A stretch of 64,000 nt of DNA from Blastocatellia bacterium (GTDB taxonomy: Bacteria > Acidobacteriota > Blastocatellia > UBA7656), in the NCBI GenBank assembly GCA_035649735.1, contig DASRIZ010000243.1, forward strand, positions 19,034 to 83,033. Direction: 5' to 3'. The position numbers and the translations under genes are program-made. Shown piece after piece: positions 1-64,000 of this stretch (position 1 is its first letter; each line of letters opens with the position of its first letter). The notes beneath the pieces are model-generated. The model was given only the letters and a program-made list of their open reading frames with translations. It ran no database searches and was not told the origin of the DNA.

Positions 1-75
1 ATGATCAGCAATCCGTAGCTGAATGCGAGTTTTTTCTTCAAGCTGTTCACGGATAGGTTCTCTCAAATGATCTTT

Positions 76-716
76 TCACGGACTCGGGCTGCCGAAAACC
101 AGCCTATCCCCCATCGGTCGAATGTCGTCGAGCGCCAGGTTTAGCTCGAGGACATTAACTCGCGGCTCCCCTAGAAATCCGAGCTGTCTGCCTTCAGTAT
201 GGTAACGAACAAGTTTGCGCACTTCCTCGGGGATCATGCCTCTCTCTTTTGCAACGCGCGGAATTTGAAACTCGGCGGCGGCCGGGGTGATGTGTGGATC
301 GAGCCCCGATGCAGATGCCGTCACCAAGTCGATTGGTATCGGCGAGCCGGGATTCTCTTCTCGTAAGGATTCCGCGGCGGTCTTGACGTTGTCCATTAGC
401 TTTTGACTGGTCGGACCGAGATTAGTTCCGGCCGAGGCAGTCCCGTCGTAACCCGCGCCCGCAGCGGAAGGCCGCGAATGAAAATAACCCGGCCCGCTAA
501 ACGGCTGGCCGATCAAGCTCGATCCGATTATCTTCCCGTTCTTTTCAATCAGGCTCCCGCCCGCCTTCGCCGGGAACATCACCTGAGCGAGCCCGGTGAT
601 GATCAGAGGGTAAATGATCCCGAGCAGCACCGTGAGCACCACGGTCATTGCGATTGCCGGATAGACCTGCTTGATTATGTTCATAAGTTGACTCTTGAAA
701 GGCACCAACTCTACGA

Positions 717-720
<4 letters not shown>
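76..720 (-). CDS. kdpC: Potassium-transporting ATPase subunit C (KdpC)
   Basis: 214-aa ORF immediately after kdpB (GTGA overlap at 717-720). Has one N-terminal TM ([22 protein letters not shown]) and a KdpC-like soluble part ([21 protein letters not shown]). An alternative ATG start lies at 684. Confidence 0.9.
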
Positions 721-2840
<2,120 letters not shown>

Positions 2841-2847
2841 AACCCTC

Positions 2848-2918
2848 TTATTTCTAGTTTCTGGTCTTTTGGTTTCTGGCTCTTGTTTGAACGCAATCAG
2901 AAACTAGAAACCAGAAAC
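2848..2918. repeat. Heptamer-armed hairpin (TGGTTTC / GAAACCA units) in the kdpA-kdpB gap
   Basis: TTTCTAGTTTCTGG..GGTTTCTGG faces CAGAAACTAGAAACCAGAAAC. 2851-2863 is the exact reverse complement of 2898-2910, and other pairing registers are possible. Confidence 0.8.
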
Positions 2919-4712
2919 TCAGAACATCGTTCCCGAGTTCATCAAGTAGTGCTCCACTATCGGTCCGAGCGAGAGCATCGGGAAAAACGTCAACGCTCCG
3001 ACAATCAAAATCACGCCTATCAGCAGCATTACGAACAATGGAGTGTAAACCGGGAACGTGCCCGCCGATGGCGGCACGATCTTCTTCGCCGCCAGATTCC
3101 CGGCTATCCCCATCATCGGGACTATCATCAAGAACCGACCGACCAGCATCGCCAGCCCAAGCGTGGTGTTGTACCAATAAGTGTTGACTGTAATACCGCC
3201 AAAGGCCGAGCCGTTGTTTCCAGTCGCTGACGTGTACGCATAGACGATCTCCGACAAACCGTGCGGTCCGTCGTTGGCGATTTTGGAGGCGCCGTACGGA
3301 GCCACACTCGACCATGTTGAGAAACACAGGATCGAAAGAGCGAAGACCAGCAAATAGAGCATCGCCATCTTCACATCCTTCGATTCGATCTTCTTCCCGA
3401 GATATTCCGGAGTCCTCCCAACCATTAATCCGGCGATGAACACAGTGAGCACGATCATCACCAGCATGCCGTACATACCCGCCCCAACACCTCCAAAAAT
3501 TATCTCGCCCAGCATGATGTTCAGCAGCGGAATCATTCCTCCGAGCGGAGTGTAGGAATCGTGCCAAGAGTTGATCGCGCCACACGACGCATCGGTGGTG
3601 ATTGTCGCAAACAGCGCCGAGTTCGCGACGCCGAAGCGGACTTCCTTTCCTTCCATGTTGCCGCCAGCCTGCTCTGCTCCTTTTGTTTCAACGGCAGTTT
3701 GTTTGACACCATATTGGTCGAAGTTCGGATTGCCGCGGGCCTCGAAGTAATAGGCAACCAGGAAACCAGCAAGAAACAGACTCGTCATCGCGGCGAATAC
3801 CGCCCATCCGTGCCTTTGATTGCCGGTCATCCGCCCGAGCGTATAAGTCAGGCCGGACCCAATCGCGAAGATTGCGACGATCTGGAGAAAGTTAGTCAGC
3901 GGTGTTGGGTTCTCAAATGGATGCGCCGAGTTCGCGTTGAAGAAACCACCGCCGTTTGTGCCCAGCTCCTTGATGATCTCCTGAGAGGCAACCGGTCCCT
4001 GAGCTATAGTCTGGTCCGCGTGCGTCTCGGTCGTTTCTTCTCCGGTGTCGGCATCGGTCTTTGTAAGTTGCTGCGGTTCTACCAGCGCAGCTTGTGTGTA
4101 AGGCTTAAAGTTCTGGACGACGCCTTGAGAAACGAGCGCCAATGCTCCAACCATGCACAGAGGCAACAGCACATAAAGCGAACACCGTGTGAGATCAACC
4201 CAGAAGTTACCTATTGTCTTTGCCTCGCGGCGTGCGATTCCGCGAATGAACGCGATTGCCAGAACGATGCCTGTGGCCGCGGACACGAAGTTGTGGAATG
4301 CCAGTCCAGCCATCTGTACGAAATAGCTCATCGTCGATTCGGCGGAGTAGGCTTGCCAGTTTGTGTTTGTAGTAAAGCTGACAGCCGTATTAAAGGCGAG
4401 ATCGGGATTCACTCCGCTGAACTCCTGCGGATTGAGCGGCAAATAATACTGGAGCCGTTGAAACGCATAGAGTACAAGTAGTCCCGCAACGCTGAACATC
4501 AACATCGCCGCGGTGTAGGTGGTCCAGTGTTGTTCGTTTGCGGCCTCGACGCGGCACAACCGATAGATCAAGCGTTCGATAGGGCCAAACACGCGGCTTA
4601 GGAATGTCTTCTCGCCGGAGAAGACTCGAGTCATGTAGACTCCAAGCGGTTTCGTAATGGCAAGCAGCACCAGAAAGTAAACCGCGAGTTGTAAGAATCC
4701 GTTGAGTGTCAT
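2919..4712 (-). CDS. kdpA: Potassium-transporting ATPase subunit A (KdpA)
   Basis: The track ORF runs to 4916, but KdpA-like sequence begins at the internal ATG 4712 (MTLNGFLQLAVYFLVLLAITKPLGVYMTRVF). 597 aa, polytopic. The upstream part of the ORF overlaps kdpF in another frame. Confidence 0.93.
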   Translation of the reverse strand: MTLNGFLQLAVYFLVLLAITKPLGVYMTRVFSGEKTFLSRVFGPIERLIYRLCRVEAANEQHWTTYTAAMLMFSVAGLLVLYAFQRLQYYLPLNPQEFSGVNPDLAFNTAVSFTTNTNWQAYSAESTMSYFVQMAGLAFHNFVSAATGIVLAIAFIRGIARREAKTIGNFWVDLTRCSLYVLLPLCMVGALALVSQGVVQNFKPYTQAALVEPQQLTKTDADTGEETTETHADQTIAQGPVASQEIIKELGTNGGGFFNANSAHPFENPTPLTNFLQIVAIFAIGSGLTYTLGRMTGNQRHGWAVFAAMTSLFLAGFLVAYYFEARGNPNFDQYGVKQTAVETKGAEQAGGNMEGKEVRFGVANSALFATITTDASCGAINSWHDSYTPLGGMIPLLNIMLGEIIFGGVGAGMYGMLVMIVLTVFIAGLMVGRTPEYLGKKIESKDVKMAMLYLLVFALSILCFSTWSSVAPYGASKIANDGPHGLSEIVYAYTSATGNNGSAFGGITVNTYWYNTTLGLAMLVGRFLMIVPMMGIAGNLAAKKIVPPSAGTFPVYTPLFVMLLIGVILIVGALTFFPMLSLGPIVEHYLMNSGTMF

Positions 4713-4783
4713 CTCATTTCCCCACCTCTGAGAAACATTGCGATCAGCGTATCCCGGAATGGCGAGCCATGATGCCTGTGCTC

Positions 4784-4873
4784 TCAAAACCTCTCCGGTT
4801 TGAGCAGAGCGTAAATCAAGTAGATCAGCAGCAACAGCGCAATGATCCCGCTGGTAACGTATTCCGCATTCAT
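4784..4873 (-). CDS. kdpF: Potassium-transporting ATPase subunit F (KdpF), 29 aa
   Basis: Below the track cutoff. MNAEYVTSGIIALLLLIYLIYALLKPERF has a single TM and a tail resembling E. coli KdpF (..LLLGYLVYALINAEAF, from memory). GAGGGA lies about 8 nt upstream. The ORF ends 71 nt before the kdpA start. Confidence 0.75.
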   Translation of the reverse strand: MNAEYVTSGIIALLLLIYLIYALLKPERF

Positions 4874-4980
4874 TTCTCGATCCCTCTGCTCGCTCTTCGT
4901 GTTGCCGCAGAGACAAGCGAAACGTAAAGAAGCATCATCACTACAATCGCGATCAGGTTCTTTGAGGTTTCCGGGTCCAT
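4870..4980 (-). CDS. Hypothetical 36-aa membrane micro-ORF
   Basis: MDPETSKNLIAIVVMMLLYVSLVSAATRRASRGIEK. One hydrophobic helix. Its stop overlaps the kdpF start (ATGA). Only a weak GAGG lies 3 nt upstream. Confidence 0.25.
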   Translation of the reverse strand: MDPETSKNLIAIVVMMLLYVSLVSAATRRASRGIEK

Positions 4981-4985
4981 ATACC

Positions 4986-5069
4986 TCATACGCGCTCGCA
5001 AAAGCGCACGTACCAAAATGAGATGCCAAAGAAAACGATAACCAATGCGATGAATATCAGATCCAACAT
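4986..5069 (-). CDS. Hypothetical 27-aa membrane micro-ORF
   Basis: MLDLIFIALVIVFFGISFWYVRFCERV. GGAGGA lies 5 nt upstream of the ATG. The ORF starts 12 nt after the porin stop. Confidence 0.35.
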   Translation of the reverse strand: MLDLIFIALVIVFFGISFWYVRFCERV

Positions 5070-5081
5070 CTCGATCCTCCA

Positions 5082-6587
5082 CTACCATGAGCCTTCCTTT
5101 CGGCCAAACCACCAGATCATCCCAAGTGTCGCGGTATTCTGCTCCTTCTTCAGAAGGCCCCGGGTGCCCGACAGGAAGAAGGGCTGATTCGAAAAATCGC
5201 GACGCCATTCAACGCGTAACAGAAACCCTTCGGCAAACTTGAGTTCACTCGTCAGAGTTGTTTCCTTAAGAGCTTGTGTTACGCCACTGAACAACCCGCC
5301 GCGATCCGACAGATACTCGCCGCGACCGGCCAGAGCGAACTTCGGCGTGAACTGATAACGCGCATAACCGACGCCGCCGCTTATGTGCACCGGCGCAGAG
5401 ATATCTTGTTCACGATTGACGACGTAGTCGCCTTCGGCGGCGAGGATCAATTTGTCGGTCACGTTCCAGGTCGCATACGAATCGAAAATGTGCAGCCGCC
5501 CGTTCCGGACCGGTTGAATCACGTTTGTTGAGAATCCCGGCTGCGTCGGCAAACTTGGAAACCCAGGATTGAGATCAGGAACGAGGTCGCGCTGCTCCTG
5601 ACCAACGTAGTAATTCACTTGCCACGATACTCTTTTCACCGGTGTCAGGATCAACGCGAAGTGCTGCGACTTGAACCCGTTGAAGTCCTCAGTCTGGTTG
5701 ATCCCGTTCATCAGGTGGTACATCACTGTGACTTTGTCGTTAACCGGATACTTCGCGCGCAAACCAAAATGATAGAAGGGCAGAAAGTTGAAATAGTACG
5801 AGCGCGAATAATTGAAGTTGTCCTTCGTGTAGTTGGTCTCATAACCGAGACTGCTCCCGAACTTGCCGAAGTCGAGCGTCAAGCCCTCACCAACCGGAGC
5901 GACATATGAGCCAAAGGCCTGCCACACCGGACGATATGCCTGGGGCCGAGGCTCGTTTGCAGCGTTGCCTTGCACGGTTTCGGTCGCCTGCCCGTACATC
6001 AAATCGAGTCGCGCGCCGAAACGCCGGCCTGCTTCTGATTTCGGCGCACGCTCGATCACTATAGTCGCTTGATTCAGACTAAAGCTGTTGCTCTGTACGT
6101 CGTATGCGCGGAGCAGATTGATACGACCGATTGGTTTGTTGAAGTTATAACCGTAGTATCCGTCGATAGTGAGGTTGAATGTTGTATCGTGGAGGAAATC
6201 CAGAACTCGGCGATCATCGTTGCTAGTCAGGACTTGTCTCACCGGTTCGTTGCCGGTCTGCTCTGGTTCTTGCGCCGCTTGGCCGTTAATTGACGGAAGC
6301 TGTTCTACGCCCAGCCCACTGGCAACCGTCTGAGTTGCGACGCACTCTTGCTTGTGAGCAGTGCGTGACTCTAAAGCAAACAAGCGCCGTTCCAGCATGG
6401 CTATTCGGTCGAGCAACTTCCGTTCGCCTTCGCTCAACACAGCGGATGTTGCTGGCGCAGTCGTTGCGCATCGAGAGGGCGCGTGTGAGGTCTTCGCCGC
6501 ATTCTCCTGCTGGGCATGAACCCCACCTTCAAACAGAAGCAAAGTTATGAGCGCGGCCACTATGTTGTTGGGCTGATGGATTTTCAT
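5082..6587 (-). CDS. Putative outer-membrane beta-barrel porin, first gene of the kdp transcription unit
   Basis: 501 aa. Signal peptide (MKIHQPNNIVAALITLLLFEGGVHAQ), a short coiled coil (ERKLLDRIAMLERRLFALESR), then a long aromatic/polar alternating pattern ending ..MIWWFGRKEGSW. AGGGAGG RBS. Family assigned by pattern only. Confidence 0.65.
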   Translation of the reverse strand: MKIHQPNNIVAALITLLLFEGGVHAQQENAAKTSHAPSRCATTAPATSAVLSEGERKLLDRIAMLERRLFALESRTAHKQECVATQTVASGLGVEQLPSINGQAAQEPEQTGNEPVRQVLTSNDDRRVLDFLHDTTFNLTIDGYYGYNFNKPIGRINLLRAYDVQSNSFSLNQATIVIERAPKSEAGRRFGARLDLMYGQATETVQGNAANEPRPQAYRPVWQAFGSYVAPVGEGLTLDFGKFGSSLGYETNYTKDNFNYSRSYYFNFLPFYHFGLRAKYPVNDKVTVMYHLMNGINQTEDFNGFKSQHFALILTPVKRVSWQVNYYVGQEQRDLVPDLNPGFPSLPTQPGFSTNVIQPVRNGRLHIFDSYATWNVTDKLILAAEGDYVVNREQDISAPVHISGGVGYARYQFTPKFALAGRGEYLSDRGGLFSGVTQALKETTLTSELKFAEGFLLRVEWRRDFSNQPFFLSGTRGLLKKEQNTATLGMIWWFGRKEGSW

Positions 6588-7122
6588 ATGATGAGAAGCC
6601 TCCCTGAGAGAGGTGTGACAGGCCGTCCCCGCGGCGTTGGAGCATGTGAATATGGTCGATGAGTCTATGAGTAATCACGAGCATCGTGCCTCGATGAGCG
6701 CTTGTCGCCTCTACGGTTCTCGGCGGTGCGGACGAGGCCCGTCAAGTTAGGTTTAGAATCGGGCTCGGTAGTCCAAATCCACCTGTCGTCGTCCGTCGAT
6801 AGTGGGTGACGATGCTGTTTGGAACCAAGGCGGGGAGTCTCGAGTAAGCGAGGTCCAGCGTCAATGCCGGCGCTCCCGCGGCTGTTGGGCCTACGCTCCA
6901 GAAAAAAATGACGCAGCAACAGCAAACCTAATGTAAGGGCAAACACGCCAATTGTCCCAATAGTCTGAGCGCTCATCTTTCCTCGCCGTGATACCTTCGA
7001 AAAGCGCGATAAGCGAGTCCGAAGTCATCAACATGATGAGGCTAGCACCGAGCGCATAAGGGTGGCGCAAAAGGTCCATAAAATGTTTGTAAGGACCGCG
7101 AAGTATTAGAGAATGGTGTTTC

Positions 7123-7824
7123 TTACGCGCCCGGATTGAAGCGATAACCGATCCAGGGCTCGGTGAGGATGTAGCGAGGCGTGCTGGGGTCAGATTCGAT
7201 CTTCTTTCTGAGTTGTCCGATAAAGACCCTCAGATACTCGGTTTGCTCCACGTAATTTCCACCCCACACTGCGGCGAGCAGCGTTCGATGCGTGAGCACT
7301 TTTCCCGGATGACCGATCAGATAGACTAGCAGGTCATATTCCTTAGGCGTCAGATGAACCTGGCGATTTCCGGCTGTAACGATGCGAGCTTCCAGGTCAA
7401 CGCGAAAGTCTCCAGCTTCCAACACCGTCGAGGCGACGCTGGCCGTTTTTGTCTCGGGGACGCGCCGCAGCGCCGCGCGAATACGCGCAAGGAGCTCGTC
7501 GATGCCAAACGGCTTGGTGACGTAGTCGTCCGCGCCGGCGTCCAGCGCTTCAACCTTGGTCCGCTCCTCGCCCTTAACGGAAAGCACGACGATCGGCACG
7601 GGAGAAAGCTCTCGCAACCGCCGGCAGAGCTCTATTCCGTCGAGGTTGGGCATCGACAAGTCGGTGATGACAAGGTTGGGAGAGAAATCGCCAAACGTCT
7701 CGAGCGCTGACTCGCCATCGGCTGCGCTTCGGACGTCATAACCGTGACTGGTTAAGCTTCGCCGCAGTACTCGAGTGATCTGCGGTTCGTCGTCAACGAT
7801 AAGAATCCGATGTTTCTCGCTCAT
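7123..7824 (-). CDS. kdpE: OmpR-family response regulator, KdpE-like
   Basis: 233 aa. Receiver domain (ILIVDDEPQI, DLSMPNLDG, KP) plus a winged-helix C-terminus (..LTEPWIGYRF). Starts 8 nt downstream of the KdpD-like kinase and lies next to the kdp genes. Confidence 0.85.
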   Translation of the reverse strand: MSEKHRILIVDDEPQITRVLRRSLTSHGYDVRSAADGESALETFGDFSPNLVITDLSMPNLDGIELCRRLRELSPVPIVVLSVKGEERTKVEALDAGADDYVTKPFGIDELLARIRAALRRVPETKTASVASTVLEAGDFRVDLEARIVTAGNRQVHLTPKEYDLLVYLIGHPGKVLTHRTLLAAVWGGNYVEQTEYLRVFIGQLRKKIESDPSTPRYILTEPWIGYRFNPGA

Positions 7825-7832
7825 CGTCGCTC

Positions 7833-9029
7833 TCAGATGGCCTTCTCGGCGTCAGCTTCGAGCAGCGGAGCGCCGGCTTCATCGTCATCTCCAAGCGGAA
7901 GCGTGAGCGTCACTCGCGTCCCTCGCCCTTCGCTCGCGCTTTCGATCCAAATGCGTCCGCCGTGAGCTTCGACGATTCCTCGCGCAATGGCAAGCCCCAT
8001 CCCGGTTCCTATTGGTTGCACTCCCGAATCACCGTCGCGCATCGCGCGGAAGAACTTGTCAAACACCCTTTCGCGCAGGTCTAACGCGATGCCCGGTCCC
8101 CGGTCTTCAACTGTCAACCGCATCATGTCATCAACCTGACTGGCGCTTACCTCAATGCTCGTCCCCTCGGGCGAGTACTTGGCGGCGTTGTCGACTAACG
8201 CGTAAACAACTTCGGCGACCGCCTTGGCATCGACGCGAACGATCGGCAAATCCTTTTCGATCGAAACTTCCATCGGGTGCAAACGGGTGAGCGGCTTTGC
8301 GCGCGCGAGCGCATTCATCACGATCTCGTCAATGGTTCCCCACCTGCGGCGAAGATCGAGCTGGCCCGCCTCGATGCGCGCAAGCTCGACCATGCTTTCG
8401 ACGAAACGGTTCAACCGATCCGCTTCTTCGTCGATGACTTCGAGCATCTCTCGCCGGCCTTCTTGATCGAGCACGGCGTGCTCGGTAGTCGGCCCGCGCA
8501 ACTCATTGAGCAGAGTTGTGACCGATGCCTTGATCGAGGTGAGCGGCGTGCGAATGTCGTGAGTCACAGCGTCCAGAAGCGCGGACTTCAATCGCTCGCT
8601 GCGACGAAGAGCTTCCGCTTCGCTCGCGCGTTCGAAAGCTTCGCGTAGCTCGGTATATAGGCGCTCGATCTCGCGTCGTCCAACTTCGGCTTCTTCGGCT
8701 CGGCGCTTCGCCCGGGCGGAAAGTTCGCCGGCGGTGATGGCAGTGACCAAAAATGCAGCAAGGGCGACCCAATTCGCCGGTTCGGCGATGGCGAAAGTTC
8801 CGACCGGCGGCAGGAAGAAGAGGTTGAAGCAGAACACGCCGCCAATCGATGCCAGAACAGCCGGGCCTGAACCAAATCTCGTGGCCACAAACAGCACAAC
8901 AAGCAATAGCGCGAGAGCGACAGTTGTGGGGTTGATATGGGTGCCGAAGAGTCTCAGTAACGCGGTAACAACGCTGATGGCCAGAATTGCCAGGACATAT
9001 CGATCCGCTCGTTGAAGAACTCGCCGCAT
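7833..9029 (-). CDS. Sensor histidine kinase, KdpD C-terminal-type (DUF4118 membrane domain + HisKA + HATPase)
   Basis: 398 aa. Four TM segments with FFLPPVGTFAIAEP (DUF4118-like), H-box THDIRTPLTSI, G-boxes DRGPGI and GTGMGLAIARGIV. There is no N-terminal KdpD/Usp region. Confidence 0.85.
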   Translation of the reverse strand: MRRVLQRADRYVLAILAISVVTALLRLFGTHINPTTVALALLLVVLFVATRFGSGPAVLASIGGVFCFNLFFLPPVGTFAIAEPANWVALAAFLVTAITAGELSARAKRRAEEAEVGRREIERLYTELREAFERASEAEALRRSERLKSALLDAVTHDIRTPLTSIKASVTTLLNELRGPTTEHAVLDQEGRREMLEVIDEEADRLNRFVESMVELARIEAGQLDLRRRWGTIDEIVMNALARAKPLTRLHPMEVSIEKDLPIVRVDAKAVAEVVYALVDNAAKYSPEGTSIEVSASQVDDMMRLTVEDRGPGIALDLRERVFDKFFRAMRDGDSGVQPIGTGMGLAIARGIVEAHGGRIWIESASEGRGTRVTLTLPLGDDDEAGAPLLEADAEKAI

Positions 9030-9065
9030 AGAACGATTATGTAACCGATAAACAACCGATACCAG

Positions 9066-9812
9066 TTACTTACTTCGCCATAGCGCCTTGAGATGATCAC
9101 GATTCATCCGCGAGATGAAGTCGAGGCTGATTTCCTTCGGGCACACCGCTTCACACGAACCCATCACCGTGCAATTACCGAAGCCTTCTTCATCCATTGA
9201 CCTGACCATATTCAAAACACGGCGATCCTTCTCGAGCTTACCCTGCGGAAGTATGTTCAAGTGAGAAACCTTTGCTGCCACAAATAGCATCGCCGATGCG
9301 TTTTTGCAGGCAGCCACGCAAGCGCCGCAGCCGATGCACGCGGCGGCATCCATCGACAGATCGGCGTCCGGTTTAGGGATCGGGATTGCGTTACCGTCAG
9401 GCGTGCCACCGGATCTCGTAGAAATGTATCCGCCGGCCTGAATCAGCCTATCGAACGCACTCCGATCCACGACCAGGTCCTTGATCACCGGAAACGAGCG
9501 TGCGCGCCAGGGCTCAATGGTTATCGCCTGACCGTCTCTGAAGTGTCGCATGTGCAGCTGGCAAGTCGTGGTCGCGGGCAGCGGACCGTGCGCGACCCCG
9601 TTTATCATCATCCCGCAAGTTCCGCAGATTCCTTCCCGGCAATCGTGATCGAAGGCAATCGGTTCTTCGCCGCGCTTGATCAGGCTTTCGTTCACGATGT
9701 CGAGCATCTCGAGAAAGGACATGTCCGGCGATATGTCATCCGCGTTGTACTCGACAAACCCTCCTTGCGACGTCGAGTCCTTTTGTCTCCACACACGCAA
9801 TGTCAGGTTCAT
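9066..9812 (-). CDS. sdhB: Succinate dehydrogenase/fumarate reductase iron-sulfur subunit
   Basis: 248 aa. Three Cys clusters: [38 protein letters not shown]. Confidence 0.93.
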
Positions 9813-9814
9813 CG

Positions 9815-11728
9815 CTACTTATAGCTCCTTTGCGCCAGGTGAACTTCTTCGTAAACCAACGGCTCTTTGTGCAGCGCGGGCGGCGCGTCTGGTCCGCGAA
9901 ACTCCCAAGCCGCGACGTAGGCGAAGTTTTCGTCGTGACGCATTGCCTCTCCGTCCGGTGTCTGGTGTTCTTCTCTAAAATGAGCTCCGCACGATTCGTC
10001 GCGAGTCAACGCGTCGAGCACCAGCAACTCGGCGAACTCCATGAAATCGGCGACCCGCCCGGCGTATTCGAGTGACTGGTTTAACTCGTTGCCATCCCCT
10101 AGCACGTTTACATCTTCCCAGAACTCCTGCCGCAACTTCGGGATCTTTTCCAGCGCTTCTTTGAGACCGGCTTCGTTGCGTCCCATTCCGCACTTGTCCC
10201 ACATCAGCTTCCCCAACTCGCGATGAAATTCAGTCACCGTGCGGTTACCCTTGATTGACAGGAACTTGTTAGTCCGCGCAGTGATCTCCTCTTCGACCTT
10301 TTTGAATTCCTGATGATCGAGGGATGGTTTGGCCGGCCGCTCTGTCGCGAGATAATCGCCGATCGTGTAGGGCAGAATGAAGTAGCCGTCGGCGAGTCCC
10401 TGCATCAACGCGCTCGCGCCAAGCCGATTTGCCCCGTGATCCGAGAAATTCGCCTCGCCGATCACGTATAACCCCGGAACGTTGCTCATCAAGTTGTAGT
10501 CGACCCACAGCCCGCCCATCGTGTAATGACTCGCGGGATAGATGCGCATCGGTGTTTGATAAGCGTCTTCGCCGGTGATTCGCTCGTACATTTCGAACAG
10601 GTTGCCGTAACGCTCGCGAATCACATTCAGACCGAGACGCTCAATCGCGTCGGCGAAATCCAGAAAAACGCCGCGCCCGCCCGGGCCAACGCCACGGCCT
10701 TCGTCGCATACTTCTTTTGCGGCTCTTGATGCGATATCGCGCGGCGCCAGATTGCCATAAGCCGGGTACTTGCGCTCGAGAAAGTAATCGCGTTCTTCTC
10801 TTGGGATTTCGTTTGGCGTGCGGTGATCGCCCGAGCGTCTGGGCACCCACACACGCCCGTCATTGCGGAGTGATTCGGACATCAAGGTCAGTTTCGACTG
10901 ATGATCGCCGCTGACAGGGATGCAGGTCGGGTGAATCTGGGTGTAACAAGGATTTGCCATCAGCGCGCCCCGTTTGTAGGCCCGCCAGATCGCGGTGACA
11001 TTGCAACCCTTGGCGTTGGTTGAGAGGAAGAACACATTGCCGTAACCGCCGGTCGCAAGGACTACTGCATCCGCTGCGTGTGAGCTGATTTCTCCGGTTA
11101 CCAGATCGCGGACCACGATTCCTTTTGCGTGGCCGTCGATCACCACCAGATCGAGCATTTCAGTGCGCGGGAACATCTTCACTCCACCGGCTTCGATCTG
11201 TTTGGCAAGCGCTTGATAGGCGCCGAGGAGCAGTTGCTGGCCGGTTTGCCCGCGAGCATAAAAGGTCCGCGAAACCTGGGCGCCGCCAAACGAGCGGTTC
11301 GCAAGGTATCCGGAGTACTCGCGCGCAAACGGCACTCCTTGTGCGACGCACTGGTCGATGATGTTGACGCTGACCTCGGCCAGGCGATAGACGTTTGCTT
11401 CGCGGGCGCGAAAGTCGCCGCCTTTTATCGTGTCGTAGAACAGACGGTAAACGCTGTCACCGTCGTTCTGATAGTTCTTTGCTGCGTTAATCCCGCCCTG
11501 CGCGGCGATCGAATGCGCTCGACGCGCGCTGTCCTGAAAACAAAAGCATTTGACCTTATAGCCAAGTTCCGAGAGCGTCGCTGCGGCCGAACCGCCGGCG
11601 AGCCCGGATCCGACTACGATCACATCAAACTTTCGCTTGTTGGCGGGGTTAATCAGTTTGATGTGGTTGCGGTGTCTGCTCCACTTATCGGCGAGCGGTC
11701 CCGCTGGAATTTTCGCGTCAAGTTTCAT
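9815..11728 (-). CDS. sdhA: Succinate dehydrogenase/fumarate reductase flavoprotein subunit
   Basis: FAD fold [14 protein letters not shown] and covalent-FAD His context [14 protein letters not shown]. The track ORF starts at GTG 11776 inside a repeat. ATG 11728 ([16 protein letters not shown]) fits the family N-terminus. Confidence 0.95.
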
Positions 11729-11741
11729 AATGCCAGTTCCG

Positions 11742-11860
11742 ATAATCCCCCAACCGGCAGGTTGGGGATATTTCACTCCAGCCTACGGCGAGGGGCCGAC
11801 GACTCGATCAAGTAATCCCCCAACCAGGAGGTTGGGGATATTTCACGCCAGCCTACAGCG
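11742..11860. repeat. Two copies (period 70 nt) of a 49-nt hairpin-containing repeat in the sdhC-sdhA gap
   Basis: 11742-11790 and 11812-11860 are about 90% identical. Each contains TCCCCAACC-N-GGTTGGGGA followed by TATTTCACNCCAGCCTAC. Confidence 0.85.
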
Positions 11861-11920
11861 GAACAGCCCGCGCGACTCGCCGAATAACTCCTCAAGCTCA
11901 TCGAACTCACGGCTATTTTC

Positions 11921-12595
11921 TCATCTCACATAGCCTGACATGATCGCGATGGGAATCGAACAATTGCCGACAAAAATCACAAACGCCGACACCTGCGCAA
12001 AGCGATTGAACGAGGCTACAGTGGTCTTTCTCCTAATACCCAACGATTGGAACAGGCTCGAGACGCCGTGGCTAAGATGCAAACATAGCAGGCCCATGGA
12101 AACGATGTAGAACACGGAGACATACGGGTTGCGAAAGCCCTCAACCACCATCTGATAGACATCGTGTTGACCGAGCGGGTCCTGAAGATCCGCAAAGTCG
12201 GGATTTGTCACTCCAAGAGTGAAGTGCATCAGATGATAAACGATAAACGCGAATATGATCAGCCCGCTAACCAGGATCGTCCTCGACGCGAAAGTGGCGA
12301 TGGGTTTTCCCTCGGCATAGTTTTGCGGTCGCGCGGCTCGATTCTCTGCTGCTAGCTGAAGCGCGGATATTATGTGAAGCATGGTAATAATGAGCAGACC
12401 GACTCGCGCGGTCCACAGCAGCGCGGGTTTGGAAGCGAGCAACGCCGCGTACGTATTCATCGCTTCGCGTCCGAGATATACCTGGAGATTGCCAGCCATG
12501 TGAACGATCACAAACAGGAACAGCAGAAGCCCGGTGATCGCCATGACGTACTTTTTCCCAAGTGAAGAATGATAGGCGCGCGAGAACAGGTTCAT
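11921..12595 (-). CDS. sdhC: Succinate dehydrogenase cytochrome b subunit (single-subunit, B. subtilis-type anchor)
   Basis: About 224 aa, five TM segments with His-containing helices (FVIVHMAGNL, YHLMHFTLG). Lies upstream of sdhA/sdhB. The ORF opens with TTG 12598 followed by ATG 12595. Confidence 0.85.
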   Translation of the reverse strand: MNLFSRAYHSSLGKKYVMAITGLLLFLFVIVHMAGNLQVYLGREAMNTYAALLASKPALLWTARVGLLIITMLHIISALQLAAENRAARPQNYAEGKPIATFASRTILVSGLIIFAFIVYHLMHFTLGVTNPDFADLQDPLGQHDVYQMVVEGFRNPYVSVFYIVSMGLLCLHLSHGVSSLFQSLGIRRKTTVASFNRFAQVSAFVIFVGNCSIPIAIMSGYVR

Positions 12596-12870
12596 CAAAA
12601 GATCCTTAAGCGGTGCATCAGCTGATCGTCGACCGGAACCGCGTCGATGACACTACTTTAGAAGGTGACAATAACAAGGAGGGCTTAGGATGTAAAATTC
12701 AAAAGATTTAGTTTGGTCATTAGCGCAGCTTCACGAGCGCCTGACGGAATTGGGGGTTACGCGCCCGCCCCAAATAGGGGGTTCCTTGACACTGTCAATC
12801 ACCGGTCTCATGCTGGGTGCCATTGAGATGATTAATCGGCACGACAATTACTAGTCTAAGCGGAGGTCGC

Positions 12871-14817
12871 GTGAAAAGACTATTGCTGCTCAGCTTCTTG
12901 ATCCTGGCTCTGATCCTGGCGTTTCAGCAGAAGTCGGAGCTTTATTCAGACTCCCAGATTGCAAAACAATCAAGCGTCAACCAGTCAGGCTCAAGGTCTG
13001 GGCGACACAAATCGGTGGGAAAATTCGAGCCGGTCCAAGCGAATGAACTGCAGGCGGCTTCCGAAAGGGCGCTCAAGCTCATTCAGCAATCACAGGTTGT
13101 CTGGTATCAGAAGGAGAGCTGCACATCTTGTCATCACCAGCTCTTGCCGGAGATTCCGATCAGGCTGGCTCGCGAGCGTGGCGTTCCCGTTGATGAGAAC
13201 GTTGCGCGAGCAACCACGGCCAATGCCTTCGCGTATTTGAAAGATCTTGATAGCGCGCAACAAGGGTACGATTACATAGACGTGCTGTTCGACGGTTGGG
13301 CGCTGGTGGCTGCCAGGTTTGCCGGAGTGAAGCCAAATCTGACCACATCCGCAAGCGCTCAATTCATTGCCTCACGCCAGCTCCCCGACGGCAGTTGGCC
13401 GACGGTTGATTCGCGCCCTCCTCAATCGCATAGTCTTTTCACGACAACCGCCGTCTGTACGCAAGCCATTCGGAACTATATGCCTCCACAGTTCAAAAAC
13501 GAGGCCCAGACCAGAATAGCCCGAGCTCGCCAATGGCTGATCAAAGCGCTGCCGGCTACGACTGAGGATCGTGTTTTTCAACTTCTCGGATTGCATTGGA
13601 CGGGTGCTGATAATGTCGCTCGAGGCAACGCTGGCAGACAACTACTGGGGCAGCAACGCGAGGACGGCGGGTGGTCTCAGTTGCCAGCGATGGAGAGCGA
13701 CGCTTACGCTACCGGCGAAGTTCTGGTCGCGCTCCACGAGGCGGCGGGGGTCTCGTCGAGTAATCCTGCCTACCAGCGCGGATTGCGCTTCTTATTAAAG
13801 ACTCAGCAATCCGACGGTTCGTGGCGCGTCAATTCGCGGCTGCATCCACCCGCGCCTGTAAGCCCTCCTTACTTCGAAACCGGTTTTCCCTATGGGCACA
13901 GCCAGTTCAGCTCGGCTATGGGAACGAGCTGGGCAGCGGCGGCATTATTACATGCACTCCCAATGAAACCGGGGCAAGGACTGAAGCCGCCCTCGCTGGA
14001 TGTCCCGACCGCTGAACAAGCGGATTGGGTTCAGGTTGCGCTGAACGGAACCGCAGCCGACTTGAAAAAGTTGCTCGATGCCGGAATGAATCCCAGCTCA
14101 AAAACGGCAACAGGGATGACGGCCCTAATGTTCGCAGCGCGTGATCTCGAGAAAGTATCGCTTCTGATCGAACGCGGAGCTGATGTTAACGCCCGGGCGG
14201 CTACCGGCATTAATGCTTTGATGATCGCCTCCCGATACCGCGGGAACGCGCCAGTGGTCGGCCAGCTGCTCAAAAAAGGCGCCAAGCCGAATGCCGAGAA
14301 GGGTGTGGAGATTCGTAATGATGCTTCGGCGATGTTTTTCGCAGTGATGTCAGGAGACGCCGAAACTATAGGGATTCTCCTGGACGCCGGTGCAAAAATG
14401 GATCGAATGAAAATTCTGGGGAGGTTTCCGTTCAGCCCGTTGCTCTACGCAACCTTTACCGGCGACGCCGACCTGGTCGAGTACCTGATTGGCAAGGGTG
14501 GGAATCCGAACGAAGTTGATGATGACGGGATCTCAATTCTTGGATGGGCGGCGGTTGCTAACCATGCCCGCACGGTTCAGGCACTGATTACCAGGGGCGC
14601 CCGGGTGAACCACGTCGACAAGTACGGTATGACTCCCTTGCTATACGCCACTTCAATCGATTACGGCGATACAGTAGTGATTGGAAAGCTGATCGCCGCG
14701 GGAGCCGATCTGACCGTAAAAACTAAGGAGGGCTTGACGGCTCTGGAGCTGGCGAAGTCCTATCGTCATCAGGCGCAGGCCAACTTGTTGCACGGCAAAC
14801 TTGGCGCCGTTCGTTGA
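12871..14817 (+). CDS. Secreted/anchored protein with a CxxCH motif, prenyltransferase-like toroid repeats and C-terminal ankyrin repeats
   Basis: 648 aa. GTG start with GGAGG 4 nt upstream. N-terminal hydrophobic segment and a CTSCH motif. DGSW/GGW repeats (RQLPDGSWP, QREDGGWSQ, QQSDGSWR). At least five ankyrin units (e.g. GMTALMFAARDLEKVSLLIERGADVNA). Confidence 0.75.
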   Translation: MKRLLLLSFLILALILAFQQKSELYSDSQIAKQSSVNQSGSRSGRHKSVGKFEPVQANELQAASERALKLIQQSQVVWYQKESCTSCHHQLLPEIPIRLARERGVPVDENVARATTANAFAYLKDLDSAQQGYDYIDVLFDGWALVAARFAGVKPNLTTSASAQFIASRQLPDGSWPTVDSRPPQSHSLFTTTAVCTQAIRNYMPPQFKNEAQTRIARARQWLIKALPATTEDRVFQLLGLHWTGADNVARGNAGRQLLGQQREDGGWSQLPAMESDAYATGEVLVALHEAAGVSSSNPAYQRGLRFLLKTQQSDGSWRVNSRLHPPAPVSPPYFETGFPYGHSQFSSAMGTSWAAAALLHALPMKPGQGLKPPSLDVPTAEQADWVQVALNGTAADLKKLLDAGMNPSSKTATGMTALMFAARDLEKVSLLIERGADVNARAATGINALMIASRYRGNAPVVGQLLKKGAKPNAEKGVEIRNDASAMFFAVMSGDAETIGILLDAGAKMDRMKILGRFPFSPLLYATFTGDADLVEYLIGKGGNPNEVDDDGISILGWAAVANHARTVQALITRGARVNHVDKYGMTPLLYATSIDYGDTVVIGKLIAAGADLTVKTKEGLTALELAKSYRHQAQANLLHGKLGAVR

Positions 14818-14939
14818 GGCGTCGCCGACTCCTGGGAGCGCCGACATCCTGCCTGGCTTATCTCGCCATAAACATCTTCGCTAGATCAACAGTGCCAAGC
14901 AGCACGCAGGATGCCGGCGCTCGCTCCCCCAGGGATCCC

Positions 14940-15518
14940 TTATTGACCGGGACCAGTGCAGGCCCCCGGTTCTGCATGCGGGATAGAGCTAAGGTATGTG
15001 TAGATCGCAAGAATGTCGCGGTCGGTCATATTCCTAAAAATCGGCCAGGGCATCACTTGCAATATCTCGTCAGGATCGTCGGGGTCGTGGCCGGTTCGGA
15101 TCAGTTCGAGATACTCTTCGAAGTCCAATCCGGCCGGTTTTCCGTTCGCATCCGGCGTTATGTTGGCGGAGATGATCGGTCCGAAGGGGACACCTCCAGC
15201 CAGGTAGTTTGTTGCGTTGATCTGGCCATCACCACCCTGAAACGGATTATGTCCGGCTGCATACGTTGGGCACGAATGACAATCAGCGCAGGCGGCCTGC
15301 GCGTTGACAATGTAGCTTCCAAGACCCACCAAATCCCGATCGCGGTTTCGGAAGGTGAGGTTAACCGGGGCAATCTCCAGGCCCTGTTGGATCCTCTTCT
15401 TCTCGGCCTTGGCTCTCTCATCTCCCTGGTCATTGTTTTGGCCAGTCGATGAATTCGTCAGGACGGTAACCAGGACGAATGCCGTTAGAAGGACAGCGAT
15501 CTTCATACTCCGGTTCAT
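14940..15518 (-). CDS. Secreted mono-haem cytochrome c family protein
   Basis: 192 aa. Signal peptide (MKIAVLLTAFVLVTVLT), one CADCH motif, AAGGAGA RBS. Confidence 0.7.
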   Translation of the reverse strand: MNRSMKIAVLLTAFVLVTVLTNSSTGQNNDQGDERAKAEKKRIQQGLEIAPVNLTFRNRDRDLVGLGSYIVNAQAACADCHSCPTYAAGHNPFQGGDGQINATNYLAGGVPFGPIISANITPDANGKPAGLDFEEYLELIRTGHDPDDPDEILQVMPWPIFRNMTDRDILAIYTYLSSIPHAEPGACTGPGQ

Positions 15519-15876
15519 AACTTTCTCCTTGAGTTGAAACTAAAGCGAGCCCACCTTAATCTGCGACCAAGCCTGCGGAGCAAAAAGTATTCCCGCGCAA
15601 GGTCGACATTTTGCGCCGGCAACCTGTCTGAAAGGCGATTCAAAAGGGATGTGCGGTCAAGTATCAAGTCTTACTTATCGTTTGGCTTGAGTATTCGTTT
15701 ACGAGGAAGGCGACTGTTTTGAAGACGCGTAAAAATGTCCACAAACACATGCATCGCCCTGTTCGAATACAGCTAAAAAAAGACCTTATTCGCGATCGTG
15801 GAATTCAAGATCCACGCTTCTGAATGGAGACTTGTGCCCGACGCGTTTTGGTTCGACTCTCTGCTAGAATGACGCG

Positions 15877-16785
15877 GTGCCAGAACTCCCTGACATCGCC
15901 GCTTACATCGAAGCTCTACAGCCGCGAGTGCTAAACCAGCCTATCCAGGAAATTCTGGTGACGAACCCTTTTCTATTGCGGTCGGTGGATCCGCCGTTAA
16001 GCGAAGCATGGGGAAAGCAAGTTATCGAACTTCGGCGGCTCGGTAAACGAATTGTGTTTGGCCTTGAAGAGGATCTCTTCCTGGTGATCCATTTGATGAT
16101 TGCCGGGCGCTTCCACTGGAAACCGAGCCGCCAAAAAGTTAACCGCCAAACGCTCGCGCTCTTTGTTTTTCCTTCGGGAACGTTGATGCTCACCGAAGCT
16201 GGTTCTAAGAAGCGGGCTTCGATGTACTTTGTCCGAGGCGATACGCTGGCCGCACACGACCCGCAAGGTCTTGAAGTCCTCGATGCTGATTTCGGAAGTT
16301 TCGCGTCTCGATTGACGGCCGAGAATCACACGCTGAAGCGCGCTCTTACGGATCCGCATAGCTTTAGTGGAATCGGTAATGCTTATTCGGATGAGATCCT
16401 GCATGCAGCAGGACTGTCGCCTCTCAAGCTAACGAAGCGTCTGGACGAAACTGAGATTCGGCGTCTCTACGACGCGACGCGGTCGACGCTTCAGTTTTGG
16501 ATAGACAAACTGTGTAAAGAAGCGAGGGAAGCGTTTCCGGAGAAAGTAACTGCATTTAGACCAGAGATGTCGGTTCACGGCCGCTACGGCAAGGCATGCC
16601 CCAGGTGCGGTACGCCCGTTCAGAGGATTGTCTACGCGGCGAACGAGGCAAACTACTGTCCTTCGTGTCAGACGGGCGGACGGTTGCTTGCCGACCGTGC
16701 TCTTTCGCGCTTGTTGAAGGAGGACTGGCCGCGAACTCTAGAGGAGCTCGAGCAAGTCAAAGAGCAAAGGGCGACGAGGAGCTAA
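15877..16785 (+). CDS. Fpg/Nei-family DNA glycosylase / AP lyase
   Basis: 302 aa. (M)PELPD N-terminus with catalytic Pro2, H2TH-like NAYSDEILHAAGLSP, C-terminal zinc finger CPRCG..CPSCQ. GTG start. Confidence 0.85.
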   Translation: MPELPDIAAYIEALQPRVLNQPIQEILVTNPFLLRSVDPPLSEAWGKQVIELRRLGKRIVFGLEEDLFLVIHLMIAGRFHWKPSRQKVNRQTLALFVFPSGTLMLTEAGSKKRASMYFVRGDTLAAHDPQGLEVLDADFGSFASRLTAENHTLKRALTDPHSFSGIGNAYSDEILHAAGLSPLKLTKRLDETEIRRLYDATRSTLQFWIDKLCKEAREAFPEKVTAFRPEMSVHGRYGKACPRCGTPVQRIVYAANEANYCPSCQTGGRLLADRALSRLLKEDWPRTLEELEQVKEQRATRS

Positions 16786-16857
16786 GGGCAAAGGGCAAAG
16801 GGCAAAGGGCAAAGGGACTCTTGGCTCTTAGCTCTTTGCCCTTCGCCCTTTGCTCTT
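16786..16857. repeat. Heptamer-armed hairpin, (GGGCAAA)x4 facing CTCTTTGCCCTTCGCCCTTTGCTCTTT; probable bidirectional terminator
   Basis: Fills the whole gap between the convergent Fpg-like and VWFA genes. The arms are reverse-complementary with mismatches. Confidence 0.8.
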
Positions 16858-18966
16858 TTACTTTTGGACCAGAAACTCGACCGACCTGCGGAATTCGCGA
16901 TTGGACTTATCCTTGACCTCGACGCGCAACGCATAAAAGCCTGGTTCCAGATCCAGGTTTACCTGGCCGCCTATTTCGATACCCCGGTTATCCTTTCCCA
17001 CCATTCTGGAGGACACAGGCTGTGGTTCGCTTTCGTAAATGACTTTGTCGTTCAGGGCTATCTCCGAACGAATCGTTAGATCTGACGCGACGCTCGACGG
17101 AGCGTTGTAGAGCATCAGGTAATAGACGAGCATACTGCCAGTCTTGTAGGTCTTGATCGCGTCCAGTTGTTGTAGTCCACTCACCGGCTGTTGCGACTCG
17201 CTTGCGGTTGTCAGAAGGACGCTGCTCAGTTCCAGCTTTCCCTTCGCGAGATCGGGAACTTCAACCGACGCGTTTGCTGTTCCGATATTCTCGGTTTCAG
17301 CCTCAAGCGCTCCGATGCGCACCTGATAGGAGCCGGGTTTTAATTCCATTCTCTTTGTGTAGCTGAATCCGGAATTCTTTACTTCGCTCAGGCGATCGCT
17401 GGGCACGCCGCCTTTTATCTTCTCGATAAAACTAGTTACCAGTTTTCCGGCGCGATCGTAGATGGTACCCGCGACCTCGAGCGCGAGCGTTGAGCGGTCA
17501 CCCATCTCGTGGTATGTCAGGCGTCCTCCGTCTATCACAAGCCTGATGGACACCTGAGCCTTGTCGCTTTCGACCTCGAGGTAATGCGCAGAGGCGCTGA
17601 CATTGAGTCCGGTTTCTGGTATCGGGCGGGCTATAGCGTCAAACAATCGCTGCTGAGGGGATTTGGCAGGGACTTTTTGGGCCTTTGCGATGTCCGACGG
17701 CAGATATCCCTTCTGAGTTCTAACGGTGTATTCTGGATGTCCCTTGACTTGCAAAACAATATCGCGGAAACCCTGGCCGTCAGTCGTAGGGTAGTAGGCG
17801 AGAGCATAGTATACGTTGTTGCCTTCGAAGCTCTTTTTGAGAGCCCAGTTCAGGTCGTTTGTTCTGAAGAAGACATCGCCGCCGGTGTCCTTGGCGATTG
17901 CGTTCATTCCGTCCAGCTCGTCTTTCTCCGACGACGACGCGTAACGGGCGATCCGGCCCTGGAGTCCCGGATCGAATGATCCATACGCGGGCCCGCGTCT
18001 CGAAGCGTCGATCTCCAGGGGTGCCTGTAGCCCCCTGGAGTTTATCGAAAACACCACCGTTCCCGAACGAACCGCCCTGCTGATTGCTTGCTGCAGATCG
18101 AGACTTTCGACGTTGCCGCGAGAGTCAAGCAGCGAGAACCCGTCCGAAAAGAAGAACATCAGTCGCTGCCCGGGCGCTTTGGCCATCAGCTCGGTTGCCG
18201 CCCTGAACGTCCCGAGAATGCTGTTTCGCTTGAAGCTGGCCTGAGCCAACACCTCGCCCGCCCTCGCCAACGCCATCTGTTTGAGCACCGACGGAGACAG
18301 CATTTCGGGATTCAGCCCTTCTTCGCTCTGGAGGACTTTGATCGCGAGGTTGATCGCATCCGGATTCTCGCGCCTGACGTCAGCCGCCAGAGCCGGCGAA
18401 AAGTAGCTGTTGTTTGCCGAAGATCCCCATGCGGCAATTCTTCCCACATAATATCGCAGCAGGTTACGTTCTCGCGTAAAGCGGGCTGGAATGCCTTCCA
18501 TGCCTCCGCTTGTCACGATCATTACCGCGTCCTGATCCGTAATTTGTTCGTCGATGAACTTCCTTAAGCCCTGTTTTACTCGCAATAGATTTGGCCCCGC
18601 CATATTGATAGTATCCACGAACAACAGTAGTGATCGAGCGGGTTCTGCGGCAGGCGGCGGTGGTTCGCCCGGTACGACATTGGCAATGTTTACGCGCTGC
18701 GAAATCGACAGCGGACCTACACGTTCCTCCTCGAAGGAGCTTATGTCCTGCAATCGTCCTTTCTCGCGAAGCTCAAAATCTTCTTTCTTCAAACCCTGGA
18801 CAAGGATTCCCTGGCGGTCGGTAACCACTGCGCGAAGTTCAACCAGAACCGTTTTGAGCTCGACCACCCAATCCTGCTCAGCCTTCTTTTTCTGGTCCTG
18901 GGCGTGGCTGGCGCCCGTCGAAAGAACGAGCAGACTACTTAGAAGCAGGCAAGTTACATCTTTCAT
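16858..18966 (-). CDS. VWFA-related acidobacterial-type domain protein
   Basis: 702 aa. Signal peptide. The N-terminal block VLVELRAVVTDRQGILVQGLKKEDFELREKGRLQDISSFEE, followed by a VWA-like region, matches the TIGR03436-type pattern (from memory). Confidence 0.75.
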   Translation of the reverse strand: MKDVTCLLLSSLLVLSTGASHAQDQKKKAEQDWVVELKTVLVELRAVVTDRQGILVQGLKKEDFELREKGRLQDISSFEEERVGPLSISQRVNIANVVPGEPPPPAAEPARSLLLFVDTINMAGPNLLRVKQGLRKFIDEQITDQDAVMIVTSGGMEGIPARFTRERNLLRYYVGRIAAWGSSANNSYFSPALAADVRRENPDAINLAIKVLQSEEGLNPEMLSPSVLKQMALARAGEVLAQASFKRNSILGTFRAATELMAKAPGQRLMFFFSDGFSLLDSRGNVESLDLQQAISRAVRSGTVVFSINSRGLQAPLEIDASRRGPAYGSFDPGLQGRIARYASSSEKDELDGMNAIAKDTGGDVFFRTNDLNWALKKSFEGNNVYYALAYYPTTDGQGFRDIVLQVKGHPEYTVRTQKGYLPSDIAKAQKVPAKSPQQRLFDAIARPIPETGLNVSASAHYLEVESDKAQVSIRLVIDGGRLTYHEMGDRSTLALEVAGTIYDRAGKLVTSFIEKIKGGVPSDRLSEVKNSGFSYTKRMELKPGSYQVRIGALEAETENIGTANASVEVPDLAKGKLELSSVLLTTASESQQPVSGLQQLDAIKTYKTGSMLVYYLMLYNAPSSVASDLTIRSEIALNDKVIYESEPQPVSSRMVGKDNRGIEIGGQVNLDLEPGFYALRVEVKDKSNREFRRSVEFLVQK

Positions 18967-19090
18967 CGTTTCTCTCCGGACGATACAGATTAAGTCGATC
19001 GTCGTCCATGAAAACGATCCGCTGGGGTGCTTAGTGTAACCGACGTTTTGTACGAATCAAAGTATTAACGGTTCACCGATAGTCGATGCT

Positions 19091-19465
19091 TCACAGGCTG
19101 AAATCTATCAAGCCACCCGAGAGCTTCCGAGCAAGCGCGACACCCACCCCGACAACTCGCTCTGAGGTCTCAATCGGCCGGCTGCCCTGCCTTGTTTCCA
19201 GGAACCCGGGTTCTGCGAGCACCCCGAGCCGGACGCGTCCGTCTTCTTCGATGAGCACGATGTCGCCGGCAAGCGGCTCCCGGCCCTCAGCGCAAAGCAC
19301 GATGTCCCCTTCAAGCAAGCTCTTATCGGGCCATGAGCCGTTAACCATCACGCATTCGTAGTCTGCTTCCGGGATCCCCAACACTTTTACGATGACGTCC
19401 TCGTCATCTGCGTAGACCTGCAGACGCCGCTTTTCGTGCGAGGGTATGTTTTGATCTTTTTCCAA
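19091..19465 (-). CDS. S24/LexA-like peptidase-fold domain protein (start uncertain, no HTH)
   Basis: The block ..CVMVNGSWPDKSLLEGDIVLCAEG..GDIVLIEEDGRVRLGVL..VVGVGVALARKL parallels the LexA/UmuD C-terminal domain. The track ORF start (19522) lies inside a repeat. TTG 19465 is the first plausible start. Confidence 0.4.
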   Translation of the reverse strand: MEKDQNIPSHEKRRLQVYADDEDVIVKVLGIPEADYECVMVNGSWPDKSLLEGDIVLCAEGREPLAGDIVLIEEDGRVRLGVLAEPGFLETRQGSRPIETSERVVGVGVALARKLSGGLIDFSL

Positions 19466-19475
19466 TTGTTTATCT

Positions 19476-19595
19476 AACGTGATGAGTGAAACGTGAAGCG
19501 TGATGCGTGATGCGTGAAACAATCCGCACTCGTTACTTTTCTCGCATCACGTTTCAATCCAATTTCACTCATCACGTTTCACGCATCACGTTTCC
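19476..19595. repeat. Heptamer-armed hairpin (GTGATGC/GTGAAAC units)
   Basis: Left arm AACGTGATGAGTGAAACGTGAAGCGTGATGCGTGATGCGTGAAAC. Right arm GCATCACGTTTCAATCCAATTTCACTCATCACGTTTCACGCATCACGTTTCC. Lies between DUF2461 and the S24-like gene. Confidence 0.85.
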
Positions 19596-19598
19596 TTC

Positions 19599-20366
19599 TC
19601 ACTTCATTCTACCCGCGGCCTTTGTGAGCGGGCGGGCGAGCAGTTCCGCGTTCTCGCGGTACAATTCGAGATCGGCCGTCAGCCGTTCGCTGGTAGCAAA
19701 CAGCCAAAGCGGGTACAGATCCAAAAAGATCTCTTGCGCCACATCCAGGAAAGCGCGCCGCGCAACAATACGATCCCCGGGCTTGAAGTGCTCGCCTACG
19801 GTAAACCCCTCAAGGTTCACCCAACGTCGCGCGGTTTTTGGCAGCGGCCATTTCGTGACCTTCCCATCTTCGCCACCCGCAAGTTCCCAATACGATTCGG
19901 ATATTCCGCGCTCGTCAAGGTAACGCTGAAATGAACGCAAATTCCTCTTTATCGTCTCTTGTATGGGTCCATTACCCTGTTCTCGATGACCTCCGGGATA
20001 AAACCCGATAGAGATGCCGTGCGGGTAGATGCCGGCGTAGAGCAAGGCGGTGTTCCACCACTTCTGACCGCGACGCGAAAAGCCGACATAGATAACCGGA
20101 CGATAGGGCGGCCGATTCTTATGGAACCGCATATCGTTGCTTATTCTACTGATGGTACGTCCAACGCGTGCCTCCGTTTCGATGTCCTCGTTTAGCATAT
20201 GGAGGATCGGGCCGAGTTCAGCGACGAAGGCTTTGACTGGTCCGAGAACCGCGCTCTCGTATTCGTGGCGGTGCTCATCGAACCACGGTTTGTTGTTGTT
20301 TTCGGCAAGACCGGACAGGAACTGAAATAACGTCGCCGAGAAACCATCAAAGCGGTCTCGATTCAT
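19599..20366 (-). CDS. DUF2461 (TIGR02453) family protein
   Basis: 255 aa. The N-terminus FSATLFQFLSGLAENNNKPWFDEHRHEYE fits the family pattern (from memory). Confidence 0.7.
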   Translation of the reverse strand: MNRDRFDGFSATLFQFLSGLAENNNKPWFDEHRHEYESAVLGPVKAFVAELGPILHMLNEDIETEARVGRTISRISNDMRFHKNRPPYRPVIYVGFSRRGQKWWNTALLYAGIYPHGISIGFYPGGHREQGNGPIQETIKRNLRSFQRYLDERGISESYWELAGGEDGKVTKWPLPKTARRWVNLEGFTVGEHFKPGDRIVARRAFLDVAQEIFLDLYPLWLFATSERLTADLELYRENAELLARPLTKAAGRMK

Positions 20367-20542
20367 GCGGCGCCCCTTTAGTCACAACAATTGCATCGTG
20401 GATATTGCCATAATCCGGGCTGAGCTTACGGGCTCAATATGACCGCTGTCAACCGCAGTCATATGGTGCGCGAATCGAGAATCGCAAGCCCGGCACCGCC
20501 CAGTCTTGCTCCCCGAACGTGAATTCCTTAGACTGAGCAAGA

Positions 20543-21562
20543 ATGTCCGAGCCGTCCTATATTCAAATGCTCCAGACCGGTGAACTCGAGTCGCGTGTCG
20601 AGCGATTGATGGAGATGCTGCGTGTTTGCCGGATCTGCCCTAGAGACTGTGACAACAATCGGTTGGATAACGAAGTCGCCGCCTGTTACTCGGGCCTTCT
20701 GCCGATCGTTTCTACGTACACCGCTCACTTTGGCGAAGAACCTGCATTGGTAGGGACTCGCGGGGCGGGCAACGTCTTTTTGGGGCTGTGCAATCTTCGC
20801 TGCGTTTATTGTCAGAATTATCAGATAAGCCAAACATTCAAGCTGCAACGCGCAAATGAGATCTCGTTTGACCGGCTTGCGGAGATTTTTCTTGAGCTTC
20901 AGTCGCAGGGTTGCCACAACATCAACTGGGTTTCGCCGACTCACTTTGCCCCGCAACTGGCGAAATCGCTGCTGATCGCCGCGCGACGAGGGTTAAGGTT
21001 ACCGGTCGTTTACAATACTAACGCCTATGACTCTGTTGACGTGCTCCGGTTGCTGGAAGGAATCGTCGCTGTCTATCTGCCGGATCTCAAATACAGTGAC
21101 GACGAAGCAGGTCGCGAGTATTCAAAGGTGGTGGAATACGTGCGACACTCGCGCGCCGCTATTAAGGAAATGTACCGCCAGATGGGCGATCAGCTCGAGT
21201 ACGATGAGAACGGTTTACTGCGCCGCGGGTTGATCATTCGCCTGCTTGTGCTACCCAACGATATTGCCGGAATCTCTGAATCGCTTCGCTGGATACACAC
21301 CGAATTATCGCCAAATGTGGCGGTCAGCTTGATGGCGCAGTACTTCCCGACCAACAAGGTTGAACTGGAGCGCTATCCGCTTATCTCGCGCAAGATTCGT
21401 TGGAGCGAATGGCTGACGGCGATCGAACAAATGGAATCGCTGGGCATGAATGAAGGCTGGCAACAGGATTATGACTCCGCTGCCGAATACTACCGCCCCG
21501 ACTTTGGGGACGCTCAGATGCCGTTCAAGGACATTCTCGATTTCCAGCGCGATCAATCGTGA
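20543..21562 (+). CDS. Radical SAM protein, PflX/YjjW-like activase family
   Basis: 339 aa. CNLRCVYCQN (CX3CX2C) plus an N-terminal CRICPRDC. Confidence 0.8.
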   Translation: MSEPSYIQMLQTGELESRVERLMEMLRVCRICPRDCDNNRLDNEVAACYSGLLPIVSTYTAHFGEEPALVGTRGAGNVFLGLCNLRCVYCQNYQISQTFKLQRANEISFDRLAEIFLELQSQGCHNINWVSPTHFAPQLAKSLLIAARRGLRLPVVYNTNAYDSVDVLRLLEGIVAVYLPDLKYSDDEAGREYSKVVEYVRHSRAAIKEMYRQMGDQLEYDENGLLRRGLIIRLLVLPNDIAGISESLRWIHTELSPNVAVSLMAQYFPTNKVELERYPLISRKIRWSEWLTAIEQMESLGMNEGWQQDYDSAAEYYRPDFGDAQMPFKDILDFQRDQS

Positions 21563-21574
21563 GCTATCGAACTC

Positions 21575-22033
21575 TTACCTGGGTCTCGGTCTAAGTTGAC
21601 CGCCCGCCTGGAGCCACGCCTTCCAGCCGCCCTTTAGTACCCGAACCCGCTTAAAGCCGTTGGCGATGAGCGACCGTGCACCGATAATTGCCGCCTCGTC
21701 AGCCGGGCACTCACAGTAGGTTATTACCTCTCGATCGCGTGGGAACTCCCTCAACCGGTATACGACTCTTCGTACTTTTGCGTGCACCGCTCCCACTATC
21801 GTTTTGTCGGCGCTAGCGTACGCAGTCGGTCCGCGGAGATCGACGATAGACACCGGCTCTTGATTAGCGATCTTAGTCTTTAGCTCTTGCGGCGCTATGA
21901 ACTCGATTGGGGTCTGCTCCTCCGCTTTGGGCTTGGGTTTCAAGCCGAAAGGTCCTTGCGCAGCGAACGACAAAGCCTCGAATGCTAACGCCAAAGCAAT
22001 CGCCAAAACACCAACACACCTTTTGTTGCTCAT
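21575..22033 (-). CDS. Secreted rhodanese-domain sulfurtransferase
   Basis: Signal peptide MSNKRCVGVLAIALALAFEALSFA. Active-site loop ITYCECPADEAA and C-terminal VLKGGWKAW. ATG 22033 has GAGGA 5 nt upstream; the track ORF starts at GTG 22045. Confidence 0.75.
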   Translation of the reverse strand: MSNKRCVGVLAIALALAFEALSFAAQGPFGLKPKPKAEEQTPIEFIAPQELKTKIANQEPVSIVDLRGPTAYASADKTIVGAVHAKVRRVVYRLREFPRDREVITYCECPADEAAIIGARSLIANGFKRVRVLKGGWKAWLQAGGQLRPRPR

Positions 22034-22159
22034 ACAGTTCCTCACACAAAGCAGATCGCGCGAAACGCGCGCACCTGCCGCCGCGAGTTATCGAACTCAA
22101 CTCATTTTGAGGCGCGGCAGCGAATTCAGCTCCATCATTCGATATCATTCAGGTCCGCG

Positions 22160-22951
22160 CTATTTCATACCGGACATCCGCGAGTGAACGGCCACGGGTG
22201 CCGGTGAATAGTTTTTGGGATCGTACCAACCGTAAATCCCGCCGCTAAAATGAAGAAAGCCAGACTGACCAATAAGCGTCTGCTGGATCAAGTCCCCGTG
22301 AATCGTCGGGAACGGCCTTATTCCACTATAAGCCTTGACCGCGTCCTTAAGCGGGAGCGTTCGCAATTTGGTGCCGACTACGTCTCTCAGCAGGTGAGTC
22401 TGGGTGGCATCCGGATCGTGCCAGCCCTTCGGTCCGTTTCCGTGAATGATAGCCATCAAGACGTCGTTCTGTTCAAAGCGAATGGTCTGTCCAGATGCGG
22501 GATTGTTAGAGGACCTGGCGGCCACTGACAACACTCTGGATTTTGGAAGCAGCAAATCTTTTAACGGCTCCCGGGCGATCCAATTTGGGAACTCCTGATT
22601 GAGGTCTGATAGATTGGCTGCCACCGGTTTGACAATGACGGCGAGGTCCTGGGATAGGTCGCCGTTGAAATCACCCACCAGAAAACCAGGCGATCGATCC
22701 TGGTCGATCGCTACAGCGCTTTTGAATATTCGTTCGACGGCTTTTCTGACGTCTTCCGTTGTGGGCGGTGGAAGTTCTGGGTTTTGGGTCGGCTGCGTTG
22801 GTTGACTCGCAGGTTCAGTTGGTGGAGGTACCGCATCCTGCTCGGCTACCGGCTTAGCCTCCGGCGGTTTTGAGCAACCAAATAAGATCACCGATGCTGC
22901 GACGATAACAAACAGCCATAGCAATTTGTTGAAATCTTTTCTGGCAAGCAT
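22160..22951 (-). CDS. Hypothetical lipoprotein
   Basis: ATG 22951 preceded by GGAGGA. Lipobox-like VILFGC, then a Pro-rich linker (PPTEPASQPTQPTQNPELPPP). No recognised domain. Confidence 0.55.
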   Translation of the reverse strand: MLARKDFNKLLWLFVIVAASVILFGCSKPPEAKPVAEQDAVPPPTEPASQPTQPTQNPELPPPTTEDVRKAVERIFKSAVAIDQDRSPGFLVGDFNGDLSQDLAVIVKPVAANLSDLNQEFPNWIAREPLKDLLLPKSRVLSVAARSSNNPASGQTIRFEQNDVLMAIIHGNGPKGWHDPDATQTHLLRDVVGTKLRTLPLKDAVKAYSGIRPFPTIHGDLIQQTLIGQSGFLHFSGGIYGWYDPKNYSPAPVAVHSRMSGMK

Positions 22952-23052
22952 CTCAGTCCTCCTGAAAGCAGAGGCTCGTCTCGCCGTTTTGCCAGACGAG
23001 CCTCTCCGAACAGACCGCTCCGGCAACATCCTTGGTGTTTACCTCGGACGTG

Positions 23053-24330
23053 TCAGAGCGACAGTACAAACGCGATGAGTTGATTCTTTTGGGTAGTGCT
23101 CAACGCGTTGAAGTTGTTTCTTGCAGTTGCCGCTTGACCACCATGAACCTGAATGCTGTCGAAGATGGTGTTGGTGTTACCCTGCATCATAAATCGGTTC
23201 TTTGTGCGAACCCCCCACAGCGCGATTGTCGTTGTTGCGAACCTGTCGTTGACACCAGGTTCTGCGCCGATTCCCCCGCTGGTGCCGATGTTGTGCAGCG
23301 CAAAGTCGCTGAACGGACGGATGATCTTGTTGCCAAGCGCCGCCGGTACGACAAACGCGCCGCCGTTTATTATCGTGCCAGCTAATGCGGTAGTGAACTG
23401 AGGCGTATGGCACACGGCGCAGCCGATTGAAGTGAACAGAGACTGTCCAGCAGTAACATCAGCATTGATTGGCCCTCGACCGGGAGCTCTTAGAGCCCGC
23501 TGGAAAGCAGCGAATGCTTCGACGTCGTCGCCATCGTCCTCCGGGTCAGTGCAGGGCCCGTCGCAGCCGTTGTCGAATGGCGCAGCCGACTGCCCGAGGA
23601 TGTTATTGTCGTTCGGTTGCAACGGGCTGGTAATCCCCATCTCGTTCAAATACGCATCAGCGGAAAAGGATACCAGGCTGGCGTGTTGGGATTTGTGGCC
23701 GAACCGACCGATTCGAGTCGCCGGCGCGGCCTCGAGGACAGTCACCGTCCGTAGCTGACCGCGTTGGGCGGCGGGCTGAGCGGCCACGTTGTTTTGTAGC
23801 GTTTGATTAGCAATGGCTTCAACGAACCCATCGCCGAGCACCGTTCTGGTGGACCGGAATTCAGTGGCGGTTAGCCCGGTATTGGAGTGCTCCTGGGCTC
23901 CTGGAGCAATGCTCCGGTCTTGAAGAAGGGTCTGGCCGCCCGGCGGCGCAGAAAAGACGCCAAAGCTGACGCTACCGGCCCTGAACTCGTTGATCTGGCT
24001 AACGTGGCCGGTGACTGGAGCCTGATGGCAACTCGAGCAAGCTACGTCGTTGTACGTCGGCCCAAGTCCTTCGTCTACCTCTTCCCGTTGCTCGAATATT
24101 GCCTTGTTGTCGCGGAACGAGCGCAGCGGTACGGCGGGGTTGGTGCATTCATCAACCGGAGCACCAAGGGTACCGAACCCGTTGAAGAGGTCGTCGTCTT
24201 CCTCGCGAGCATCCATCTGTGTTGTCGGAGCGTTTGTTGCGGCTTGGCCTTCGACGGAACTCGTATAGGTAAAAGGCAAAACGAGAGCCGCCGCGAACAA
24301 CAGCAGAGCAGAAATCTTTAGGGTCTTCAT
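23053..24330 (-). CDS. Di-haem oxidoreductase, DUF1111 / cytochrome c peroxidase-like
   Basis: 425 aa. Signal peptide, two CxxCH motifs (CSSCH, CAVCH), AAGGAGA RBS. Confidence 0.7.
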   Translation of the reverse strand: MKTLKISALLLFAAALVLPFTYTSSVEGQAATNAPTTQMDAREEDDDLFNGFGTLGAPVDECTNPAVPLRSFRDNKAIFEQREEVDEGLGPTYNDVACSSCHQAPVTGHVSQINEFRAGSVSFGVFSAPPGGQTLLQDRSIAPGAQEHSNTGLTATEFRSTRTVLGDGFVEAIANQTLQNNVAAQPAAQRGQLRTVTVLEAAPATRIGRFGHKSQHASLVSFSADAYLNEMGITSPLQPNDNNILGQSAAPFDNGCDGPCTDPEDDGDDVEAFAAFQRALRAPGRGPINADVTAGQSLFTSIGCAVCHTPQFTTALAGTIINGGAFVVPAALGNKIIRPFSDFALHNIGTSGGIGAEPGVNDRFATTTIALWGVRTKNRFMMQGNTNTIFDSIQVHGGQAATARNNFNALSTTQKNQLIAFVLSL

Positions 24331-25077
24331 TTAGAAGGTTCTCCTTTCAAGTCCTGGATCGAGGGACAATCCAGGCACACTCCTAGTTATCTGCCTACGC
24401 AGTTGCGTGTGATTATGGACAACTCTATCCCTGAGACCTACGGCTCGATCTCTCCGGCCTTCTGCTGGGTCAGAGCTCACGCAGACACGAACCCTGCGTG
24501 TCATTGTAATGTCTTTTTTGCAAGCGAGGAATACCTCAAAGTGTAACAATCATCCCACTTTGGCGACATCTCTCTGAGGCACGCCGAATGTATGCCTTAT
24601 CGCATTAAATGTCAACAAAAAAAATAACCAAATTCTGACCTCTAATTTTTGTCTAAACTGATTTTGATCGCATCCCGGTTCTCACCCGCTTCCACCCCCT
24701 CCCGGTCTGTACTCGGACGCCAGACCTATGAATGAAACCTGCGCAACCCCATCGGCGCATCGACTCTGTCGTACTCTCGGTTAGTCGAGAAGTTGCGAGG
24801 TGTTACCCGCGAGATCTTGACGCATTGAGACCCTCGGCACTTGGGATCGTCCTAGTCCCTCAATTAAGCCCCGCTGACGCGAGCCACCTCGCTAAAACGT
24901 CCCATCGGCTCTCGCCAAACTTTACTCAGGCGATTTATGTAAAGTTTATCTAACCCTTTTGAGTTGGGGATTGTGGTGAAGTGGAGTTTAATAATCAGCG
25001 ATCTTGTTCGTAATGACGGTTGAAATGGGGCCTAAAAAAACCCACGCAAAACTCAAAACTCGTGCTAGAATAAGTCT

Positions 25078-25230
25078 ATGAAATGCCCAAAGTGCTTTAA
25101 CCCCCTCCGACGGGTAGCCTCCACCGAGGATTCGGTGTGGTTTACTTGCCCGTTAGGTCACAGATTCCATTCAGAGACAGGAAGCGGCATTAGTGATTCG
25201 GAAGGTCACCGCTACGCTGTTTCGGAGTGA
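25078..25230 (+). CDS. Possible 50-aa zinc-ribbon protein
   Basis: MKCPKCFNPL..WFTCPLGHRF (CxxC ... CxxxH). No clear RBS. Sits in a gene-poor region. Confidence 0.3.
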   Translation: MKCPKCFNPLRRVASTEDSVWFTCPLGHRFHSETGSGISDSEGHRYAVSE

Positions 25231-25601
25231 GTAGAGCGGCTCGTCCTCGGGGTGAAGTGCTCCGGGGACAGCCGTAGGGATTCTTATCGCTTACGTCCGC
25301 CTGCTGATTGGTTTGTATTTACGCCTTCGATAGGCACTTATTGTCTTTCATTCAACCGTCTGTTACTCAAGGTGAGTCAGCCCTCATGTTTTTCCTGTAG
25401 AGACTTTCCGCTGAACGGATTAGCTGATAGAATCGCCTTAACCCGGCTCGGGATTGTTTTAAGGGCGCCGGGCGAACGGTTCACAGGCAGCGTACAAGCA
25501 TAGTTACCAAGTGGGAGCGCAGGGGTCACGTGTATTCGTGCGTCGATGTAGATTCATAGTAAAAAATACAGCGAACTAATATCTGGTAAGGGGAAAAACG
25601 A

Positions 25602-27017
25602 ATGGAAAGGCGAGCGACTCAAGAGAGTTTGCTGGAACTGATCGACAGCGGACAGTTCCTTGCGGCAGAAGAGATTTTTTCGGAACGCAGAACAAATGAG
25701 CCAATGGAGATGGTCATTCGCTCTGAGGTCGCAATGTACTTCGACAGGCTTGGGGACGCCACGGCGCTGCTTGAAGAAGTTGCTCCCGGAATTGCCGACA
25801 TTGCCGTAGCCGCACGTTTCTCACTAACCAGGGGCCGCCTCGCGCTTGCGCTCGGAGACCCGCAGCAAGCGGAAACCCAGCTTCAGTCTGCCTACCACTT
25901 CTATCACTTTTTGAACGATTCTTTTGGAGTCAGCAGAGCACTATTGAATCTGGCGAGATTCGCTCGAGGCCGCGGGAAAATCGATGAGGCGGCCGCAAAT
26001 CTCGAGGCTGCGCAAACCGGTATTAAGGGGCGCACCAGCAAACGCACCGAGTATTTGCGCGGAGTCATCTCTACTGAACAGGCTGCCGCCGAAAGCGACC
26101 GGGGCGAGATCGAACAAGCGGCCCAGACGTATTCGGAAGCGATGCGCTTGCTTAAGAATCATGAGAAAGGTCGCTACTACGCGCGCGCTCTGGTCGGCAT
26201 GGCTGATCTTAAGTGCGCGCTGGGCGAATTTCAGGATTCACTCGAAATCTATAAGGAAGCCGTCACAGTGTTGGAGCGGTATGATCTTCGAAGAGACCTT
26301 GCTGAAACTAAACTGAAACTCGCCCGCGCACTGGTCAGGCTGCAGCGATTGGAGCGGGCGGAAAAGCTCGCCGAAGAAAGCCGCGAGTTGCGACGGGGAG
26401 ATCCGGCGGGCGAGAGCGACGCTATGGCGCTGCTCGTGCTGGTGGCTCTCCAGCGCAACGAGCTTGAAGGAGCGAGCGAACGAGCGCTGGCGGCGGTTGC
26501 GTCGAGTGATCAAACATCTTCGATCGAGAGTAGAATCCGCGCGCGCCTGGCGCTCGGGCTTGTAAAACTCGCGGAGCGGGAGTTTAAGGACGCGACCGAT
26601 GCGCTTGGGGCCGCGGCGGAAATGGCTCGAAATACCGTTGGAGCCCCGGCGCGAAGGCTCGAGCTTGAAGCGACCGTCTACCTTGCCGAAGCGTTTCATA
26701 ACGTCGACACCCGCGCGGGGCGAAACGAACTCTTGCGAGCCAGCGAATTGCTTAACGAAGTCGAGGATGCTTTTCTTGGTGATGAGTTCAATCGAGTGTC
26801 CGCCAAATACGAGGAGCAAATCGTCTTCACCGATGACAATCGCCTCGTGTTTGACGGGAATCAACTACCTCGCTGGCAGGAAGCGAAACGAACGCTTGAA
26901 GGTTTTCTGCTTCGCAACGCTTTACGCCAAACCAACAATAGCCTGACACGCGCAGCCCGCAAATTGGGTGTCTCAAAGGTGCACGTGCACAACCTGAAAA
27001 AGAAGCATGGGATCTAG
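25602..27017 (+). CDS. TPR-like repeat protein with C-terminal Fis-type (HTH_8) DNA-binding helix-turn-helix
   Basis: 471 aa. Helical repeats rich in A/L/E/R. C-terminus LLRNALRQTNNSLTRAARKLGVSKVHVHNLKKKHGI. No Walker/AAA+ motifs seen. AAGGGGA RBS. Confidence 0.65.
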   Translation: MERRATQESLLELIDSGQFLAAEEIFSERRTNEPMEMVIRSEVAMYFDRLGDATALLEEVAPGIADIAVAARFSLTRGRLALALGDPQQAETQLQSAYHFYHFLNDSFGVSRALLNLARFARGRGKIDEAAANLEAAQTGIKGRTSKRTEYLRGVISTEQAAAESDRGEIEQAAQTYSEAMRLLKNHEKGRYYARALVGMADLKCALGEFQDSLEIYKEAVTVLERYDLRRDLAETKLKLARALVRLQRLERAEKLAEESRELRRGDPAGESDAMALLVLVALQRNELEGASERALAAVASSDQTSSIESRIRARLALGLVKLAEREFKDATDALGAAAEMARNTVGAPARRLELEATVYLAEAFHNVDTRAGRNELLRASELLNEVEDAFLGDEFNRVSAKYEEQIVFTDDNRLVFDGNQLPRWQEAKRTLEGFLLRNALRQTNNSLTRAARKLGVSKVHVHNLKKKHGI

Positions 27018-28711
27018 CCCGTCGATTCGCCCAGGTTGATCAGCGCGCGCCGAAGCTTCGTGTGGCGCTGAAGCATCCGTGCATATTGTGATTCATCTCT
27101 TCCGCTCTTGGCGCGGATGATCCTTACCAGCTCCATTTTGTCCGTAGAACTCCAATCAGCCAGATTGGAGATCAATCCGAGAACCAGCGCGAGATCCTCA
27201 AAGGCGGCGTATCCTTTTTCGCCTCTGCGCGGCAACCCACTCCCGAGTATGTCCGCAACTTGTTTTACCGACGCCGCTCGAATTTTTTCGGCGTCCCCCT
27301 CGAAGTCTCTAGACATCCGCCGCTGGACTGCGAGCCCCAGATTTCGAATCGCGAACCGATCCCAGTCCCCGCGCGGGGTGCCGGGCGCCTCGTAAACGAT
27401 GCTCGCCGCTGAAAGAAGCCTCAGCACCTTGGGCGGCGTACGATAACCTGGATTGGCGGCGATCTTTCGCTCCTCACGCGCCATCAGTTTGGCAAGATCG
27501 GGGCGCGTTGGCCTAAACCCTAGTTTTCGGTAAAACCAAAAGGCGCCAGAGTCGATCGCCTCATCGTTGTTGTGGCCGATCTGATAAGGGTCGATCGAAA
27601 TGCAAGTGACCCCGACCAGTTGATGCAGCAGCCGAAGCACCCTTCCGTAAACCCACGCCGACTCTCCCTCGCGAAATGTGTAGAAAGTATTGAATCCGAT
27701 CTCCATTCGCTCGCAAATCGTGATTCCCTCGATGTAGTTGATCGGGACTCCATTCTTCAATGTAAATCCAGCGTGATAAGCCCGTAAGGGCAAACGACGC
27801 TCGAGCGGCAAACCCCAGAGAAAAATTTCGACGCCACGTCCGGCGTCTGCGCGCACAACGCTATTCGGATCGCCATGCGTAATGCCATATAGCTCGCGAT
27901 AACGAACCGTCGTCGTTTCGCGAAGCGTGTCCTGCATCATCTTGCCCTGCGACGACGACAACTTTTTCAAGTTAAAAGGCGGCGATTGAAATTCGTGATC
28001 CAGCGAAACATCGTTCCGTCTAATGAGCGGCCCTTTATGATAGAAGACCTTTCGTGGGCGCCGCTTGTTCCGAGTGCGCGACGCCCGCGACTCGCCAAGA
28101 TCCCATCGAATACGAAGCCCAAGCGAGTCGTAGAGTTCCGCCTTTTGCCGGATGTCCAGACTCAGTTGCTCGAAACGTTGAATCAACCACGAAAGCCGTC
28201 TTCCCCCTTGTGTCGCCTGGTCGATCCAAGTGATGTATGGGATGTTAGCTTCGACGAGCGAATCTTCGTACAGCAGCGGAAGAAAGCGTGGCATCGTTGC
28301 CCCGAGGCGCTCCGGATGTTCAGGCTCATTCCAATAGGCATCGACACGCGAGGGATAGCGATCAACGAGGAATCGAACGATGTCATAACTAAATGTACCG
28401 GATATAACTGTGTTGGTGACACCCGAATACTCAATGTAATCCAGTGGGGTCAGGTCCGCGCCGGTGGCCCGCAGCTCTTCGACTCGTCGGGCGAAGGTTG
28501 AAAGCAGGCTCTCAGCCATCTCAAACGCGGCGGGACTTTGAGGGTGCGAGCGGATAAACAACAGAGCTTCGTGAAAGCGAATCAGCGAGTCGGCATCTGG
28601 GAAGCGGCGCTTACTAAGATCCGCAAGCGATTTTTCTGTGCGAGATACATTCGAGCCGAATTGACGCTTCGCCTCTTCGAGTTGAGATAGGATGAGATCG
28701 AGTGAGGGCAT
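27014..28711 (-). CDS. Hypothetical protein with possible GNAT-like C-terminal segment
   Basis: 565-aa uninterrupted ORF. NNDEAIDSGAFWFYRKLGFRP resembles the GNAT motif B region. No other recognisable motif. Confidence 0.55.
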   Translation of the reverse strand: MPSLDLILSQLEEAKRQFGSNVSRTEKSLADLSKRRFPDADSLIRFHEALLFIRSHPQSPAAFEMAESLLSTFARRVEELRATGADLTPLDYIEYSGVTNTVISGTFSYDIVRFLVDRYPSRVDAYWNEPEHPERLGATMPRFLPLLYEDSLVEANIPYITWIDQATQGGRRLSWLIQRFEQLSLDIRQKAELYDSLGLRIRWDLGESRASRTRNKRRPRKVFYHKGPLIRRNDVSLDHEFQSPPFNLKKLSSSQGKMMQDTLRETTTVRYRELYGITHGDPNSVVRADAGRGVEIFLWGLPLERRLPLRAYHAGFTLKNGVPINYIEGITICERMEIGFNTFYTFREGESAWVYGRVLRLLHQLVGVTCISIDPYQIGHNNDEAIDSGAFWFYRKLGFRPTRPDLAKLMAREERKIAANPGYRTPPKVLRLLSAASIVYEAPGTPRGDWDRFAIRNLGLAVQRRMSRDFEGDAEKIRAASVKQVADILGSGLPRRGEKGYAAFEDLALVLGLISNLADWSSTDKMELVRIIRAKSGRDESQYARMLQRHTKLRRALINLGESTG

Positions 28712-28718
28712 AGTAACG

Positions 28719-28840
28719 GGGTTTCTGGTTCCTGGTTTCTGGTTTCTGGTTCAAGAATCGCTCAAAGCTCCAGAAACAAGAAACCAAAAACCAGAGACCA
28801 GAAACCAGAAACCAGCAACCAAAAACCAAAAACCAGAAAC
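28719..28840. repeat. Heptamer-armed hairpin, TGGTTTC x~4.5 facing a GAAACCA-type array of ~10 units
   Basis: Left arm 28719-28752, right arm 28769-28840. Fills the cinA to 565-aa-gene gap. Confidence 0.9.
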
Positions 28841-28843
28841 GCA

Positions 28844-30082
28844 CTAAACCAGGTATCGGCGACGAACCATTTCAAGTGCAGCGGTAGACGCTCTCCAACG
28901 GACCAGGTGCCGATCTCCGGGTAGCACAAGCCGCCTGTTTGAAGTCACGACTTCATCGGCCAAACCAATGTAGACAGTTCCCACCGGTACTGCGTCAGTC
29001 CCGCCGCCCGGTCCTGCCGTGCCGGTCACGCTCAGCCCAATGGTTGCTCCGATACGTTCTTTGACGGCCCGCGCCATTGCTTCGGCGACTTCGCCGCTGA
29101 CTGCTCCGTGGCGCTCGATCATTTCTGCTGGTACGTCCAGGAGCCGACCTTTTGCCTCGTTGGTATAACTGATCACGCTCCCCGCAAAGTAATCGCTGGA
29201 ACCGGGGACTCTAGTGATTCTTTCGGCAACCAGCCCACCAGTGCAGCTTTCGGCAGTTGCGATTGTGAACTGTTTCACGCGAAGCCCGTGGCCCACTACA
29301 TCTTCAAGGGACTCGCCGGTCGTCGAATAGACGTAATACCCGAGCTTCTCTTGAAGTTTATCGGTCAGTTCCTCAGCAATCTCTTCTGCCTTCGCGGCGG
29401 TTTCGGCCGTCGCAGTCAGGTGTATTTCGATCTCCGAATCCGTAAACAGGATCGTTGTAGTTGGGTTTGAATAATCCTTGTAGATGGGAGCGATCATATC
29501 ATCAAGAGCGGATTCGCCAAGCCCGGTGACCTTCAATACACGCTTGGCTATCCGAACGCCCCGAGACATTCTTTCAATATCCGGCATCACGTAATCGACA
29601 AACATCGGTTGGTTTTCGCGAGGCGGCCCCGGCAACAAAACAATAAGCTTGCCATCCTGCTCGATCTTGATTCCGGGTGCTGTTCCGTTAGGGTTCGGAA
29701 GCACTCTGGCGCCTTGCGGGATCAGCGCTTGGCGTTCGTTGTTCGGCGTCATCTGATAACCGCGGCTCGCAAACCGCTCGCGTATCCCTGCGAGCACTTC
29801 GTAGTCGAGCGTCAATTGGCGACCGGTGACTCGCGCAAACACTTTGCGGGTTATGTCGTCCTCGGTAGGTCCGAGCCCGCCGGTCGAGATGATAACCTCC
29901 GAACGTTTGAGCGCGTCCCTCACGCTTTCTTCGAGGATCGCTTCATCATCGCCGACGACCGTCTTGAGCTGCACTTCGATGCCTACGGAGTTCAACCGCT
30001 CCGTCAGCCACAACGAATTGGTGTCGGTTCTGTATGGTGTCAAAAGCTCTGATCCGATGGCTATTATTTCTGCTCTCAACAT
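28844..30082 (-). CDS. cinA: CinA family protein (MoCF-like domain + nicotinamide-nucleotide amidohydrolase PncC domain)
   Basis: 412 aa. MLRAEIIAIGSELLTPYRTDTNSLWLTERL.. N-terminus and a C-terminal PncC-like block TAESCTGGLVAERIT..GSS. GGAG RBS. Confidence 0.9.
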   Translation of the reverse strand: MLRAEIIAIGSELLTPYRTDTNSLWLTERLNSVGIEVQLKTVVGDDEAILEESVRDALKRSEVIISTGGLGPTEDDITRKVFARVTGRQLTLDYEVLAGIRERFASRGYQMTPNNERQALIPQGARVLPNPNGTAPGIKIEQDGKLIVLLPGPPRENQPMFVDYVMPDIERMSRGVRIAKRVLKVTGLGESALDDMIAPIYKDYSNPTTTILFTDSEIEIHLTATAETAAKAEEIAEELTDKLQEKLGYYVYSTTGESLEDVVGHGLRVKQFTIATAESCTGGLVAERITRVPGSSDYFAGSVISYTNEAKGRLLDVPAEMIERHGAVSGEVAEAMARAVKERIGATIGLSVTGTAGPGGGTDAVPVGTVYIGLADEVVTSNRRLVLPGDRHLVRWRASTAALEMVRRRYLV

Positions 30083-30126
30083 TACTCCTGCGTCGTACGG
30101 TTATGAGTCCATTCAGCACCAAAGAC

Positions 30127-30861
30127 TTACATCACGAACAACCCGTGCTCGATGATGTAGTTCTCGACGCTGACCGGCACTAGCTCCTTGATCGACAGTC
30201 CTTTGCGCCGACGGGTTCGAACCTCGGTTGCCGACATCTCGCCGAGGTCAGCAGGAAAATCCAGATAAAGAACACGATTGTCAGGCACCGAGGGTTCGCG
30301 CTCAACTAGGCTTCCGACGTTTGGCAATCCAAGACCAGCGCGGCCGGCGACAATCAAATGACTGTTCGCGAACAGGTATCCGATTGCTTCGGTGCGACCT
30401 CTAAACTCTCGATGATATCTGGTGGTGTAGCGGTCTTCGGCGTCAAGCACGCGCTCGAATGTATCGAAGCCGACGATGAAGTGCAAATCAGTTTGGTCGG
30501 GATACAAGCGCTTCAGCGCATCAATGATATCCACATAAAAGGCATGCGATGACAAGCCGATCGAGACGAATGGCACGGACGCAACCGCGAGCGTGAGCAT
30601 GGCGAGCCGATCTTCAAGCGAGCATTCGTATTCAAGCTTGTCTGCGTTTGTCTTGCCGGCAAGCGCGAGAACCTCGTCAAGTCCAAAGATCGCCGCTGCC
30701 CGTTGAATCAATTCGACGTGAGCGTTTGTAGGCGGGTTGAACGATGAAGCAAACACCCCAAGGCGCGGCCCGCTTTGGCCCGACGGATGGAGCATCTTGA
30801 TGACTGGCTGATTATTAGGATCAACATCATCGATCGATTCTTTTAGATGATCAAGCTGCAT
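30127..30861 (-). CDS. Nucleotidyltransferase, NadD/NMNAT-like
   Basis: 244 aa. FASSFNPPTNAH matches the (H/T)xxH nucleotidyltransferase motif context. Adjacent to cinA. Confidence 0.6.
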   Translation of the reverse strand: MQLDHLKESIDDVDPNNQPVIKMLHPSGQSGPRLGVFASSFNPPTNAHVELIQRAAAIFGLDEVLALAGKTNADKLEYECSLEDRLAMLTLAVASVPFVSIGLSSHAFYVDIIDALKRLYPDQTDLHFIVGFDTFERVLDAEDRYTTRYHREFRGRTEAIGYLFANSHLIVAGRAGLGLPNVGSLVEREPSVPDNRVLYLDFPADLGEMSATEVRTRRRKGLSIKELVPVSVENYIIEHGLFVM

Positions 30862-30870
30862 TCGAATTCA

Positions 30871-31395
30871 TTATGCCACGCCAACAAGGGAACTCAGCCA
30901 CAGCAACAATCCTGCGTACACTCCTGCAAGGGCGTCATCTGCCATAACTCCAAATCCGCCGTGAAGCCCCTCCAGCTTGCGAATCGGATACGGCTTGAAA
31001 ATGTCGAACAACCGAAAAAGTATGAACCCGATGATCACGCCTCTTATCGAGAGCGATGACAATAATGCCAGCGGCGTAAGCGCGATTAACTGACCGCTCA
31101 CTTCATCGATCACTATCACCCTCGCATCCTTAAGGCCGGTTATCTCACACGTTCGGCTTGATGCCCACACTCCAGCCGCGAACACCACCAGGTTTATGAT
31201 CGCGATTGCTACCAACGAAAATGCTTGTCCAAGATGTAGAGAGCCGATTGCGAGATAGATCGCAACGCCTTCAACCGCCCCAACCGTCCCGGGAGCGAAA
31301 GGAACAAGCCCCGCGCCCAGCCCGGTAGCGACCGCGTAAGCGAGCCGGTCAGCCCCGGTGTAATGTTCCTTGCTGATGGTGGATGTGCGGTTCAA
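30871..31395 (-). CDS. pgpA: Phosphatidylglycerophosphatase A
   Basis: 174 aa. PFAPGTVGAVEG, VDEVSGQLIAL, FRLFDIFKPYPIRKLE..GVMADD. TTG start uncertain. Confidence 0.85.
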   Translation of the reverse strand: MNRTSTISKEHYTGADRLAYAVATGLGAGLVPFAPGTVGAVEGVAIYLAIGSLHLGQAFSLVAIAIINLVVFAAGVWASSRTCEITGLKDARVIVIDEVSGQLIALTPLALLSSLSIRGVIIGFILFRLFDIFKPYPIRKLEGLHGGFGVMADDALAGVYAGLLLWLSSLVGVA

Positions 31396-31438
31396 GAGAT
31401 AAGATGCCGAGGTTTTCTCGACTCAGCGATCCCGGTGA

Positions 31439-32797
31439 TCAGACAACTCGGCCGATCAAGTCGTAGTCGTGGGCCTCGGTTACTTCGACGGTTACGAAAT
31501 CCCCAGGCTGTGGCCGGGTGTCCTCAGGAACGTCGTTGATCAATACGGATCCGTCAATCTCCGGAGCTTGTGATTCCATCCGGCCTTCAAGCAACAGGTC
31601 GCTCTCCCTGGAGGTTCCTTCAAGCAAGACCCTTACGCGGCTCCCAACCAGGCTCCGGTTCTTTCTACGGGAGATTCGAGACTGCTCTGTCATTAGGATT
31701 CGTTCGCGCTTCCGGGCTATCGCGGTGTCGACCTTTTCGTCCAGCTCAAACGCCGGTGAGTTCTCTTCGTCGGAATAGGTGAAGACCCCCACCCGATCGA
31801 ATTCAACGACCTTCACAAAATCAAGCAATTCCTGGAAGTCCTCTTCGCGTTCGCCTGGGAACCCAACTATGAAGGTGGTGCGAACAGCGACGCTTGGTAC
31901 CCGTTCTCGTATCCGCTCGATCAGCCTCTGGTACGCCTCACGATTGCCGCCGCGTCGCATTCGCTGGAGCACTCGGCGACTTGCGTGCTGAAGCGGGATG
32001 TCGAAGTACTTGCAAACGTTCGGCCGATTCGCCATCACGTCAAGCAGCTGATCGGTAATTGCGGTCGGATAGCAATAGAGAAAACGCACCCACTCTACTT
32101 TTGGTACCGAGGCGATTGCATCGACCAACGTCGCGAGCCCGTCGTTGAGCCCCAGATCGGAACCGTAGGTCGTTGTGTCTTGCGAAATCAGCACAAACTC
32201 CCGCACGCCCTGCTCCGCGAGCATCTCGACTTCTCGTAGAATTGACTCGGGCGAACGCGAGCGAAAGACACCACGAAGCTTGGGAATTATGCAGAACGCG
32301 CAGGTATGATCGCAGCCTTCGGCAATCTTAACGTAAGAAGTGTATGGGGCGGTCGCGCGCAGTCGAGGTGTCGTCTCGTCGTAAAGAAAAAGCTCGGGCG
32401 CTGACGTGCCGTCGCTATAAATCGGCAGTATTCGAGGGCCGTTCGGCTGTACCGCGGACTCGATTTCCTTGAGCTGATTTACTCCGATGCACGCATCTAT
32501 ATCGGGGATTTCGCGCTGCAGTTCATCGCGGTAACGCTCGACAAGGCAACCGGCGACAATCAGCCGCTGCAGCTTGCCGGTCTGCTTGAGCTGGGCCATC
32601 TCAAGAATCGTATCGACCGATTCCTGTCGAGCGGAATCGATAAAACCGCAAGTGTTGACGACGAGCACGTCCGCAGCCCGAGAATCGGTAGTCAACTCGT
32701 ATCCCTGACGCGCGAGCAGCCCCATCATTACCTCGCTATCGACAAGGTTCTTGGGACAACCGAGGCTGACCATTCCGACTTTCTTCTTTTCGAGCAT
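31439..32797 (-). CDS. rimO: Ribosomal protein S12 methylthiotransferase RimO
   Basis: 452 aa. MVSLGCPKNLVDSE N-terminal UPF0004 domain, radical SAM CDHTCAFC, C-terminal TRAM-like domain. Confidence 0.92.
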   Translation of the reverse strand: MLEKKKVGMVSLGCPKNLVDSEVMMGLLARQGYELTTDSRAADVLVVNTCGFIDSARQESVDTILEMAQLKQTGKLQRLIVAGCLVERYRDELQREIPDIDACIGVNQLKEIESAVQPNGPRILPIYSDGTSAPELFLYDETTPRLRATAPYTSYVKIAEGCDHTCAFCIIPKLRGVFRSRSPESILREVEMLAEQGVREFVLISQDTTTYGSDLGLNDGLATLVDAIASVPKVEWVRFLYCYPTAITDQLLDVMANRPNVCKYFDIPLQHASRRVLQRMRRGGNREAYQRLIERIRERVPSVAVRTTFIVGFPGEREEDFQELLDFVKVVEFDRVGVFTYSDEENSPAFELDEKVDTAIARKRERILMTEQSRISRRKNRSLVGSRVRVLLEGTSRESDLLLEGRMESQAPEIDGSVLINDVPEDTRPQPGDFVTVEVTEAHDYDLIGRVV

Positions 32798-32902
32798 TTG
32801 ATACCGTTATATGTGAGCGATCTGACGTTACGCGGAAAACAATGATGTTAACGGATGAAGCAGGGTTTTACTAGTCGCGCTCGCAACGCGGGTGGGTCGG
32901 TC

Positions 32903-33916
32903 TCACTTGTGCTTATCACCGCTCGGCGCCTGGTAGCTGCTTCTGTTTGTGCGGACAATCGCGCCGGGCTTCTGAACCTCGACACTGAGCTGATGAACAC
33001 GTCCATCGCGCCGGCTCGACTCCGGCGGATAGTACGCAATGGTGTAGCTGGACCTGATCTCTTCGGCGATAGCCTTGAACACCGGAGTGAAGTCCTTGGA
33101 GTCGGCCGAAAAATCCGCCCCTCCGGTCAGCGGCACGATACGCGAAACATCCAGGAGGGTCATGCTTCTTTTGTTACCAGACGACGCCATGTATGAAGGC
33201 AGAGTAATCGAATAGACGGTGACCTCGGCATCGTTAGCGCGACGGATCAAATCGCGCTGGTCGGGCGAGTCCAGGTTGTCGTAGCCGTCGGTTACTACGA
33301 TGACCACGCGGCGCAAGCGCCGTCCACCACGAAAACGCGGCGCCCGTTTGAGCATCGAGACTGCCCGGTCGATTGTCCCGAATATCCGCGATAAGCCGGT
33401 TATCTCCCCGATTTTGCGGAAAGCTCGGGAGACTTTTTCAGGCTCACTGGTGAAGTCCTGAAGCACCTGCATTTCGCTGCTGAATGTGACGACGGCGAAT
33501 ATCGATTCCGGCCGTAGCAGTTTTACAAAGTTCTCGGTTGCCTCGCGTTGTTTGGATATCTCTTCAGGCGTAATGCTGCCCGATTTGTCAAAGGCAAAGA
33601 CGACCGCGAGCGAGCGCGTAAGCACTGTTTCCTCGTTTGCCTCGAAAAACTCCACCTTTTGGCGTTGACCGTCTTCATATACAACGAAGTCTTCAGCGCT
33701 CAGTTTTCGAATAAAGCCGCCGTTCTTGTCGGTGACCGTCGCATCAATCGTCACGAGATCGGTTCGTAGCTTGACCGCATCATCGGGTTTTTGGGCAAAG
33801 GCGGGAGCTATTAATGCGACCATTTGAATGATGCATAATAGCGTTACGACGCGTCCGGTTTTCACTGCTTCGCTCCCAACGAGTTGATGAGTGTCACGCA
33901 GAAAAAAGCCTATCAC
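32903..33916 (-). CDS. VWFA-related acidobacterial-type domain protein
   Basis: 337 aa. LVTIDATVTDKNGGFIRKLSAEDFVVYEDGQRQKVEFFE followed by a VWA region (VVFAFDKSGS). The start may be the internal GTG 33865 (MKTGRVVTLLCIIQMVALIAPAFA signal peptide, GGGAG upstream). Confidence 0.75.
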   Translation of the reverse strand: MIGFFLRDTHQLVGSEAVKTGRVVTLLCIIQMVALIAPAFAQKPDDAVKLRTDLVTIDATVTDKNGGFIRKLSAEDFVVYEDGQRQKVEFFEANEETVLTRSLAVVFAFDKSGSITPEEISKQREATENFVKLLRPESIFAVVTFSSEMQVLQDFTSEPEKVSRAFRKIGEITGLSRIFGTIDRAVSMLKRAPRFRGGRRLRRVVIVVTDGYDNLDSPDQRDLIRRANDAEVTVYSITLPSYMASSGNKRSMTLLDVSRIVPLTGGADFSADSKDFTPVFKAIAEEIRSSYTIAYYPPESSRRDGRVHQLSVEVQKPGAIVRTNRSSYQAPSGDKHK

Positions 33917-34030
33917 GCGTACCAGCTTAGTTCAATTTTGGTGAAAGTCTTTAGGAAACTGCGGATTGAGCGGAGTGCGGCAGACGACGCAAACAATCCG
34001 GCTGCTGCGGCCCCGACTCGAGGAATGGAT

Positions 34031-35290
34031 TCACGACAAGTGAGCTACCAGACGCTGTAGCGACTCCGAGAACACGGGACCTTCATCCATCGATAGTCTT
34101 AACTTTTTCAACTCGTATTCGATCAGGCGACGGTTATCGCTCACCAACGAATCGGAAACGCCGAGGAGCTTTGCGATCTCCAATTGAGAAGGTCCCTCAG
34201 GGTTGTAGTAGCAGTGCCAGAGAGTCGACAGCAACCGGGTGTATCGGCGTTCGTTGTTGTTCACCGCTCGTCGCAAAGACGTCAAAAATTCGTCTGCCAT
34301 CATTGCAACACGGTCGTCTTGCTCGCAACGCAACAAAACGTCCTCGGGAGTTTCCCTTGTGTCTCGAGCTTCCCTGCGCATCGTGACGCCGTTGGCCCCC
34401 GAACTCAGCTCTTCGTCCAGCGACGCGACGTTGTAGTCTTGCAGCGGGATCTTTGAAAGCGCCAATTGTCGAATCGTGCGCACGTCCGCTGGTGAGTCGA
34501 TAACGGTGAAGACTTCGACAATCAGGTTTTCCAGATCGGGATTGGAGAGTATCAGCTGCGACGTGCCCGAGCGCCCGACCAGTCGTGTGTCGCGATTCCT
34601 CATCGGCACCGCCTTGATGAGTTCGGAAAAGTGACCGCTGTCGCAGTGCGGCTTAGAGTTTGGCCATTGACAAAGCCCGAATACTTGGTTGACCATCCGC
34701 CGTCGCCGCGGCTCGGTTCCTTTGCCATTCTTTTTTGCGGGTTCGGGTTCGTCGTCCACGTCGATCGACTCGGTATCGTCATCTTCCTCCAGAACGGCCG
34801 CTTCTCTGGCGACTTCGTCAATCGAAGGAGTCGCTTTTTTTGCAGGTCGGCCGCGACGCGCCGGCGGTTTCACCGATTCGGCGACTAATTCCGAATCGCG
34901 CGCGCCTTGAGCGCCGAAGCGACGAAACCGCGAGCTGGTCTTTAGCAGCGAGCTCACCCGGCGTGCCATTCGGAATGATTCCGGATACCGTTTTCGTAGC
35001 CTGGCGCCCACGAGATTAGGTACTTCAATACGAGCAAGCTCATTCTCTATATCGACGCTTCTGTAATTGTTACGTACGTAATAATCGAATCGTTGCTTTT
35101 GAAAGAGCTCGAGAAACAACTCCTGAGCTAAATCGGCGTTGATCTCGGTCTGTGACGACACGGCGGCGCCGTCGGTAGCGAAATGAAGCGGCCGCACTGC
35201 CGGATGTCTCGACACCAGCTGGAACAGTCCATTCCACAGCCCTTCGACATCTTCGTCTTCGAGGAGCCCTGCCCAGTTAATCTCAGTCAT
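34031..35290 (-). CDS. Hypothetical protein with sigma-70 region-4-like C-terminal HTH
   Basis: 419 aa. The C-terminus ..YTRLLSTLWHCYYNPEGPSQLEIAKLLGVSDSLVSDNRRLIEYELKKLR resembles ECF sigma region 4. The N-terminal DLAQELFLELFQKQ resembles region 2. A long charged insert lies between them. Confidence 0.45.
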   Translation of the reverse strand: MTEINWAGLLEDEDVEGLWNGLFQLVSRHPAVRPLHFATDGAAVSSQTEINADLAQELFLELFQKQRFDYYVRNNYRSVDIENELARIEVPNLVGARLRKRYPESFRMARRVSSLLKTSSRFRRFGAQGARDSELVAESVKPPARRGRPAKKATPSIDEVAREAAVLEEDDDTESIDVDDEPEPAKKNGKGTEPRRRRMVNQVFGLCQWPNSKPHCDSGHFSELIKAVPMRNRDTRLVGRSGTSQLILSNPDLENLIVEVFTVIDSPADVRTIRQLALSKIPLQDYNVASLDEELSSGANGVTMRREARDTRETPEDVLLRCEQDDRVAMMADEFLTSLRRAVNNNERRYTRLLSTLWHCYYNPEGPSQLEIAKLLGVSDSLVSDNRRLIEYELKKLRLSMDEGPVFSESLQRLVAHLS

Positions 35291-35768
35291 GACTCATTCT
35301 CCCACTAACGCTGCGCGAGCTTGAGCATACACACGCTAATTAGAACCAGGCGCGTGAGGCGCACCCTTTTTAGTTCGAGTCTACCCACAGTCATGTCGCT
35401 ATGGGATTGTCATCGACCGTCGCAAGAACATGCCGCGCAACCGCTGAGCCAATGCGATTGATTAGTTGAGGAGGCAGGAAACAAACCGAGAAGCGCCCGG
35501 ATCGAAGACGGTTGTAGCGCCGTCATCCAAGAGCGCTCCAACCTACGGGACCCACCCGGGGGAACTGGTCCCGGGCCTTTATACCATCAGCAGAGCGCCG
35601 AAGGAATACTATTCGCGACCGCGCTTGGCATTCATGGATCCTGGCTTGCGCACCACCCGGAAATGAGCGATTGATCATCCCCGCGTTGACAAAGAACCCC
35701 GCCGCAGATAAAAGCACCTTCTGATTTGCTTGTGTTTATCAAAATGTGTTGCCGATAAGGGAGTAGTC

Positions 35769-37064
35769 ATGCGCGCAGCGAAGATCTTGATCGGCGTTTC
35801 TCTGTGTGTTGTTGGGCTGTTCCCGTGCTCGCGCTCTAATGCAGCCTCGCGTGTCAAAGCGATCCGATTTGGCAAGCTCGTCGATGGCGCCGGGAAAGTC
35901 CTTAGAAACGCGGTAGTCATTATTGAAGGCGATCGCATCAAGAGCGTCAGCTCGCGCAGTGACACGATTCCACCGGGCGCCGAGATCTTCGATCTCACGA
36001 AATACACCGGTATCCCCGGGCTCATTGATGCGCACACGCATATGACTTATTACTGGGATGAAGCGCCGGGTACGCGGCCCTGGGCGCAACTGGGTTCGCG
36101 GACGCCGGCCATGACGATGTTCCTTGCGCAGGAGAATCTTCGTCGCACGCTCGAGACTGGAGTGACCAGTGTTCGAAATCTCCACGCTTCCGAATACACC
36201 GACATCGCGATGCGGGATCTGATAAGCATTGGAAAAATGACGGGTCCGAGGATGTTTGTTTCGGGCTACGGGCTGCATGTCTCTTCGCGTGCAGGCGCGC
36301 CAACGCCGAGCAGGGGTCAGGCAAACGGCGTCGACGAGGTCGCGCGAGCCGCTCGCGAACAAATTGCGGCGGGAGCGGATTGGGTGAAGATGTTTGGCTC
36401 GACCGGCAGTGCCCAGGATGTCTCCGGGAATCAAACCTACTCTTTTGAGGAGATGAAGGCGGCGGTTGATACTGCTCACAATCTAGGAAAGAAGATCGCG
36501 ATTCATTCCTATGGCCCGGCCGGGGCGCGAGATGCCGTGCGAGCCGGTGCTGACTCTATTGAGCACGCAACTGACATGGATGACGAAACGATTGCGGAGA
36601 TGGCTCGACGTCAGACTTTTTATGTTCCGACCATCGATCACAATCGATACTATGCCGAATACCGAAATCAATTTGGGTATGGGCCTGAGGTCGCCGAGCG
36701 ATTGAAGGATTATGTCGAGCGGAATCTGGAGACCGCGCGACGCGCGTTCAAAGCCGGTGTGCGCTTCGCGATGGGTTCTGATGCGGTATTCACGATGTTC
36801 GGCCAGAACACTCGCGAGCTGGCGTGGTTGGTGAAAGCCGGGATGACGCCCGGTCAAGCGCTGACTGCAGCGACAACGAATGGCGCGGCATTGCTTGGAA
36901 TCGAAAAGAGCCTGGGCGCGGTCTTGCCGGGTTATTACGCTGATATAGTGGCGGTTGAGGGGGACCCGCTTGCGGACATCGGCGTGGTGATTAACAACGT
37001 GCGGTGGGTTATGAAGGGCGGCGTTGTAGTAGTCGACAAAACAAAATCGCGAAAGAATCGTTAA
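35769..37064 (+). CDS. Secreted metal-dependent amidohydrolase
   Basis: ATG 35769 preceded by AAGGGAG. Signal peptide. PGLIDAHTHM HxH motif; later His/Asp motifs (IAIHSYG, SDA). Confidence 0.85.
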   Translation: MRAAKILIGVSLCVVGLFPCSRSNAASRVKAIRFGKLVDGAGKVLRNAVVIIEGDRIKSVSSRSDTIPPGAEIFDLTKYTGIPGLIDAHTHMTYYWDEAPGTRPWAQLGSRTPAMTMFLAQENLRRTLETGVTSVRNLHASEYTDIAMRDLISIGKMTGPRMFVSGYGLHVSSRAGAPTPSRGQANGVDEVARAAREQIAAGADWVKMFGSTGSAQDVSGNQTYSFEEMKAAVDTAHNLGKKIAIHSYGPAGARDAVRAGADSIEHATDMDDETIAEMARRQTFYVPTIDHNRYYAEYRNQFGYGPEVAERLKDYVERNLETARRAFKAGVRFAMGSDAVFTMFGQNTRELAWLVKAGMTPGQALTAATTNGAALLGIEKSLGAVLPGYYADIVAVEGDPLADIGVVINNVRWVMKGGVVVVDKTKSRKNR

Positions 37065-37192
37065 GAATAATTGCAGGGCGGGATGGGACATTACCATTGC
37101 CGGATGGTTTGGACCTACTGATTCACGTGGCTTGAATTCCCCGGCTATCTGATTATGATTCTTGAACCGATGATCGACTATCAGGAGAATTC

Positions 37193-38098
37193 ATGAAAAA
37201 AACCATATCTGTCTTATTTCTGTTAGTGGCGTTTGCGCTCCTCGGCCAGACAGCGCGAGCCGATTCCGATCTTGAGAAGCGAGTCGAGCATGGTTATGCC
37301 GACTCGGGCGGCGTCAAGATTCATTACGCCAGTCTGGGTAAGGGCCCGCTTGTTGTCATGATCCACGGCTTCCCGGATTTCTGGTATTCGTGGCGCGATC
37401 AAATGCAAGCGCTGTCAAAGGACTATCAGGTCGTCGCGATCGACCAACGCGGTTACAACTTGAGCGATAAACCAAAGGGTGTTGAGAACTACGATATGCG
37501 CTTGCTCGTTGGCGATGTTGCCGCGGTGGTCAAACATCTGAAACGAGATAAGGCGATCATTGTCGGGCACGATTGGGGCGGTATTGTTGCGTGGACGTTT
37601 GCCATGATGTTGCCGGATATGACTGAAAAGCTGGTTATCCTGAATCTCCCTCATCCTCGCGGTCTCAATCGCGAGCTCGCGAACAATCCGCAGCAACAGA
37701 AGAACAGCCAGTACGCGCGCAACTTTCAACAGCCCGATGCGCATACAAAGATTACCGCGGCGGGCCTCGCGGGTTGGGTGAAAGATCCCGAGGCGAAGAA
37801 GAAATACATCGAAGCATTCAGTCGCTCGGACATTGAAGCGATGCTCAACTACTACAAACGCAACTACCCGCGCGAGCCGTACACTGAAGACAAATCACCG
37901 GTTATAAAAGTAAAGATGCCGGTGCTGATGATTCACGGGCTCAATGATACGGCGCTGCTTGCCGGAGCTCTGAACAATACCTGGGAGTGGCTCGATAAAG
38001 ATCTGACATTGGTGACCATACCCGGGGCAGGGCACTTTGTTCAGCAGGACGCTTCGGATATGGTAACGCGATCGATAAAGATGTGGTTGTCGAGATAA
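37193..38098 (+). CDS. Secreted alpha/beta hydrolase, epoxide-hydrolase/haloalkane-dehalogenase-like
   Basis: 301 aa. Signal peptide. [13 protein letters not shown] and nucleophile elbow VGHDWGG. C-terminal GAGHFVQQD. Confidence 0.85.
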
Positions 38099-38103
38099 CG
38101 TTT

Positions 38104-38185
38104 GGCGTCTTAGCGGTTCTTTGCGTCTTTGCGCGAAACAAACAATTGCATTCGTTGCTTCGCGCGAAGGCGCAAAGCCTAAGGG
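38104..38185. repeat. Imperfect hairpin of the GCGTCTT-AGCGG-CTTTGCG family
   Basis: The left arm GGCGTCTTAGCGGTTCTTTGCGTCTTTGCGCGAAAC faces GCTTCGCGCGAAGGCGCAAAGCCTAAGGG. The left arm is about 85% identical to the reverse complement of 53564-53600. Confidence 0.7.
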
Positions 38186-38194
38186 AATGTTACT

Positions 38195-38581
38195 TTAAGG
38201 CCCTTTTTCCTCCATCACGGCAATTCGCTCGAAGAGTTCTCGGTTGTCGCCGCGGATCTCCAGGAGAACATCATTTAACGCGCGAATTACGTGCGCTTGT
38301 TTCCGAAAGTGCGCATCCGTTTCCCGAAAGTGCGCTTCCGTTTCGGTGCGAAGTAAGTCGATCCGACTCATTACCAGCTCGTGTTTTTGCTCGACGTTTT
38401 TATTGACGGCATCTCGAACGCTGGTGATGTCATCTCGAACGCTGGCAATCAGTTCTTGAGTCTCGATATGCCTCCTATCCATTACCCCTTGTATCGTGCT
38501 GAGTCGTTCCATCAGGGTTAAGAGTGTGGGCTCCGTATCGGGGACGTCATTCGGGGGCTTCTGAGTCAGCTCGTCGCTCAT
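38195..38581 (-). CDS. Hypothetical coiled-coil protein
   Basis: 128 aa. Heptad-like helical sequence with internal duplications (DDITSVRD/AVNKN; TEAHFRETDAHFRK). Weak purine-rich RBS. Confidence 0.45.
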   Translation of the reverse strand: MSDELTQKPPNDVPDTEPTLLTLMERLSTIQGVMDRRHIETQELIASVRDDITSVRDAVNKNVEQKHELVMSRIDLLRTETEAHFRETDAHFRKQAHVIRALNDVLLEIRGDNRELFERIAVMEEKGP

Positions 38582-38835
38582 GGCTACTTCTTTCTGTCGG
38601 TTCTTCAGTTAAGCGATACGAAGTGTCATCAGACTTGCGCTCGTATCTTGCCGCCAGCCATCGCTTCGTGTTCATTTATACTCCCTATCATAATCAGAGT
38701 CAAATGATTATTGTTAGTGCTTATATTTGAAGCAGCCCTGCCAGTCATCATTGCGCCTTGTGGCCACAAGCCAAGCCCGTACGCCGAACTGAACTCGCTT
38801 TTCGTCTTGAATTCAGTAGAACTTGTGAATGAGAA

Positions 38836-40086
38836 TTGGTGCTAATGATATACACATCAAGATTCGCTCTTCTGCTTAGCCTGCTGGTCTCTCAAACGGG
38901 CGCCGGCACGCCGGTAACTCTACCCGACTGGCCTCAGTGGCACGGGCCCAACAGAACCGCGATCTCGACCGAGACGGGCCTCTTAAAAACCTGGCCGGCC
39001 GGAGGACCTCCAGTCGTTTGGTCGATATCCAATCTTGGCGAAGGGTATGGTTCGGTTGCGATCAAAGGCGACCGAATCTTTGTCCAGGGCGTGAAGGACA
39101 GTCAAAGTTCGGTCTTCTGCCTGAACCGCGCTGACGGCAAGACCATTTGGGTGACTCCGCTGGGGCCCCGTCTCGGTCAAGATAAGGGACCTGGACCCAG
39201 GGGCACTCCGACCGTTGAAACCGACCGGCTCTATGCGCTTGCCGAGACTGGAGATCTCGCCTGTCTTAAAATCTCTGACGGTTCCATCGCCTGGCGCCGG
39301 AACATCCTCAAGGATTTCGGCGGTCGAAACCCGAAGTGGTTGATAAGCGAATCGCCGTTGATTGATGGGGATCGCTTGATTGTCACCCCCGGCGGTGAAG
39401 GGGCGAGCATCGTCGCGCTCGACAAAGCTTCGGGTAAGACCATCTGGACCACAAAGGAACTGAGCGATGAAGCCGGCTACTCCTCATGCATTGCCGCGGA
39501 CATCGGCGGAGTGCGAACGATAATCGGCTTCACGGGCCGCGCCGGCGTAGGCGTCCGAGCCTCGGACGGGAAACTAATGTGGCGTTATGAGCCGGTTTCA
39601 AACCGCACCGCCAACATCGCGACTCCGATCGTTTACGACAACAAGGTCTTTTATACTTCAGACTACGGCACCGGTTGCGCGCTGCTTGGCTTGAAAGCTG
39701 AGGGTGGCGAGGTGAAAGCCGAGGAGATTTACTTTAGCCGCGAAATGAAGAATCATCACGGCGGGGTAGTGCTGCTCAACGGGTATCTCTACGGGTTCAA
39801 CAGCGCGATTCTGAGCTGTGTCGAGTTTGCGACCGGCAAATTAGTTTGGCGTGATCGCAGTGTGGGCAAGGGAACGCTGACATATGCCGACGGCCAGCTA
39901 TATCTGCTGAGCGAGAACAATGTCGTCGGTTTAGCGGAAGCATCGCCGGCGGGGTACAAAGAAACCGGCCGTTTCCAGATTGCAGATCAGGGTTGGCCGA
40001 GCTGGGCGCATCCGGTCGTCTGCGGCGGCAAATTCTATATTCGCAATCAGGGAACACTAGCCTGCTACGATGTCAAAGCGAAATAG
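38836..40086 (+). CDS. PQQ-like beta-propeller repeat protein (BamB-like fold)
   Basis: 416 aa. Signal peptide. WPQWHGPNRTAIS..LLKTWPAGGPPVVW opening and repeated G.lyal....g.l.ald..tGk..W units. Start may be TTG 38836, GTG 38839 or ATG 38845. Confidence 0.8.
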   Translation: MVLMIYTSRFALLLSLLVSQTGAGTPVTLPDWPQWHGPNRTAISTETGLLKTWPAGGPPVVWSISNLGEGYGSVAIKGDRIFVQGVKDSQSSVFCLNRADGKTIWVTPLGPRLGQDKGPGPRGTPTVETDRLYALAETGDLACLKISDGSIAWRRNILKDFGGRNPKWLISESPLIDGDRLIVTPGGEGASIVALDKASGKTIWTTKELSDEAGYSSCIAADIGGVRTIIGFTGRAGVGVRASDGKLMWRYEPVSNRTANIATPIVYDNKVFYTSDYGTGCALLGLKAEGGEVKAEEIYFSREMKNHHGGVVLLNGYLYGFNSAILSCVEFATGKLVWRDRSVGKGTLTYADGQLYLLSENNVVGLAEASPAGYKETGRFQIADQGWPSWAHPVVCGGKFYIRNQGTLACYDVKAK

Positions 40087-40120
40087 AACGCTGCTCGGTT
40101 CTCAATAGCCACCGAGTCCT

Positions 40121-41728
40121 ATGAAAATTTTATCGGCAGCCGAAATGCGGGAGGTTGACCGCTTAACCACCGAACGATTCGGCGTGCCGAGCCTCCTGCT
40201 GATGGAGAATGCCGCAGCGCGCACGGTTGAAGAAGCGGAGAAAAAGTTTGGTGATCTGGCTGACAAACGCGCGCTAATTGTCTGCGGGCGCGGTAACAAC
40301 GGCGGCGACGGCGCCGCAATCGCAAGGCTTCTTCACAATAAAGGCGCATCCGTTGATACGTTGCTGCTTGGCCGTGTTGCCGATTCCAAAGGTGACGCGC
40401 GAGCGAACTTTGAAGCGGCGCTGGATATAGCGACAAAGTCGGGCGCGGGCTTTCGATTCATAGAGATTGAAACGCCTGAGCAATTCTGGGCGGAGGCCTC
40501 CCGCAACTCACACAACCTGTTCTTCGATGCGATCTTCGGGACTGGCCTGACGCGCCCGGCGTCCGGACTGTTCGAAGAAGCGATTCATCTGTTAAACGAT
40601 CACACAACTGACTCACCAGTTATCTCGGTTGATATCCCTTCGGGTATTCCCTCCGACTCGCCCGAGCTTATTGGTCCGGCCGTAAAGGCTGACCTCACAG
40701 TCACCTTCACCGCGCCTAAGATCGGCAATATTCTGCCGCCGGCCGCCGATTTTTGCGGCGAGGTGGTCGTCTCCCCAATCGGCTCGCCCGGGGAATTAAT
40801 CAACTCATCGGGATCGCGATTGAATCTTGTTGAGCGCGACGATGTTGCTCGCTGGCTGTGTGCATCGCGCCGGAATCCACACGCAAACAAAGGTGACGTC
40901 GGCAAGGTGTTGGTTGTCGCCGGGTCTCGCGGGAAAACAGGAGCGGCCTGTCTTACGGGCGAAGCCGCCCTCCGAGCCGGATGCGGCTTGGTAACGATTG
41001 CGACGCCGGAATCCAGCCAATCAGTCGTCGCATCGCGAGTCATCGCCGAGTGCATGAGCGAACCGCTTGCAGAAACTAAGGCGGGTTCGGTTGCTCGCGA
41101 AGCTGCAGATCGCGTGCTGGAGTTGGCCGCCGAGCGCGATGTTGTTGCAGTCGGACCAGGGCTTGGCTCGAGCGACAAGTCTACTCGAGCGTTCGTGAGG
41201 GCAGTAGCAATGAAACGGGGTCAGCCGATTGTGATCGATGCTGATGGGCTTAACTCGCTTGCACCGTGGGCGAAGAATTTGAAAGGCAGCGTCGAGCTTC
41301 CAATGATCCTTACTCCACACCCTGGTGAAATGTCTCGTCTTGTATCCCGATCAATAGCCGATGTACTAAAGAACTCAATTGACGTTGCGCGGTCGTTTGC
41401 GGCCGATCAAAGCGTTATCCTCGTGCTAAAGGGCAGTCCAACCATCGTCGCCGCTCCCGACGGCGAGGTCTATGTCAACTCAACCGGGAACTCAGGAATG
41501 GCGACTGGCGGAACAGGCGACGTTCTGACCGGAATGATCGGGTCTTTTGTGGCGCAGAAGCCCGACGATCCGCTTAGCGCGACAATCGCGGCGGTTTACA
41601 TGCACGGTCTTGCGGGCGACATCGCCGCCTCGCGAATGGGTGTTCGCGCGCTGATTGCGTCGGACATCACTGCTCACCTCGGCGACGCGTTCACATCAAT
41701 CGGCGGAGAAGGTGAAAGGCCGGCCTGA
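40121..41728 (+). CDS. nnr: Bifunctional NAD(P)H-hydrate repair enzyme Nnr (epimerase + ADP-dependent dehydratase)
   Basis: 535 aa. YjeF-N domain (GRGNNGGDGAA) and a C-terminal carbohydrate-kinase domain (GGTGDVLTGMIG). Confidence 0.92.
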   Translation: MKILSAAEMREVDRLTTERFGVPSLLLMENAAARTVEEAEKKFGDLADKRALIVCGRGNNGGDGAAIARLLHNKGASVDTLLLGRVADSKGDARANFEAALDIATKSGAGFRFIEIETPEQFWAEASRNSHNLFFDAIFGTGLTRPASGLFEEAIHLLNDHTTDSPVISVDIPSGIPSDSPELIGPAVKADLTVTFTAPKIGNILPPAADFCGEVVVSPIGSPGELINSSGSRLNLVERDDVARWLCASRRNPHANKGDVGKVLVVAGSRGKTGAACLTGEAALRAGCGLVTIATPESSQSVVASRVIAECMSEPLAETKAGSVAREAADRVLELAAERDVVAVGPGLGSSDKSTRAFVRAVAMKRGQPIVIDADGLNSLAPWAKNLKGSVELPMILTPHPGEMSRLVSRSIADVLKNSIDVARSFAADQSVILVLKGSPTIVAAPDGEVYVNSTGNSGMATGGTGDVLTGMIGSFVAQKPDDPLSATIAAVYMHGLAGDIAASRMGVRALIASDITAHLGDAFTSIGGEGERPA

Positions 41729-42189
41729 TGAAGTCGCGATCGAAACCAGAAACCAGAAAGCCGAAACCAGAAACCCATTTGGGCGAGTTCATCACTCGCT
41801 CGGCGGACGAAACATTCGCACTCGCGAGACGGATCGGCAGTCATCTCAACGGCGGCGAAGTGTTTCTCCTTACAGGCGATCTTGGCGCTGGTAAGACAGT
41901 ATTTGCTAAAGGGCTTGCGGCGGGCTTAGGTATTGATCCGGCGGATGTGACCAGCCCGACATTCACACTAGTCAATTCTTACGAAGGTAGATTGCGATTT
42001 TTCCACATCGATCTTTATCGGCTCGATGTCGGGGCGCACCAGGGGCTCGGGCTTGAGGAGATGTTCGATGACGCTAACGGAGTTACTGTAATTGAATGGG
42101 CTGAGAGATTAGAAATCGTTCCGGAGAACGCGACCAATGTTGGGATGATTTATGTCTCCGACTCGGAACGCAGGATCACCATAAGATGA
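41728..42189 (+). CDS. tsaE: tRNA t6A37 biosynthesis ATPase TsaE
   Basis: LTGDLGAGKTVFAKG P-loop and SPTFTLVNSY. ATG 41728 overlaps the nnr stop (ATGA) but would translate a heptamer repeat. Alternative TTG start at 41779. Confidence 0.85.
   Translation: MKSRSKPETRKPKPETHLGEFITRSADETFALARRIGSHLNGGEVFLLTGDLGAGKTVFAKGLAAGLGIDPADVTSPTFTLVNSYEGRLRFFHIDLYRLDVGAHQGLGLEEMFDDANGVTVIEWAERLEIVPENATNVGMIYVSDSERRITIR
41742..41776. repeat. One-armed GAAACCA tandem array
   Basis: GAAACCAGAAACCAGAAAGCCGAAACCAGAAACCC. Same unit as 2848-2918 and 28719-28840. No complementary arm nearby. Confidence 0.8.
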
Positions 42190-42238
42190 TGGGATTGCCG
42201 ATCGTCGATTGTGAGCGAAAAAAAGCGATCCCTTTGCA

Positions 42239-42799
42239 CTACACGGTCATCACTTCTTTCTCTTTATGCTCCGATAGGTCGTTAATCTTCGCGATGTGTT
42301 GATCGGTGAGCTTCTGTATCTGATCGAGCCCGTCTTTCTCCGCGTCTTCTGAAATCGTCTTGTCTTTGAGCATCTTTTTCAGGTGATCATTCGCGTCTCG
42401 GCGCACATTGCGGATTGCGGTGCGATGCTCTTCGGCGATCTCGTGGACCACTTTTACCATTTGCTTGCGCCGTTCTTCGGTGAGCGGCGGGATCGGCACG
42501 CGAATGAGCTTTCCGTCGTTTGAAGGATTCAGCCCAAGCTCCGATGCTCGAATAGCCTTCTCGATGTTCGCCAGCTGAGTCGGATCGAACGGCTGCACGG
42601 TGACCATCGTTGGTTCAGGCGCGTGGATGGTCGCAACCTGATTAAGCGGCATCTCAGTGCCGTAGTATTCGACGGTCACGTTGTCGAGCAGGCTAACCGA
42701 CGCACGGCCGGTGCGCACCGTTGTGAGCTTCTTGCGCGCATCTTCAACCGCGGAGTCCATCCGCTTTCGTGCGTCGTTGGCTATGTCTTTGATCTCCAT
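42239..42799 (-). CDS. frr: Ribosome recycling factor
   Basis: [19 protein letters not shown].. Frr pattern. GGAGG lies 6 nt upstream of ATG 42799; the track start 42805 abuts the SD. Confidence 0.93.
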
Positions 42800-42817
42800 C
42801 CTCATCCTCCATCACGT

Positions 42818-42858
42818 CAGATCTTAGATTTGTGGATTTTAGATTTCGAGGTGTCAGG
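42818..42858. repeat. Short direct TAGATTT/GGATTTT repeat tract in the pyrH-frr gap
   Basis: CTTAGATTTGTGGATTTTAGATTTCGAG. The unit is related to the 45586-45670 element. No clear opposing arm. Confidence 0.5.
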
Positions 42859-42866
42859 TGGCAAGC

Positions 42867-43622
42867 TCACGCTCCGGACAAACCCTTTGACTCGGCTCGA
42901 TTGTCGGGTCTCACGACGGTTCCGACTTGCTCGCCACAAACCACGCGGGCGATATTGCCGGGTTTGTTGAGGTTGAAGACGTGAATCGGCAGGCCCTGTT
43001 CGCGGCACAAGCTGATCGCTGAGGTGTCCATCACCTCTAGGTCCCGCTGTATGACATCCAGATAGGTTAGAGTTTCGAACATCGTAGCAGTGTTATCCTT
43101 GACCGGGTCAGCGGTGTAGATACCATCGACTTTCGTTGCCTTCAGGATTGCATCGGCTTTGATCTCCAGAGCTCGAAGCGCCGCGGCCGAGTCGGTTGTG
43201 AAAAATGGATTTCCGGTCCCTGCGGCAAAAATGACTATACGGCCTTTTTCCAGGTGACGAATCGCGCGCCGGCGGATAAAAGGCTCGGCCACTTCCTGCA
43301 TTTCAATGGCGCTCATGACTCGAGTGAACGCTTTTTGATTCTCGAGCGCATCCTGGAGCGCTATTGCATTGAGCGCCGTCGCCAGCATGCCCATATAATC
43401 AGCAGAAGCTCGGTCCAGACCCTTGGCCGCCAGCGCCAATCCTCGAAAGATGTTACCTCCGCCAACCACTATGGCCACTTCGACCCCGAGGTTGTGTACG
43501 TCATTCACTTCCTGTGCAATTCGAGTAATGGTGACGGGATCGATCCCGTAATTCTGATCGCCCATCAGGGCTTCGCCCGATAGCTTTAGCAATATTCGCT
43601 TGTAGATTGGTTTTGCCGACAT
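42867..43622 (-). CDS. pyrH: UMP kinase
   Basis: 251 aa. [41 protein letters not shown]. Confidence 0.95.
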
Positions 43623-43633
43623 AGTTCCGTGAG

Positions 43634-43662
43634 ATTATGGCTGAGGACGGTTTGATTGACAA
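43634..43662 (-). promoter_or_regulatory. Putative sigma-70-type promoter for pyrH
   Basis: Minus strand reads TTGTCA-17 nt-CATAAT, then 11 nt to the pyrH ATG with no SD. Confidence 0.35.
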
Positions 43663-43690
43663 CAAAAAAGCCTCTCTTGCGAGAGGCTCT
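43663..43690 (-). terminator. Intrinsic terminator downstream of tsf
   Basis: Minus strand: AGCCTCTC-GCAA-GAGAGGCT stem-loop (43669-43688) followed by TTTTTTG. Confidence 0.6.
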
Positions 43691-43698
43691 CTTGTTTA

Positions 43699-44370
43699 TT
43701 ACTTGTTGCCGCCAAGTAAGTCCTGGACTTCGGCTCCAAGATCGGATGTGCGTTTCTCGAGCCCCTCGCCCATCTTATAGCGAGTGAACCGCCGCACGCG
43801 TATGTTCTCGCCGGTTTTCGAAATCATTTGCCTGACCAGGTCACCGACGGTGATGTTCTGGTCTTTGACGAAGGCCTGCTCCATCAGACAGGTTTCCTGA
43901 TAGAACTTGCTGATCCGTCCTTCGACGATCTTATCGAGCACCTGTTGAGGCTTGCCGGCGTTCTTGGGATCCAGGTGTGCTTGTTCGAGCGCAATCTCAC
44001 GCTCTTTGTCGAGCACATCAGCGGGTACATCTTCCTTGTTCGTGTATCGCGGCTCAGCCGCGGTAATGTGCATCGCCAGATCGTGAACAAAAGCGCGGAA
44101 CTCTTCGGTGCGCGCAACGAAATCGGTCTGGCAGTTGACTTCCAACAGCACGCCGATCTTGCCACCCGCATGAATGTACGCGTTCACCAGTCCTTCGGCG
44201 GCCACCCGTCCCTCCTTTTTGGTTGCCGAGGCAAGTCCGTGCTTGCGCAGATTCTCGATAGCCTTTTCTTCATCGCCCTCTGCTTCGGTAAGCGCTTTTT
44301 TGCATTCCATCATGCCCGCGCCGGTCTTTTGCCTGAGAGCTTGGATCGCTGCCGCTGTTACATTAGCCAT
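43699..44370 (-). CDS. tsf: Elongation factor Ts
   Basis: The family N-terminus starts at ATG 44370 ([27 protein letters not shown]), with AGGGAGAG upstream. 223 aa. Confidence 0.93.
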
Positions 44371-44483
44371 TACTACGTGACTCTCCCTATCGCTGTGAAT
44401 TTGGTTGATTGAAGATGGACAAGGCAAGACGAGGCGCCTGGTCCTGCCGAGCGACGCTCACCCTTTGCCTCTCGCGCAAGCCG

Positions 44484-45491
44484 TTATTCTGAAGCTTCCG
44501 CGGTTTCCGCTTTCGGAGGTTGCTCGAGGTCGCCGGTCGCCACCGCAACCGGTTCAGGTTCTGGTGGAGCGCTCTCGGACTCGGCAGTCGAGGATGCTTC
44601 GGGAATGATCGGCTCAGGAATCGGCGGCGCGCCTGGCGGTACGTAAGTAGTTCGTCGCGCACCCCTACTACGTTCACCGCCGCGTCCGCGTCCGCGGCCG
44701 CGATCACGATCGCCTCTTTCCGAACGGTCGCGTGTCGACTCCGGTGACCCAGTCGCTGCGGCTTCGGTTCCTTCGGAAGCCTCACCAATCTCGGCGCCGC
44801 CCTCTTTCACCGTCTGTTGACCCTCGATGATTGCATCGGCCATCTTAGCTGCAAACAATCGCACCGCGCGCAACGCGTCATCGTTTCCCGGCACAATGTA
44901 GTCGATTCCATCGGGGTTGCAATTCGTATCGACGATGGCAACGGTCGTAATGCCAAGCTTGTTGGCCTCGTGAACGGCAATCTCTTCCTTATTTGAGTCG
45001 ATGATGAAGATGACGTCAGGCAACACCTTCATATCGCGTATTCCGGCGAGATTTTTCTCGAGAGCTGCGTGCTCGCGATCGAGTCCAAGACGCTCCTTTT
45101 TGGTAAGCGCGTCGAAGCGTCCATCGGTGCGCATTGTCTCGATGTCTTTCATGCGCTGGATGGATTTCTGCACGGTTTGGAAGTTAGTCAACAACCCGCC
45201 GAGCCAGCGTTGATTGACATAAAACTGGCCGCAACGTTTTGCTTCTTCTTCGACGGCATCCTGCGCCTGGCGCTTGGTGCCGACAAACATGAAGCTGGCG
45301 CCGTCCATGCCCTTCTGGGTTACAAACTTGACCGCCTCCTTGAAGAGCCGCTGGGTCTTCTGGAGATCAATGATGTAAATTCCGTTTCGTTCACCGAAGA
45401 TAAACTCCTTCATCTTCGGGTTCCAACGCCTGACCTGATGTCCGAAGTGGACGCCAGCTTCAAGCAGTTCCTTCATCGTTACTGTGACCAA
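44484..45491 (-). CDS. rpsB: 30S ribosomal protein S2 with ~109-aa low-complexity C-terminal tail
   Basis: TTG start 5 nt after [33 protein letters not shown]. The tail is rich in RG then P/E. Confidence 0.95.
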
Positions 45492-45585
45492 GCGATCCTC
45501 CTAACACACGTGAATTGGTTTATGTACTCACCGGTTTGCGTTCCAAATTGTCCTTTTGGAACAACCAATCGCGAGAACCGGCAAT

Positions 45586-45670
45586 GGAATTGCGGATTTC
45601 GGATTGCTGATCTCGGATTGCAGATTGCTGATTGAAATCCGCAATCCACAATTCGAAATCCGCAATCGAA
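45586..45670. repeat. Heptamer-armed hairpin (TGCGGAT/TTCGGAT units) in the rpsI-rpsB gap
   Basis: Left arm GGAATTGCGGATTTCGGATTGCTGATCTCGGATTGCAGATTGCTGATT faces AAATCCGCAATCCACAATTCGAAATCCGCAATCGAA. Confidence 0.85.
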
Positions 45671-45671
45671 G

Positions 45672-46067
45672 TTACCGCTTCGAGAACTGGAAGCGCGCTC
45701 GCGCGCCCTTCTGGCCGTACTTCTTTCGCTCTTTTGCCCGCGGGTCGCGCGTGACAAAGCCCGCCTTTTTCAACCTGACGCGAAACTCGGGGTTCAATTC
45801 AACCAGCGCGCGGGTGATACCGTGTCGCACTGCGCCCGCCTGTCCGGCCGGCCCTCCGCCGTTTACGTTCACCAGGACATCGAACTTGTTGACCGAGTCT
45901 GTCAGATGTAGCGGCTGTCGAATAACCATCCGATGGGTCTCGTTCTTAAAGTAATCTTCAAACTTCCGCTTGTTGACGGTGATCTCTCCGGTTCCGGGTC
46001 TGAGAAAAACTCGCGCCGTAGCGCTCTTGCGGCGACCGGTGCCGTAATTCTGAATCGTCTCTGCCAC
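45672..46067 (-). CDS. rpsI: 30S ribosomal protein S9
   Basis: [13 protein letters not shown] .. [21 protein letters not shown] 46067 lies 7 nt after AAGGAG; the track start TTG 46073 is too close to the SD. Confidence 0.95.
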
Positions 46068-46119
46068 TATCAATCTCCTTCAAATCCCAAAGCCCGGCGC
46101 TTCCGGGTTCAACTCTTGA

Positions 46120-46551
46120 CTACGGGAGCGGCTCGGGTCGTTGGGCTTGATGCGGATGGTCGGTTCCAACATAAACCTTTAACTTTTTGCCCATTTTCCG
46201 GCCGAGTTTGTTTTTCGGAAGCATGCCCCGAATCGCCGATTCGAGGATTCGCTCCGGATGGCGCTTCATCATCTTCTCGGCGGTCACTTCCTTCAGCCCG
46301 CCGGGCCACCCGGTATGATGCCTGTAGACCTTGTCCTTTAGCTTGTTGCCGGTGAAGACCACCTTCTCAGCATTGATGATGACCACGTGATCGCCAACAT
46401 CGATGAATGGAGTATATGTTGTTTTATTCTTTCCCATCAGTAGCCGGGCAGCGACAGTCGCAAGCCGGCCGACGGTCTTCCCGTCTGCGTCGATGATAAA
46501 CCAATTGCGGTTCTGCTCCAGATTCTTCCCGCTCGGTATGAATGTCTGCAT
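46120..46551 (-). CDS. rplM: 50S ribosomal protein L13
   Basis: The family N-terminus starts at ATG 46551 ([31 protein letters not shown]). 143 aa. Confidence 0.95.
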
Positions 46552-46592
46552 GACACGAATCTCCAAATTCCCCTTAAAGAAAAGGAACGGAC

Positions 46593-46622
46593 AGCATACG
46601 AAATGGTCGCTGCGGTTGTCAA
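46593..46622 (-). promoter_or_regulatory. Putative sigma-70-type promoter for rplM-rpsI
   Basis: Minus strand TTGACA-18 nt-TATGCT, about 40 nt upstream of the rplM ATG. Confidence 0.4.
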
Positions 46623-46736
46623 GACGATTAAAAACGGGACTTTGGCCGTTATCAAAAAGAGCGTGCGCCACTCTGGAAATCACATATAATCCCGACTCAC
46701 GTTGTTTCCTAACAATTCCAAAGGAGAGCCCCTCTC

Positions 46737-47945
46737 GTGAAACCAACTAAAATGGTCGGCATCGCCCTACTCCTTTTGCCTGGGTGTTGGTTCGCATCGA
46801 GTTACTCAGCGTCTGCGCAAACGGTTAGCACTCAAACAACCCCCGGCGCCACGCCCAGGGTCAAATCAATCCTCGAGGGACACCTCGGTGCGGATACCCT
46901 GATCCGTGTTGAGGTCGAACACCTTGATGAGTGGGTGAAGGAGAATGACGCAAAGAAACTCGTTCCCTATCTGAACGGCTTGGCGATCCGCGGCAACTAC
47001 CCTGCTGAGATTCATGCCTCCCAGAACCATTTGCTATTTCATTTGCGGATCACTCCGAAGAACAAGGAAGTATGGGTCGATTTGCTGGGTGAGCCGACGG
47101 ACATTCTCAGACCGGTATTCTTCAGCGTGGGACTTGAAGATCAATCGCCATTCGAGACCGTATACCCCCCGAGCAATAGAGTTCCACTTACCGTAATCTC
47201 ACCGGCCTACGGCCTAATCGGATTGATTGTCGTTCTGACCACTTTGATTGTGCTTGTCTGGTTGGCGCGGAACACCAACATCATCCGTGAGCCCGGACCT
47301 AGGCCGCCCGGCGGAAAGCACCGGCCTTACAATCTGGGCCGCACCCAGATGGCGTTCTGGTTCTTTCTGGTCTACGCGTCGTACCTGATGATCTGGTTGA
47401 TTACAGATGCACTCGATACGATCACGCCGTCGTTGCTTGGACTGATGGGTATCAGCGCCGGCACCGCCTTGAGCGAGGCAATGATCGATTCCGGCAAGGA
47501 TGTCGCAAAGACGGGCCAGCTACAGGATCGGACGGCTGAGAAACAGACTCTGGACCAGAGCATCCCGGAGCTTCAAGCGCAACTCGACAGCCTCATCGCA
47601 AAAGACCAAATGACGCCCGAAGATATCTTCAACCGCGACGCCGTGAGCAAACAGCTCCAGGACAATCGGACACGGCTTGCTCAGGTTAGCCAGCAAATTC
47701 AGGCTCTCACGCCGCCTGCATCGGCCGTCGTCTCCACAAGCTTTCTTCGAGATATTCTCAGTGATTCAAGCGGGTATAGCTTTCATCGGTTTCAGATTTT
47801 TGCGTGGACGATCGTACTGGGAGTCATTTTTGTCTCGTCGGTGTATAACAGATTGTCCATGCCGGAGTTCAGCACGACCTTGCTTGGTCTGATGGGGATC
47901 AGCTCCGGAACATATATCGGTTTCAAGTTTCCTGAACAAAGGTGA
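46737..47945 (+). CDS. Hypothetical membrane protein with internal coiled coil and duplicated [11 protein letters not shown] motif
   Basis: 402 aa. GTG start 8 nt after AAGGAGAG. Signal peptide, TM helices, Q/L-rich coiled coil, and two copies of LLGLMGIS(A/S)GT. Confidence 0.55.
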
Positions 47946-48204
47946 GAGTCAGGTATGGTTCAGCGCGACGCAGCAGTGGCCTCTTGTCAGACCATGAGAC
48001 AAGAATGAACCCCGCAACTCGCGGCAGGAGAGCCCGAGATGTCGAAATACGCGTAGCGATTATTTGCTTTTGAGGCTATCATTTCACCCTCGGTTAACCG
48101 TGTGAGTGCCCGCATAGGTTCAACTAAATGAAACTCTAAGAGGCGGCAAGCGTTCTGTCCGACGACCCAAGGCAGACTCTTGAAGAAATGAAGGGGAAGA
48201 AGTC

Positions 48205-49491
48205 TTGACCCACTGGTTCTTCAAAATGGGAAGACGGCGCGCGGCAATCCTCTGTTGCCTCGTACTGCTGGCGTTGTTCGTGCCGGCCTCTTTCGTCATT
48301 AAATCAAACTCTTCAAACGGCAACTCGACGCCGGCACCCGATGTTGTGGCTCTGGACGGGATAACTGGCGAACTCGCCCGGGTTCGCAGAGGTGCGATCG
48401 AAAAGCGGCTTTTGCTGGACGGAGAGCTCCGCGCGGTGTCTTCTCGGACAATTTTTTCCTCGACTTCCGAAGAAGCTAAGATCACTTATCTACCTCCGGA
48501 AGGCAGCCTGGTAAAAGCTGGAGAACGAGTCGTCGAGCTTGATAATTCAACGATTCTCAGCAGGATCACGGATATTGAAGAGCGAATCATCGCCGCCGAA
48601 AACGACATCGACAAGACAAAATCCCAACACGAAGGCGCGCTTCGCGATATGGACGTCGTGTTAAGCAATCTCTGGCTTGTCTATGAACAATCAAAACTCG
48701 ACGTAAACATCCCGGCCAGCGTAGTGCCGCGACGTAAATATCAGGAGAATCAGCTGGCGTTTGACAAAGGTAAGACTGAGTATGACAACCAGCTTGCGAA
48801 GATAGAGCAAAAGAAGAAGGAGCAGGCCGCAGAGCTTCACGTAAAGGTTATTGAAAAAGACAAACTGGGTGTTCGGCTCAACCAGATCAAGGCGAACCTT
48901 GCAAGCATGACTTTGACCGCGCCCGCCGACGGGATGGTGATTTACGGTGACCATTGGATGGAGCGGCGCAAGATTCAAGTCGGGGACATGGTGTGGGGCG
49001 GGTTCCCGCTCGTTAGGCTGCCAGATTTGAAAGAGATGGAAGTGCTCGCTCAGGTAAATGAAGTCGACGGTCCGCGATTGTCGATCGGTCAGAAGGCACT
49101 AGTGAGGCTGGACAGCTACCCCGACACCGAGATAACCGGTTCGGTAAAGAACATCGCTCAGACGGCAATCAAGGCGAGCTGGATGGCCAAAGCCAAGGTC
49201 TTTCTTGTAGTGATCGCGCTCGACAGGACCGTCACCGAAATCATGAAGCCAGGTATGTCAGCCCAGGTCTCACTGGCCATCAACGAACAACCGGCGCTTT
49301 TGCTTGTCCCCCGGTCCTCGGTTCAGTTTGAAGGCGGTTCGGCGCAAGTCATGAGGTTCGAAGGCGACAAAGACAGACGCGCGGTCGCCGTGACCATCCT
49401 GTCGGCGGATCCCCTCCACTATGCGGTCGCGGATGATGGAGTGCTCAAAGAGGGCGATCGGATTCTGACCCGATGGAATCGTGAGGAGTAG
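48205..49491 (+). CDS. HlyD-family periplasmic adaptor (membrane fusion protein), paralog 1
   Basis: 428 aa. N-terminal TM, coiled-coil hairpin, LTAPADGMVIY and barrel motifs. Start TTG 48205 or ATG 48226. Confidence 0.8.
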   Translation: MTHWFFKMGRRRAAILCCLVLLALFVPASFVIKSNSSNGNSTPAPDVVALDGITGELARVRRGAIEKRLLLDGELRAVSSRTIFSSTSEEAKITYLPPEGSLVKAGERVVELDNSTILSRITDIEERIIAAENDIDKTKSQHEGALRDMDVVLSNLWLVYEQSKLDVNIPASVVPRRKYQENQLAFDKGKTEYDNQLAKIEQKKKEQAAELHVKVIEKDKLGVRLNQIKANLASMTLTAPADGMVIYGDHWMERRKIQVGDMVWGGFPLVRLPDLKEMEVLAQVNEVDGPRLSIGQKALVRLDSYPDTEITGSVKNIAQTAIKASWMAKAKVFLVVIALDRTVTEIMKPGMSAQVSLAINEQPALLLVPRSSVQFEGGSAQVMRFEGDKDRRAVAVTILSADPLHYAVADDGVLKEGDRILTRWNREE

Positions 49492-49522
49492 ACGATTGTG
49501 AGGCCGTGAGACGCTACTACGA

Positions 49523-50860
49523 ATGTCTCCGGCAGAGAAAGTTATGAGTGAGACAACGGAACAACCGGGTGACGCAACGCCAAAGGCAAGCTTAAGAATA
49601 AGACTGCAAGCCGGGCTAACAACGCCAGCGGCAAAGCGGTTTGGCCTTGGTTTGGTTGTCTGCGTGGCTCTGGTTGCCGGCTTCTCAGCTTTAAAGGCCG
49701 GCGCTTTCTCGGCCGTTGTGCCCAGAAGCTCGACCGCCGATGAGATCGTTATCGCGGCCCGCTCTATGAGTTTTTGGGTTGATGCAACGGGTACGCTGCG
49801 CGCTTCGTCTGTCCGTAACTTCAGCACACCTCCGCCGTTTGGCGAATACTGGCAATTTCAAATAGTGAGCCTGGCTCCTGAGGGCGGCAATGTAAAAGCC
49901 GGCGATGCTCTGATCAACTTCGATGCCCAGAAGGTGCGCGAGGATCTGCAACGCTATCAGAGCGAGCTCGATCAGGCTAACAAGGAATTGGAGAAGATGA
50001 AGGTTTCGATCGACCTCGAACGCCAGGAGCTTTCGGCGAAGCTTGCCGCCGCGGAGAACAAATACGAGAAGACGAAGTTGAAGCAGGGGGCGGGAGCGGA
50101 CATCGAGGCTTCCAACGTAATTGAAAAGGACAATCTGGCTGTCGAACAGGCAAGGCGGGAAGTGGAAGCGCTAAAGGAACGAATGGAGTGGCACAAAAAG
50201 GCTAGCGACGCTTCCTATAACATCATTGGCACTAGAAAAGCGCGTGCCGAAAACCGTGTAAACGCGATCCAGCGAGGGATGGAAGGTTTTCAAGCCAAGT
50301 CCGATCGCGAGGGCGTGGTCGTCTACAAGGTCAAGTGGAATGGCGAGCGCTTCCGTGTCGGCGAAACGGTCTGGTCAGGCATGCCGATCATTGAGATTCC
50401 CGAGTTGAGCACAATTCTCGGCGAAGCCCTTGTCCCAGAAGTCGACATTGGTAAGGTCAGGATCGGTCAGCACGCCGAAGTGTCAATCGATGCGTTCCCT
50501 GGCCGATCGTTCGCAGGATCGGTGAAGAGCATCGGCACGCTCGTGCGGCCAAAGGCGTGGGACATCCCGAATAAAGTGCTCGACGTGCAGATCGCGCTGG
50601 ATCAGCTCGACGTCACCGTTATGCGGCCTGCGATGAGCATCCGGTTGAAAATCGAAACCAATTCGGTCACCGAGTGCTTCGCGGTTCCGCTCAAAGCGGT
50701 GCTCACGACCGCCGAAGGCGCGGTGGTCAAAGTAAAGTCCGACACCGGGTGGCGGACACAAAAGGTAAAACTGGGCGAATCGAATGGCACCGACATCATT
50801 GTGTCCGAAGGGCTTATGGTCGGAGATCGTGTTGCCGCCGATTTTTTGAAGGCCCGCTGA
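49523..50860 (+). CDS. HlyD-family periplasmic adaptor, paralog 2
   Basis: 445 aa. TM segment, coiled coil (QSELDQANKELEKMK..), and a C-terminal barrel similar to paralogs 1 and 3. Confidence 0.8.
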   Translation: MSPAEKVMSETTEQPGDATPKASLRIRLQAGLTTPAAKRFGLGLVVCVALVAGFSALKAGAFSAVVPRSSTADEIVIAARSMSFWVDATGTLRASSVRNFSTPPPFGEYWQFQIVSLAPEGGNVKAGDALINFDAQKVREDLQRYQSELDQANKELEKMKVSIDLERQELSAKLAAAENKYEKTKLKQGAGADIEASNVIEKDNLAVEQARREVEALKERMEWHKKASDASYNIIGTRKARAENRVNAIQRGMEGFQAKSDREGVVVYKVKWNGERFRVGETVWSGMPIIEIPELSTILGEALVPEVDIGKVRIGQHAEVSIDAFPGRSFAGSVKSIGTLVRPKAWDIPNKVLDVQIALDQLDVTVMRPAMSIRLKIETNSVTECFAVPLKAVLTTAEGAVVKVKSDTGWRTQKVKLGESNGTDIIVSEGLMVGDRVAADFLKAR

Positions 50861-50861
50861 T

Positions 50862-50939
50862 ACGTAGCGTAGACTGTCCAGTCTGCGCAGAGTTCAGGGG
50901 GCGAGCTCCTGCGCGCAGACTGGACAGTCTACGCTACGG
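50862..50939. repeat. Near-perfect 26-28-bp inverted repeat between adaptor genes 2 and 3
   Basis: CGTAGCGTAGACTGTCCAGTCTGCGC (50863-50888) is the exact reverse complement of 50913-50938. Loop of about 18-24 nt. Confidence 0.9.
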
Positions 50940-50946
50940 TAGAAGA

Positions 50947-52242
50947 ATGAAACGCTCATACAAACTCATTCGTCGAACAGTTCTGGCAGCGGTTGTAGTA
51001 CTGGCTACTTCCGGGGCGTTGTTTGGCGGGTATCGCGCCCTGACAGGCTCGGCGCCGGATGTAAGACCGCTGAGTGTGATGCTCCAACCCCAGGATTTCA
51101 CACTTAAGATCTCCGCTAACGGCGAACTGCAGTCAGTCGAGTCGATTGCGGTGGCGGTGCCTCCGGTGCCCGTGCAGCGGCTGCGGATTGGTTGGGCGGT
51201 GCCGGACGGGACTCACGTCAAGAAGGGCGATGTGCTGATCGAATTCGACGCGGATGAATTGAACCTCGAGGTCATGGCGCACCGCTCGGATCTGCAGATG
51301 GCGCTGGAAAAGTTAAATCGCGGCGGGTTGGCCAGTAGTGTTGAGCAGACCGACATTGTTAAAGACAAACGACTCGCCGAACTCGAACTCGAGAAGATCA
51401 TCGAGTTCCTCCCTCAGGACGAGCAGATCTACAAACGGCGCGAAATAATCGAAGGCCAGCTCGACAAGGAATACACTGAAAAGAAGATCGTATTTGCCGA
51501 AGCGCGCCTCGGGCTAAAAGGGAAAGTCTACTCATTGGACGAAGCGATTCTCATGCTCGAACGCGGTCGGGTCACCGCCAACATCGATCGTTACGAGAAA
51601 GCGCTGGCATCCCTCAAACTGGTTTCGCCGGCAAACGGCATCGTGGTCTATAACGACCCCGGGTACTTTTTCGGCGGCTACTCGCTGATGCCCGGCAGAG
51701 TGGTATACGTCGGTATGACCCTGTTCAACCTGGTGAACCCGGACAAGATGGAAGCCAAGTGCTTTGTGCTTGAAAAGGATGCCGGCGAGTTGAAGGCTGA
51801 GCAGACCGTCACGCTCACGCTCGATCCTTATCCCGATGTTGAATTCACCGGCAAGGTCAAGAGCATCGACAAACTCGCCCGTCCGATCGATCGCGAGTCT
51901 CCGGTCAAATACTTCCAAACCATCGTCGCGATCGACAAGACTGACGCCGGACTGATGAAACCGGGCGTCAAGCTCAAAGCTCGGATCCTCGCCGGTGAAC
52001 TGAAAGCGGTGATCGTCATACCACGCAGCGCGGCGGTCAAGAGAGATTCCGGATTCGTTGCCTTTGTTCAAAAGGGACCTCAGTTCGAGGCGTTGCCTGT
52101 AACTTTGGGCCAGGGCGACGCGGCGCAGGTTGTTGTTACAGAAGGTCTTGAGCGCGGTCAGGTGGTTGCGCTCAATCCGCCGGATTTGAAACAGGATTTT
52201 TCTCACAAAGCAAAAAAGTCGGAAGGCGAGAAACCGAAGTAG
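50947..52242 (+). CDS. HlyD-family periplasmic adaptor, paralog 3
   Basis: Start at ATG 50947 (MKRSYKLIRRTVLAAVVVLATSG). The track ORF extends upstream through the inverted repeat, which is unlikely to be coding. 431 aa. Confidence 0.8.
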   Translation: MKRSYKLIRRTVLAAVVVLATSGALFGGYRALTGSAPDVRPLSVMLQPQDFTLKISANGELQSVESIAVAVPPVPVQRLRIGWAVPDGTHVKKGDVLIEFDADELNLEVMAHRSDLQMALEKLNRGGLASSVEQTDIVKDKRLAELELEKIIEFLPQDEQIYKRREIIEGQLDKEYTEKKIVFAEARLGLKGKVYSLDEAILMLERGRVTANIDRYEKALASLKLVSPANGIVVYNDPGYFFGGYSLMPGRVVYVGMTLFNLVNPDKMEAKCFVLEKDAGELKAEQTVTLTLDPYPDVEFTGKVKSIDKLARPIDRESPVKYFQTIVAIDKTDAGLMKPGVKLKARILAGELKAVIVIPRSAAVKRDSGFVAFVQKGPQFEALPVTLGQGDAAQVVVTEGLERGQVVALNPPDLKQDFSHKAKKSEGEKPK

Positions 52243-52258
52243 CAGTACGCTGAAGACC

Positions 52259-53497
52259 ATGAATTACGCAACCGAACTCCAACTCGCTGTAGCGAATCTT
52301 CGGGCTCACAAGCTTCGTTCGTTCCTGACGATGCTCGGGATGATCTTCGGAGTTGGCGCGGTGATTGCGATGCTCTCGATAGGCGCGGGCGCCGAACAGG
52401 AGAGCCTGCGTCTGATCGATACGATGGGATTGCGCAATATTATCGCCAAAGATCGCGAGTTCAAGGACGAAGATCTAAAAAAGGTCCGAGAGAGTTCACT
52501 GGGCCTCTCGACCCGCGACATACAGGCCATATCGGCGGTGACTCCGGACATCGAAAGTTATGCCGCAAAGAAGCGAGTGAAGACGTTTCAGGTTTTCTCC
52601 TTCAAGGGCAAGAGCGACGATTCGTTTGTTGTCGGAGTGACGCCTTCCTACTTCCGGCTTGCTAAGCACAAGCTGGCCGAAGGAAGTTTTTTCGCCGAGC
52701 CGGATGAAAGGGATTTCGAACAGTTTTGCGTGATAGGGTCGCGGGTCAAACAAAAGCTCTTTGGTTATCTATCACCTATCGGTCAGTCAATAAAGATCGA
52801 CAAAATGTGGTTCACGGTGATCGGGGTTTTCGAAGACTCAAACCTCGCAAAGGACGAGTTCGAGGGCGTCAAGATACAGGACTTCAGCAATGACATTTAC
52901 ATCCCGCTGGCGACGGCGCTCAAAAAGTTCGAGCTCAAGCGAATGGAGTCCGAGCTCGATGAAATTATCGTGAGCATGAAGAGCCCCGAAGCGTTGAAGC
53001 CAAGCGCGGTGCTGATCAACGAAGTGCTTACGAACATGCACGGCAAGGCTGAAGACTTCTCGATCATAGTGCCGCGCGAATTGTTTGAGCAGAACCAGCA
53101 GACGCGACGCATCTTCGACATCGTTATGAGCTGCATAGCCGGGATCTCTTTGCTTGTGGGCGGGATCGGTATCATGAACATCATGCTGGCGAGCATCCTT
53201 GAGCGCACTCGCGAGATTGGCGTCCGGCGCGCGGTCGGCGCCCGGCGACGCGATATATGGAAGCAGTTTTTGGTTGAGGCGCTGGCGTTGAGTCTGCTGG
53301 GGGGAATCACCGGCATAGTGTTTGGGTTCGGAGTGTCCCGGATTGTTGCTCTCTATGCCGAGTGGAGCACCGTGGTAACCGGTACGTCCATCGCACTGTC
53401 GTTTGGCGTGTCGGCGGCTGTTGGCTTGATCTTTGGGATATACCCGGCCGTCCGGGCTTCCGGGCTGGATCCGGTCGAAGCCCTGCGGTATGAGTAG
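52259..53497 (+). CDS. MacB/FtsX-type ABC transporter permease (no ATPase domain)
   Basis: 412 aa. N-terminal TM, a large periplasmic domain, then three C-terminal TMs with ERTREIGVRRAVGARRRDI. Confidence 0.88.
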   Translation: MNYATELQLAVANLRAHKLRSFLTMLGMIFGVGAVIAMLSIGAGAEQESLRLIDTMGLRNIIAKDREFKDEDLKKVRESSLGLSTRDIQAISAVTPDIESYAAKKRVKTFQVFSFKGKSDDSFVVGVTPSYFRLAKHKLAEGSFFAEPDERDFEQFCVIGSRVKQKLFGYLSPIGQSIKIDKMWFTVIGVFEDSNLAKDEFEGVKIQDFSNDIYIPLATALKKFELKRMESELDEIIVSMKSPEALKPSAVLINEVLTNMHGKAEDFSIIVPRELFEQNQQTRRIFDIVMSCIAGISLLVGGIGIMNIMLASILERTREIGVRRAVGARRRDIWKQFLVEALALSLLGGITGIVFGFGVSRIVALYAEWSTVVTGTSIALSFGVSAAVGLIFGIYPAVRASGLDPVEALRYE

Positions 53498-53510
53498 AGC
53501 GTTTTTTTTT

Positions 53511-53600
53511 GCGTCTCTGCGGTCCCTGGCGTCTTTGCGATAAACAAAAAACTTAAAAGTGTGGTTTCGCAAACACGCAAAGTGCCGCTAAGACGCAAAG
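53511..53600. repeat. Imperfect hairpin of the GCGTCTT-AGCGG-CTTTGCG family; probable terminator after the permease gene
   Basis: GCGTCTCTGCGGTCCCTGGCGTCTTTGCGATAAAC faces GTTTCGCAAACACGCAAAGTGCCGCTAAGACGCAAAG. Related to 38104-38139 in the opposite orientation. Confidence 0.7.
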
Positions 53601-53607
53601 AATTTTG

Positions 53608-53636
53608 TTGACACAAAAACGAGTCTCGTTTAGATT
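53608..53636 (+). promoter_or_regulatory. Putative sigma-70-type promoter of an orphan short transcription unit
   Basis: TTGACA (53608-53613), a 17-nt spacer, then TAGATT (53631-53636). Confidence 0.5.
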
Positions 53637-53715
53637 CAGACCTTCGCAAGCGGTAGATTAATCGGAACCTGCGCGAAAGTTCGCGCGTAGAAGGTACGTC
53701 AGGCGAGCAAATTTG

Positions 53716-53850
53716 ATGATGCAAGAAAACAACAAACAAACGATTGAAGCCATCGGCGTGGCGCTTTGGAGCGCCCACCTCGAGCAGGTCTGTCCGACTG
53801 GCTTCAAGCCGTTCTTTGTTATGGACCAAACTGCTCGTACAGGACCCTAG
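53716..53850 (+). CDS. Possible 44-aa ORF inside the orphan unit
   Basis: MMQENNKQTIEAIGVALWSAHLEQVCPTGFKPFFVMDQTARTGP. Only a weak GGCGAG upstream. The unit could equally be a non-coding RNA. Confidence 0.25.
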   Translation: MMQENNKQTIEAIGVALWSAHLEQVCPTGFKPFFVMDQTARTGP

Positions 53851-53874
53851 CAATTCATAAGCATCAAGCCCGCC

Positions 53875-53916
53875 AGCCGCCAGCGTCAGTTTGATGCTGG
53901 CGGCTTTTGATTTTTT
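53875..53916 (+). terminator. Intrinsic terminator
   Basis: AGCCGCCAGC (53875-53884) pairs with GCTGGCGGCT (53896-53905), followed by TTTTGATTTTTT. The tandem CGCCAGC and a GCATCAA/TTGATGC pair allow alternative pairings. Confidence 0.7.
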
Positions 53917-54069
53917 GGGCCGCTTTCAAACCGGTTCGGAACATTTGCAGATTGCAGCGGTCAGTGCCCGCGACCGCCGACAACAGCTTCGATGCTGAAG
54001 CTTCGAAAGAGCTCGGCTCGATTGAGAAATGCAGCCGAAAGCCGAGCTCTGACTATCCCGGAGAAAACC

Positions 54070-55434
54070 ATGAAGTCCGTTAGTTACAGCGAGCTGCTTA
54101 AGGGCAACAAGAACTTTCGAAGACTATGGGCCGGTCAGGTGATAAGCGAGCTGGGCACCTGGTTTTCGTTTATCGCCGAGCTCGGGCTGGTGCGGATGCT
54201 GTCGGGTTCGGCACTGACGACCACGGCCCTGCTCGTAGCGAGATTGCTGCCGTTCTTGCTTGCAGCCCCGATCGCCGGTGTTTTTGCAGACCGTCGATCG
54301 CGCAAGCACATAATGATCGCGGCCGACCTGATGCGTGGGGTTATTGCCTTGGCATATGTCGTCGCCGGAGCTATCGGATCTGCCTGGATGGTAGTAGCGT
54401 GCAGCGCCGTGACCGCCTCGTTAACGATGTTTTTCGAAGGCGCTAAGAATGCGTCCATCCCCAACCTGGTAGCGCCGCGCGAGCTCTTGACTGCAAACGT
54501 GCTGATGTTCTCGACCCGGTTTCTGCAGTATACGCTGGGCTCGGCGATCGGGGGATTGACGGCCGCTCAGTTCGGCTACAACGCGGCGTTTATTGTCAAT
54601 GCGCTGTCGTTTATCGGCTCGGCGCTTTTCATCTTCCCGATACCGGACAGCGCGACTCGCCAGGCGCACGATGTGCCGGTGGAAGCGCAACCTGGCGGTC
54701 CAATGTCCGCCGAGGCTGCGACGATCACCCCGATCTCCGGGAGCGAGCAACCGCTCGAAGTCGCAAAGAACGGTTTCTTCGCGGATCTCCGCGAAGGGCT
54801 GCGGTACATCTGGAGAACGCCGTTTGTGCGGGCGGTGATTCTTGTAAACATCGGCTGGGGGACCGGTGGGGGAATGACGACCATTCTATTCGATCAAATC
54901 GGCGGGCACTTGTTCGCGCAGGACTCACCGAAGAACGGAGATTGGTTCGTAGCCGCGCTGTTCACCGCGGGCGGCGCGGGCGTCTTCGTTGGAATGATGC
55001 TAACCCGTCGCGTCGGTTTGTGGATTTCGGATGAGCGGCGGGCGGGTCTGTTCATTGGCTGGGCATTGCTGGCTCACGGGCTGCTCTTTTCGGTTGCCGG
55101 GTTGATGCCCACTCTCGCGTCGATGGCGGTGTGGGTCGGGCTCAGCCGGTTAGTGCTTGGAGTCGAATTCGGGTTCCAGGAAACGCTGATGATGCGCACA
55201 CTGCCCGATGATTATCGCGGCAGGGTATTTACAACAGACCGGTCGTTGGAGCTTGCGACGATGGCGATTTCAACGATCGTGACCGGCTGGTTGCTGACGT
55301 GGTTCGGCCCGCGCTCGTTGATGATCGCGTCCGGATTGCTTTCGGCAGGTCCGGGAGTGATATGGCTGCTGGCTTTGTGGCTCGCGCGGTTCAAGGTGCC
55401 GGCGCGCGCTGTGCGTGAGAGCTACGGAGACTAG
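54070..55434 (+). CDS. MFS transporter (EntS/MFS_3-like)
   Basis: ATG 54070 lies 6 nt after GGAGA. FRRLWAGQVISELGTWF opening, about 12 TM segments. The track ORF starts earlier, at 53992. Confidence 0.85.
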   Translation: MKSVSYSELLKGNKNFRRLWAGQVISELGTWFSFIAELGLVRMLSGSALTTTALLVARLLPFLLAAPIAGVFADRRSRKHIMIAADLMRGVIALAYVVAGAIGSAWMVVACSAVTASLTMFFEGAKNASIPNLVAPRELLTANVLMFSTRFLQYTLGSAIGGLTAAQFGYNAAFIVNALSFIGSALFIFPIPDSATRQAHDVPVEAQPGGPMSAEAATITPISGSEQPLEVAKNGFFADLREGLRYIWRTPFVRAVILVNIGWGTGGGMTTILFDQIGGHLFAQDSPKNGDWFVAALFTAGGAGVFVGMMLTRRVGLWISDERRAGLFIGWALLAHGLLFSVAGLMPTLASMAVWVGLSRLVLGVEFGFQETLMMRTLPDDYRGRVFTTDRSLELATMAISTIVTGWLLTWFGPRSLMIASGLLSAGPGVIWLLALWLARFKVPARAVRESYGD

Positions 55435-55442
55435 CGAAGACG

Positions 55443-55694
55443 ATGATGGGGAACGCAGAGACGGCGATGAATCTGATTGGATTGATTCTAATAGCGGCGC
55501 TGAGCGGCGGCATAGTCGCCGTCTCGCTGCGTCTCCGCGCGTCCGCCTCGTCTGGTCGTTTGCGGCTCGACGGCGAACGCCCGCACGAAGATGATCGGAA
55601 TACGAGCGGCCGTTCCGAATGGCTTCAGGATGCGTTCGGCCTCAAAAGCGAAGCCGGAATCTATCGAGCGGTAAAGGATCAGATTGGGCGCTGA
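55443..55694 (+). CDS. Hypothetical small membrane protein
   Basis: 83 aa. One TM (LIGLILIAALSGGIVAVSL). Starts 8 nt after the MFS stop and is followed by a strong terminator. Confidence 0.35.
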   Translation: MMGNAETAMNLIGLILIAALSGGIVAVSLRLRASASSGRLRLDGERPHEDDRNTSGRSEWLQDAFGLKSEAGIYRAVKDQIGR

Positions 55695-55715
55695 TTGGGA
55701 AAAGTCAGGATAGAC

Positions 55716-55751
55716 AAAAGGGCCGCCGGCTTAACGTCCGGCGGCCCTTTT
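55716..55751. terminator. Bidirectional intrinsic terminator
   Basis: AAAA-GGGCCGCCGG-CTTAACGT-CCGGCGGCCC-TTTT, between convergent genes. Confidence 0.75.
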
Positions 55752-55778
55752 GATTAGTTGGATCAAGGAGCGGCTCTT

Positions 55779-57872
55779 TTAGTCGCCAAATCCCGCCGGC
55801 GTAACCTCCGGCTGAGGCTTTGAACTCTTCAGCTGAATCTGAACGATCTGAGCTTCCGGCGACGCCGGTTCCTTCAGAACATGCTGTCTGTAGAGCTTGG
55901 CCATTCGGTCATTCTCCTGCTGTTCCTTGATTCGATCACGCTGTTTTCGAAGCTTCTCTTCGCGCGAAGTCTTTGCGATGCCGAGATCGTCGAGATCGTG
56001 TTGAATCTCTTTAGTAACAAGCGCCTCGTTGAGCACCAGGTTGTGTGCAGCGTTTTCCAACGCGACCGACTTGCCGCCCGCAAAGATCTCGTGTCGCCCG
56101 TGTTCTTCGTACCACTTTGTGAGCGTCGCGGTCATATGCATTTTCTCGATGATATTGCGCCAGCCCACCCCGGTGTTGTAAGCGCAGAACGAAATCTCGC
56201 CTTCCTGGGTCGCATACGGGATGATGCACTGCTCAGTGCGGCGGAAGTCATAGTTGAACAGATCCTGGAACCACATCCCGGCGATAAACAGAAAGTTCCA
56301 GCGGTCCGCGCGTCGCCTCTCGACGTCTTCGATAGTGCGGTCGCCGGAAACCTTGCCGTAGTCCTTGCCCGTCGCGCCGAAGGTCTTGTCGAATTTCTTC
56401 AGCAAATCAACGAGCTTGAAGTGAGTCGGCGCCTTGAACGGATCGTAATTCTTCATTAGCGCAAGGGCCATTCCTACGATCGACAACTTCTTGCCGCGCG
56501 CGGCGTCGTTGACTTTCATTATATCCTTGGCCAGTTGCTCGGCGTGCAGGAACGCGGTGACCGGCGCCGCTTCTTTGGTCTCTTTGTCGATCATCACCGC
56601 CATGCCGATTCCGCAGTTTGGATGACACCCGCAGTTGAGCTGGCCCCAATCGTTCTGCGGCCCGTGAACCAGATCGGCCCAATCGGTAAACGTCGCCATG
56701 AACGAAATCGGGAACCAGTCCCGAATCGGCTCGCCCAGCCCGGTCTGAGTCTTCACATCATGAGCCATGTGCGAGAGGGTGTATCGTTGTGCTTGCCGGC
56801 GCTCGTCGGTTATCTCTTCGTCGCGCCCGGTGAACGACACCGGCTGAAACGAGAGAAAGTTGATCTTCTTCGGGTTGTCGAGCGCGAACTGAATGATGCG
56901 GCCCACTTGTTCGTTGTTGATGCCGTTGATAATCGTGGTGACCGGGACGATATCCACACCGGCGTTGTGCAGATTCTCGATCGCGCGGAGTTTTACGTCA
57001 AAAAGGTTGCCGACCTTTCGGTGTTCATTTGCGGCATTGCCGATTCCATCGAATTGCAAATAAGCGAAACGCAGCCCGGCTTCCGCTGCTTGTTTGCAGA
57101 ACTCGGGACTCTTGGCAAACTCGATGCCGTTGGTTGCGGCCTGAACGCTGTTGTAGCCGACCTCGCGAGCATATCGAACGGCATCCAGAAAGAACGGGGA
57201 CATGGTCGGCTCGCCGCCCGAGAACTGAACCGACATCTGGCGGCGAGGTTTTATGGAAATCGCGTTGTCCAGCAGTGTCTTGATGTCCTCCCAGGTGAGC
57301 TCGTGAACGAATCCGACCTGGTTGGCGTCCATGAAACAAGGATCGCACATCATATTGCACCGGTTGGTGAGATCGATGGTCAACACCGAGCCGCGCCCGT
57401 GCTTGATTGTGCTTGTTCCGTGTTTGTGAAGTTTTTCGTCGTTGTGCGCGCGAATATCTCGCCCGGGAAAGACCTCTTCAAGGTGTTTGAAAAACTCGGG
57501 GTCATTCGACATTACATCTTCAAAGTGACCATGTTTCTCGCAATCCTTGACCATCAGAATTTTGCCGTCGCGCTCGATTATCTGAGCCTTGATTTCGCCG
57601 ACCTTTTCGTTGAGCAATATTTCGTGAGGCAGCTTTCCGTCGACGATCTGCTGGCGTATTTCAGGAATGCATTTCGGGCACAATGAATCAGTGGTCCGCG
57701 GCCAGCCAAGTGGCGGTTTCGTCTTCTGATAAGACTTCAACAGCGGCTTATCAGACCATCTCGGCGTGAAGGAAGGGTTAGGTTTGATGCGGTTGAGCCG
57801 TTCGAAAACTGCCCATCCGCCGCGCGCGATATAAGTCAATCCCTTCTCCGCGTACTTCACAGGTTTATGCAT
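55779..57872 (-). CDS. Radical SAM protein, tetraether lipid synthase (Tes / GDGT-MAS)-like
   Basis: 697 aa. N-terminal CPKC...CEKHGH metal site, CNMMCDPC radical SAM motif, SVQFSGGEPT, LQFDG, SFQPVSFTGR, CGCHPNC, and C-terminal FQDLFNYDFRRTEQCIIPYATQEGEISFCAYNTG. The order and spelling of these blocks match my memory of Methanocaldococcus MJ0619-type proteins. AGGAGA RBS. Confidence 0.75.
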   Translation of the reverse strand: MHKPVKYAEKGLTYIARGGWAVFERLNRIKPNPSFTPRWSDKPLLKSYQKTKPPLGWPRTTDSLCPKCIPEIRQQIVDGKLPHEILLNEKVGEIKAQIIERDGKILMVKDCEKHGHFEDVMSNDPEFFKHLEEVFPGRDIRAHNDEKLHKHGTSTIKHGRGSVLTIDLTNRCNMMCDPCFMDANQVGFVHELTWEDIKTLLDNAISIKPRRQMSVQFSGGEPTMSPFFLDAVRYAREVGYNSVQAATNGIEFAKSPEFCKQAAEAGLRFAYLQFDGIGNAANEHRKVGNLFDVKLRAIENLHNAGVDIVPVTTIINGINNEQVGRIIQFALDNPKKINFLSFQPVSFTGRDEEITDERRQAQRYTLSHMAHDVKTQTGLGEPIRDWFPISFMATFTDWADLVHGPQNDWGQLNCGCHPNCGIGMAVMIDKETKEAAPVTAFLHAEQLAKDIMKVNDAARGKKLSIVGMALALMKNYDPFKAPTHFKLVDLLKKFDKTFGATGKDYGKVSGDRTIEDVERRRADRWNFLFIAGMWFQDLFNYDFRRTEQCIIPYATQEGEISFCAYNTGVGWRNIIEKMHMTATLTKWYEEHGRHEIFAGGKSVALENAAHNLVLNEALVTKEIQHDLDDLGIAKTSREEKLRKQRDRIKEQQENDRMAKLYRQHVLKEPASPEAQIVQIQLKSSKPQPEVTPAGFGD

Positions 57873-58021
57873 TTGTCTTTTCTCCTCGTGTGCGAAGCTT
57901 CATAGAATCCCACCACCTCGCAAACATTGTTGTTCATTTGCGCCGCATATGCCGGCGGTTGTTTCATTGCTTTGAATGCCCGGAGTGCTCAACCGGGCCA
58001 CCTATAAAAATCAACCTTCGG

Positions 58022-59053
58022 CTAGGCCTTTTCAGTTTGCTCGATTTGATAAACCGTCTTTATCGCCTGTACTGACTCGCGGCGGACCGCGCCTTTCGCT
58101 GCAAGCGTTTGCGGATCGCGCCAGTTGTCGAACGTCGCGACCTGATGTACGCAGGCGATCGTGCAATAAGGCGCACACGCCTTCTTCGTCAGGTACTCCC
58201 TACGAATATCCTCTTTTGTATAGCTAGTGAGAGGGACGCCAGGGTAGCCGCGTTGTTGCGAGCAGTAGTGTACAAGCCCGTCTTCGCAAATGTAAAGATA
58301 GCGAGCGCCGGCACGGCAGCGCCACTGATTTGGCTTACCGTCTACAAGGTTCTTCTGAAAACTGTTCCACCTGACGTGCCCCTTCTTGCCCAGGTCCTTC
58401 ATCTGAAAGTAAACATCACGCTCGACGCCCTTTAGCGGTTTGAGCGTTCCGAGTCCGTCGTGAATGATCCCCAATGAGCTCGAGTGGCCAAGTTCGACCG
58501 CGCGCCGACCGATAGTCCGGGCGTCTTCGGGGGTCTTTATGCCCCCTCCAATCACCGAGTTTATGTTCACCCTGAATTCGGCCAGTTCCGAAAGCCAGAC
58601 GAGCTTCTTGTCCAACACCTTGAGGCTCTTTTTGGAAACATCGTCGGGTTGTACGTTGTCAATGCTGATCTGCATGTACTCGAGACCGGCTCTATTCAAA
58701 TTCTTGATTTTCTCTTTTGTAAGCAGGTACCCGTTGGTGATCAGACAGGCCAGCATCCCTCGTTTGCGGATTCTGCCGACGATCTCCTCGATGTGCGGAT
58801 GCATCAACGGTTCGCCCCCGCTGATTATGATTGCCGTTGTTCCCAGATCCGCGAGTTTATCCAGCCGCTCGAACATCATTTCTCGAGGCACGGGTTTCGA
58901 AACGTCATCATATTCGTTGCAATAAGAACAAGATAGATTGCAGCGGCGCATTGGAATAATGTGCGCAAGGATCGGATGGTTCGTCGACGCCAGGCCCTTG
59001 GCCATGAACCTGTATGCGCGAAAATACATTTTTACTCGACTTGTTAGCTTCAT
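58022..59053 (-). CDS. Radical SAM protein with SPASM/twitch-like C-terminal Cys cluster
   Basis: 343 aa. [16 protein letters not shown], and C-terminal [30 protein letters not shown]. Confidence 0.8.
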
Positions 59054-59466
59054 ATGAAACTGTGATTGAATAAAGGTAAAGCAGCCTTCTCAGGGTCGGC
59101 CAACTGATAAAGTCCATACGAAGGCGTGATTAATGAACTGAGCAATTGATATACCCTCCACTCCCTGAACCCGCTTCTGCCGCTAAGTCCCTGCAGTTCA
59201 ACGATATATCCAATCAGTCAACTGGCAAACTGCGGAGCCTGTTACGCACAAATCAAGTTTTGACTCATTACCCGAAATGGCTATGTGAGCCTCTGCGGCC
59301 TAATGACTCAGCTCGGTCCAAGAGCCCGTGTTGCCTGTCATTTTGACCCGACTGGGTATCGGCGGGCGGGCTGAACCGTTCGAGACGCGCTCGCCCGACA
59401 CAAATTCACACGTTTTTTGTGAGCTTATGGTTGGAGCCTGGGTGATCGATCTAGCCCGAAGTCGTG

Positions 59467-61347
59467 CTAGTCATCCGCCACGCTTTCGGTAAACGTGCGT
59501 TTGTAGTCCTGATAGAACTGCAACTGATAAAGTCGCCAATAGAGCCCGCGCTGTGCGAGCAGGTCCTGGTGGGTGCCCGTCTCGCGTATTTCGCCTTTGT
59601 GCATCACGATTATTTTGTCTACGGATTGAATCGTGGACAGCCGATGGGCGACCACAATCGACGTGCGGCCTTCCATCAAACGTTCAACTGCATCCCGAAT
59701 GAGCAGCTCGGTTTCAGTATCGATCGAACTCGTCGCCTCATCGAGAATCAGGACGCGAGGATCAAACGCCAGCGCGCGTGCGAAGCTGATGAGTTGTTTC
59801 TGGCCAACCGACAACCCTGCTCCCCGCTCGCGTAATTCGGCGCCATATCCTTCGGGCAGTCTTTGGATGAACGTATCCGCGTGAACCTGGCGAGCGGCGT
59901 CGCGTAACCCGGCGTCACTGATTGAGCGATTGCCTAATCGAATGTTTGTTGCGATGTCCCCCGAAAACAGAAACACATCCTGTAGCACGATGCTGAAGTT
60001 CGCCCGCAATTCTTCGAGATTCAGCTCGCGCACGTCCACGCCGTCAAGGAGAATCTGCCCGCGTTGAATGTCATAGAATCTCAACAGAAGGTTGGTGATC
60101 GTGGTCTTACCGGCTCCCGTGTGGCCGACGAATGCGACCCGCTCGCCTGGTTCGACGGTAAACGACACATCTTTTAATATCCAATCTTCGTCGTGATAGG
60201 CAAACCAGACGTTCCGGAACTCTATGTGACCGCGTGCGCGTCCTATGCTCACCGGTTTTTCCGGGGATGAAATGGTGATCGGTTCGTCGAGCAGTTTGAA
60301 GATTCGCTCCGATGACGCCATCGCCGATTGTAGAATGTTGTACTTCTCGCTTATGTCGGAAATCGGCTCGTAGAACATTCTCGCCAGCTGGATGAACGCT
60401 ACGAGCGTACCGATCGTCGCTGTTCCGCGGATAACTTCGCCCCCGCCGTACCAGATAATCAGTCCGATACCGATTGACCCAATGATCTCGACCGCCGGGT
60501 AGAACACCGCGTAATAAAAAATCGTTTCGATGTTTGCCTTACGATGGGCCTGGTTGATGTCGTCGAACTTGCGCAGCTCCTTTTCTTCGCGGTTGAACAA
60601 TTGAACGACCGGCATTCCGGTGATGTGCTCCTGCAGAAACGCGTTGATGCGTGCGATGCGCACCCGGACCTCGCGGAACGACGATCGGGCCCCGCGTCTG
60701 AACCAGCTGGTGAGTCCGGCCAACAGAGGCAGGATCGCGAAAGAAACAAGTGCCAGCTTCCAGTTCTCGACAAACATCCAAATCACGATGAAGAAGATCA
60801 TGGCCACGTCGCCGAAGATCGCTATCACACCGGCGGTGAACATCTCGTTTAGCGCGTCGACATCGGTTGTCAGTCGGGTCATCAGCCTGCCGACCGGGTT
60901 GCGATCGTAGAACTGGACCGGCAGTTTTTGCAGATACGCAAATATCTGTTTGCGCAGGTCGTACATTATGTACTGTCCCATCGTCTGCATAACGATGGCC
61001 TGGGTGTACTGAACCGCGAACGCAGCAACACTGGCGAGCAAGAATATGATCGAGATAAAAACGATCCCCTGATAAGCGCTTTCGCCGAAACCAAATCGAC
61101 CGGCGAGCTGCTTCAAAAAGAGCGCGAAGCCAGACGCGGGTTTTCCCGGATCGGGTGCAAGAAATAAATCGATGGCCGCTTTTGTTAGAGGCGGTCCGGC
61201 AAGAACCAACGGCGCGCTGAGAACGGTGAGCACCAGCGACGTCAAAGCATACGATTTGTACGGCCACAAATAGGTGAGCAGCCGGCGCATTAGCCGAGCG
61301 TCGTACGCTTTGCCGAGAACCTCTTCTTCGTGATGCGATTCCGCCAT
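59467..61347 (-). CDS. ABC exporter half-transporter (TMD-NBD), consensus Walker B / degenerate signature
   Basis: 626 aa. Six TM segments. Walker [10 protein letters not shown], signature LSVGQ, Walker [11 protein letters not shown]. Confidence 0.92.
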
Positions 61348-61469
61348 GATAGGGGATAGGGGATAGGTTATAGGGGACAGGTTACAGGCAACACAGGCGA
61401 GAGGTTACAGGTGACCTGTAACCTATTCCCTGTAACCTGTAACCTATCCCCTGTAATCTGTAACCTATC
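61348..61469. repeat. Heptamer-armed long hairpin (AGGGGAT/AGGTTAC units) between the two ABC genes
   Basis: Left arm 61348-61412, right arm 61414-61469. The centre is AGGTTACAGGT-G-ACCTGTAACCT. Confidence 0.9.
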
Positions 61470-61474
61470 ATTTC

Positions 61475-63217
61475 TCAACTCGCCGCAAGCTCTTCTTCCA
61501 ACAGCTGCTTCTCGTACAACTCGGCGTAAAGCCCTCCGCTGGCAATCAATGAATCATGAGTGCCGCGTTCGGAGATTCGCCCGTCGTCGAGTACCACGAT
61601 CAAGTCCGCATCCTTGACCGTCGATACTCGATGCGACACGATCAAGCTCGTACGGCCGCTCATGATGTTTCGCAGGTGCCCGAGTATCTTCTCCTCCGTG
61701 TATGTGTCCACCGACGACAGCGCGTCATCCAGAATCAGAATTCGAGGCCTTCGAATCAATGCGCGGGCGATTGCTGTGCGTTGCTTTTGCCCGCCTGAGA
61801 GAGTGATACCCCGTTCGCCAACCAGGGTTTCGAATCCTTCGGGGAACTCGCGGATGTCATCCGCTATTCCGGCTTCGATCGCCGCTCGCTCGATGTCATC
61901 GGCGCTCGCGTGCTCGACCCCGAACGCGATGTTTTCGGCGATGGTTTCGCTGAACAGGAACGTCTCCTGAGGCACATAGCCGATCGACGTTCGCAAAACC
62001 GACAGCGGGATCTCGCGGATAGACTTGCCGTCTATGAGCACCTGTCCCTCCTCGGCCTCGAGCAGCCGGGTGACCAGGTTCATCAGCGTCGATTTCCCGG
62101 ACCCGACTCCGCCGACGAAGGCGACCGTCTGACCGGCATCGATATGAAGGTTGATGCCTTTTAAAGCCGGGTCGCGCGCCTCACCGTAGGTAAGGGTCAG
62201 ATCGCGGAACTCAATCTCGCCGCGAATCGCGTCGATTCCGCTAGCGCGATCGGCGTCCCTGATTGCCGGCTCGATTGACATGATGTGATGCATGCGTCCC
62301 ATCGAAGCCATGCCTCGCTGGAAGATATTTATCACCCAACCGAGAGCGATCATCGGCCACACCAGCAGACCGAGATACAGAGTGAACTGAACGAACTCGC
62401 CGATAGATATCGTTCCGCTGATGACCAGATGCCCGCCGTACCACAGGACTGCGATGAACCCAAGACCGATAAAGAACTGCAGGATCGGGTGAAAAATCCC
62501 AGACAGCCTTATGAGCTGCAGATTACGATCGACGAACTCCCGGTTGACCTGTTTGAAGCTCTCTATCTCCGCTTCTTCCTGGGTGTAGGCCCGAATTACC
62601 CGCACGCCCGCGAGCGATTCCTGCGCGCGGTTTGAAACCGTTCCGAAGTACTCCTGGACCTTCTCGAACCGATCGTGTATCCGCTTAGAAAAGTAATTAG
62701 TGGCAGTGACAACGAGCGGCATTGACAGGAATGCAAGCAGCGTTAGTCGCCAGTTTATGGAAGCCATCAGCGGGATCAACAACGCCATCGCGAAAATCGT
62801 GTTCATCGAATACATTAACGCAGGCCCGACGATCATCCTCACTGCCGACAGATCGTTGGTTGCGCGTGCCATCAAATCACCTGTTCGATGCGTTTGATAA
62901 AACTCGAATGGAAGTTTTTGGAGGTGTTCGTAGAAATCGTTCCGCAAATCGTACTCGATGTTTCGCGACATATTGATGAGCAGACGTCTCTGGGTGAACA
63001 GAAAAACGCCCTGGACGAGCGCGATCGAAATCAGCAACCCGGCGTAAAGAAGAAGCTCCGACTCGACGACTTCGGTTGCGAGGTCGTCAACCGCGTGACG
63101 GAGAACAAGCGGGGCGGCCACCTTTACCACGTTGGTCAAGAGGACGCAGGCTGAGCCGATGATCAGAATGCGCTTGTAGGGAGTGAAGTAGCTTAGAAGC
63201 TTGCGAAACGGACTCAT
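61475..63217 (-). CDS. ABC exporter half-transporter (TMD-NBD), Walker B Asp variant / consensus signature
   Basis: 580 aa. Walker A GGVGSGKST, signature LSGGQ, Walker B ILILDDALSS (Asp in place of the catalytic Glu). Confidence 0.92.
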   Translation of the reverse strand: MSPFRKLLSYFTPYKRILIIGSACVLLTNVVKVAAPLVLRHAVDDLATEVVESELLLYAGLLISIALVQGVFLFTQRRLLINMSRNIEYDLRNDFYEHLQKLPFEFYQTHRTGDLMARATNDLSAVRMIVGPALMYSMNTIFAMALLIPLMASINWRLTLLAFLSMPLVVTATNYFSKRIHDRFEKVQEYFGTVSNRAQESLAGVRVIRAYTQEEAEIESFKQVNREFVDRNLQLIRLSGIFHPILQFFIGLGFIAVLWYGGHLVISGTISIGEFVQFTLYLGLLVWPMIALGWVINIFQRGMASMGRMHHIMSIEPAIRDADRASGIDAIRGEIEFRDLTLTYGEARDPALKGINLHIDAGQTVAFVGGVGSGKSTLMNLVTRLLEAEEGQVLIDGKSIREIPLSVLRTSIGYVPQETFLFSETIAENIAFGVEHASADDIERAAIEAGIADDIREFPEGFETLVGERGITLSGGQKQRTAIARALIRRPRILILDDALSSVDTYTEEKILGHLRNIMSGRTSLIVSHRVSTVKDADLIVVLDDGRISERGTHDSLIASGGLYAELYEKQLLEEELAAS

Positions 63218-63229
63218 AACTACTCTACG

Positions 63230-63652
63230 CTACTTCCTTTCGTTGAGTCGCATATAAGTGAGGAGACCCTTGGCCGCGAGCTGACCCGATGAATCGATGA
63301 GGTCGCATTCAGCCACGACGATTCGCCGGCCGTCGCGAATCAGCCTTGCGTCGGCGATCACCCGGCCTTCACGTATTGCGCTGAGATAGTTCACCTTCAT
63401 CTCTATCGTCGTGAACCGGGCATTTGGTTCGGATGCGCCAACAATTGCAAAGGCTACCGCGGTATCAATCAATGTTGCGATCGCGCCGCCGTGCATGATA
63501 CCCGCGAGCTGGAGGTGCTGTTGCTTTACCTCGAGACTCAGTCGCGCGCGTCCGTTCTCAATTGAATCCAGCTCGATTCCAAGAGAACGCGGGAAGTGGT
63601 TCGTTTCGAACTTGTCTCGTATAAGTTGTAGTTTTTCCGGAGTAATTTCCAT
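63230..63652 (-). CDS. PaaI-family hotdog-fold thioesterase
   Basis: 140 aa. GIMHGGAIATLIDTAVAFA motif. 12 nt upstream of the ABC gene. Confidence 0.8.
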   Translation of the reverse strand: MEITPEKLQLIRDKFETNHFPRSLGIELDSIENGRARLSLEVKQQHLQLAGIMHGGAIATLIDTAVAFAIVGASEPNARFTTIEMKVNYLSAIREGRVIADARLIRDGRRIVVAECDLIDSSGQLAAKGLLTYMRLNERK

Positions 63653-63656
63653 TCGC

Positions 63657-64000
63657 CTATTTCTTCCTGGCGGTTATCTTTTTCGCTGCCGACACGCGTC
63701 CCGCCGCTTTCGAGTGCGCGCCGATCTTGTTTGTTTTCAAAGTGTTGAGTTTCGCTTGCGCAGTCCGCTGCCGGGGGGACCACTGATAAACACTCAAATC
63801 ACAGTGGCCGCGCGCATCAAATACAACCCCTTCCGCTTCCAGCATCAATCGTTGCCGATCGGGTTCGGCAAGGATCACCCGTCCAGTAGACACCGAGCCT
63901 CGCGAATTGATGACCCGATGCCACGGGATGTTGCGCTCATCGCGCGGCGTCGCGTGCATTGCCCATCCGACAAGCCTGGGACTGTAGCGCTCCTCGAGGA
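63657..64000 (-). CDS. Alkyltransferase-like (ATL) protein of the MGMT family, 5' end outside the window
   Basis: The frame stays open to the window edge (..EERYSPRLVGWAMHATPRDERNIPWHRVINSRG). PWHRV replaces the PCHRV active site. Lys/Ala-rich basic tail. Confidence 0.75.
   Translation of the reverse strand, partial: LEERYSPRLVGWAMHATPRDERNIPWHRVINSRGSVSTGRVILAEPDRQRLMLEAEGVVFDARGHCDLSVYQWSPRQRTAQAKLNTLKTNKIGAHSKAAGRVSAAKKITARKK

What the first reader, a model, noticed from the sequence alone, without database searches (positions are those of the whole stretch)
55779..63652. Candidate membrane-spanning-lipid module: thioesterase + asymmetric ABC exporter pair + SPASM radical SAM + Tes/GDGT-MAS-like radical SAM
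Seen: six minus-strand genes lie in a row.
- A PaaI thioesterase.
- Two ABC half-transporters, separated by a heptamer hairpin.
- A 413-nt gap.
- A 343-aa radical SAM/SPASM protein.
- A 697-aa radical SAM protein. Its motif series (CPKC..CEKHGH, CNMMCDPC, SFQPVSFTGR, CGCHPNC, FNYDFRRTEQCIIPYAT..FCAYNTG) matches my memory of the archaeal tetraether synthase Tes / GDGT-MAS family (MJ0619-type).
- The cluster ends at a strong bidirectional terminator.

Knowledge:
- That family couples two lipid tails tail-to-tail.
- Acidobacteria make iso-diabolic-acid-based membrane-spanning lipids and branched tetraethers.
- Bacterial Tes homologues have been proposed, but to my knowledge not firmly shown, to be responsible.

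Inference: this cluster could encode tail-coupling, a second radical modification step, acyl release and lipid flipping or export. The gene neighbourhood, rather than the Tes homologue alone, is the potentially undescribed part.
Basis: partly seen in the sequence, partly recalled or inferred. Interest (0 to 1): 0.68.

Follow-up and report, generated by a model that had tools for sequence, protein, structure and literature searches.

The report
Acidobacterial Tes-like lipid-coupling gene pair
The region holds a two-gene radical-SAM unit whose large gene is a distinct relative of the archaeal enzyme that joins two lipid tails, so it is a good candidate for making the membrane-spanning lipids of Acidobacteria; the neighbouring ABC transporter and thioesterase genes are chance neighbours, not part of a lipid module.

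Summary
All the described genes and hairpins are present. The window comes from a Blastocatellia (Acidobacteriota) genome.

**Tes homology.** The 697-aa protein ("TesL") is a true homologue of Tes/GDGT-MAS (PDB 7TOL, E=2.6e-65, 33% identity).
- It lacks the N-terminal [4Fe-4S] motif.
- It scores below NCBI's Tes cut-off (327 against 450 bits).
- The clade is 76-85% identical across Blastocatellia, Terriglobia, Bryobacterales and Vicinamibacterales.

**Five-gene module: not supported.**
- The ABC pair and thioesterase flank TesL only in one 96%-identical relative.
- They are absent at 95%, 92%, 86% and 85% identity and from 78 other Acidobacteriota loci.

**What is conserved.**
- Only the 343-aa radical-SAM gene plus TesL stay together in Blastocatellia.
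- They share a conserved sigma-54-type promoter with three upstream repeat sites inside the 413-nt gap.
- Elsewhere both genes are conserved but unlinked.

[quoted passage not shown] The 343-aa enzyme's reaction is unknown.

Acidobacterial Tes homologues were already proposed in the literature, so this is a variant of a known kind. Interest is moderate.

The parts
55716..55751 (.). Bidirectional intrinsic terminator that ends TesL on the minus strand and the MFS/small-ORF unit on the plus strand.
   Evidence: The stem GGGCCGCCGG/CCGGCGGCCC is flanked by an A run and a T run. It folds at -31.9 and -33.1 kcal/mol on the two strands, z -6.0 and -5.8.
55779..57872 (-). TesL: a 697-aa Tes/GDGT-MAS-family radical SAM protein of a clade that lacks the N-terminal auxiliary [4Fe-4S] site.
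   Evidence: NCBIfam NF045702 (Tes) gives 327 bits, E=1.7e-97, over profile positions 2-483 of 486, below the 450-bit cut-off. PDB 7TOL matches at E=2.6e-65. Ligand mapping: C65/C68/C111/H114; C172/C176/C179; C420/C549/C563 plus M533. The positions of MJ0619 C73/C77/C80 are K147/H151/S154.
57873..58021 (-). 149-nt spacer between the two radical SAM genes, with no terminator.
   Evidence: Folding is not different from shuffled sequence (z=-1.4). A GGAG ribosome-binding site precedes the TesL ATG.
58022..59053 (-). rSAM343: a 343-aa radical SAM protein with a Cys-rich C-terminal domain and an unknown reaction.
   Evidence: Pfam finds Radical_SAM and Fer4_12 only. Invariant Cys are C38/C42/C45 and C246/C256/C264/C293/C297/C301. 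The AF2 model has pLDDT 73; its nearest structures are SkfB, PqqE, MoaA and BlsE.
59141..59156 (-). Candidate sigma-54 promoter (GGGTATATCAATTGCT; -24 GG and -12 TTGC with the correct spacing), about 100 nt upstream of the rSAM343 ATG.
   Evidence: GG-N8-TTGC[AT] occurs at -91 to -106 in 11 of 11 Blastocatellia loci and in 0 of 11 on the reverse strand. The base rate is 11 matches in 128 kb. GG and TTGC stay fixed while the bases between them vary.
59257..59350 (-). Three conserved TG[AT]GTCAWWW-type sites spaced 40 and 43 nt apart (the first is the palindrome GTCAAAATGAC): a candidate enhancer-binding-protein region.
   Evidence: The sites are conserved in loci whose upstream genes differ. 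Coordinates were checked.
59467..61347 (-). ABC half-transporter of 626 aa (catalytic Glu present, degenerate signature LSVGQ). A neighbouring, separate unit.
   Evidence: Pfam finds ABC_membrane and ABC_tran. NCBIfam MsbA and SmdB-like hits are below their cut-offs. It is not conserved next to TesL.
61346..61474 (.). Heptamer-repeat palindrome between the ABC genes.
   Evidence: It is absent from the corresponding spacer of L082.
61475..63217 (-). ABC half-transporter of 580 aa (Walker B ...LDD, signature LSGGQ), partner of the 626-aa protein. A neighbouring, separate unit.
   Evidence: The best NCBIfam hit is SmdA at 464 bits, below the 845-bit cut-off.
63230..63652 (-). Hotdog-fold (PaaI/YdiI-type) thioesterase of 140 aa. 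A neighbouring, separate unit.
   Evidence: Pfam 4HBT; TIGR00369 at 89 bits, above its 36.6-bit cut-off.
63657..64000 (-). 3' part of an O6-alkylguanine-DNA methyltransferase-type gene, cut by the window end.
   Evidence: Pfam DNA_binding_1, C-terminal part. The L082 orthologue is 181 aa and is preceded by a DinB gene.

Best explanation
The region contains two unrelated transcription units.

**Unit 1 (63.9 to 59.5 kb, minus strand).** A DNA-repair methyltransferase gene, a hotdog thioesterase and a heterodimeric ABC exporter with one degenerate ATP site (SmdAB/MdlAB-like). This is a lineage-specific neighbour.

**Unit 2 (59.35 to 55.7 kb).** This is the conserved feature. It comprises:
- a sigma-54-type promoter with three upstream repeat sites;
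- a 343-aa radical SAM gene (rSAM343);
- a 697-aa Tes/GDGT-MAS-family radical SAM gene (TesL);
- a strong terminator.

**Proposed mechanism for TesL (inferred from GDGT-MAS, not shown here).**
- It most likely joins the terminal carbons of two iso-branched acyl chains of membrane phospholipids.
- The steps would follow GDGT-MAS:
  - SAM is cleaved at the C172/C176/C179 cluster.
  - Hydrogen is abstracted from a terminal methyl.
  - The substrate radical is captured on a sulfide of the C-terminal auxiliary cluster (C420/C549/C563, M533).
  - A second SAM-dependent hydrogen abstraction is followed by C-C bond formation.

**Clade.** TesL belongs to an acidobacterial clade that has lost the N-terminal auxiliary cluster of archaeal Tes.

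**rSAM343.** It is probably a functional partner or a second lipid-tail-modifying enzyme, but its reaction is unknown.
For: **Shown**
- Homology to the solved enzyme and retention of the catalytic ligands.
- Metal-site definitions and mechanism come from PMC9433317.
- The organism is Blastocatellia.
- TesL orthologues at 76-85% identity occur in Blastocatellia, Terriglobia, Bryobacterales and Vicinamibacterales. The Terriglobia include Acidipila rosea, Granulicella aggregans, Tunturiibacter psychrotolerans and an Edaphobacter MAG.
- These classes correspond (my mapping of class names to subdivisions) to subdivisions 1, 3, 4 and 6, which are the reported iso-diabolic-acid producers. Acidobacteria lack Mss (PMC13159169).
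- GDGT-MAS itself binds ester-linked E. coli phospholipids.
- rSAM343 and TesL are adjacent in all 11 Blastocatellia-type loci where the downstream sequence was present, with varied flanks.
- The pair is also adjacent in L002 and L091, and in swapped order in the subdivision-1 MAG locus L053.
- There is no terminator between the two genes.
- The promoter and repeat-site architecture is conserved.
- The ABC and thioesterase block is not conserved.

**Inferred:** the substrate, the product and the mechanism.
Against: - No activity data exist for this clade in the literature I could read.
- TesL scores below the curated Tes cut-off, whereas archaeal-type paralogues in some Acidobacteriaceae pass it at 578-589 bits.
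- Those paralogues coexist with TesL 2-8 kb away. This suggests the two types are not redundant, so TesL might do something else.
- rSAM343 and TesL are unlinked in most Acidobacteriota.
- The TesL structure model failed.
- The sigma-54 assignment rests on sequence pattern only. No rpoN or enhancer-binding-protein gene was found in the window.
Confidence: 0.55

Rival explanations
1. One reading: all five genes form one membrane-spanning-lipid module. In it, the two radical SAM enzymes couple and modify tails, the thioesterase releases acyl chains, and the ABC pair flips or exports the lipid.
For: All genes are on the same strand and adjacent in the window and in L082. MsbA-like ABC exporters can flip lipids (NCBIfam similarity).
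Against: - The ABC and thioesterase block is absent beside the pair at 95%, 92%, 86% and 85% TesL identity and in 78 other loci.
- In L083 and L001 the upstream genes are the same TPR and M14-peptidase genes, which suggests that arrangement is ancestral.
- The block is tightly packed with DNA-repair genes (MGMT, DinB).
- A conserved promoter region separates it from the radical SAM pair.
Confidence: 0.05
2. TesL is a neofunctionalised Tes relative that carries out a different radical reaction. It might act on another lipid or on a non-lipid substrate. In this model iso-diabolic acid is made by the archaeal-type Tes paralogue or by an unknown enzyme.
For: - TesL is below the Tes equivalog cut-off and has lost one metal site.
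- It coexists with an archaeal-type Tes in L021, L038 and L047.
- It has N- and C-terminal extensions and a rubredoxin insertion.
- Garcia et al. counted only bacterial sequences that branch within the archaeal part of the tree as true Tes.
Against: - The catalytic C-terminal cluster ligands, including the labile Met, and the radical SAM site are retained.
- The archaeal-type Tes was reported in only 3 of 14 iso-diabolic-acid producers, whereas TesL is found across the producing classes.
- The role of the lost N-terminal cluster is unknown even in GDGT-MAS.
Confidence: 0.3
3. rSAM343 is functionally unrelated to TesL. Their adjacency in Blastocatellia is inherited gene order without shared function.
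For: - The two genes are unlinked in Terriglobia and other soil Acidobacteriota. There, rSAM343 sits beside an Asp/Glu racemase gene, DinB and amino-acid permease genes.
- TesL has varied neighbours in those groups.
- rSAM343 shows no similarity to any known lipid enzyme beyond generic radical SAM hits.
Against: - The adjacency persists while both flanks change.
- It recurs in more distant loci (L002, L091) and in reversed order in L053.
- The genes share one promoter with no terminator between them.
- Both families are unusually conserved across the same phylum.
Confidence: 0.4

Closest known systems
Archaeal tetraether synthase Tes / GDGT-MAS (MJ0619, MA_1486; PDB 7TOL/7TOM; NCBIfam NF045702)
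   Same: - Same superfamily and overall domain order.
- 33% identity over 492 residues.
[quoted passage not shown]
   Different: - No N-terminal auxiliary [4Fe-4S] motif: CPxxCGxCxxH is replaced by HxHG(S/T)S..K.GRG.
- An insertion of about 20 residues in the rubredoxin domain.
- An N-terminal extension of about 60 aa and a charged C-terminal extension of about 110 aa.
- The score is below the curated cut-off (327 against 450).
- The host is bacterial and aerobic, with ester-linked iso-fatty-acid lipids.
Bacterial 'Tes homologues' of Acidobacteria proposed for brGDGT or iso-diabolic acid synthesis (Zeng et al. 2022, PMC8941075)
   Same: - The Edaphobacter aggregans homologue they report (32% identity, E=4e-61 to MA_1486) has the same similarity level as TesL.
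- An Edaphobacter MAG locus here carries a 79% TesL orthologue.
- They put forward the same hypothesis of tail coupling.
   Different: - Their top hits (Koribacter and Solibacter, 40-42%) match the archaeal-type paralogue class. That class is 44% identical to MJ0619, keeps the N-cluster motif and scores 578-589 bits. It does not match TesL.
- The papers I could read do not mention the split into two types, the loss of the N-terminal cluster, or the rSAM343 partner.
Bacterial membrane-spanning lipid synthase Mss (Thermotoga maritima and Thermoanaerobacter ethanolicus; PMC13159169)
   Same: Same proposed chemistry: radical SAM tail-to-tail coupling of fatty acyl chains to diabolic or iso-diabolic acids.
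   Different: - It is a different radical SAM family.
- It is reported absent from Acidobacteria and restricted to anaerobes.
- It was not compared by sequence here.
gms-tes gene clusters of Acidobacteria and Planctomycetes (Garcia et al. 2024, PMC11214058)
   Same: A second radical SAM gene is clustered with a tes-like gene in Acidobacteria.
   Different: - Gms is an AhbD-like SPASM enzyme of more than 420 aa with a COG4001 N-terminal domain of about 100 aa.
- rSAM343 is 343 aa, has only a weak partial AhbD hit (52 bits over residues 36-135) and no Pfam SPASM hit.
- Their tes was restricted to the archaeal-type branch.
Heterodimeric ABC exporters with one degenerate ATP site (SmdAB/MdlAB, TM287/288 type)
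   Same: - Two adjacent half-transporter genes that are 33% identical.
- One has Asp in place of the catalytic Glu; the other has a degenerate signature motif.
- The best NCBIfam model is SmdA.
   Different: - Scores are below all equivalog cut-offs.
- The substrate is unknown.
- No conserved link to the radical SAM genes.

Membership tests
Tes / GDGT-MAS (NF045702; PDB 7TOL) | Significant near-full-length sequence similarity to characterised enzymes | tested here: met
   7TOL matches at E=2.6e-65, query residues 93-588 against chain residues 35-512. The NF045702 profile is covered over positions 2-483 of 486.
Tes / GDGT-MAS (NF045702; PDB 7TOL) | Score at or above the curated equivalog cut-off (450 bits) | tested here: not met
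   TesL scores 327 bits and the Acidipila rosea orthologue 333. Archaeal-type acidobacterial paralogues score 578 and 589.
Tes / GDGT-MAS (NF045702; PDB 7TOL) | Radical SAM CX3CX2C cluster | tested here: met
   C172/C176/C179 align with MJ0619 C98/C102/C105.
Tes / GDGT-MAS (NF045702; PDB 7TOL) | N-terminal rubredoxin-like CX2C...CX2H iron site | tested here: met
   C65, C68, C111 and H114. Pfam Zn_ribbon_HMPTM matches at E=2.9e-12. The spacer is 42 residues instead of 20.
Tes / GDGT-MAS (NF045702; PDB 7TOL) | N-terminal auxiliary [4Fe-4S] cluster (MJ0619 C73, C77, C80 plus His) | tested here: not met
   The aligned residues are K147, H151 and S154, and there is no Cys between residues 112 and 171. 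The same loss is seen in P0241, P0256, P0257, P0273 and P0303.
Tes / GDGT-MAS (NF045702; PDB 7TOL) | C-terminal auxiliary [4Fe-4S] cluster with a labile Met (site of the C-S intermediate) | tested here: met
   C420, C549 and C563 align with MJ0619 C338, C455 and C470. M533 aligns with Met439. That these three MJ0619 Cys are the cluster ligands is my inference; only Met439 is named in the text I read.
Tes / GDGT-MAS (NF045702; PDB 7TOL) | Same three-dimensional architecture with two lipid pockets | tested here: inconclusive
   The AF2 model has pLDDT 44 and pTM 0.38, which is unusable.
Tes / GDGT-MAS (NF045702; PDB 7TOL) | Catalyses terminal C-C coupling of two lipid tails | not testable with these tools
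   This needs expression or an in vitro assay.
Gms / GMGT synthase (candidate identity for rSAM343) | AhbD-like SPASM radical SAM protein of more than 420 aa with a COG4001 N-terminal domain of about 100 aa | tested here: not met
   rSAM343 is 343 aa. The AhbD model gives 52 bits over residues 36-135 only, and there is no SPASM hit at E<=10. No direct Gms sequence was available for comparison.
SPASM/twitch radical SAM subfamily (rSAM343) | C-terminal Cys-rich domain that binds one or two auxiliary clusters | tested here: inconclusive
   There are six invariant Cys in the pattern CX9CX7C...CX3CX3C. Structural neighbours are SkfB, PqqE and SuiB at TM 0.5-0.6. Pfam SPASM is not matched.
Conserved multi-gene lipid module (thioesterase + ABC pair + two radical SAM genes) | Gene neighbourhood conserved across related genomes | tested here: not met
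   The full set is found only in L082 (96% identity). It is absent in L083, L084, L085, L001, L003, L086, L088 and L089 and in 78 other loci.
Heterodimeric ABC exporter with a degenerate site (SmdAB/MdlAB-like) | Two adjacent half-transporters, one with a non-catalytic Walker B residue and the partner with a degenerate signature | tested here: met
   ILILDD with LSGGQ in the 580-aa protein; LILDE with LSVGQ in the 626-aa protein. SmdA scores 464 bits, below the 845-bit cut-off, so it is not an equivalog.
Sigma-54-dependent promoter | -24 GG and -12 TTGC elements with fixed spacing, conserved among relatives, with upstream activator sites | tested here: met
   The motif is present in 11 of 11 loci at -91 to -106, and three repeat sites lie 110-195 nt upstream of it. 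Dependence on RpoN and the identity of the activator were not tested.

The most novel reading that the evidence does not exclude
The clade of Tes-like enzymes that lacks the N-terminal cluster (TesL) is the long-sought iso-diabolic-acid (membrane-spanning lipid) synthase of aerobic Acidobacteriota.
- It would be distinct from the archaeal-type Tes found in a few species.
- The co-conserved rSAM343 would be its partner or a second tail-modifying enzyme.
- In Blastocatellia the pair would be switched on through a sigma-54 enhancer, so that membrane-spanning-lipid content is under signal control.
Probability: 0.25. Interest if true: 0.8.

Novelty: new variant of a known kind. Interest (0 to 1): 0.45.

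Why it matters
Branched tetraethers and their iso-diabolic-acid precursors underpin widely used palaeo-temperature and pH proxies. The acidobacterial enzyme that joins the two tails is still not established:
- Mss is absent from Acidobacteria.
- "Tes homologues" were reported in only 3 of 14 producers under stringent criteria.

This work adds four things.
- It separates two acidobacterial Tes types.
- It shows that the divergent type is the one spread, at about 80% identity, across the iso-diabolic-acid-producing classes.
- It names a conserved partner gene and a regulatory region.
- It removes the ABC and thioesterase genes from consideration.

Together these give a short, directly testable gene list (TesL with or without rSAM343) for expression and lipid analysis. 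They also give a better marker than archaeal-Tes BLAST thresholds for surveying potential producers in metagenomes.

Tried and rejected
- **TesL structure.** The AF2 model built from a shallow alignment (83-96% identity) gave pLDDT 44. It was not used and no fold search was run.
- **5' UTR stem upstream of rSAM343.** It looked covarying by eye. RNAalifold found only 4 pairs at -1.8 kcal/mol with one compensatory pair, so I dropped it as a structural claim.
- **Rfam.** There were no hits at gathering thresholds over the whole window and none at E<=1 over 57800-59500. No known riboswitch or sRNA lies in the gap.
- **rSAM343 as Gms, Mss or a B12 methylase/desaturase.** Its size and domain content do not fit.
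- **Shared promoter motifs in Terriglobia.** I searched upstream of the unlinked TesL and rSAM343 genes. The motif occurred in 4 of 71 and 1 of 77 loci, the same as the reverse-strand control. This gives no evidence of a common regulon there.
- **Cultured-species names for rSAM343 relatives.** The top 120 hits were all metagenomic or MAG sequences.
- **Supplementary tables** of PMC13159169 and PMC11214058 are not held.
- **Chen et al. 2025 (Geochim Cosmochim Acta)** is cited as linking Tes to iso-diabolic tetraesters in Koribacter. It is not held, so I could not check which Tes type it concerns or how it was tested.
- **Promoter/terminator scan.** It gave counts no different from shuffled sequence and missed the real terminator.

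Full report
**1. What is there**

The five minus-strand ORFs are present at the stated coordinates.

| Coordinates | Product | Evidence |
|---|---|---|
| 63652-63230 | hotdog-fold thioesterase, 140 aa | |
| 63217-61475 | ABC half-transporter, 580 aa | |
| 61347-59467 | ABC half-transporter, 626 aa | |
| 59053-58022 | radical SAM protein, 343 aa (rSAM343) | |
| 57872-55779 | radical SAM protein, 697 aa (TesL) | |

- The "sixth" gene is the 3' part of an O6-alkylguanine methyltransferase-type gene, cut by the window end.
- The two ABC proteins are 33% identical.
- They form a classic asymmetric pair:
  - The 580-aa protein has ILILDD (no catalytic Glu) and LSGGQ.
  - The 626-aa protein has LILDE and a degenerate LSVGQ.
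  - The best NCBIfam models are SmdA and MsbA, all below their cut-offs.
- The heptamer palindrome between the ABC genes is real: 43-nt arms, -68 kcal/mol, z=-9.
- The palindrome is unique in the window and absent from the same spacer in the closest relative.
- The terminator at 55716-55751 is strong on both strands.

**2. The 697-aa protein (TesL)**

It is a genuine Tes/GDGT-MAS homologue.
- NCBIfam NF045702 gives E=1.7e-97 over almost the whole profile.
- PDB 7TOL gives E=2.6e-65.
- It is 33% identical to MJ0619 over 492 residues.

I mapped the metal ligands defined by Lloyd et al. (PMC9433317) onto TesL.

| Site in GDGT-MAS (MJ0619) | TesL residues | Status |
|---|---|---|
| Rubredoxin-like site | C65/C68/C111/H114 | kept |
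| Radical SAM cluster | C172/C176/C179 | kept |
| C-terminal auxiliary cluster (forms the C-S intermediate) | C420/C549/C563, plus M533 at the Met439 position | kept |
| N-terminal auxiliary cluster (C73/C77/C80 + His) | K147/H151/S154 | lost |

- That MJ0619 C338, C455 and C470 are the C-terminal cluster ligands is my inference. Only Met439 is named in the text I read.
- TesL scores 327 bits, below the curated 450-bit cut-off.
- Archaeal-type paralogues in some Acidobacteriaceae MAGs behave differently:
  - They keep the CPDDCGLC motif.
  - They are 44% identical to MJ0619.
  - They score 578-589 bits.
- Acidobacteria therefore have two Tes types, and this window carries the divergent one. 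No second Tes is present in the window.

**3. Distribution**

- The closest database proteins are from Blastocatellia.
- A scan of species-representative genomes matched at least 600 stretches.
- The best 80 are all Acidobacteriota: Blastocatellia, Terriglobia, Bryobacterales and Vicinamibacterales.
- The Terriglobia include Acidipila rosea, Granulicella aggregans, Tunturiibacter psychrotolerans and an Edaphobacter MAG.
- Identity over the full length is 76-85%.
- These classes correspond (my mapping of class names to subdivisions) to subdivisions 1, 3, 4 and 6, the groups reported to make iso-diabolic acid. Mss is reported absent from them (PMC13159169).
- The next relatives drop to 63% and then to 44% or below.

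**4. Neighbourhood**

| Locus | TesL identity | Genes upstream of the pair |
|---|---|---|
| L082 | 96% | same as the window: DinB, methyltransferase, thioesterase, ABC, ABC |
| L083 | 95% | TPR and M14 peptidase |
| L084 | 92% | FG-GAP/ASPIC genes |
| L085 | 86% | FGE-sulfatase and others |
| L001 | 85% | TPR and M14 peptidase |

- In every locus in the table, rSAM343 lies directly upstream of TesL.
- L003 (85%) has the same rSAM343-TesL pair. Its flanks were not annotated gene by gene, but no ABC or thioesterase homologue lies within 10 kb.
- None of 78 further Acidobacteriota loci has an ABC exporter or a thioesterase homologue within 10 kb.

The rSAM343-TesL pair is more stable.
- It is adjacent in every Blastocatellia-type locus that has enough sequence.
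- It is also adjacent in L002 and L091, and in reversed order in the subdivision-1 MAG locus L053.
- In most Terriglobia and Bryobacterales the two genes are both present in the phylum but unlinked. rSAM343 relatives there are 60-69% identical.

**5. The 413-nt gap**

Alignment of the region upstream of rSAM343 from loci with different upstream genes shows conserved blocks.
- Three TG[AT]GTCAWWW sites lie at -297, -257 and -214 from the ATG.
- At about -100 lies GG-N8-TTGC[AT], which has the spacing of a sigma-54 -24/-12 promoter.
- That motif is present in 11 of 11 loci on the coding strand and in 0 of 11 on the other strand.
- The base rate is 11 matches in 128 kb.
- GG and TTGC stay fixed while the bases between them vary.
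- No terminator lies between rSAM343 and TesL.

I read this as an enhancer-dependent promoter driving a two-gene operon, independent of the ABC genes. This is a sequence-pattern inference. No activator or rpoN gene is in the window.

**6. rSAM343**

- Only generic radical SAM hits were found.
- Pfam SPASM is not matched even at E<=10.
- Six C-terminal Cys are invariant.
- A moderate AF2 model (pLDDT 73) resembles SkfB, PqqE, MoaA and BlsE.
- It is not Gms-like.
- It is not a B12 enzyme of the kind recently tied to archaeal lipid methylation and desaturation.
- Its reaction is unknown.

**7. Literature position**

- Zeng et al. proposed acidobacterial Tes homologues for brGDGT synthesis. They list an E. 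aggregans homologue at 32% identity, which is the TesL level, and Koribacter and Solibacter homologues at 40-42%, which is the archaeal-type level.
- Sahonero-Canavesi et al. found Tes in 3 of 14 producers using E<=1e-50 and at least 30% identity. TesL sits on the edge of those thresholds.
- Garcia et al. counted only bacterial sequences inside the archaeal branch as true Tes.
- A 2025 paper states that the bacterial function is not experimentally confirmed.
- A 2026 review reports no experiment on bacterial Tes homologues.
- A 2026 paper cites Chen et al. 2025 as linking Tes to iso-diabolic tetraesters in Koribacter. I could not read that paper.

**8. Verdict**

- The Tes resemblance is real.
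- The module is not.
- The conserved object is a sigma-54-type promoter, rSAM343 and TesL.
- TesL as the iso-diabolic-acid synthase is the best-supported reading (about 0.55 overall). The main rival is that this divergent clade does something else (about 0.3).
- The kind is known. The variant, the partner gene and the regulatory region are, as far as I could find, undescribed.

Noticed in passing
window 61346-61474: A palindrome built from GGTTACA-type heptamers lies between the two ABC genes (hairpin -68 kcal/mol, z=-9). It is unique in the window and absent from the same spacer of the 96%-identical relative L082, so it looks like a recent insertion or a small repeat element.
   Followed up: partly
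L021:18163-19872, L038:14337-16019, L047 about 13660-15144: Some Acidobacteriaceae MAGs carry an archaeal-type Tes (CPDDCGLC N-cluster motif, 44% identical to MJ0619, NF045702 578-589 bits) 2-8 kb downstream of their TesL orthologue. Two Tes types therefore coexist in one genome.
   Followed up: partly
P0257 (Terriglobus roseus WP_014786616.1): A 624-aa TesL-clade paralogue (40% identity) lacks the N-terminal cluster and also all three C-terminal auxiliary-cluster Cys. It may be a degenerate or repurposed copy.
   Followed up: no
All TesL loci L001-L089: TesL is 76-85% identical between acidobacterial classes, whereas archaeal-type Tes sequences are 38-57% identical to one another. This degree of conservation is unexplained.
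   Followed up: no
L167:1-3356 (relative P0241, 63% identity): A branched-chain 2-oxoacid dehydrogenase operon (E1 alpha, E1 beta, E2), the source of iso-fatty-acid primers, lies 6.6 kb upstream of this more distant TesL. This is a single case and may be coincidence.
   Followed up: no
window 46737-53497 compared with L084:12481-14941: An unknown 402-aa gene, three tandem HlyD-type membrane-fusion genes and a MacB/FtsX permease sit between the MFS gene and rplM-rpsI in the window. This block is missing in L084, where the MFS gene is next to rplM.
   Followed up: partly
window 55443-55694 (+): An 83-aa ORF with one predicted hydrophobic helix lies downstream of the MFS gene. Genes of 84-90 aa are called at the same place in L082-L084.
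   Followed up: no
window 20543-21562 (+): Another stand-alone radical SAM gene of 339 aa has only a generic Pfam hit. BLAST shows no similarity to rSAM343 or TesL at E<=1e-3.
   Followed up: no
window 12871-14817 (+): A 648-aa ankyrin-repeat protein has a weak hit to the squalene-hopene cyclase N-terminal domain (E=1.3e-6, no stretch passing on its own).
   Followed up: no
window 76-9029: A kdpABC potassium-pump operon is followed by an OmpL-like porin gene and a KdpDE-like two-component pair. Succinate dehydrogenase/fumarate reductase genes follow at 9066-12598. This is ordinary housekeeping context.
   Followed up: no

Follow-up and report, generated by a model that had tools for sequence, protein, structure and literature searches.

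A tandem-heptamer fold-back between two ABC transporter genes of a Blastocatellia bacterium, probably the cargo-less stem of an intervening-sequence-like cassette

What kind of element fills the gap between two ABC transporter genes with two opposed runs of 7-nt units? The gap lies in a 64,000-nt stretch of a contig from a soil Blastocatellia bacterium (DASRIZ010000243.1; the whole stretch is called the window here). A cyanobacterial (STRR) origin was rejected for the window, whose best relatives are Blastocatellia MAGs and which has only three HIP1 sites. The gap is 127 nt long (61348–61474) and separates an upstream permease/ATPase half-transporter gene, ABC-A (61475–63217, minus strand, 580 aa), from a downstream one, ABC-B (59467–61347, minus strand, 626 aa). 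A preliminary description saw nearly the whole gap as one fold-back, with complementary arms of 7-nt units meeting at a G, and a base-by-base reading agrees. The left arm (61351–61412, plus strand) consists of about nine AGGNNAY heptamers with one 2-nt irregularity (AGGGGAT AGGGGAT AGGTTAT AGGGGAC AGGTTAC AGGCAAC, then AC, then AGGCGAG AGGTTAC AGGT), the hairpin tip is the G at 61413, and the right arm (61414–61469, plus strand) consists of eight RTNNCCT-type heptamers (ACCTGTA ACCTATT CCCTGTA ACCTGTA ACCTATC CCCTGTA ATCTGTA ACCTATC). Read on the minus strand, the right arm is again an AGG-first array, AGGTTACAGGTTACAGGGAATAGGTTACAGG. Both genes come very close to the stem: the ABC-A stop codon (complement TCA, 61475–61477) is 5 nt from its base, and the ABC-B ATG (complement CAT, 61345–61347) is 3 nt past the last heptamer, with no Shine-Dalgarno sequence visible before it.

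Tandem Repeats Finder (TRF) reports period-7, period-14, and period-21 arrays in both arms, the period-21 array of the right arm with 94% matches. Over the window it lists 16 period-7 rows, whereas 30 dinucleotide shuffles averaged 1.2 and never exceeded 4, so the arrays are above chance. A coding-repeat reading was rejected, as it had been in the preliminary description on account of the 7-nt period. Four AGGNNNN units followed by a further AGG are found in the window only at 16785 and 61351–61452, against a chance expectation of 0. The focal arrays are predicted to pair into a stem of about 50 bp. The minimum free energy of the RNA is −71.6 kcal/mol (z −8.1) for the mRNA-sense minus strand and −77.7 kcal/mol (z −9.2) for the plus strand, and none of 200 shuffles folded as well. 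Since the mRNA-sense fold is the weaker of the two, there is no sign of selection on structure specific to the sense transcript.

Several familiar classes were considered for this locus and set aside. The 7-nt units are contiguous and without spacers, so it is not a CRISPR array, a point already made in the preliminary description. The same source proposed a possible terminator, but there is no T-run after either arm, and a terminator scan of the window makes no call at the hairpin, though it does find a canonical terminator at 53875–53905 in the same genome. The arms are not of REP/BIME/REPIN type, their units and unit number both being variable. Nor is this the 23S rRNA position of a classical intervening sequence (IVS): the element lies between two ABC genes, and a search of the whole window with Rfam 15 at gathering score gave no matches and no rRNA. 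A blastn search of the hairpin against PLSDB plasmids gave no match.

The hairpin had been presented as the best example of a window-wide family with a shared architecture but with unit sequences differing between loci and no single consensus. This "family" is heterogeneous: AGG-type heptamer arms occur at two loci (61348 and 16786) and other heptamer units at four, two more loci are one-armed arrays, and the last two are REP-like. Two convergent genes are separated, stop codon to stop codon, by exactly the second AGG-type hairpin, (AGGGCAA)n ... (TTGCCCT)n (16779–16857). Opposed heptamer arms are also present at 2848–2924 (TTTCTGG/CCAGAAA, between kdpA and kdpB, with the kdpA stop codon inside the first unit and the kdpB Shine-Dalgarno sequence and ATG after the last), at 19476–19595 (CGTGAAA/CGTGATG, downstream of a DUF2461 gene), at 28719–28840 (GGTTTCT ... 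CCAGAAA, between a cinA-like gene and a 565-aa gene, with unequal arms of about 4–5 and 10 units), and at 45586–45670 (CGGATTG ... CAATCCG, directly after rpsI and about 95–110 nt upstream of rpsB). For these loci the shared architecture holds. It does not for 38104–38185 (TTTGCGTCTTAGCGGT.CTTTGCGTCTTTGCG ... ), between convergent genes, and 53511–53600, with T- and A-runs on its flanks, which are two copies of one dispersed REP-like palindrome; these do fit the REP/BIME type, and the second looks like a bidirectional terminator. Two arrays described as one-armed are truly so: (GAAACCA)x5 at 41742–41776 (plus strand), after an upstream stop codon and before the TTG at which tsaE probably starts, and an AAATCTA-like array at 42818–42858 (minus strand), ending 5 nt before the frr ATG. 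The longest ORF at tsaE wrongly extends through the array. Units are not all different between loci, because CCAGAAA/TTTCTGG is common to 2848, 28719, and 41742. Most copies do lie between co-directional genes (seven of the ten loci), with two between convergent genes and one after a gene end.

The arrays had been thought prone to slippage, and comparison between strains bears this out. All four of the heptamer hairpins compared differ in unit indels or unit composition between strains whose flanking proteins are 100% identical. The gap at 28719 is 125, 132, or 139 nt long; at 19476 the window has one 7-nt unit more than nine other strains; and the 5' arm at 16786 has five units in the window vs. 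13 in strain L226, where the opposite arm has only six. At 61348 the unit composition differs in two assemblies (L004 and L005), whose contigs both end inside the hairpin. Units of 7 nt are thus rapidly added and lost, each arm changing independently of the other, which is what replication slippage would produce.

The same ABC–ABC gap in relatives suggests what the stem may have enclosed. In one (L012), a stop codon is followed by AGGGGAC AGGGAAC AGGGAAC AGGGGAC, a PF05635 gene encoding 124 aa (Pfam E 1e-39), and CCTGTTC CCTGTTC CCTGTAA CCTGTAA CCT, after which comes the ABC-B ATG. The product is a PF05635/TIGR02436 four-helix-bundle protein, of the family called "S23p", the 23S-rRNA intervening-sequence protein and a relative of the diversity-generating retroelement (DGR) protein Avd; we know of no catalytic activity for it. 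In another (L197), an S23p gene and an 85-aa ORF lie between AGGTTAC/AGGGGAC arms on one side and CCTGTAA arms on the other, so that the stem at this gap holds no ORF in the window, one in L012, and two in L197. PADLOC found no defense-system match for the S23p proteins or the 85-aa co-cargo ORF. A third relative (L010) has a different S23p (31% identity) within different arms. No ORF remnant is recognizable in the focal loop, but because PF05635 genes are present at the orthologous gap in these three relatives, it is classed as a cargo-less derivative rather than a full member.

The association between such arms and PF05635 genes is a general one. Arms were scored by manual reading of repeat listings for 57 PF05635 loci, from a set of 80 on metagenome contigs without host assignment, and for 32 control regions from the same contigs. 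Opposed AGGNNNN/NNNNCCT arrays span the ORF in 48 of the 57 loci (14/16, 16/20, and 18/21 in three batches) and occur in none of the controls. The other nine loci lack arms, as does the copy on the Nostoc PCC 7120 gamma plasmid. Genome loci totaling about 1.5 Mb gave only 26 heptamer hairpins. The focal 5' AGG-first and 3' CCT-type arms belong to the unit family of these PF05635-flanking arms, AGGNNAY/RTNNCCT, which is widely dispersed, contrary to the impression that no consensus is shared: L012, one cyanobacterial S23p locus, and 18 of the 80 PF05635 loci have the focal 12-mer CCTGTAACCTGT, which is absent from the other 79 genome loci. The minus-strand reading of the focal right arm matches the 5' arm of one PF05635 cassette (L115) at 28 of 30 bases. 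Arms and gene move together across phyla: S23p proteins of about 70% identity are found in Blastocatellia, Terriglobales, Gemmatimonadota, and Lyngbya, and other AGGNNNN units accompany more divergent ones. AGG-type arms also surround annotated four-helix-bundle genes on Anabaena sp. 90 pANA02 and a Calothrix brevissima NIES-22 plasmid, and the S23p homologue XCC0516 of Xanthomonas campestris (PDB entry 2GSC) has a GGGAATC array overlapping its start. Polarity is constant; all 13 of the ORF-less AGG-type hairpins read are AGG-first and none CCT-first, and the cassettes are likewise AGG-first. Arms abut the stop and start codons of the neighboring genes within the intergenic gap in the window, L012, L197, L137, and L166, and the whole-cassette fold predicted for L137 has its arms paired (−229 kcal/mol, z −5).

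The tie to PF05635 is limited to the AGG-type hairpins, 61348 and perhaps 16786. No PF05635 partner was found for the CGTGAAA, GGTTTCT, or CGGATTG classes; searches among the genome loci compared for GGTTTCT x2 and AGGGCAA x2 gave strain copies only, or nothing; and in IMG/VR scans the PF05635 NIAEG motif was near none of the 21 matches to (TTTCTGG)3 and seven to (AGGGCAA)3. As regards a MITE, inverted arms are present, no target-site duplication is visible at the focal gap or the cassette loci inspected, and no transposase is involved. A cassette PF05635 protein has a weak NCBIfam match to DivGenRetAVD, and there is no reverse transcriptase, template repeat, or variable repeat beside the cassettes examined.

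Given the same arm units around a PF05635 gene in relatives and the 48 of 57 association, the focal hairpin is best read as a cargo-less stem. This reading, of a cargo-less copy of an IVS-like cassette family together with the mechanism that follows, is considered probable. A full-length cassette consists of a 5' AGGNNNN array, a small PF05635/TIGR02436 gene, and a 3' complementary NNNNCCT array, and occupies an intergenic gap with its arms touching the stop and start codons of the neighbors. In an operon transcript the stem would fold the insert out of the mRNA and put the stop codon of the first gene next to the start codon of the second; the insert might for this reason be tolerated even in operons for a single complex, such as the ABC heterodimer or kdpA–kdpB. 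By analogy with S23p-bearing rRNA intervening sequences and the Haemophilus hmw hairpin, the long double-stranded stem would be a likely RNase III substrate. The RNA processing and the repeat-reading protein that the preliminary description had suggested thus have possible candidates in RNase III and the PF05635 protein. The element would more probably be a selfish or neutral passenger than a host regulator. As the focal loop has no ORF remnant, loss of a cargo looks the same here as never having had one.

In an alternative reading, the focal locus was never a cassette and the hairpins are home-grown simple-sequence repeats: local slippage arrays with inverted partners made by template switching, in whose loops PF05635 genes insert or are retained. 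Heptanucleotides are the commonest of the 5–11-nt long simple-sequence repeats (LSSRs) in many prokaryotes, and an origin by polymerase slippage has been proposed for them (Mrazek, 2007, as summarized in PMC4679880). The window has no PF05635 gene anywhere in its 64 kb, several unit classes and one-armed arrays are without an S23p partner, and arms change independently and are often unequal (10 vs. 4–5 units at 28719, 13 vs. 6 in L226). The same unit family with the same S23p subfamily in different phyla, and a unit type that tracks S23p divergence, are however hard to explain by local origin host by host, and the polarity is invariant (13 of 13); the home-grown origin is unlikely. A selected host element, whether an intercistronic attenuator, an mRNA stabilizer or processing site, or a coupling device setting the ABC subunit ratio, with unit number tuning expression, appears more doubtful still. 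The stem base does lie beside stop and start codons, hairpins with different units occur at the ABC gap in four lineages (the window, L009, L013, and L014), and a heptamer-repeat hairpin controls expression through RNase III in Haemophilus; but many relatives have no hairpin at the orthologous gap (L006–L008, L011, L015, L016, L018, and L024), copy number and unit sequence vary even between strains with identical proteins, the element also occurs in unrelated contexts, including between convergent genes, and the focal hairpin is not terminator-like.

Two further explanations can be given little weight. In one, the hairpin would be a G-quadruplex (G4) repeat, GGGNATC in type like those put forward for Xanthomonas and Nostoc, and would act through G4 DNA or RNA; its units AGGGGAT and AGGGGAC do resemble GGGGA(C/T)T and GGGAATC (PMC4692102). 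G-runs of 3 or more number only three on one strand of the focal arms and two on the opposite strand, with GGTTAC units between them, fewer than the four tracts needed for a canonical intramolecular G4; the fully complementary partner arm favors a duplex stem; and G3 runs are missing altogether from many arm families (AGGTTCT, AGGATTC, AGGTGAC). This makes a G4 element very improbable. In the other, assembly would have made a chimeric fold-back or collapsed the repeats, which could be suspected since several contigs end within such hairpins (L004, L005, L098–L100, and L103); such an artefact is scarcely credible: the full-length gap is identical in three further independent assemblies (L001–L003, from different samples and pipelines), and equivalent structures are found in finished plasmids of cultured cyanobacteria and in long-read MAGs.

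The element class had been thought undescribed, but the heptamer hairpin as such has precedents, among them opposed heptamer stem-loops (PMC4692102), start-codon heptamer arrays (PMC4679880), and the Coxiella IVS (PMC4990558). The link to the cassette was not found in the literature searched; for PF05635 and heptamers together only the Coxiella IVS paper came up (PMC4990558), in a search that was thin on subscription journals, so a prior description is possible.

Of these systems, the IVS of Coxiella burnetii and Leptospira is like the cassettes in having a long stem from inverted repeats with a PF05635/S23p ORF in the loop (PMC4990558). In C. burnetii the IVS ends in inverted repeats and carries an S23p ORF, RNase III cuts within its stem, and two to three copies of GACAGAT, their number varying between strains, stand directly before the S23p ATG (PMC4990558). 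It too has versions with a decayed ORF or none, and is regarded as selfish (PMC4990558). Unlike the cassettes, which lie between protein genes, it occupies helix 25 or 45 of the 23S rRNA, from which RNase III excises it; and the arms described here consist wholly of tandem AGGNNNN units, the focal copy being without an ORF.

Xanthomonas has 70–75 convergent heptamer pairs per genome, with the unit GGGAATC, and Nostoc has GGGGA(C/T)T (Rehm et al., 2015, PMC4692102). Like the repeats described here, these are G-rich 7-nt units, intergenic, mostly between co-directional ORFs and no more than 50 bp from ORF ends, with extensive length variation in close relatives and stem-loops possible between opposite-strand arrays (PMC4692102). 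The focal arrays resemble the Xanthomonas convergent pairs in having the same unit on opposite strands, close together and able to form a stem-loop; their units AGGGGAT, AGGTTAC, and AGGGGAC do not give a GGGNATC repeat with four or more G-tracts, there being at most three G-runs of 3 or more per arm. Rehm et al. describe one consensus unit per genome, read it as G4-forming, and mention no four-helix-bundle link (PMC4692102). The present genome, that of an Acidobacterium, has several unit classes, and a G4 is unlikely at the focal locus.

The TAACTGA repeats of Beggiatoaceae, cyanobacteria, and Bacteroidetes form arrays beside start codons (MacGregor, 2015, PMC4679880). As here, STRR/TAACTGA repeats are tandem heptamers ending a few nt from start codons, with indels in 7-nt steps and contig breaks; unlike here, most of them are one-armed arrays of one repeated unit, with few inverted pairs and no cassette gene reported (PMC4679880). 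The arrays described here show both features of heptameric LSSR/STRR-type repeats, tandem 7-nt units above chance and variation in 7-nt steps.

In the Haemophilus influenzae hmw1A 5'-UTR, a transcribed (ATCTTTC)n repeat forms one arm of a long RNA hairpin cut by RNase III, and changes in repeat number need both the hairpin and RNase III (PMC12721329). This is a contingency locus of a host-adapted pathogen that controls a surface adhesin, with only one repetitive arm, unlike the hairpins described here. REP/BIME and REPIN-RAYT elements (PMC3116915) are also short intergenic palindromes in operons that form hairpins, with many non-autonomous copies and few coding partners, but have a fixed 20–40 nt consensus and a RAYT transposase, whereas heptamer arms have variable unit numbers. 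For the protein, the nearest comparison is Avd of DGRs, a pentameric four-helix bundle that binds nucleic acid with reverse transcriptase and of which PF05635 proteins are structural homologues (PMC10053308).

With S23p usually wrapped in arrays and ORF-less hairpins sharing the same arms, heptamer repeats and the S23p family may be a single testable system. Heptamer repeats were reportedly first described in 1990, and the cyanobacterial STRR heptamers are said to go back to Mazel in that year; to our knowledge, tandem heptamers in cyanobacteria, Xanthomonas, Beggiatoaceae, and Bacteroidetes have been without an accepted origin or function for decades. The S23p/four-helix-bundle family is abundant and mobile across phyla, and outside DGRs no role is known for it. 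In its full form the proposal is tentative and rather doubtful: PF05635 proteins and inverted tandem-heptamer arrays would be one system in many phyla, the protein reading the AGGNNNN arrays that belong to it, in RNA or single-stranded DNA form, and promoting their expression, maintenance, or spread, and ORF-less hairpins would be non-autonomous partners in the manner of REPIN/RAYT. Such partners would include the cyanobacterial STRRs, the Xanthomonas GGGAATC pairs, and the Acidobacteriota hairpins described here. If this is true, the rRNA-IVS protein family would gain a function, and the heptamer repeats an origin.

The loci described here extend the phenomenon to Acidobacteriota, including core operons (kdpAB, rpsI–rpsB, pyrH–frr, and heterodimeric ABC exporters). 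The cassettes may also explain "23S rRNA IVP" scored as CRISPR-associated in large screens. At a practical level, heptamer elements break metagenome contigs and shift called start codons, as for tsaE in the window, cas4 in Anabaena sp. 90, and XCC0516.

Reading of the sequence bears out the preliminary description of 61348–61474 as a long fold-back built from tandem heptamers in the 127-nt gap between two minus-strand ABC genes, an upstream 580-aa permease/ATPase (61475–63217) and a downstream 626-aa paralog (59467–61347). The left arm (61351–61412) consists of about nine AGGNNAY heptamers, followed by a central G (61413) and a right arm (61414–61469) of eight complementary heptamers; Tandem Repeats Finder called arrays of period 7, 14, and 21 in each. 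The RNA of the gap is predicted to form a single long stem (-71.6 kcal/mol sense, -77.7 antisense; z-scores -8 and -9). Period-7 arrays are ~13-fold rarer in dinucleotide shuffles than in the window, where runs of five AGG triplets spaced 7 nt apart are confined to this hairpin and 16785, with none expected. An assembly artifact can be ruled out, because the identical gap recurs in three further assemblies from other samples.

Among genomes, the nearest carriers of the ABC protein are Blastocatellia/Acidobacteriota MAGs (92–80% amino-acid identity), and the exact protein is found in soil and rhizosphere metagenomes. Contigs from other strains, relatives, and metagenomes (L numbers) fill the orthologous gap in various ways. 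In L012 the order is stop codon; AGGGGAC AGGGAAC AGGGAAC AGGGGAC; a 124-aa ORF; CCTGTTC CCTGTTC CCTGTAA CCTGTAA CCT; ATG. The ORF encodes a PF05635 23S_rRNA_IVP/TIGR02436 four-helix-bundle protein (E 1e-39 and 5e-37; S23p below), with a weak match to the DGR protein Avd. L197 has an S23p 91% identical to this one, and its L012-type arms also enclose an 85-aa ORF (2956–3213) with its own Shine-Dalgarno sequence and no Pfam or PADLOC match; since both ORFs lie in one loop, heptamer stems can hold variable cargo. Because S23p genes lie between such arms in this same gap, the arms at 61348 are best read as gene-cassette arms around an empty loop. In L010 a distant S23p (31% identity) has arms of (TGTCCGT)x4 and (CAACTGA)x3. 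The latter array (9960–9991), one base off the TAACTGA repeat found upstream of start codons in Beggiatoaceae, codes for the final S23p residues and stop codon.

Elsewhere the gap holds hairpins of AGGGACT/AGACTAG units (L009, L014) or CATCTGA units (L013), or is short and has no hairpin (L011, L015, L016, L018, L024). In the closest relatives (L006–L008) it is occupied by a different small gene without heptamer arms; on visual inspection of the translated C-terminus, its product resembles a retropepsin-like aspartic protease. The gap seems prone to small insertions. Heptamer-armed hairpins are present at other sites in Blastocatellia, Terriglobia, and Acidobacteriaceae loci too, with 26 found in ~1.5 Mb. 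The 13 AGG-type ORF-less hairpins that were read all have AGG-first polarity.

The arm family of the ABC-gap hairpin is strongly associated with PF05635 genes across phyla. More than 2,500 proteins are related to that of L012, many at ~70% identity and spread over different phyla (Blastocatellia, Terriglobales, Gemmatimonadota, and Lyngbya). Of 80 PF05635 loci fetched from metagenomes, 57 were read, and in 48 of these (14/16, 16/20, and 18/21) opposed heptamer arrays span the S23p ORF, with the 5' arm 0–120 nt ahead of the start and the 3' arm after the stop. None of 32 control regions of equal size on the same contigs has an ORF so spanned; one short ORF-less heptamer hairpin was found among them. 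Around close relatives of the L012 protein the units are AGGTTAC, AGGGGAC, AGGGGAT, AGGGAAC, or AGGTGAC, the same family as in the ABC-gap arms. The 12-mer CCTGTAACCTGT from the ABC-gap arms is present in 18 PF05635 loci, L012, and one cyanobacterial S23p locus, but not in any of the 79 other genome loci. More distant S23p proteins are found with AGGTTCT, AGGGTCG, AGGATTC, AGGTGTC, AGGGACT, and similar units; AGGTGTC is also the unit of ORF-less hairpins in Acidobacteriaceae loci, and AGGGACT that of the L009 and L014 hairpins. Most clear cases follow a co-directional gene (L010, L012, L115, L123, L134, L137, L166, L194–L197; L116 is an exception). In L137, the 5' arm, (GGGGATA)x7, starts within the upstream stop codon and ends 1 nt ahead of the S23p GTG, while the S23p stop is followed by (CCCTATY)x4, GGAGG, and the next ATG. 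In the predicted fold of the complete cassette, the two arms pair with each other (-229 kcal/mol, z -5).

Cultured organisms have similar arrangements. Between cas6 and cas4, plasmid pANA02 of Anabaena sp. 90 (43671–45230; L227) has ~40 AGGTGAC/AGGGAAC units, an annotated four-helix-bundle gene, and (CTGTCAC)x4. On a Calothrix brevissima NIES-22 plasmid, AGGGTGT arms flank an "S23 ribosomal protein" gene, and a Lyngbya-like genome has an S23p gene with arms in the same arrangement; the S23p copy on the Nostoc PCC 7120 gamma-plasmid has none. Xanthomonas campestris XCC0516 (PDB 2GSC) is an S23p homolog (E 1e-24), and GGGAATC array number 15, as tabulated in the supplement to Rehm et al. (PMC4692102), overlaps its start. 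L194–L196, like pANA02, have S23p cassettes between cas6 and cas4 of cyanobacterial CRISPR-cas operons. Their 3' arm falls within the annotated cas4 start, which suggests from sequence that this start is mis-called; such cassettes may be a reason that "23S rRNA IVP" emerged with a CRISPR association from a large-scale clustering screen (PMC10910872).

The preliminary description had proposed a window-wide family of heptamer hairpins. The set proves to be mixed, with six opposed heptamer hairpins and two one-armed arrays. Besides 61348, the hairpin at 16786 is AGG-type (AGGGCAA ... TTGCCCT, between convergent genes); the others have CGTGAAA/CGTGATG units (19476), GGTTTCT/CCAGAAA (28719, and 2848 between kdpA and kdpB), or CGGATTG (45586, between rpsI and rpsB). 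The one-armed arrays lie a few nt ahead of the tsaE (41742) and frr (42818) start codons. Two supposed members, 38104–38185 and 53511–53600, are instead two copies of a single dispersed REP-like palindrome, which occurs in both orientations (consensus TTTGCGTCTTAGCGGT.CTTTGCGTCTTTGCGCGAAACAAA...TTTGTTTCGCGCAAAGACGCAAAG.ACCGCTAAGACGCAAA), a distinct family. All of these elements span their gaps codon to codon. HIP1 is scarce in the window (3 copies).

Turnover of 7-nt units is fast. Among contigs whose flanking proteins are 100% identical to those of the window, the gap at 28719 measures 125, 132, or 139 nt and has substitutions within its units (CCAGAAA/CCAGGAA, TTTTTGG/TTGCTGG), and the window has one unit more at 19476 than nine other contigs. 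Opposed arms vary independently: at 16786 the window and L226 have, respectively, five and 13 units in the 5' arm, and five and six in the 3' arm. Strain variants of the REP-like element at 38104 differ by ordinary substitutions and indels, not 7-nt steps. Arm composition at 61348 differs in L004 and L005, both of which stop within the hairpin. Short-read metagenome contigs often do so (also L098–L100, L103, L093, L094), making heptamer hairpins a systematic source of contig breaks in Acidobacteriota assemblies. The arrays also mislead gene callers: at 41728–41778 the longest tsaE ORF runs through a (GAAACCA)5 array, while the Pfam TsaE match begins only after a TTG at 41779, and in some strains (L086–L092) a unit substitution in the 19476 hairpin makes an internal ATG that is called as a start (130-aa vs. 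143-aa calls).

The hairpin at 61348 could be a host regulator, but it is missing in many relatives, and neither the number nor the sequence of its units is conserved. It lacks a T-run, which counts against a terminator, and its arms have too few G-tracts for a G4 role. It is more plausibly a selfish or neutral element, a cargo-less derivative of the S23p cassette, although one that had lost its cargo and one that never had any would look the same. The stem would loop the insert out of the operon's mRNA, bringing stop and start codons together, and RNase III would cut it. Known systems offer parallels. In the Coxiella IVS, which RNase III cleaves, a stem goes together with an S23p ORF and, ahead of the ATG, heptamers that vary between strains (PMC4990558), and a Haemophilus 5'-UTR hairpin with a heptamer arm is processed by RNase III, which is required for repeat-number change (PMC12721329). 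Heptamer simple-sequence repeats and convergent pairs, function unknown, have already been described (PMC4692102, PMC4679880). In the part of the literature covered, nothing was found linking non-rRNA four-helix-bundle genes to inverted heptamer arrays, nor any paper on such repeats in Acidobacteria. For some heptamer unit classes in the window, no S23p partner was found.

Several nearby features are of separate interest. A 21-nt tandem repeat (38299–38344; 2.2 copies, 92% matches) lies within a 128-aa ORF (38195–38581, minus strand) with a weak apolipoprotein-like match, and is probably a coding repeat of seven residues with no relation to the intergenic heptamers. A promoter-like site (53608–53636; TTGACA, 17 nt, TAGATT) is followed after ~240 nt by the region's best canonical terminator (53875–53905, with a T-run); with no long ORF or Rfam match in between, 53608–53915 could by its layout encode a small RNA. 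Two adjoining radical-SAM genes lie directly downstream of the ABC pair, at 58022–59053 and 55779–57872 (both minus strand). The latter encodes a 697-aa protein matching the model for Tes, the tetraether lipid synthase (E 2e-97; 327 bits, under the 450-bit cut-off), which may be relevant to how Acidobacteria make membrane-spanning (brGDGT-type) lipids.
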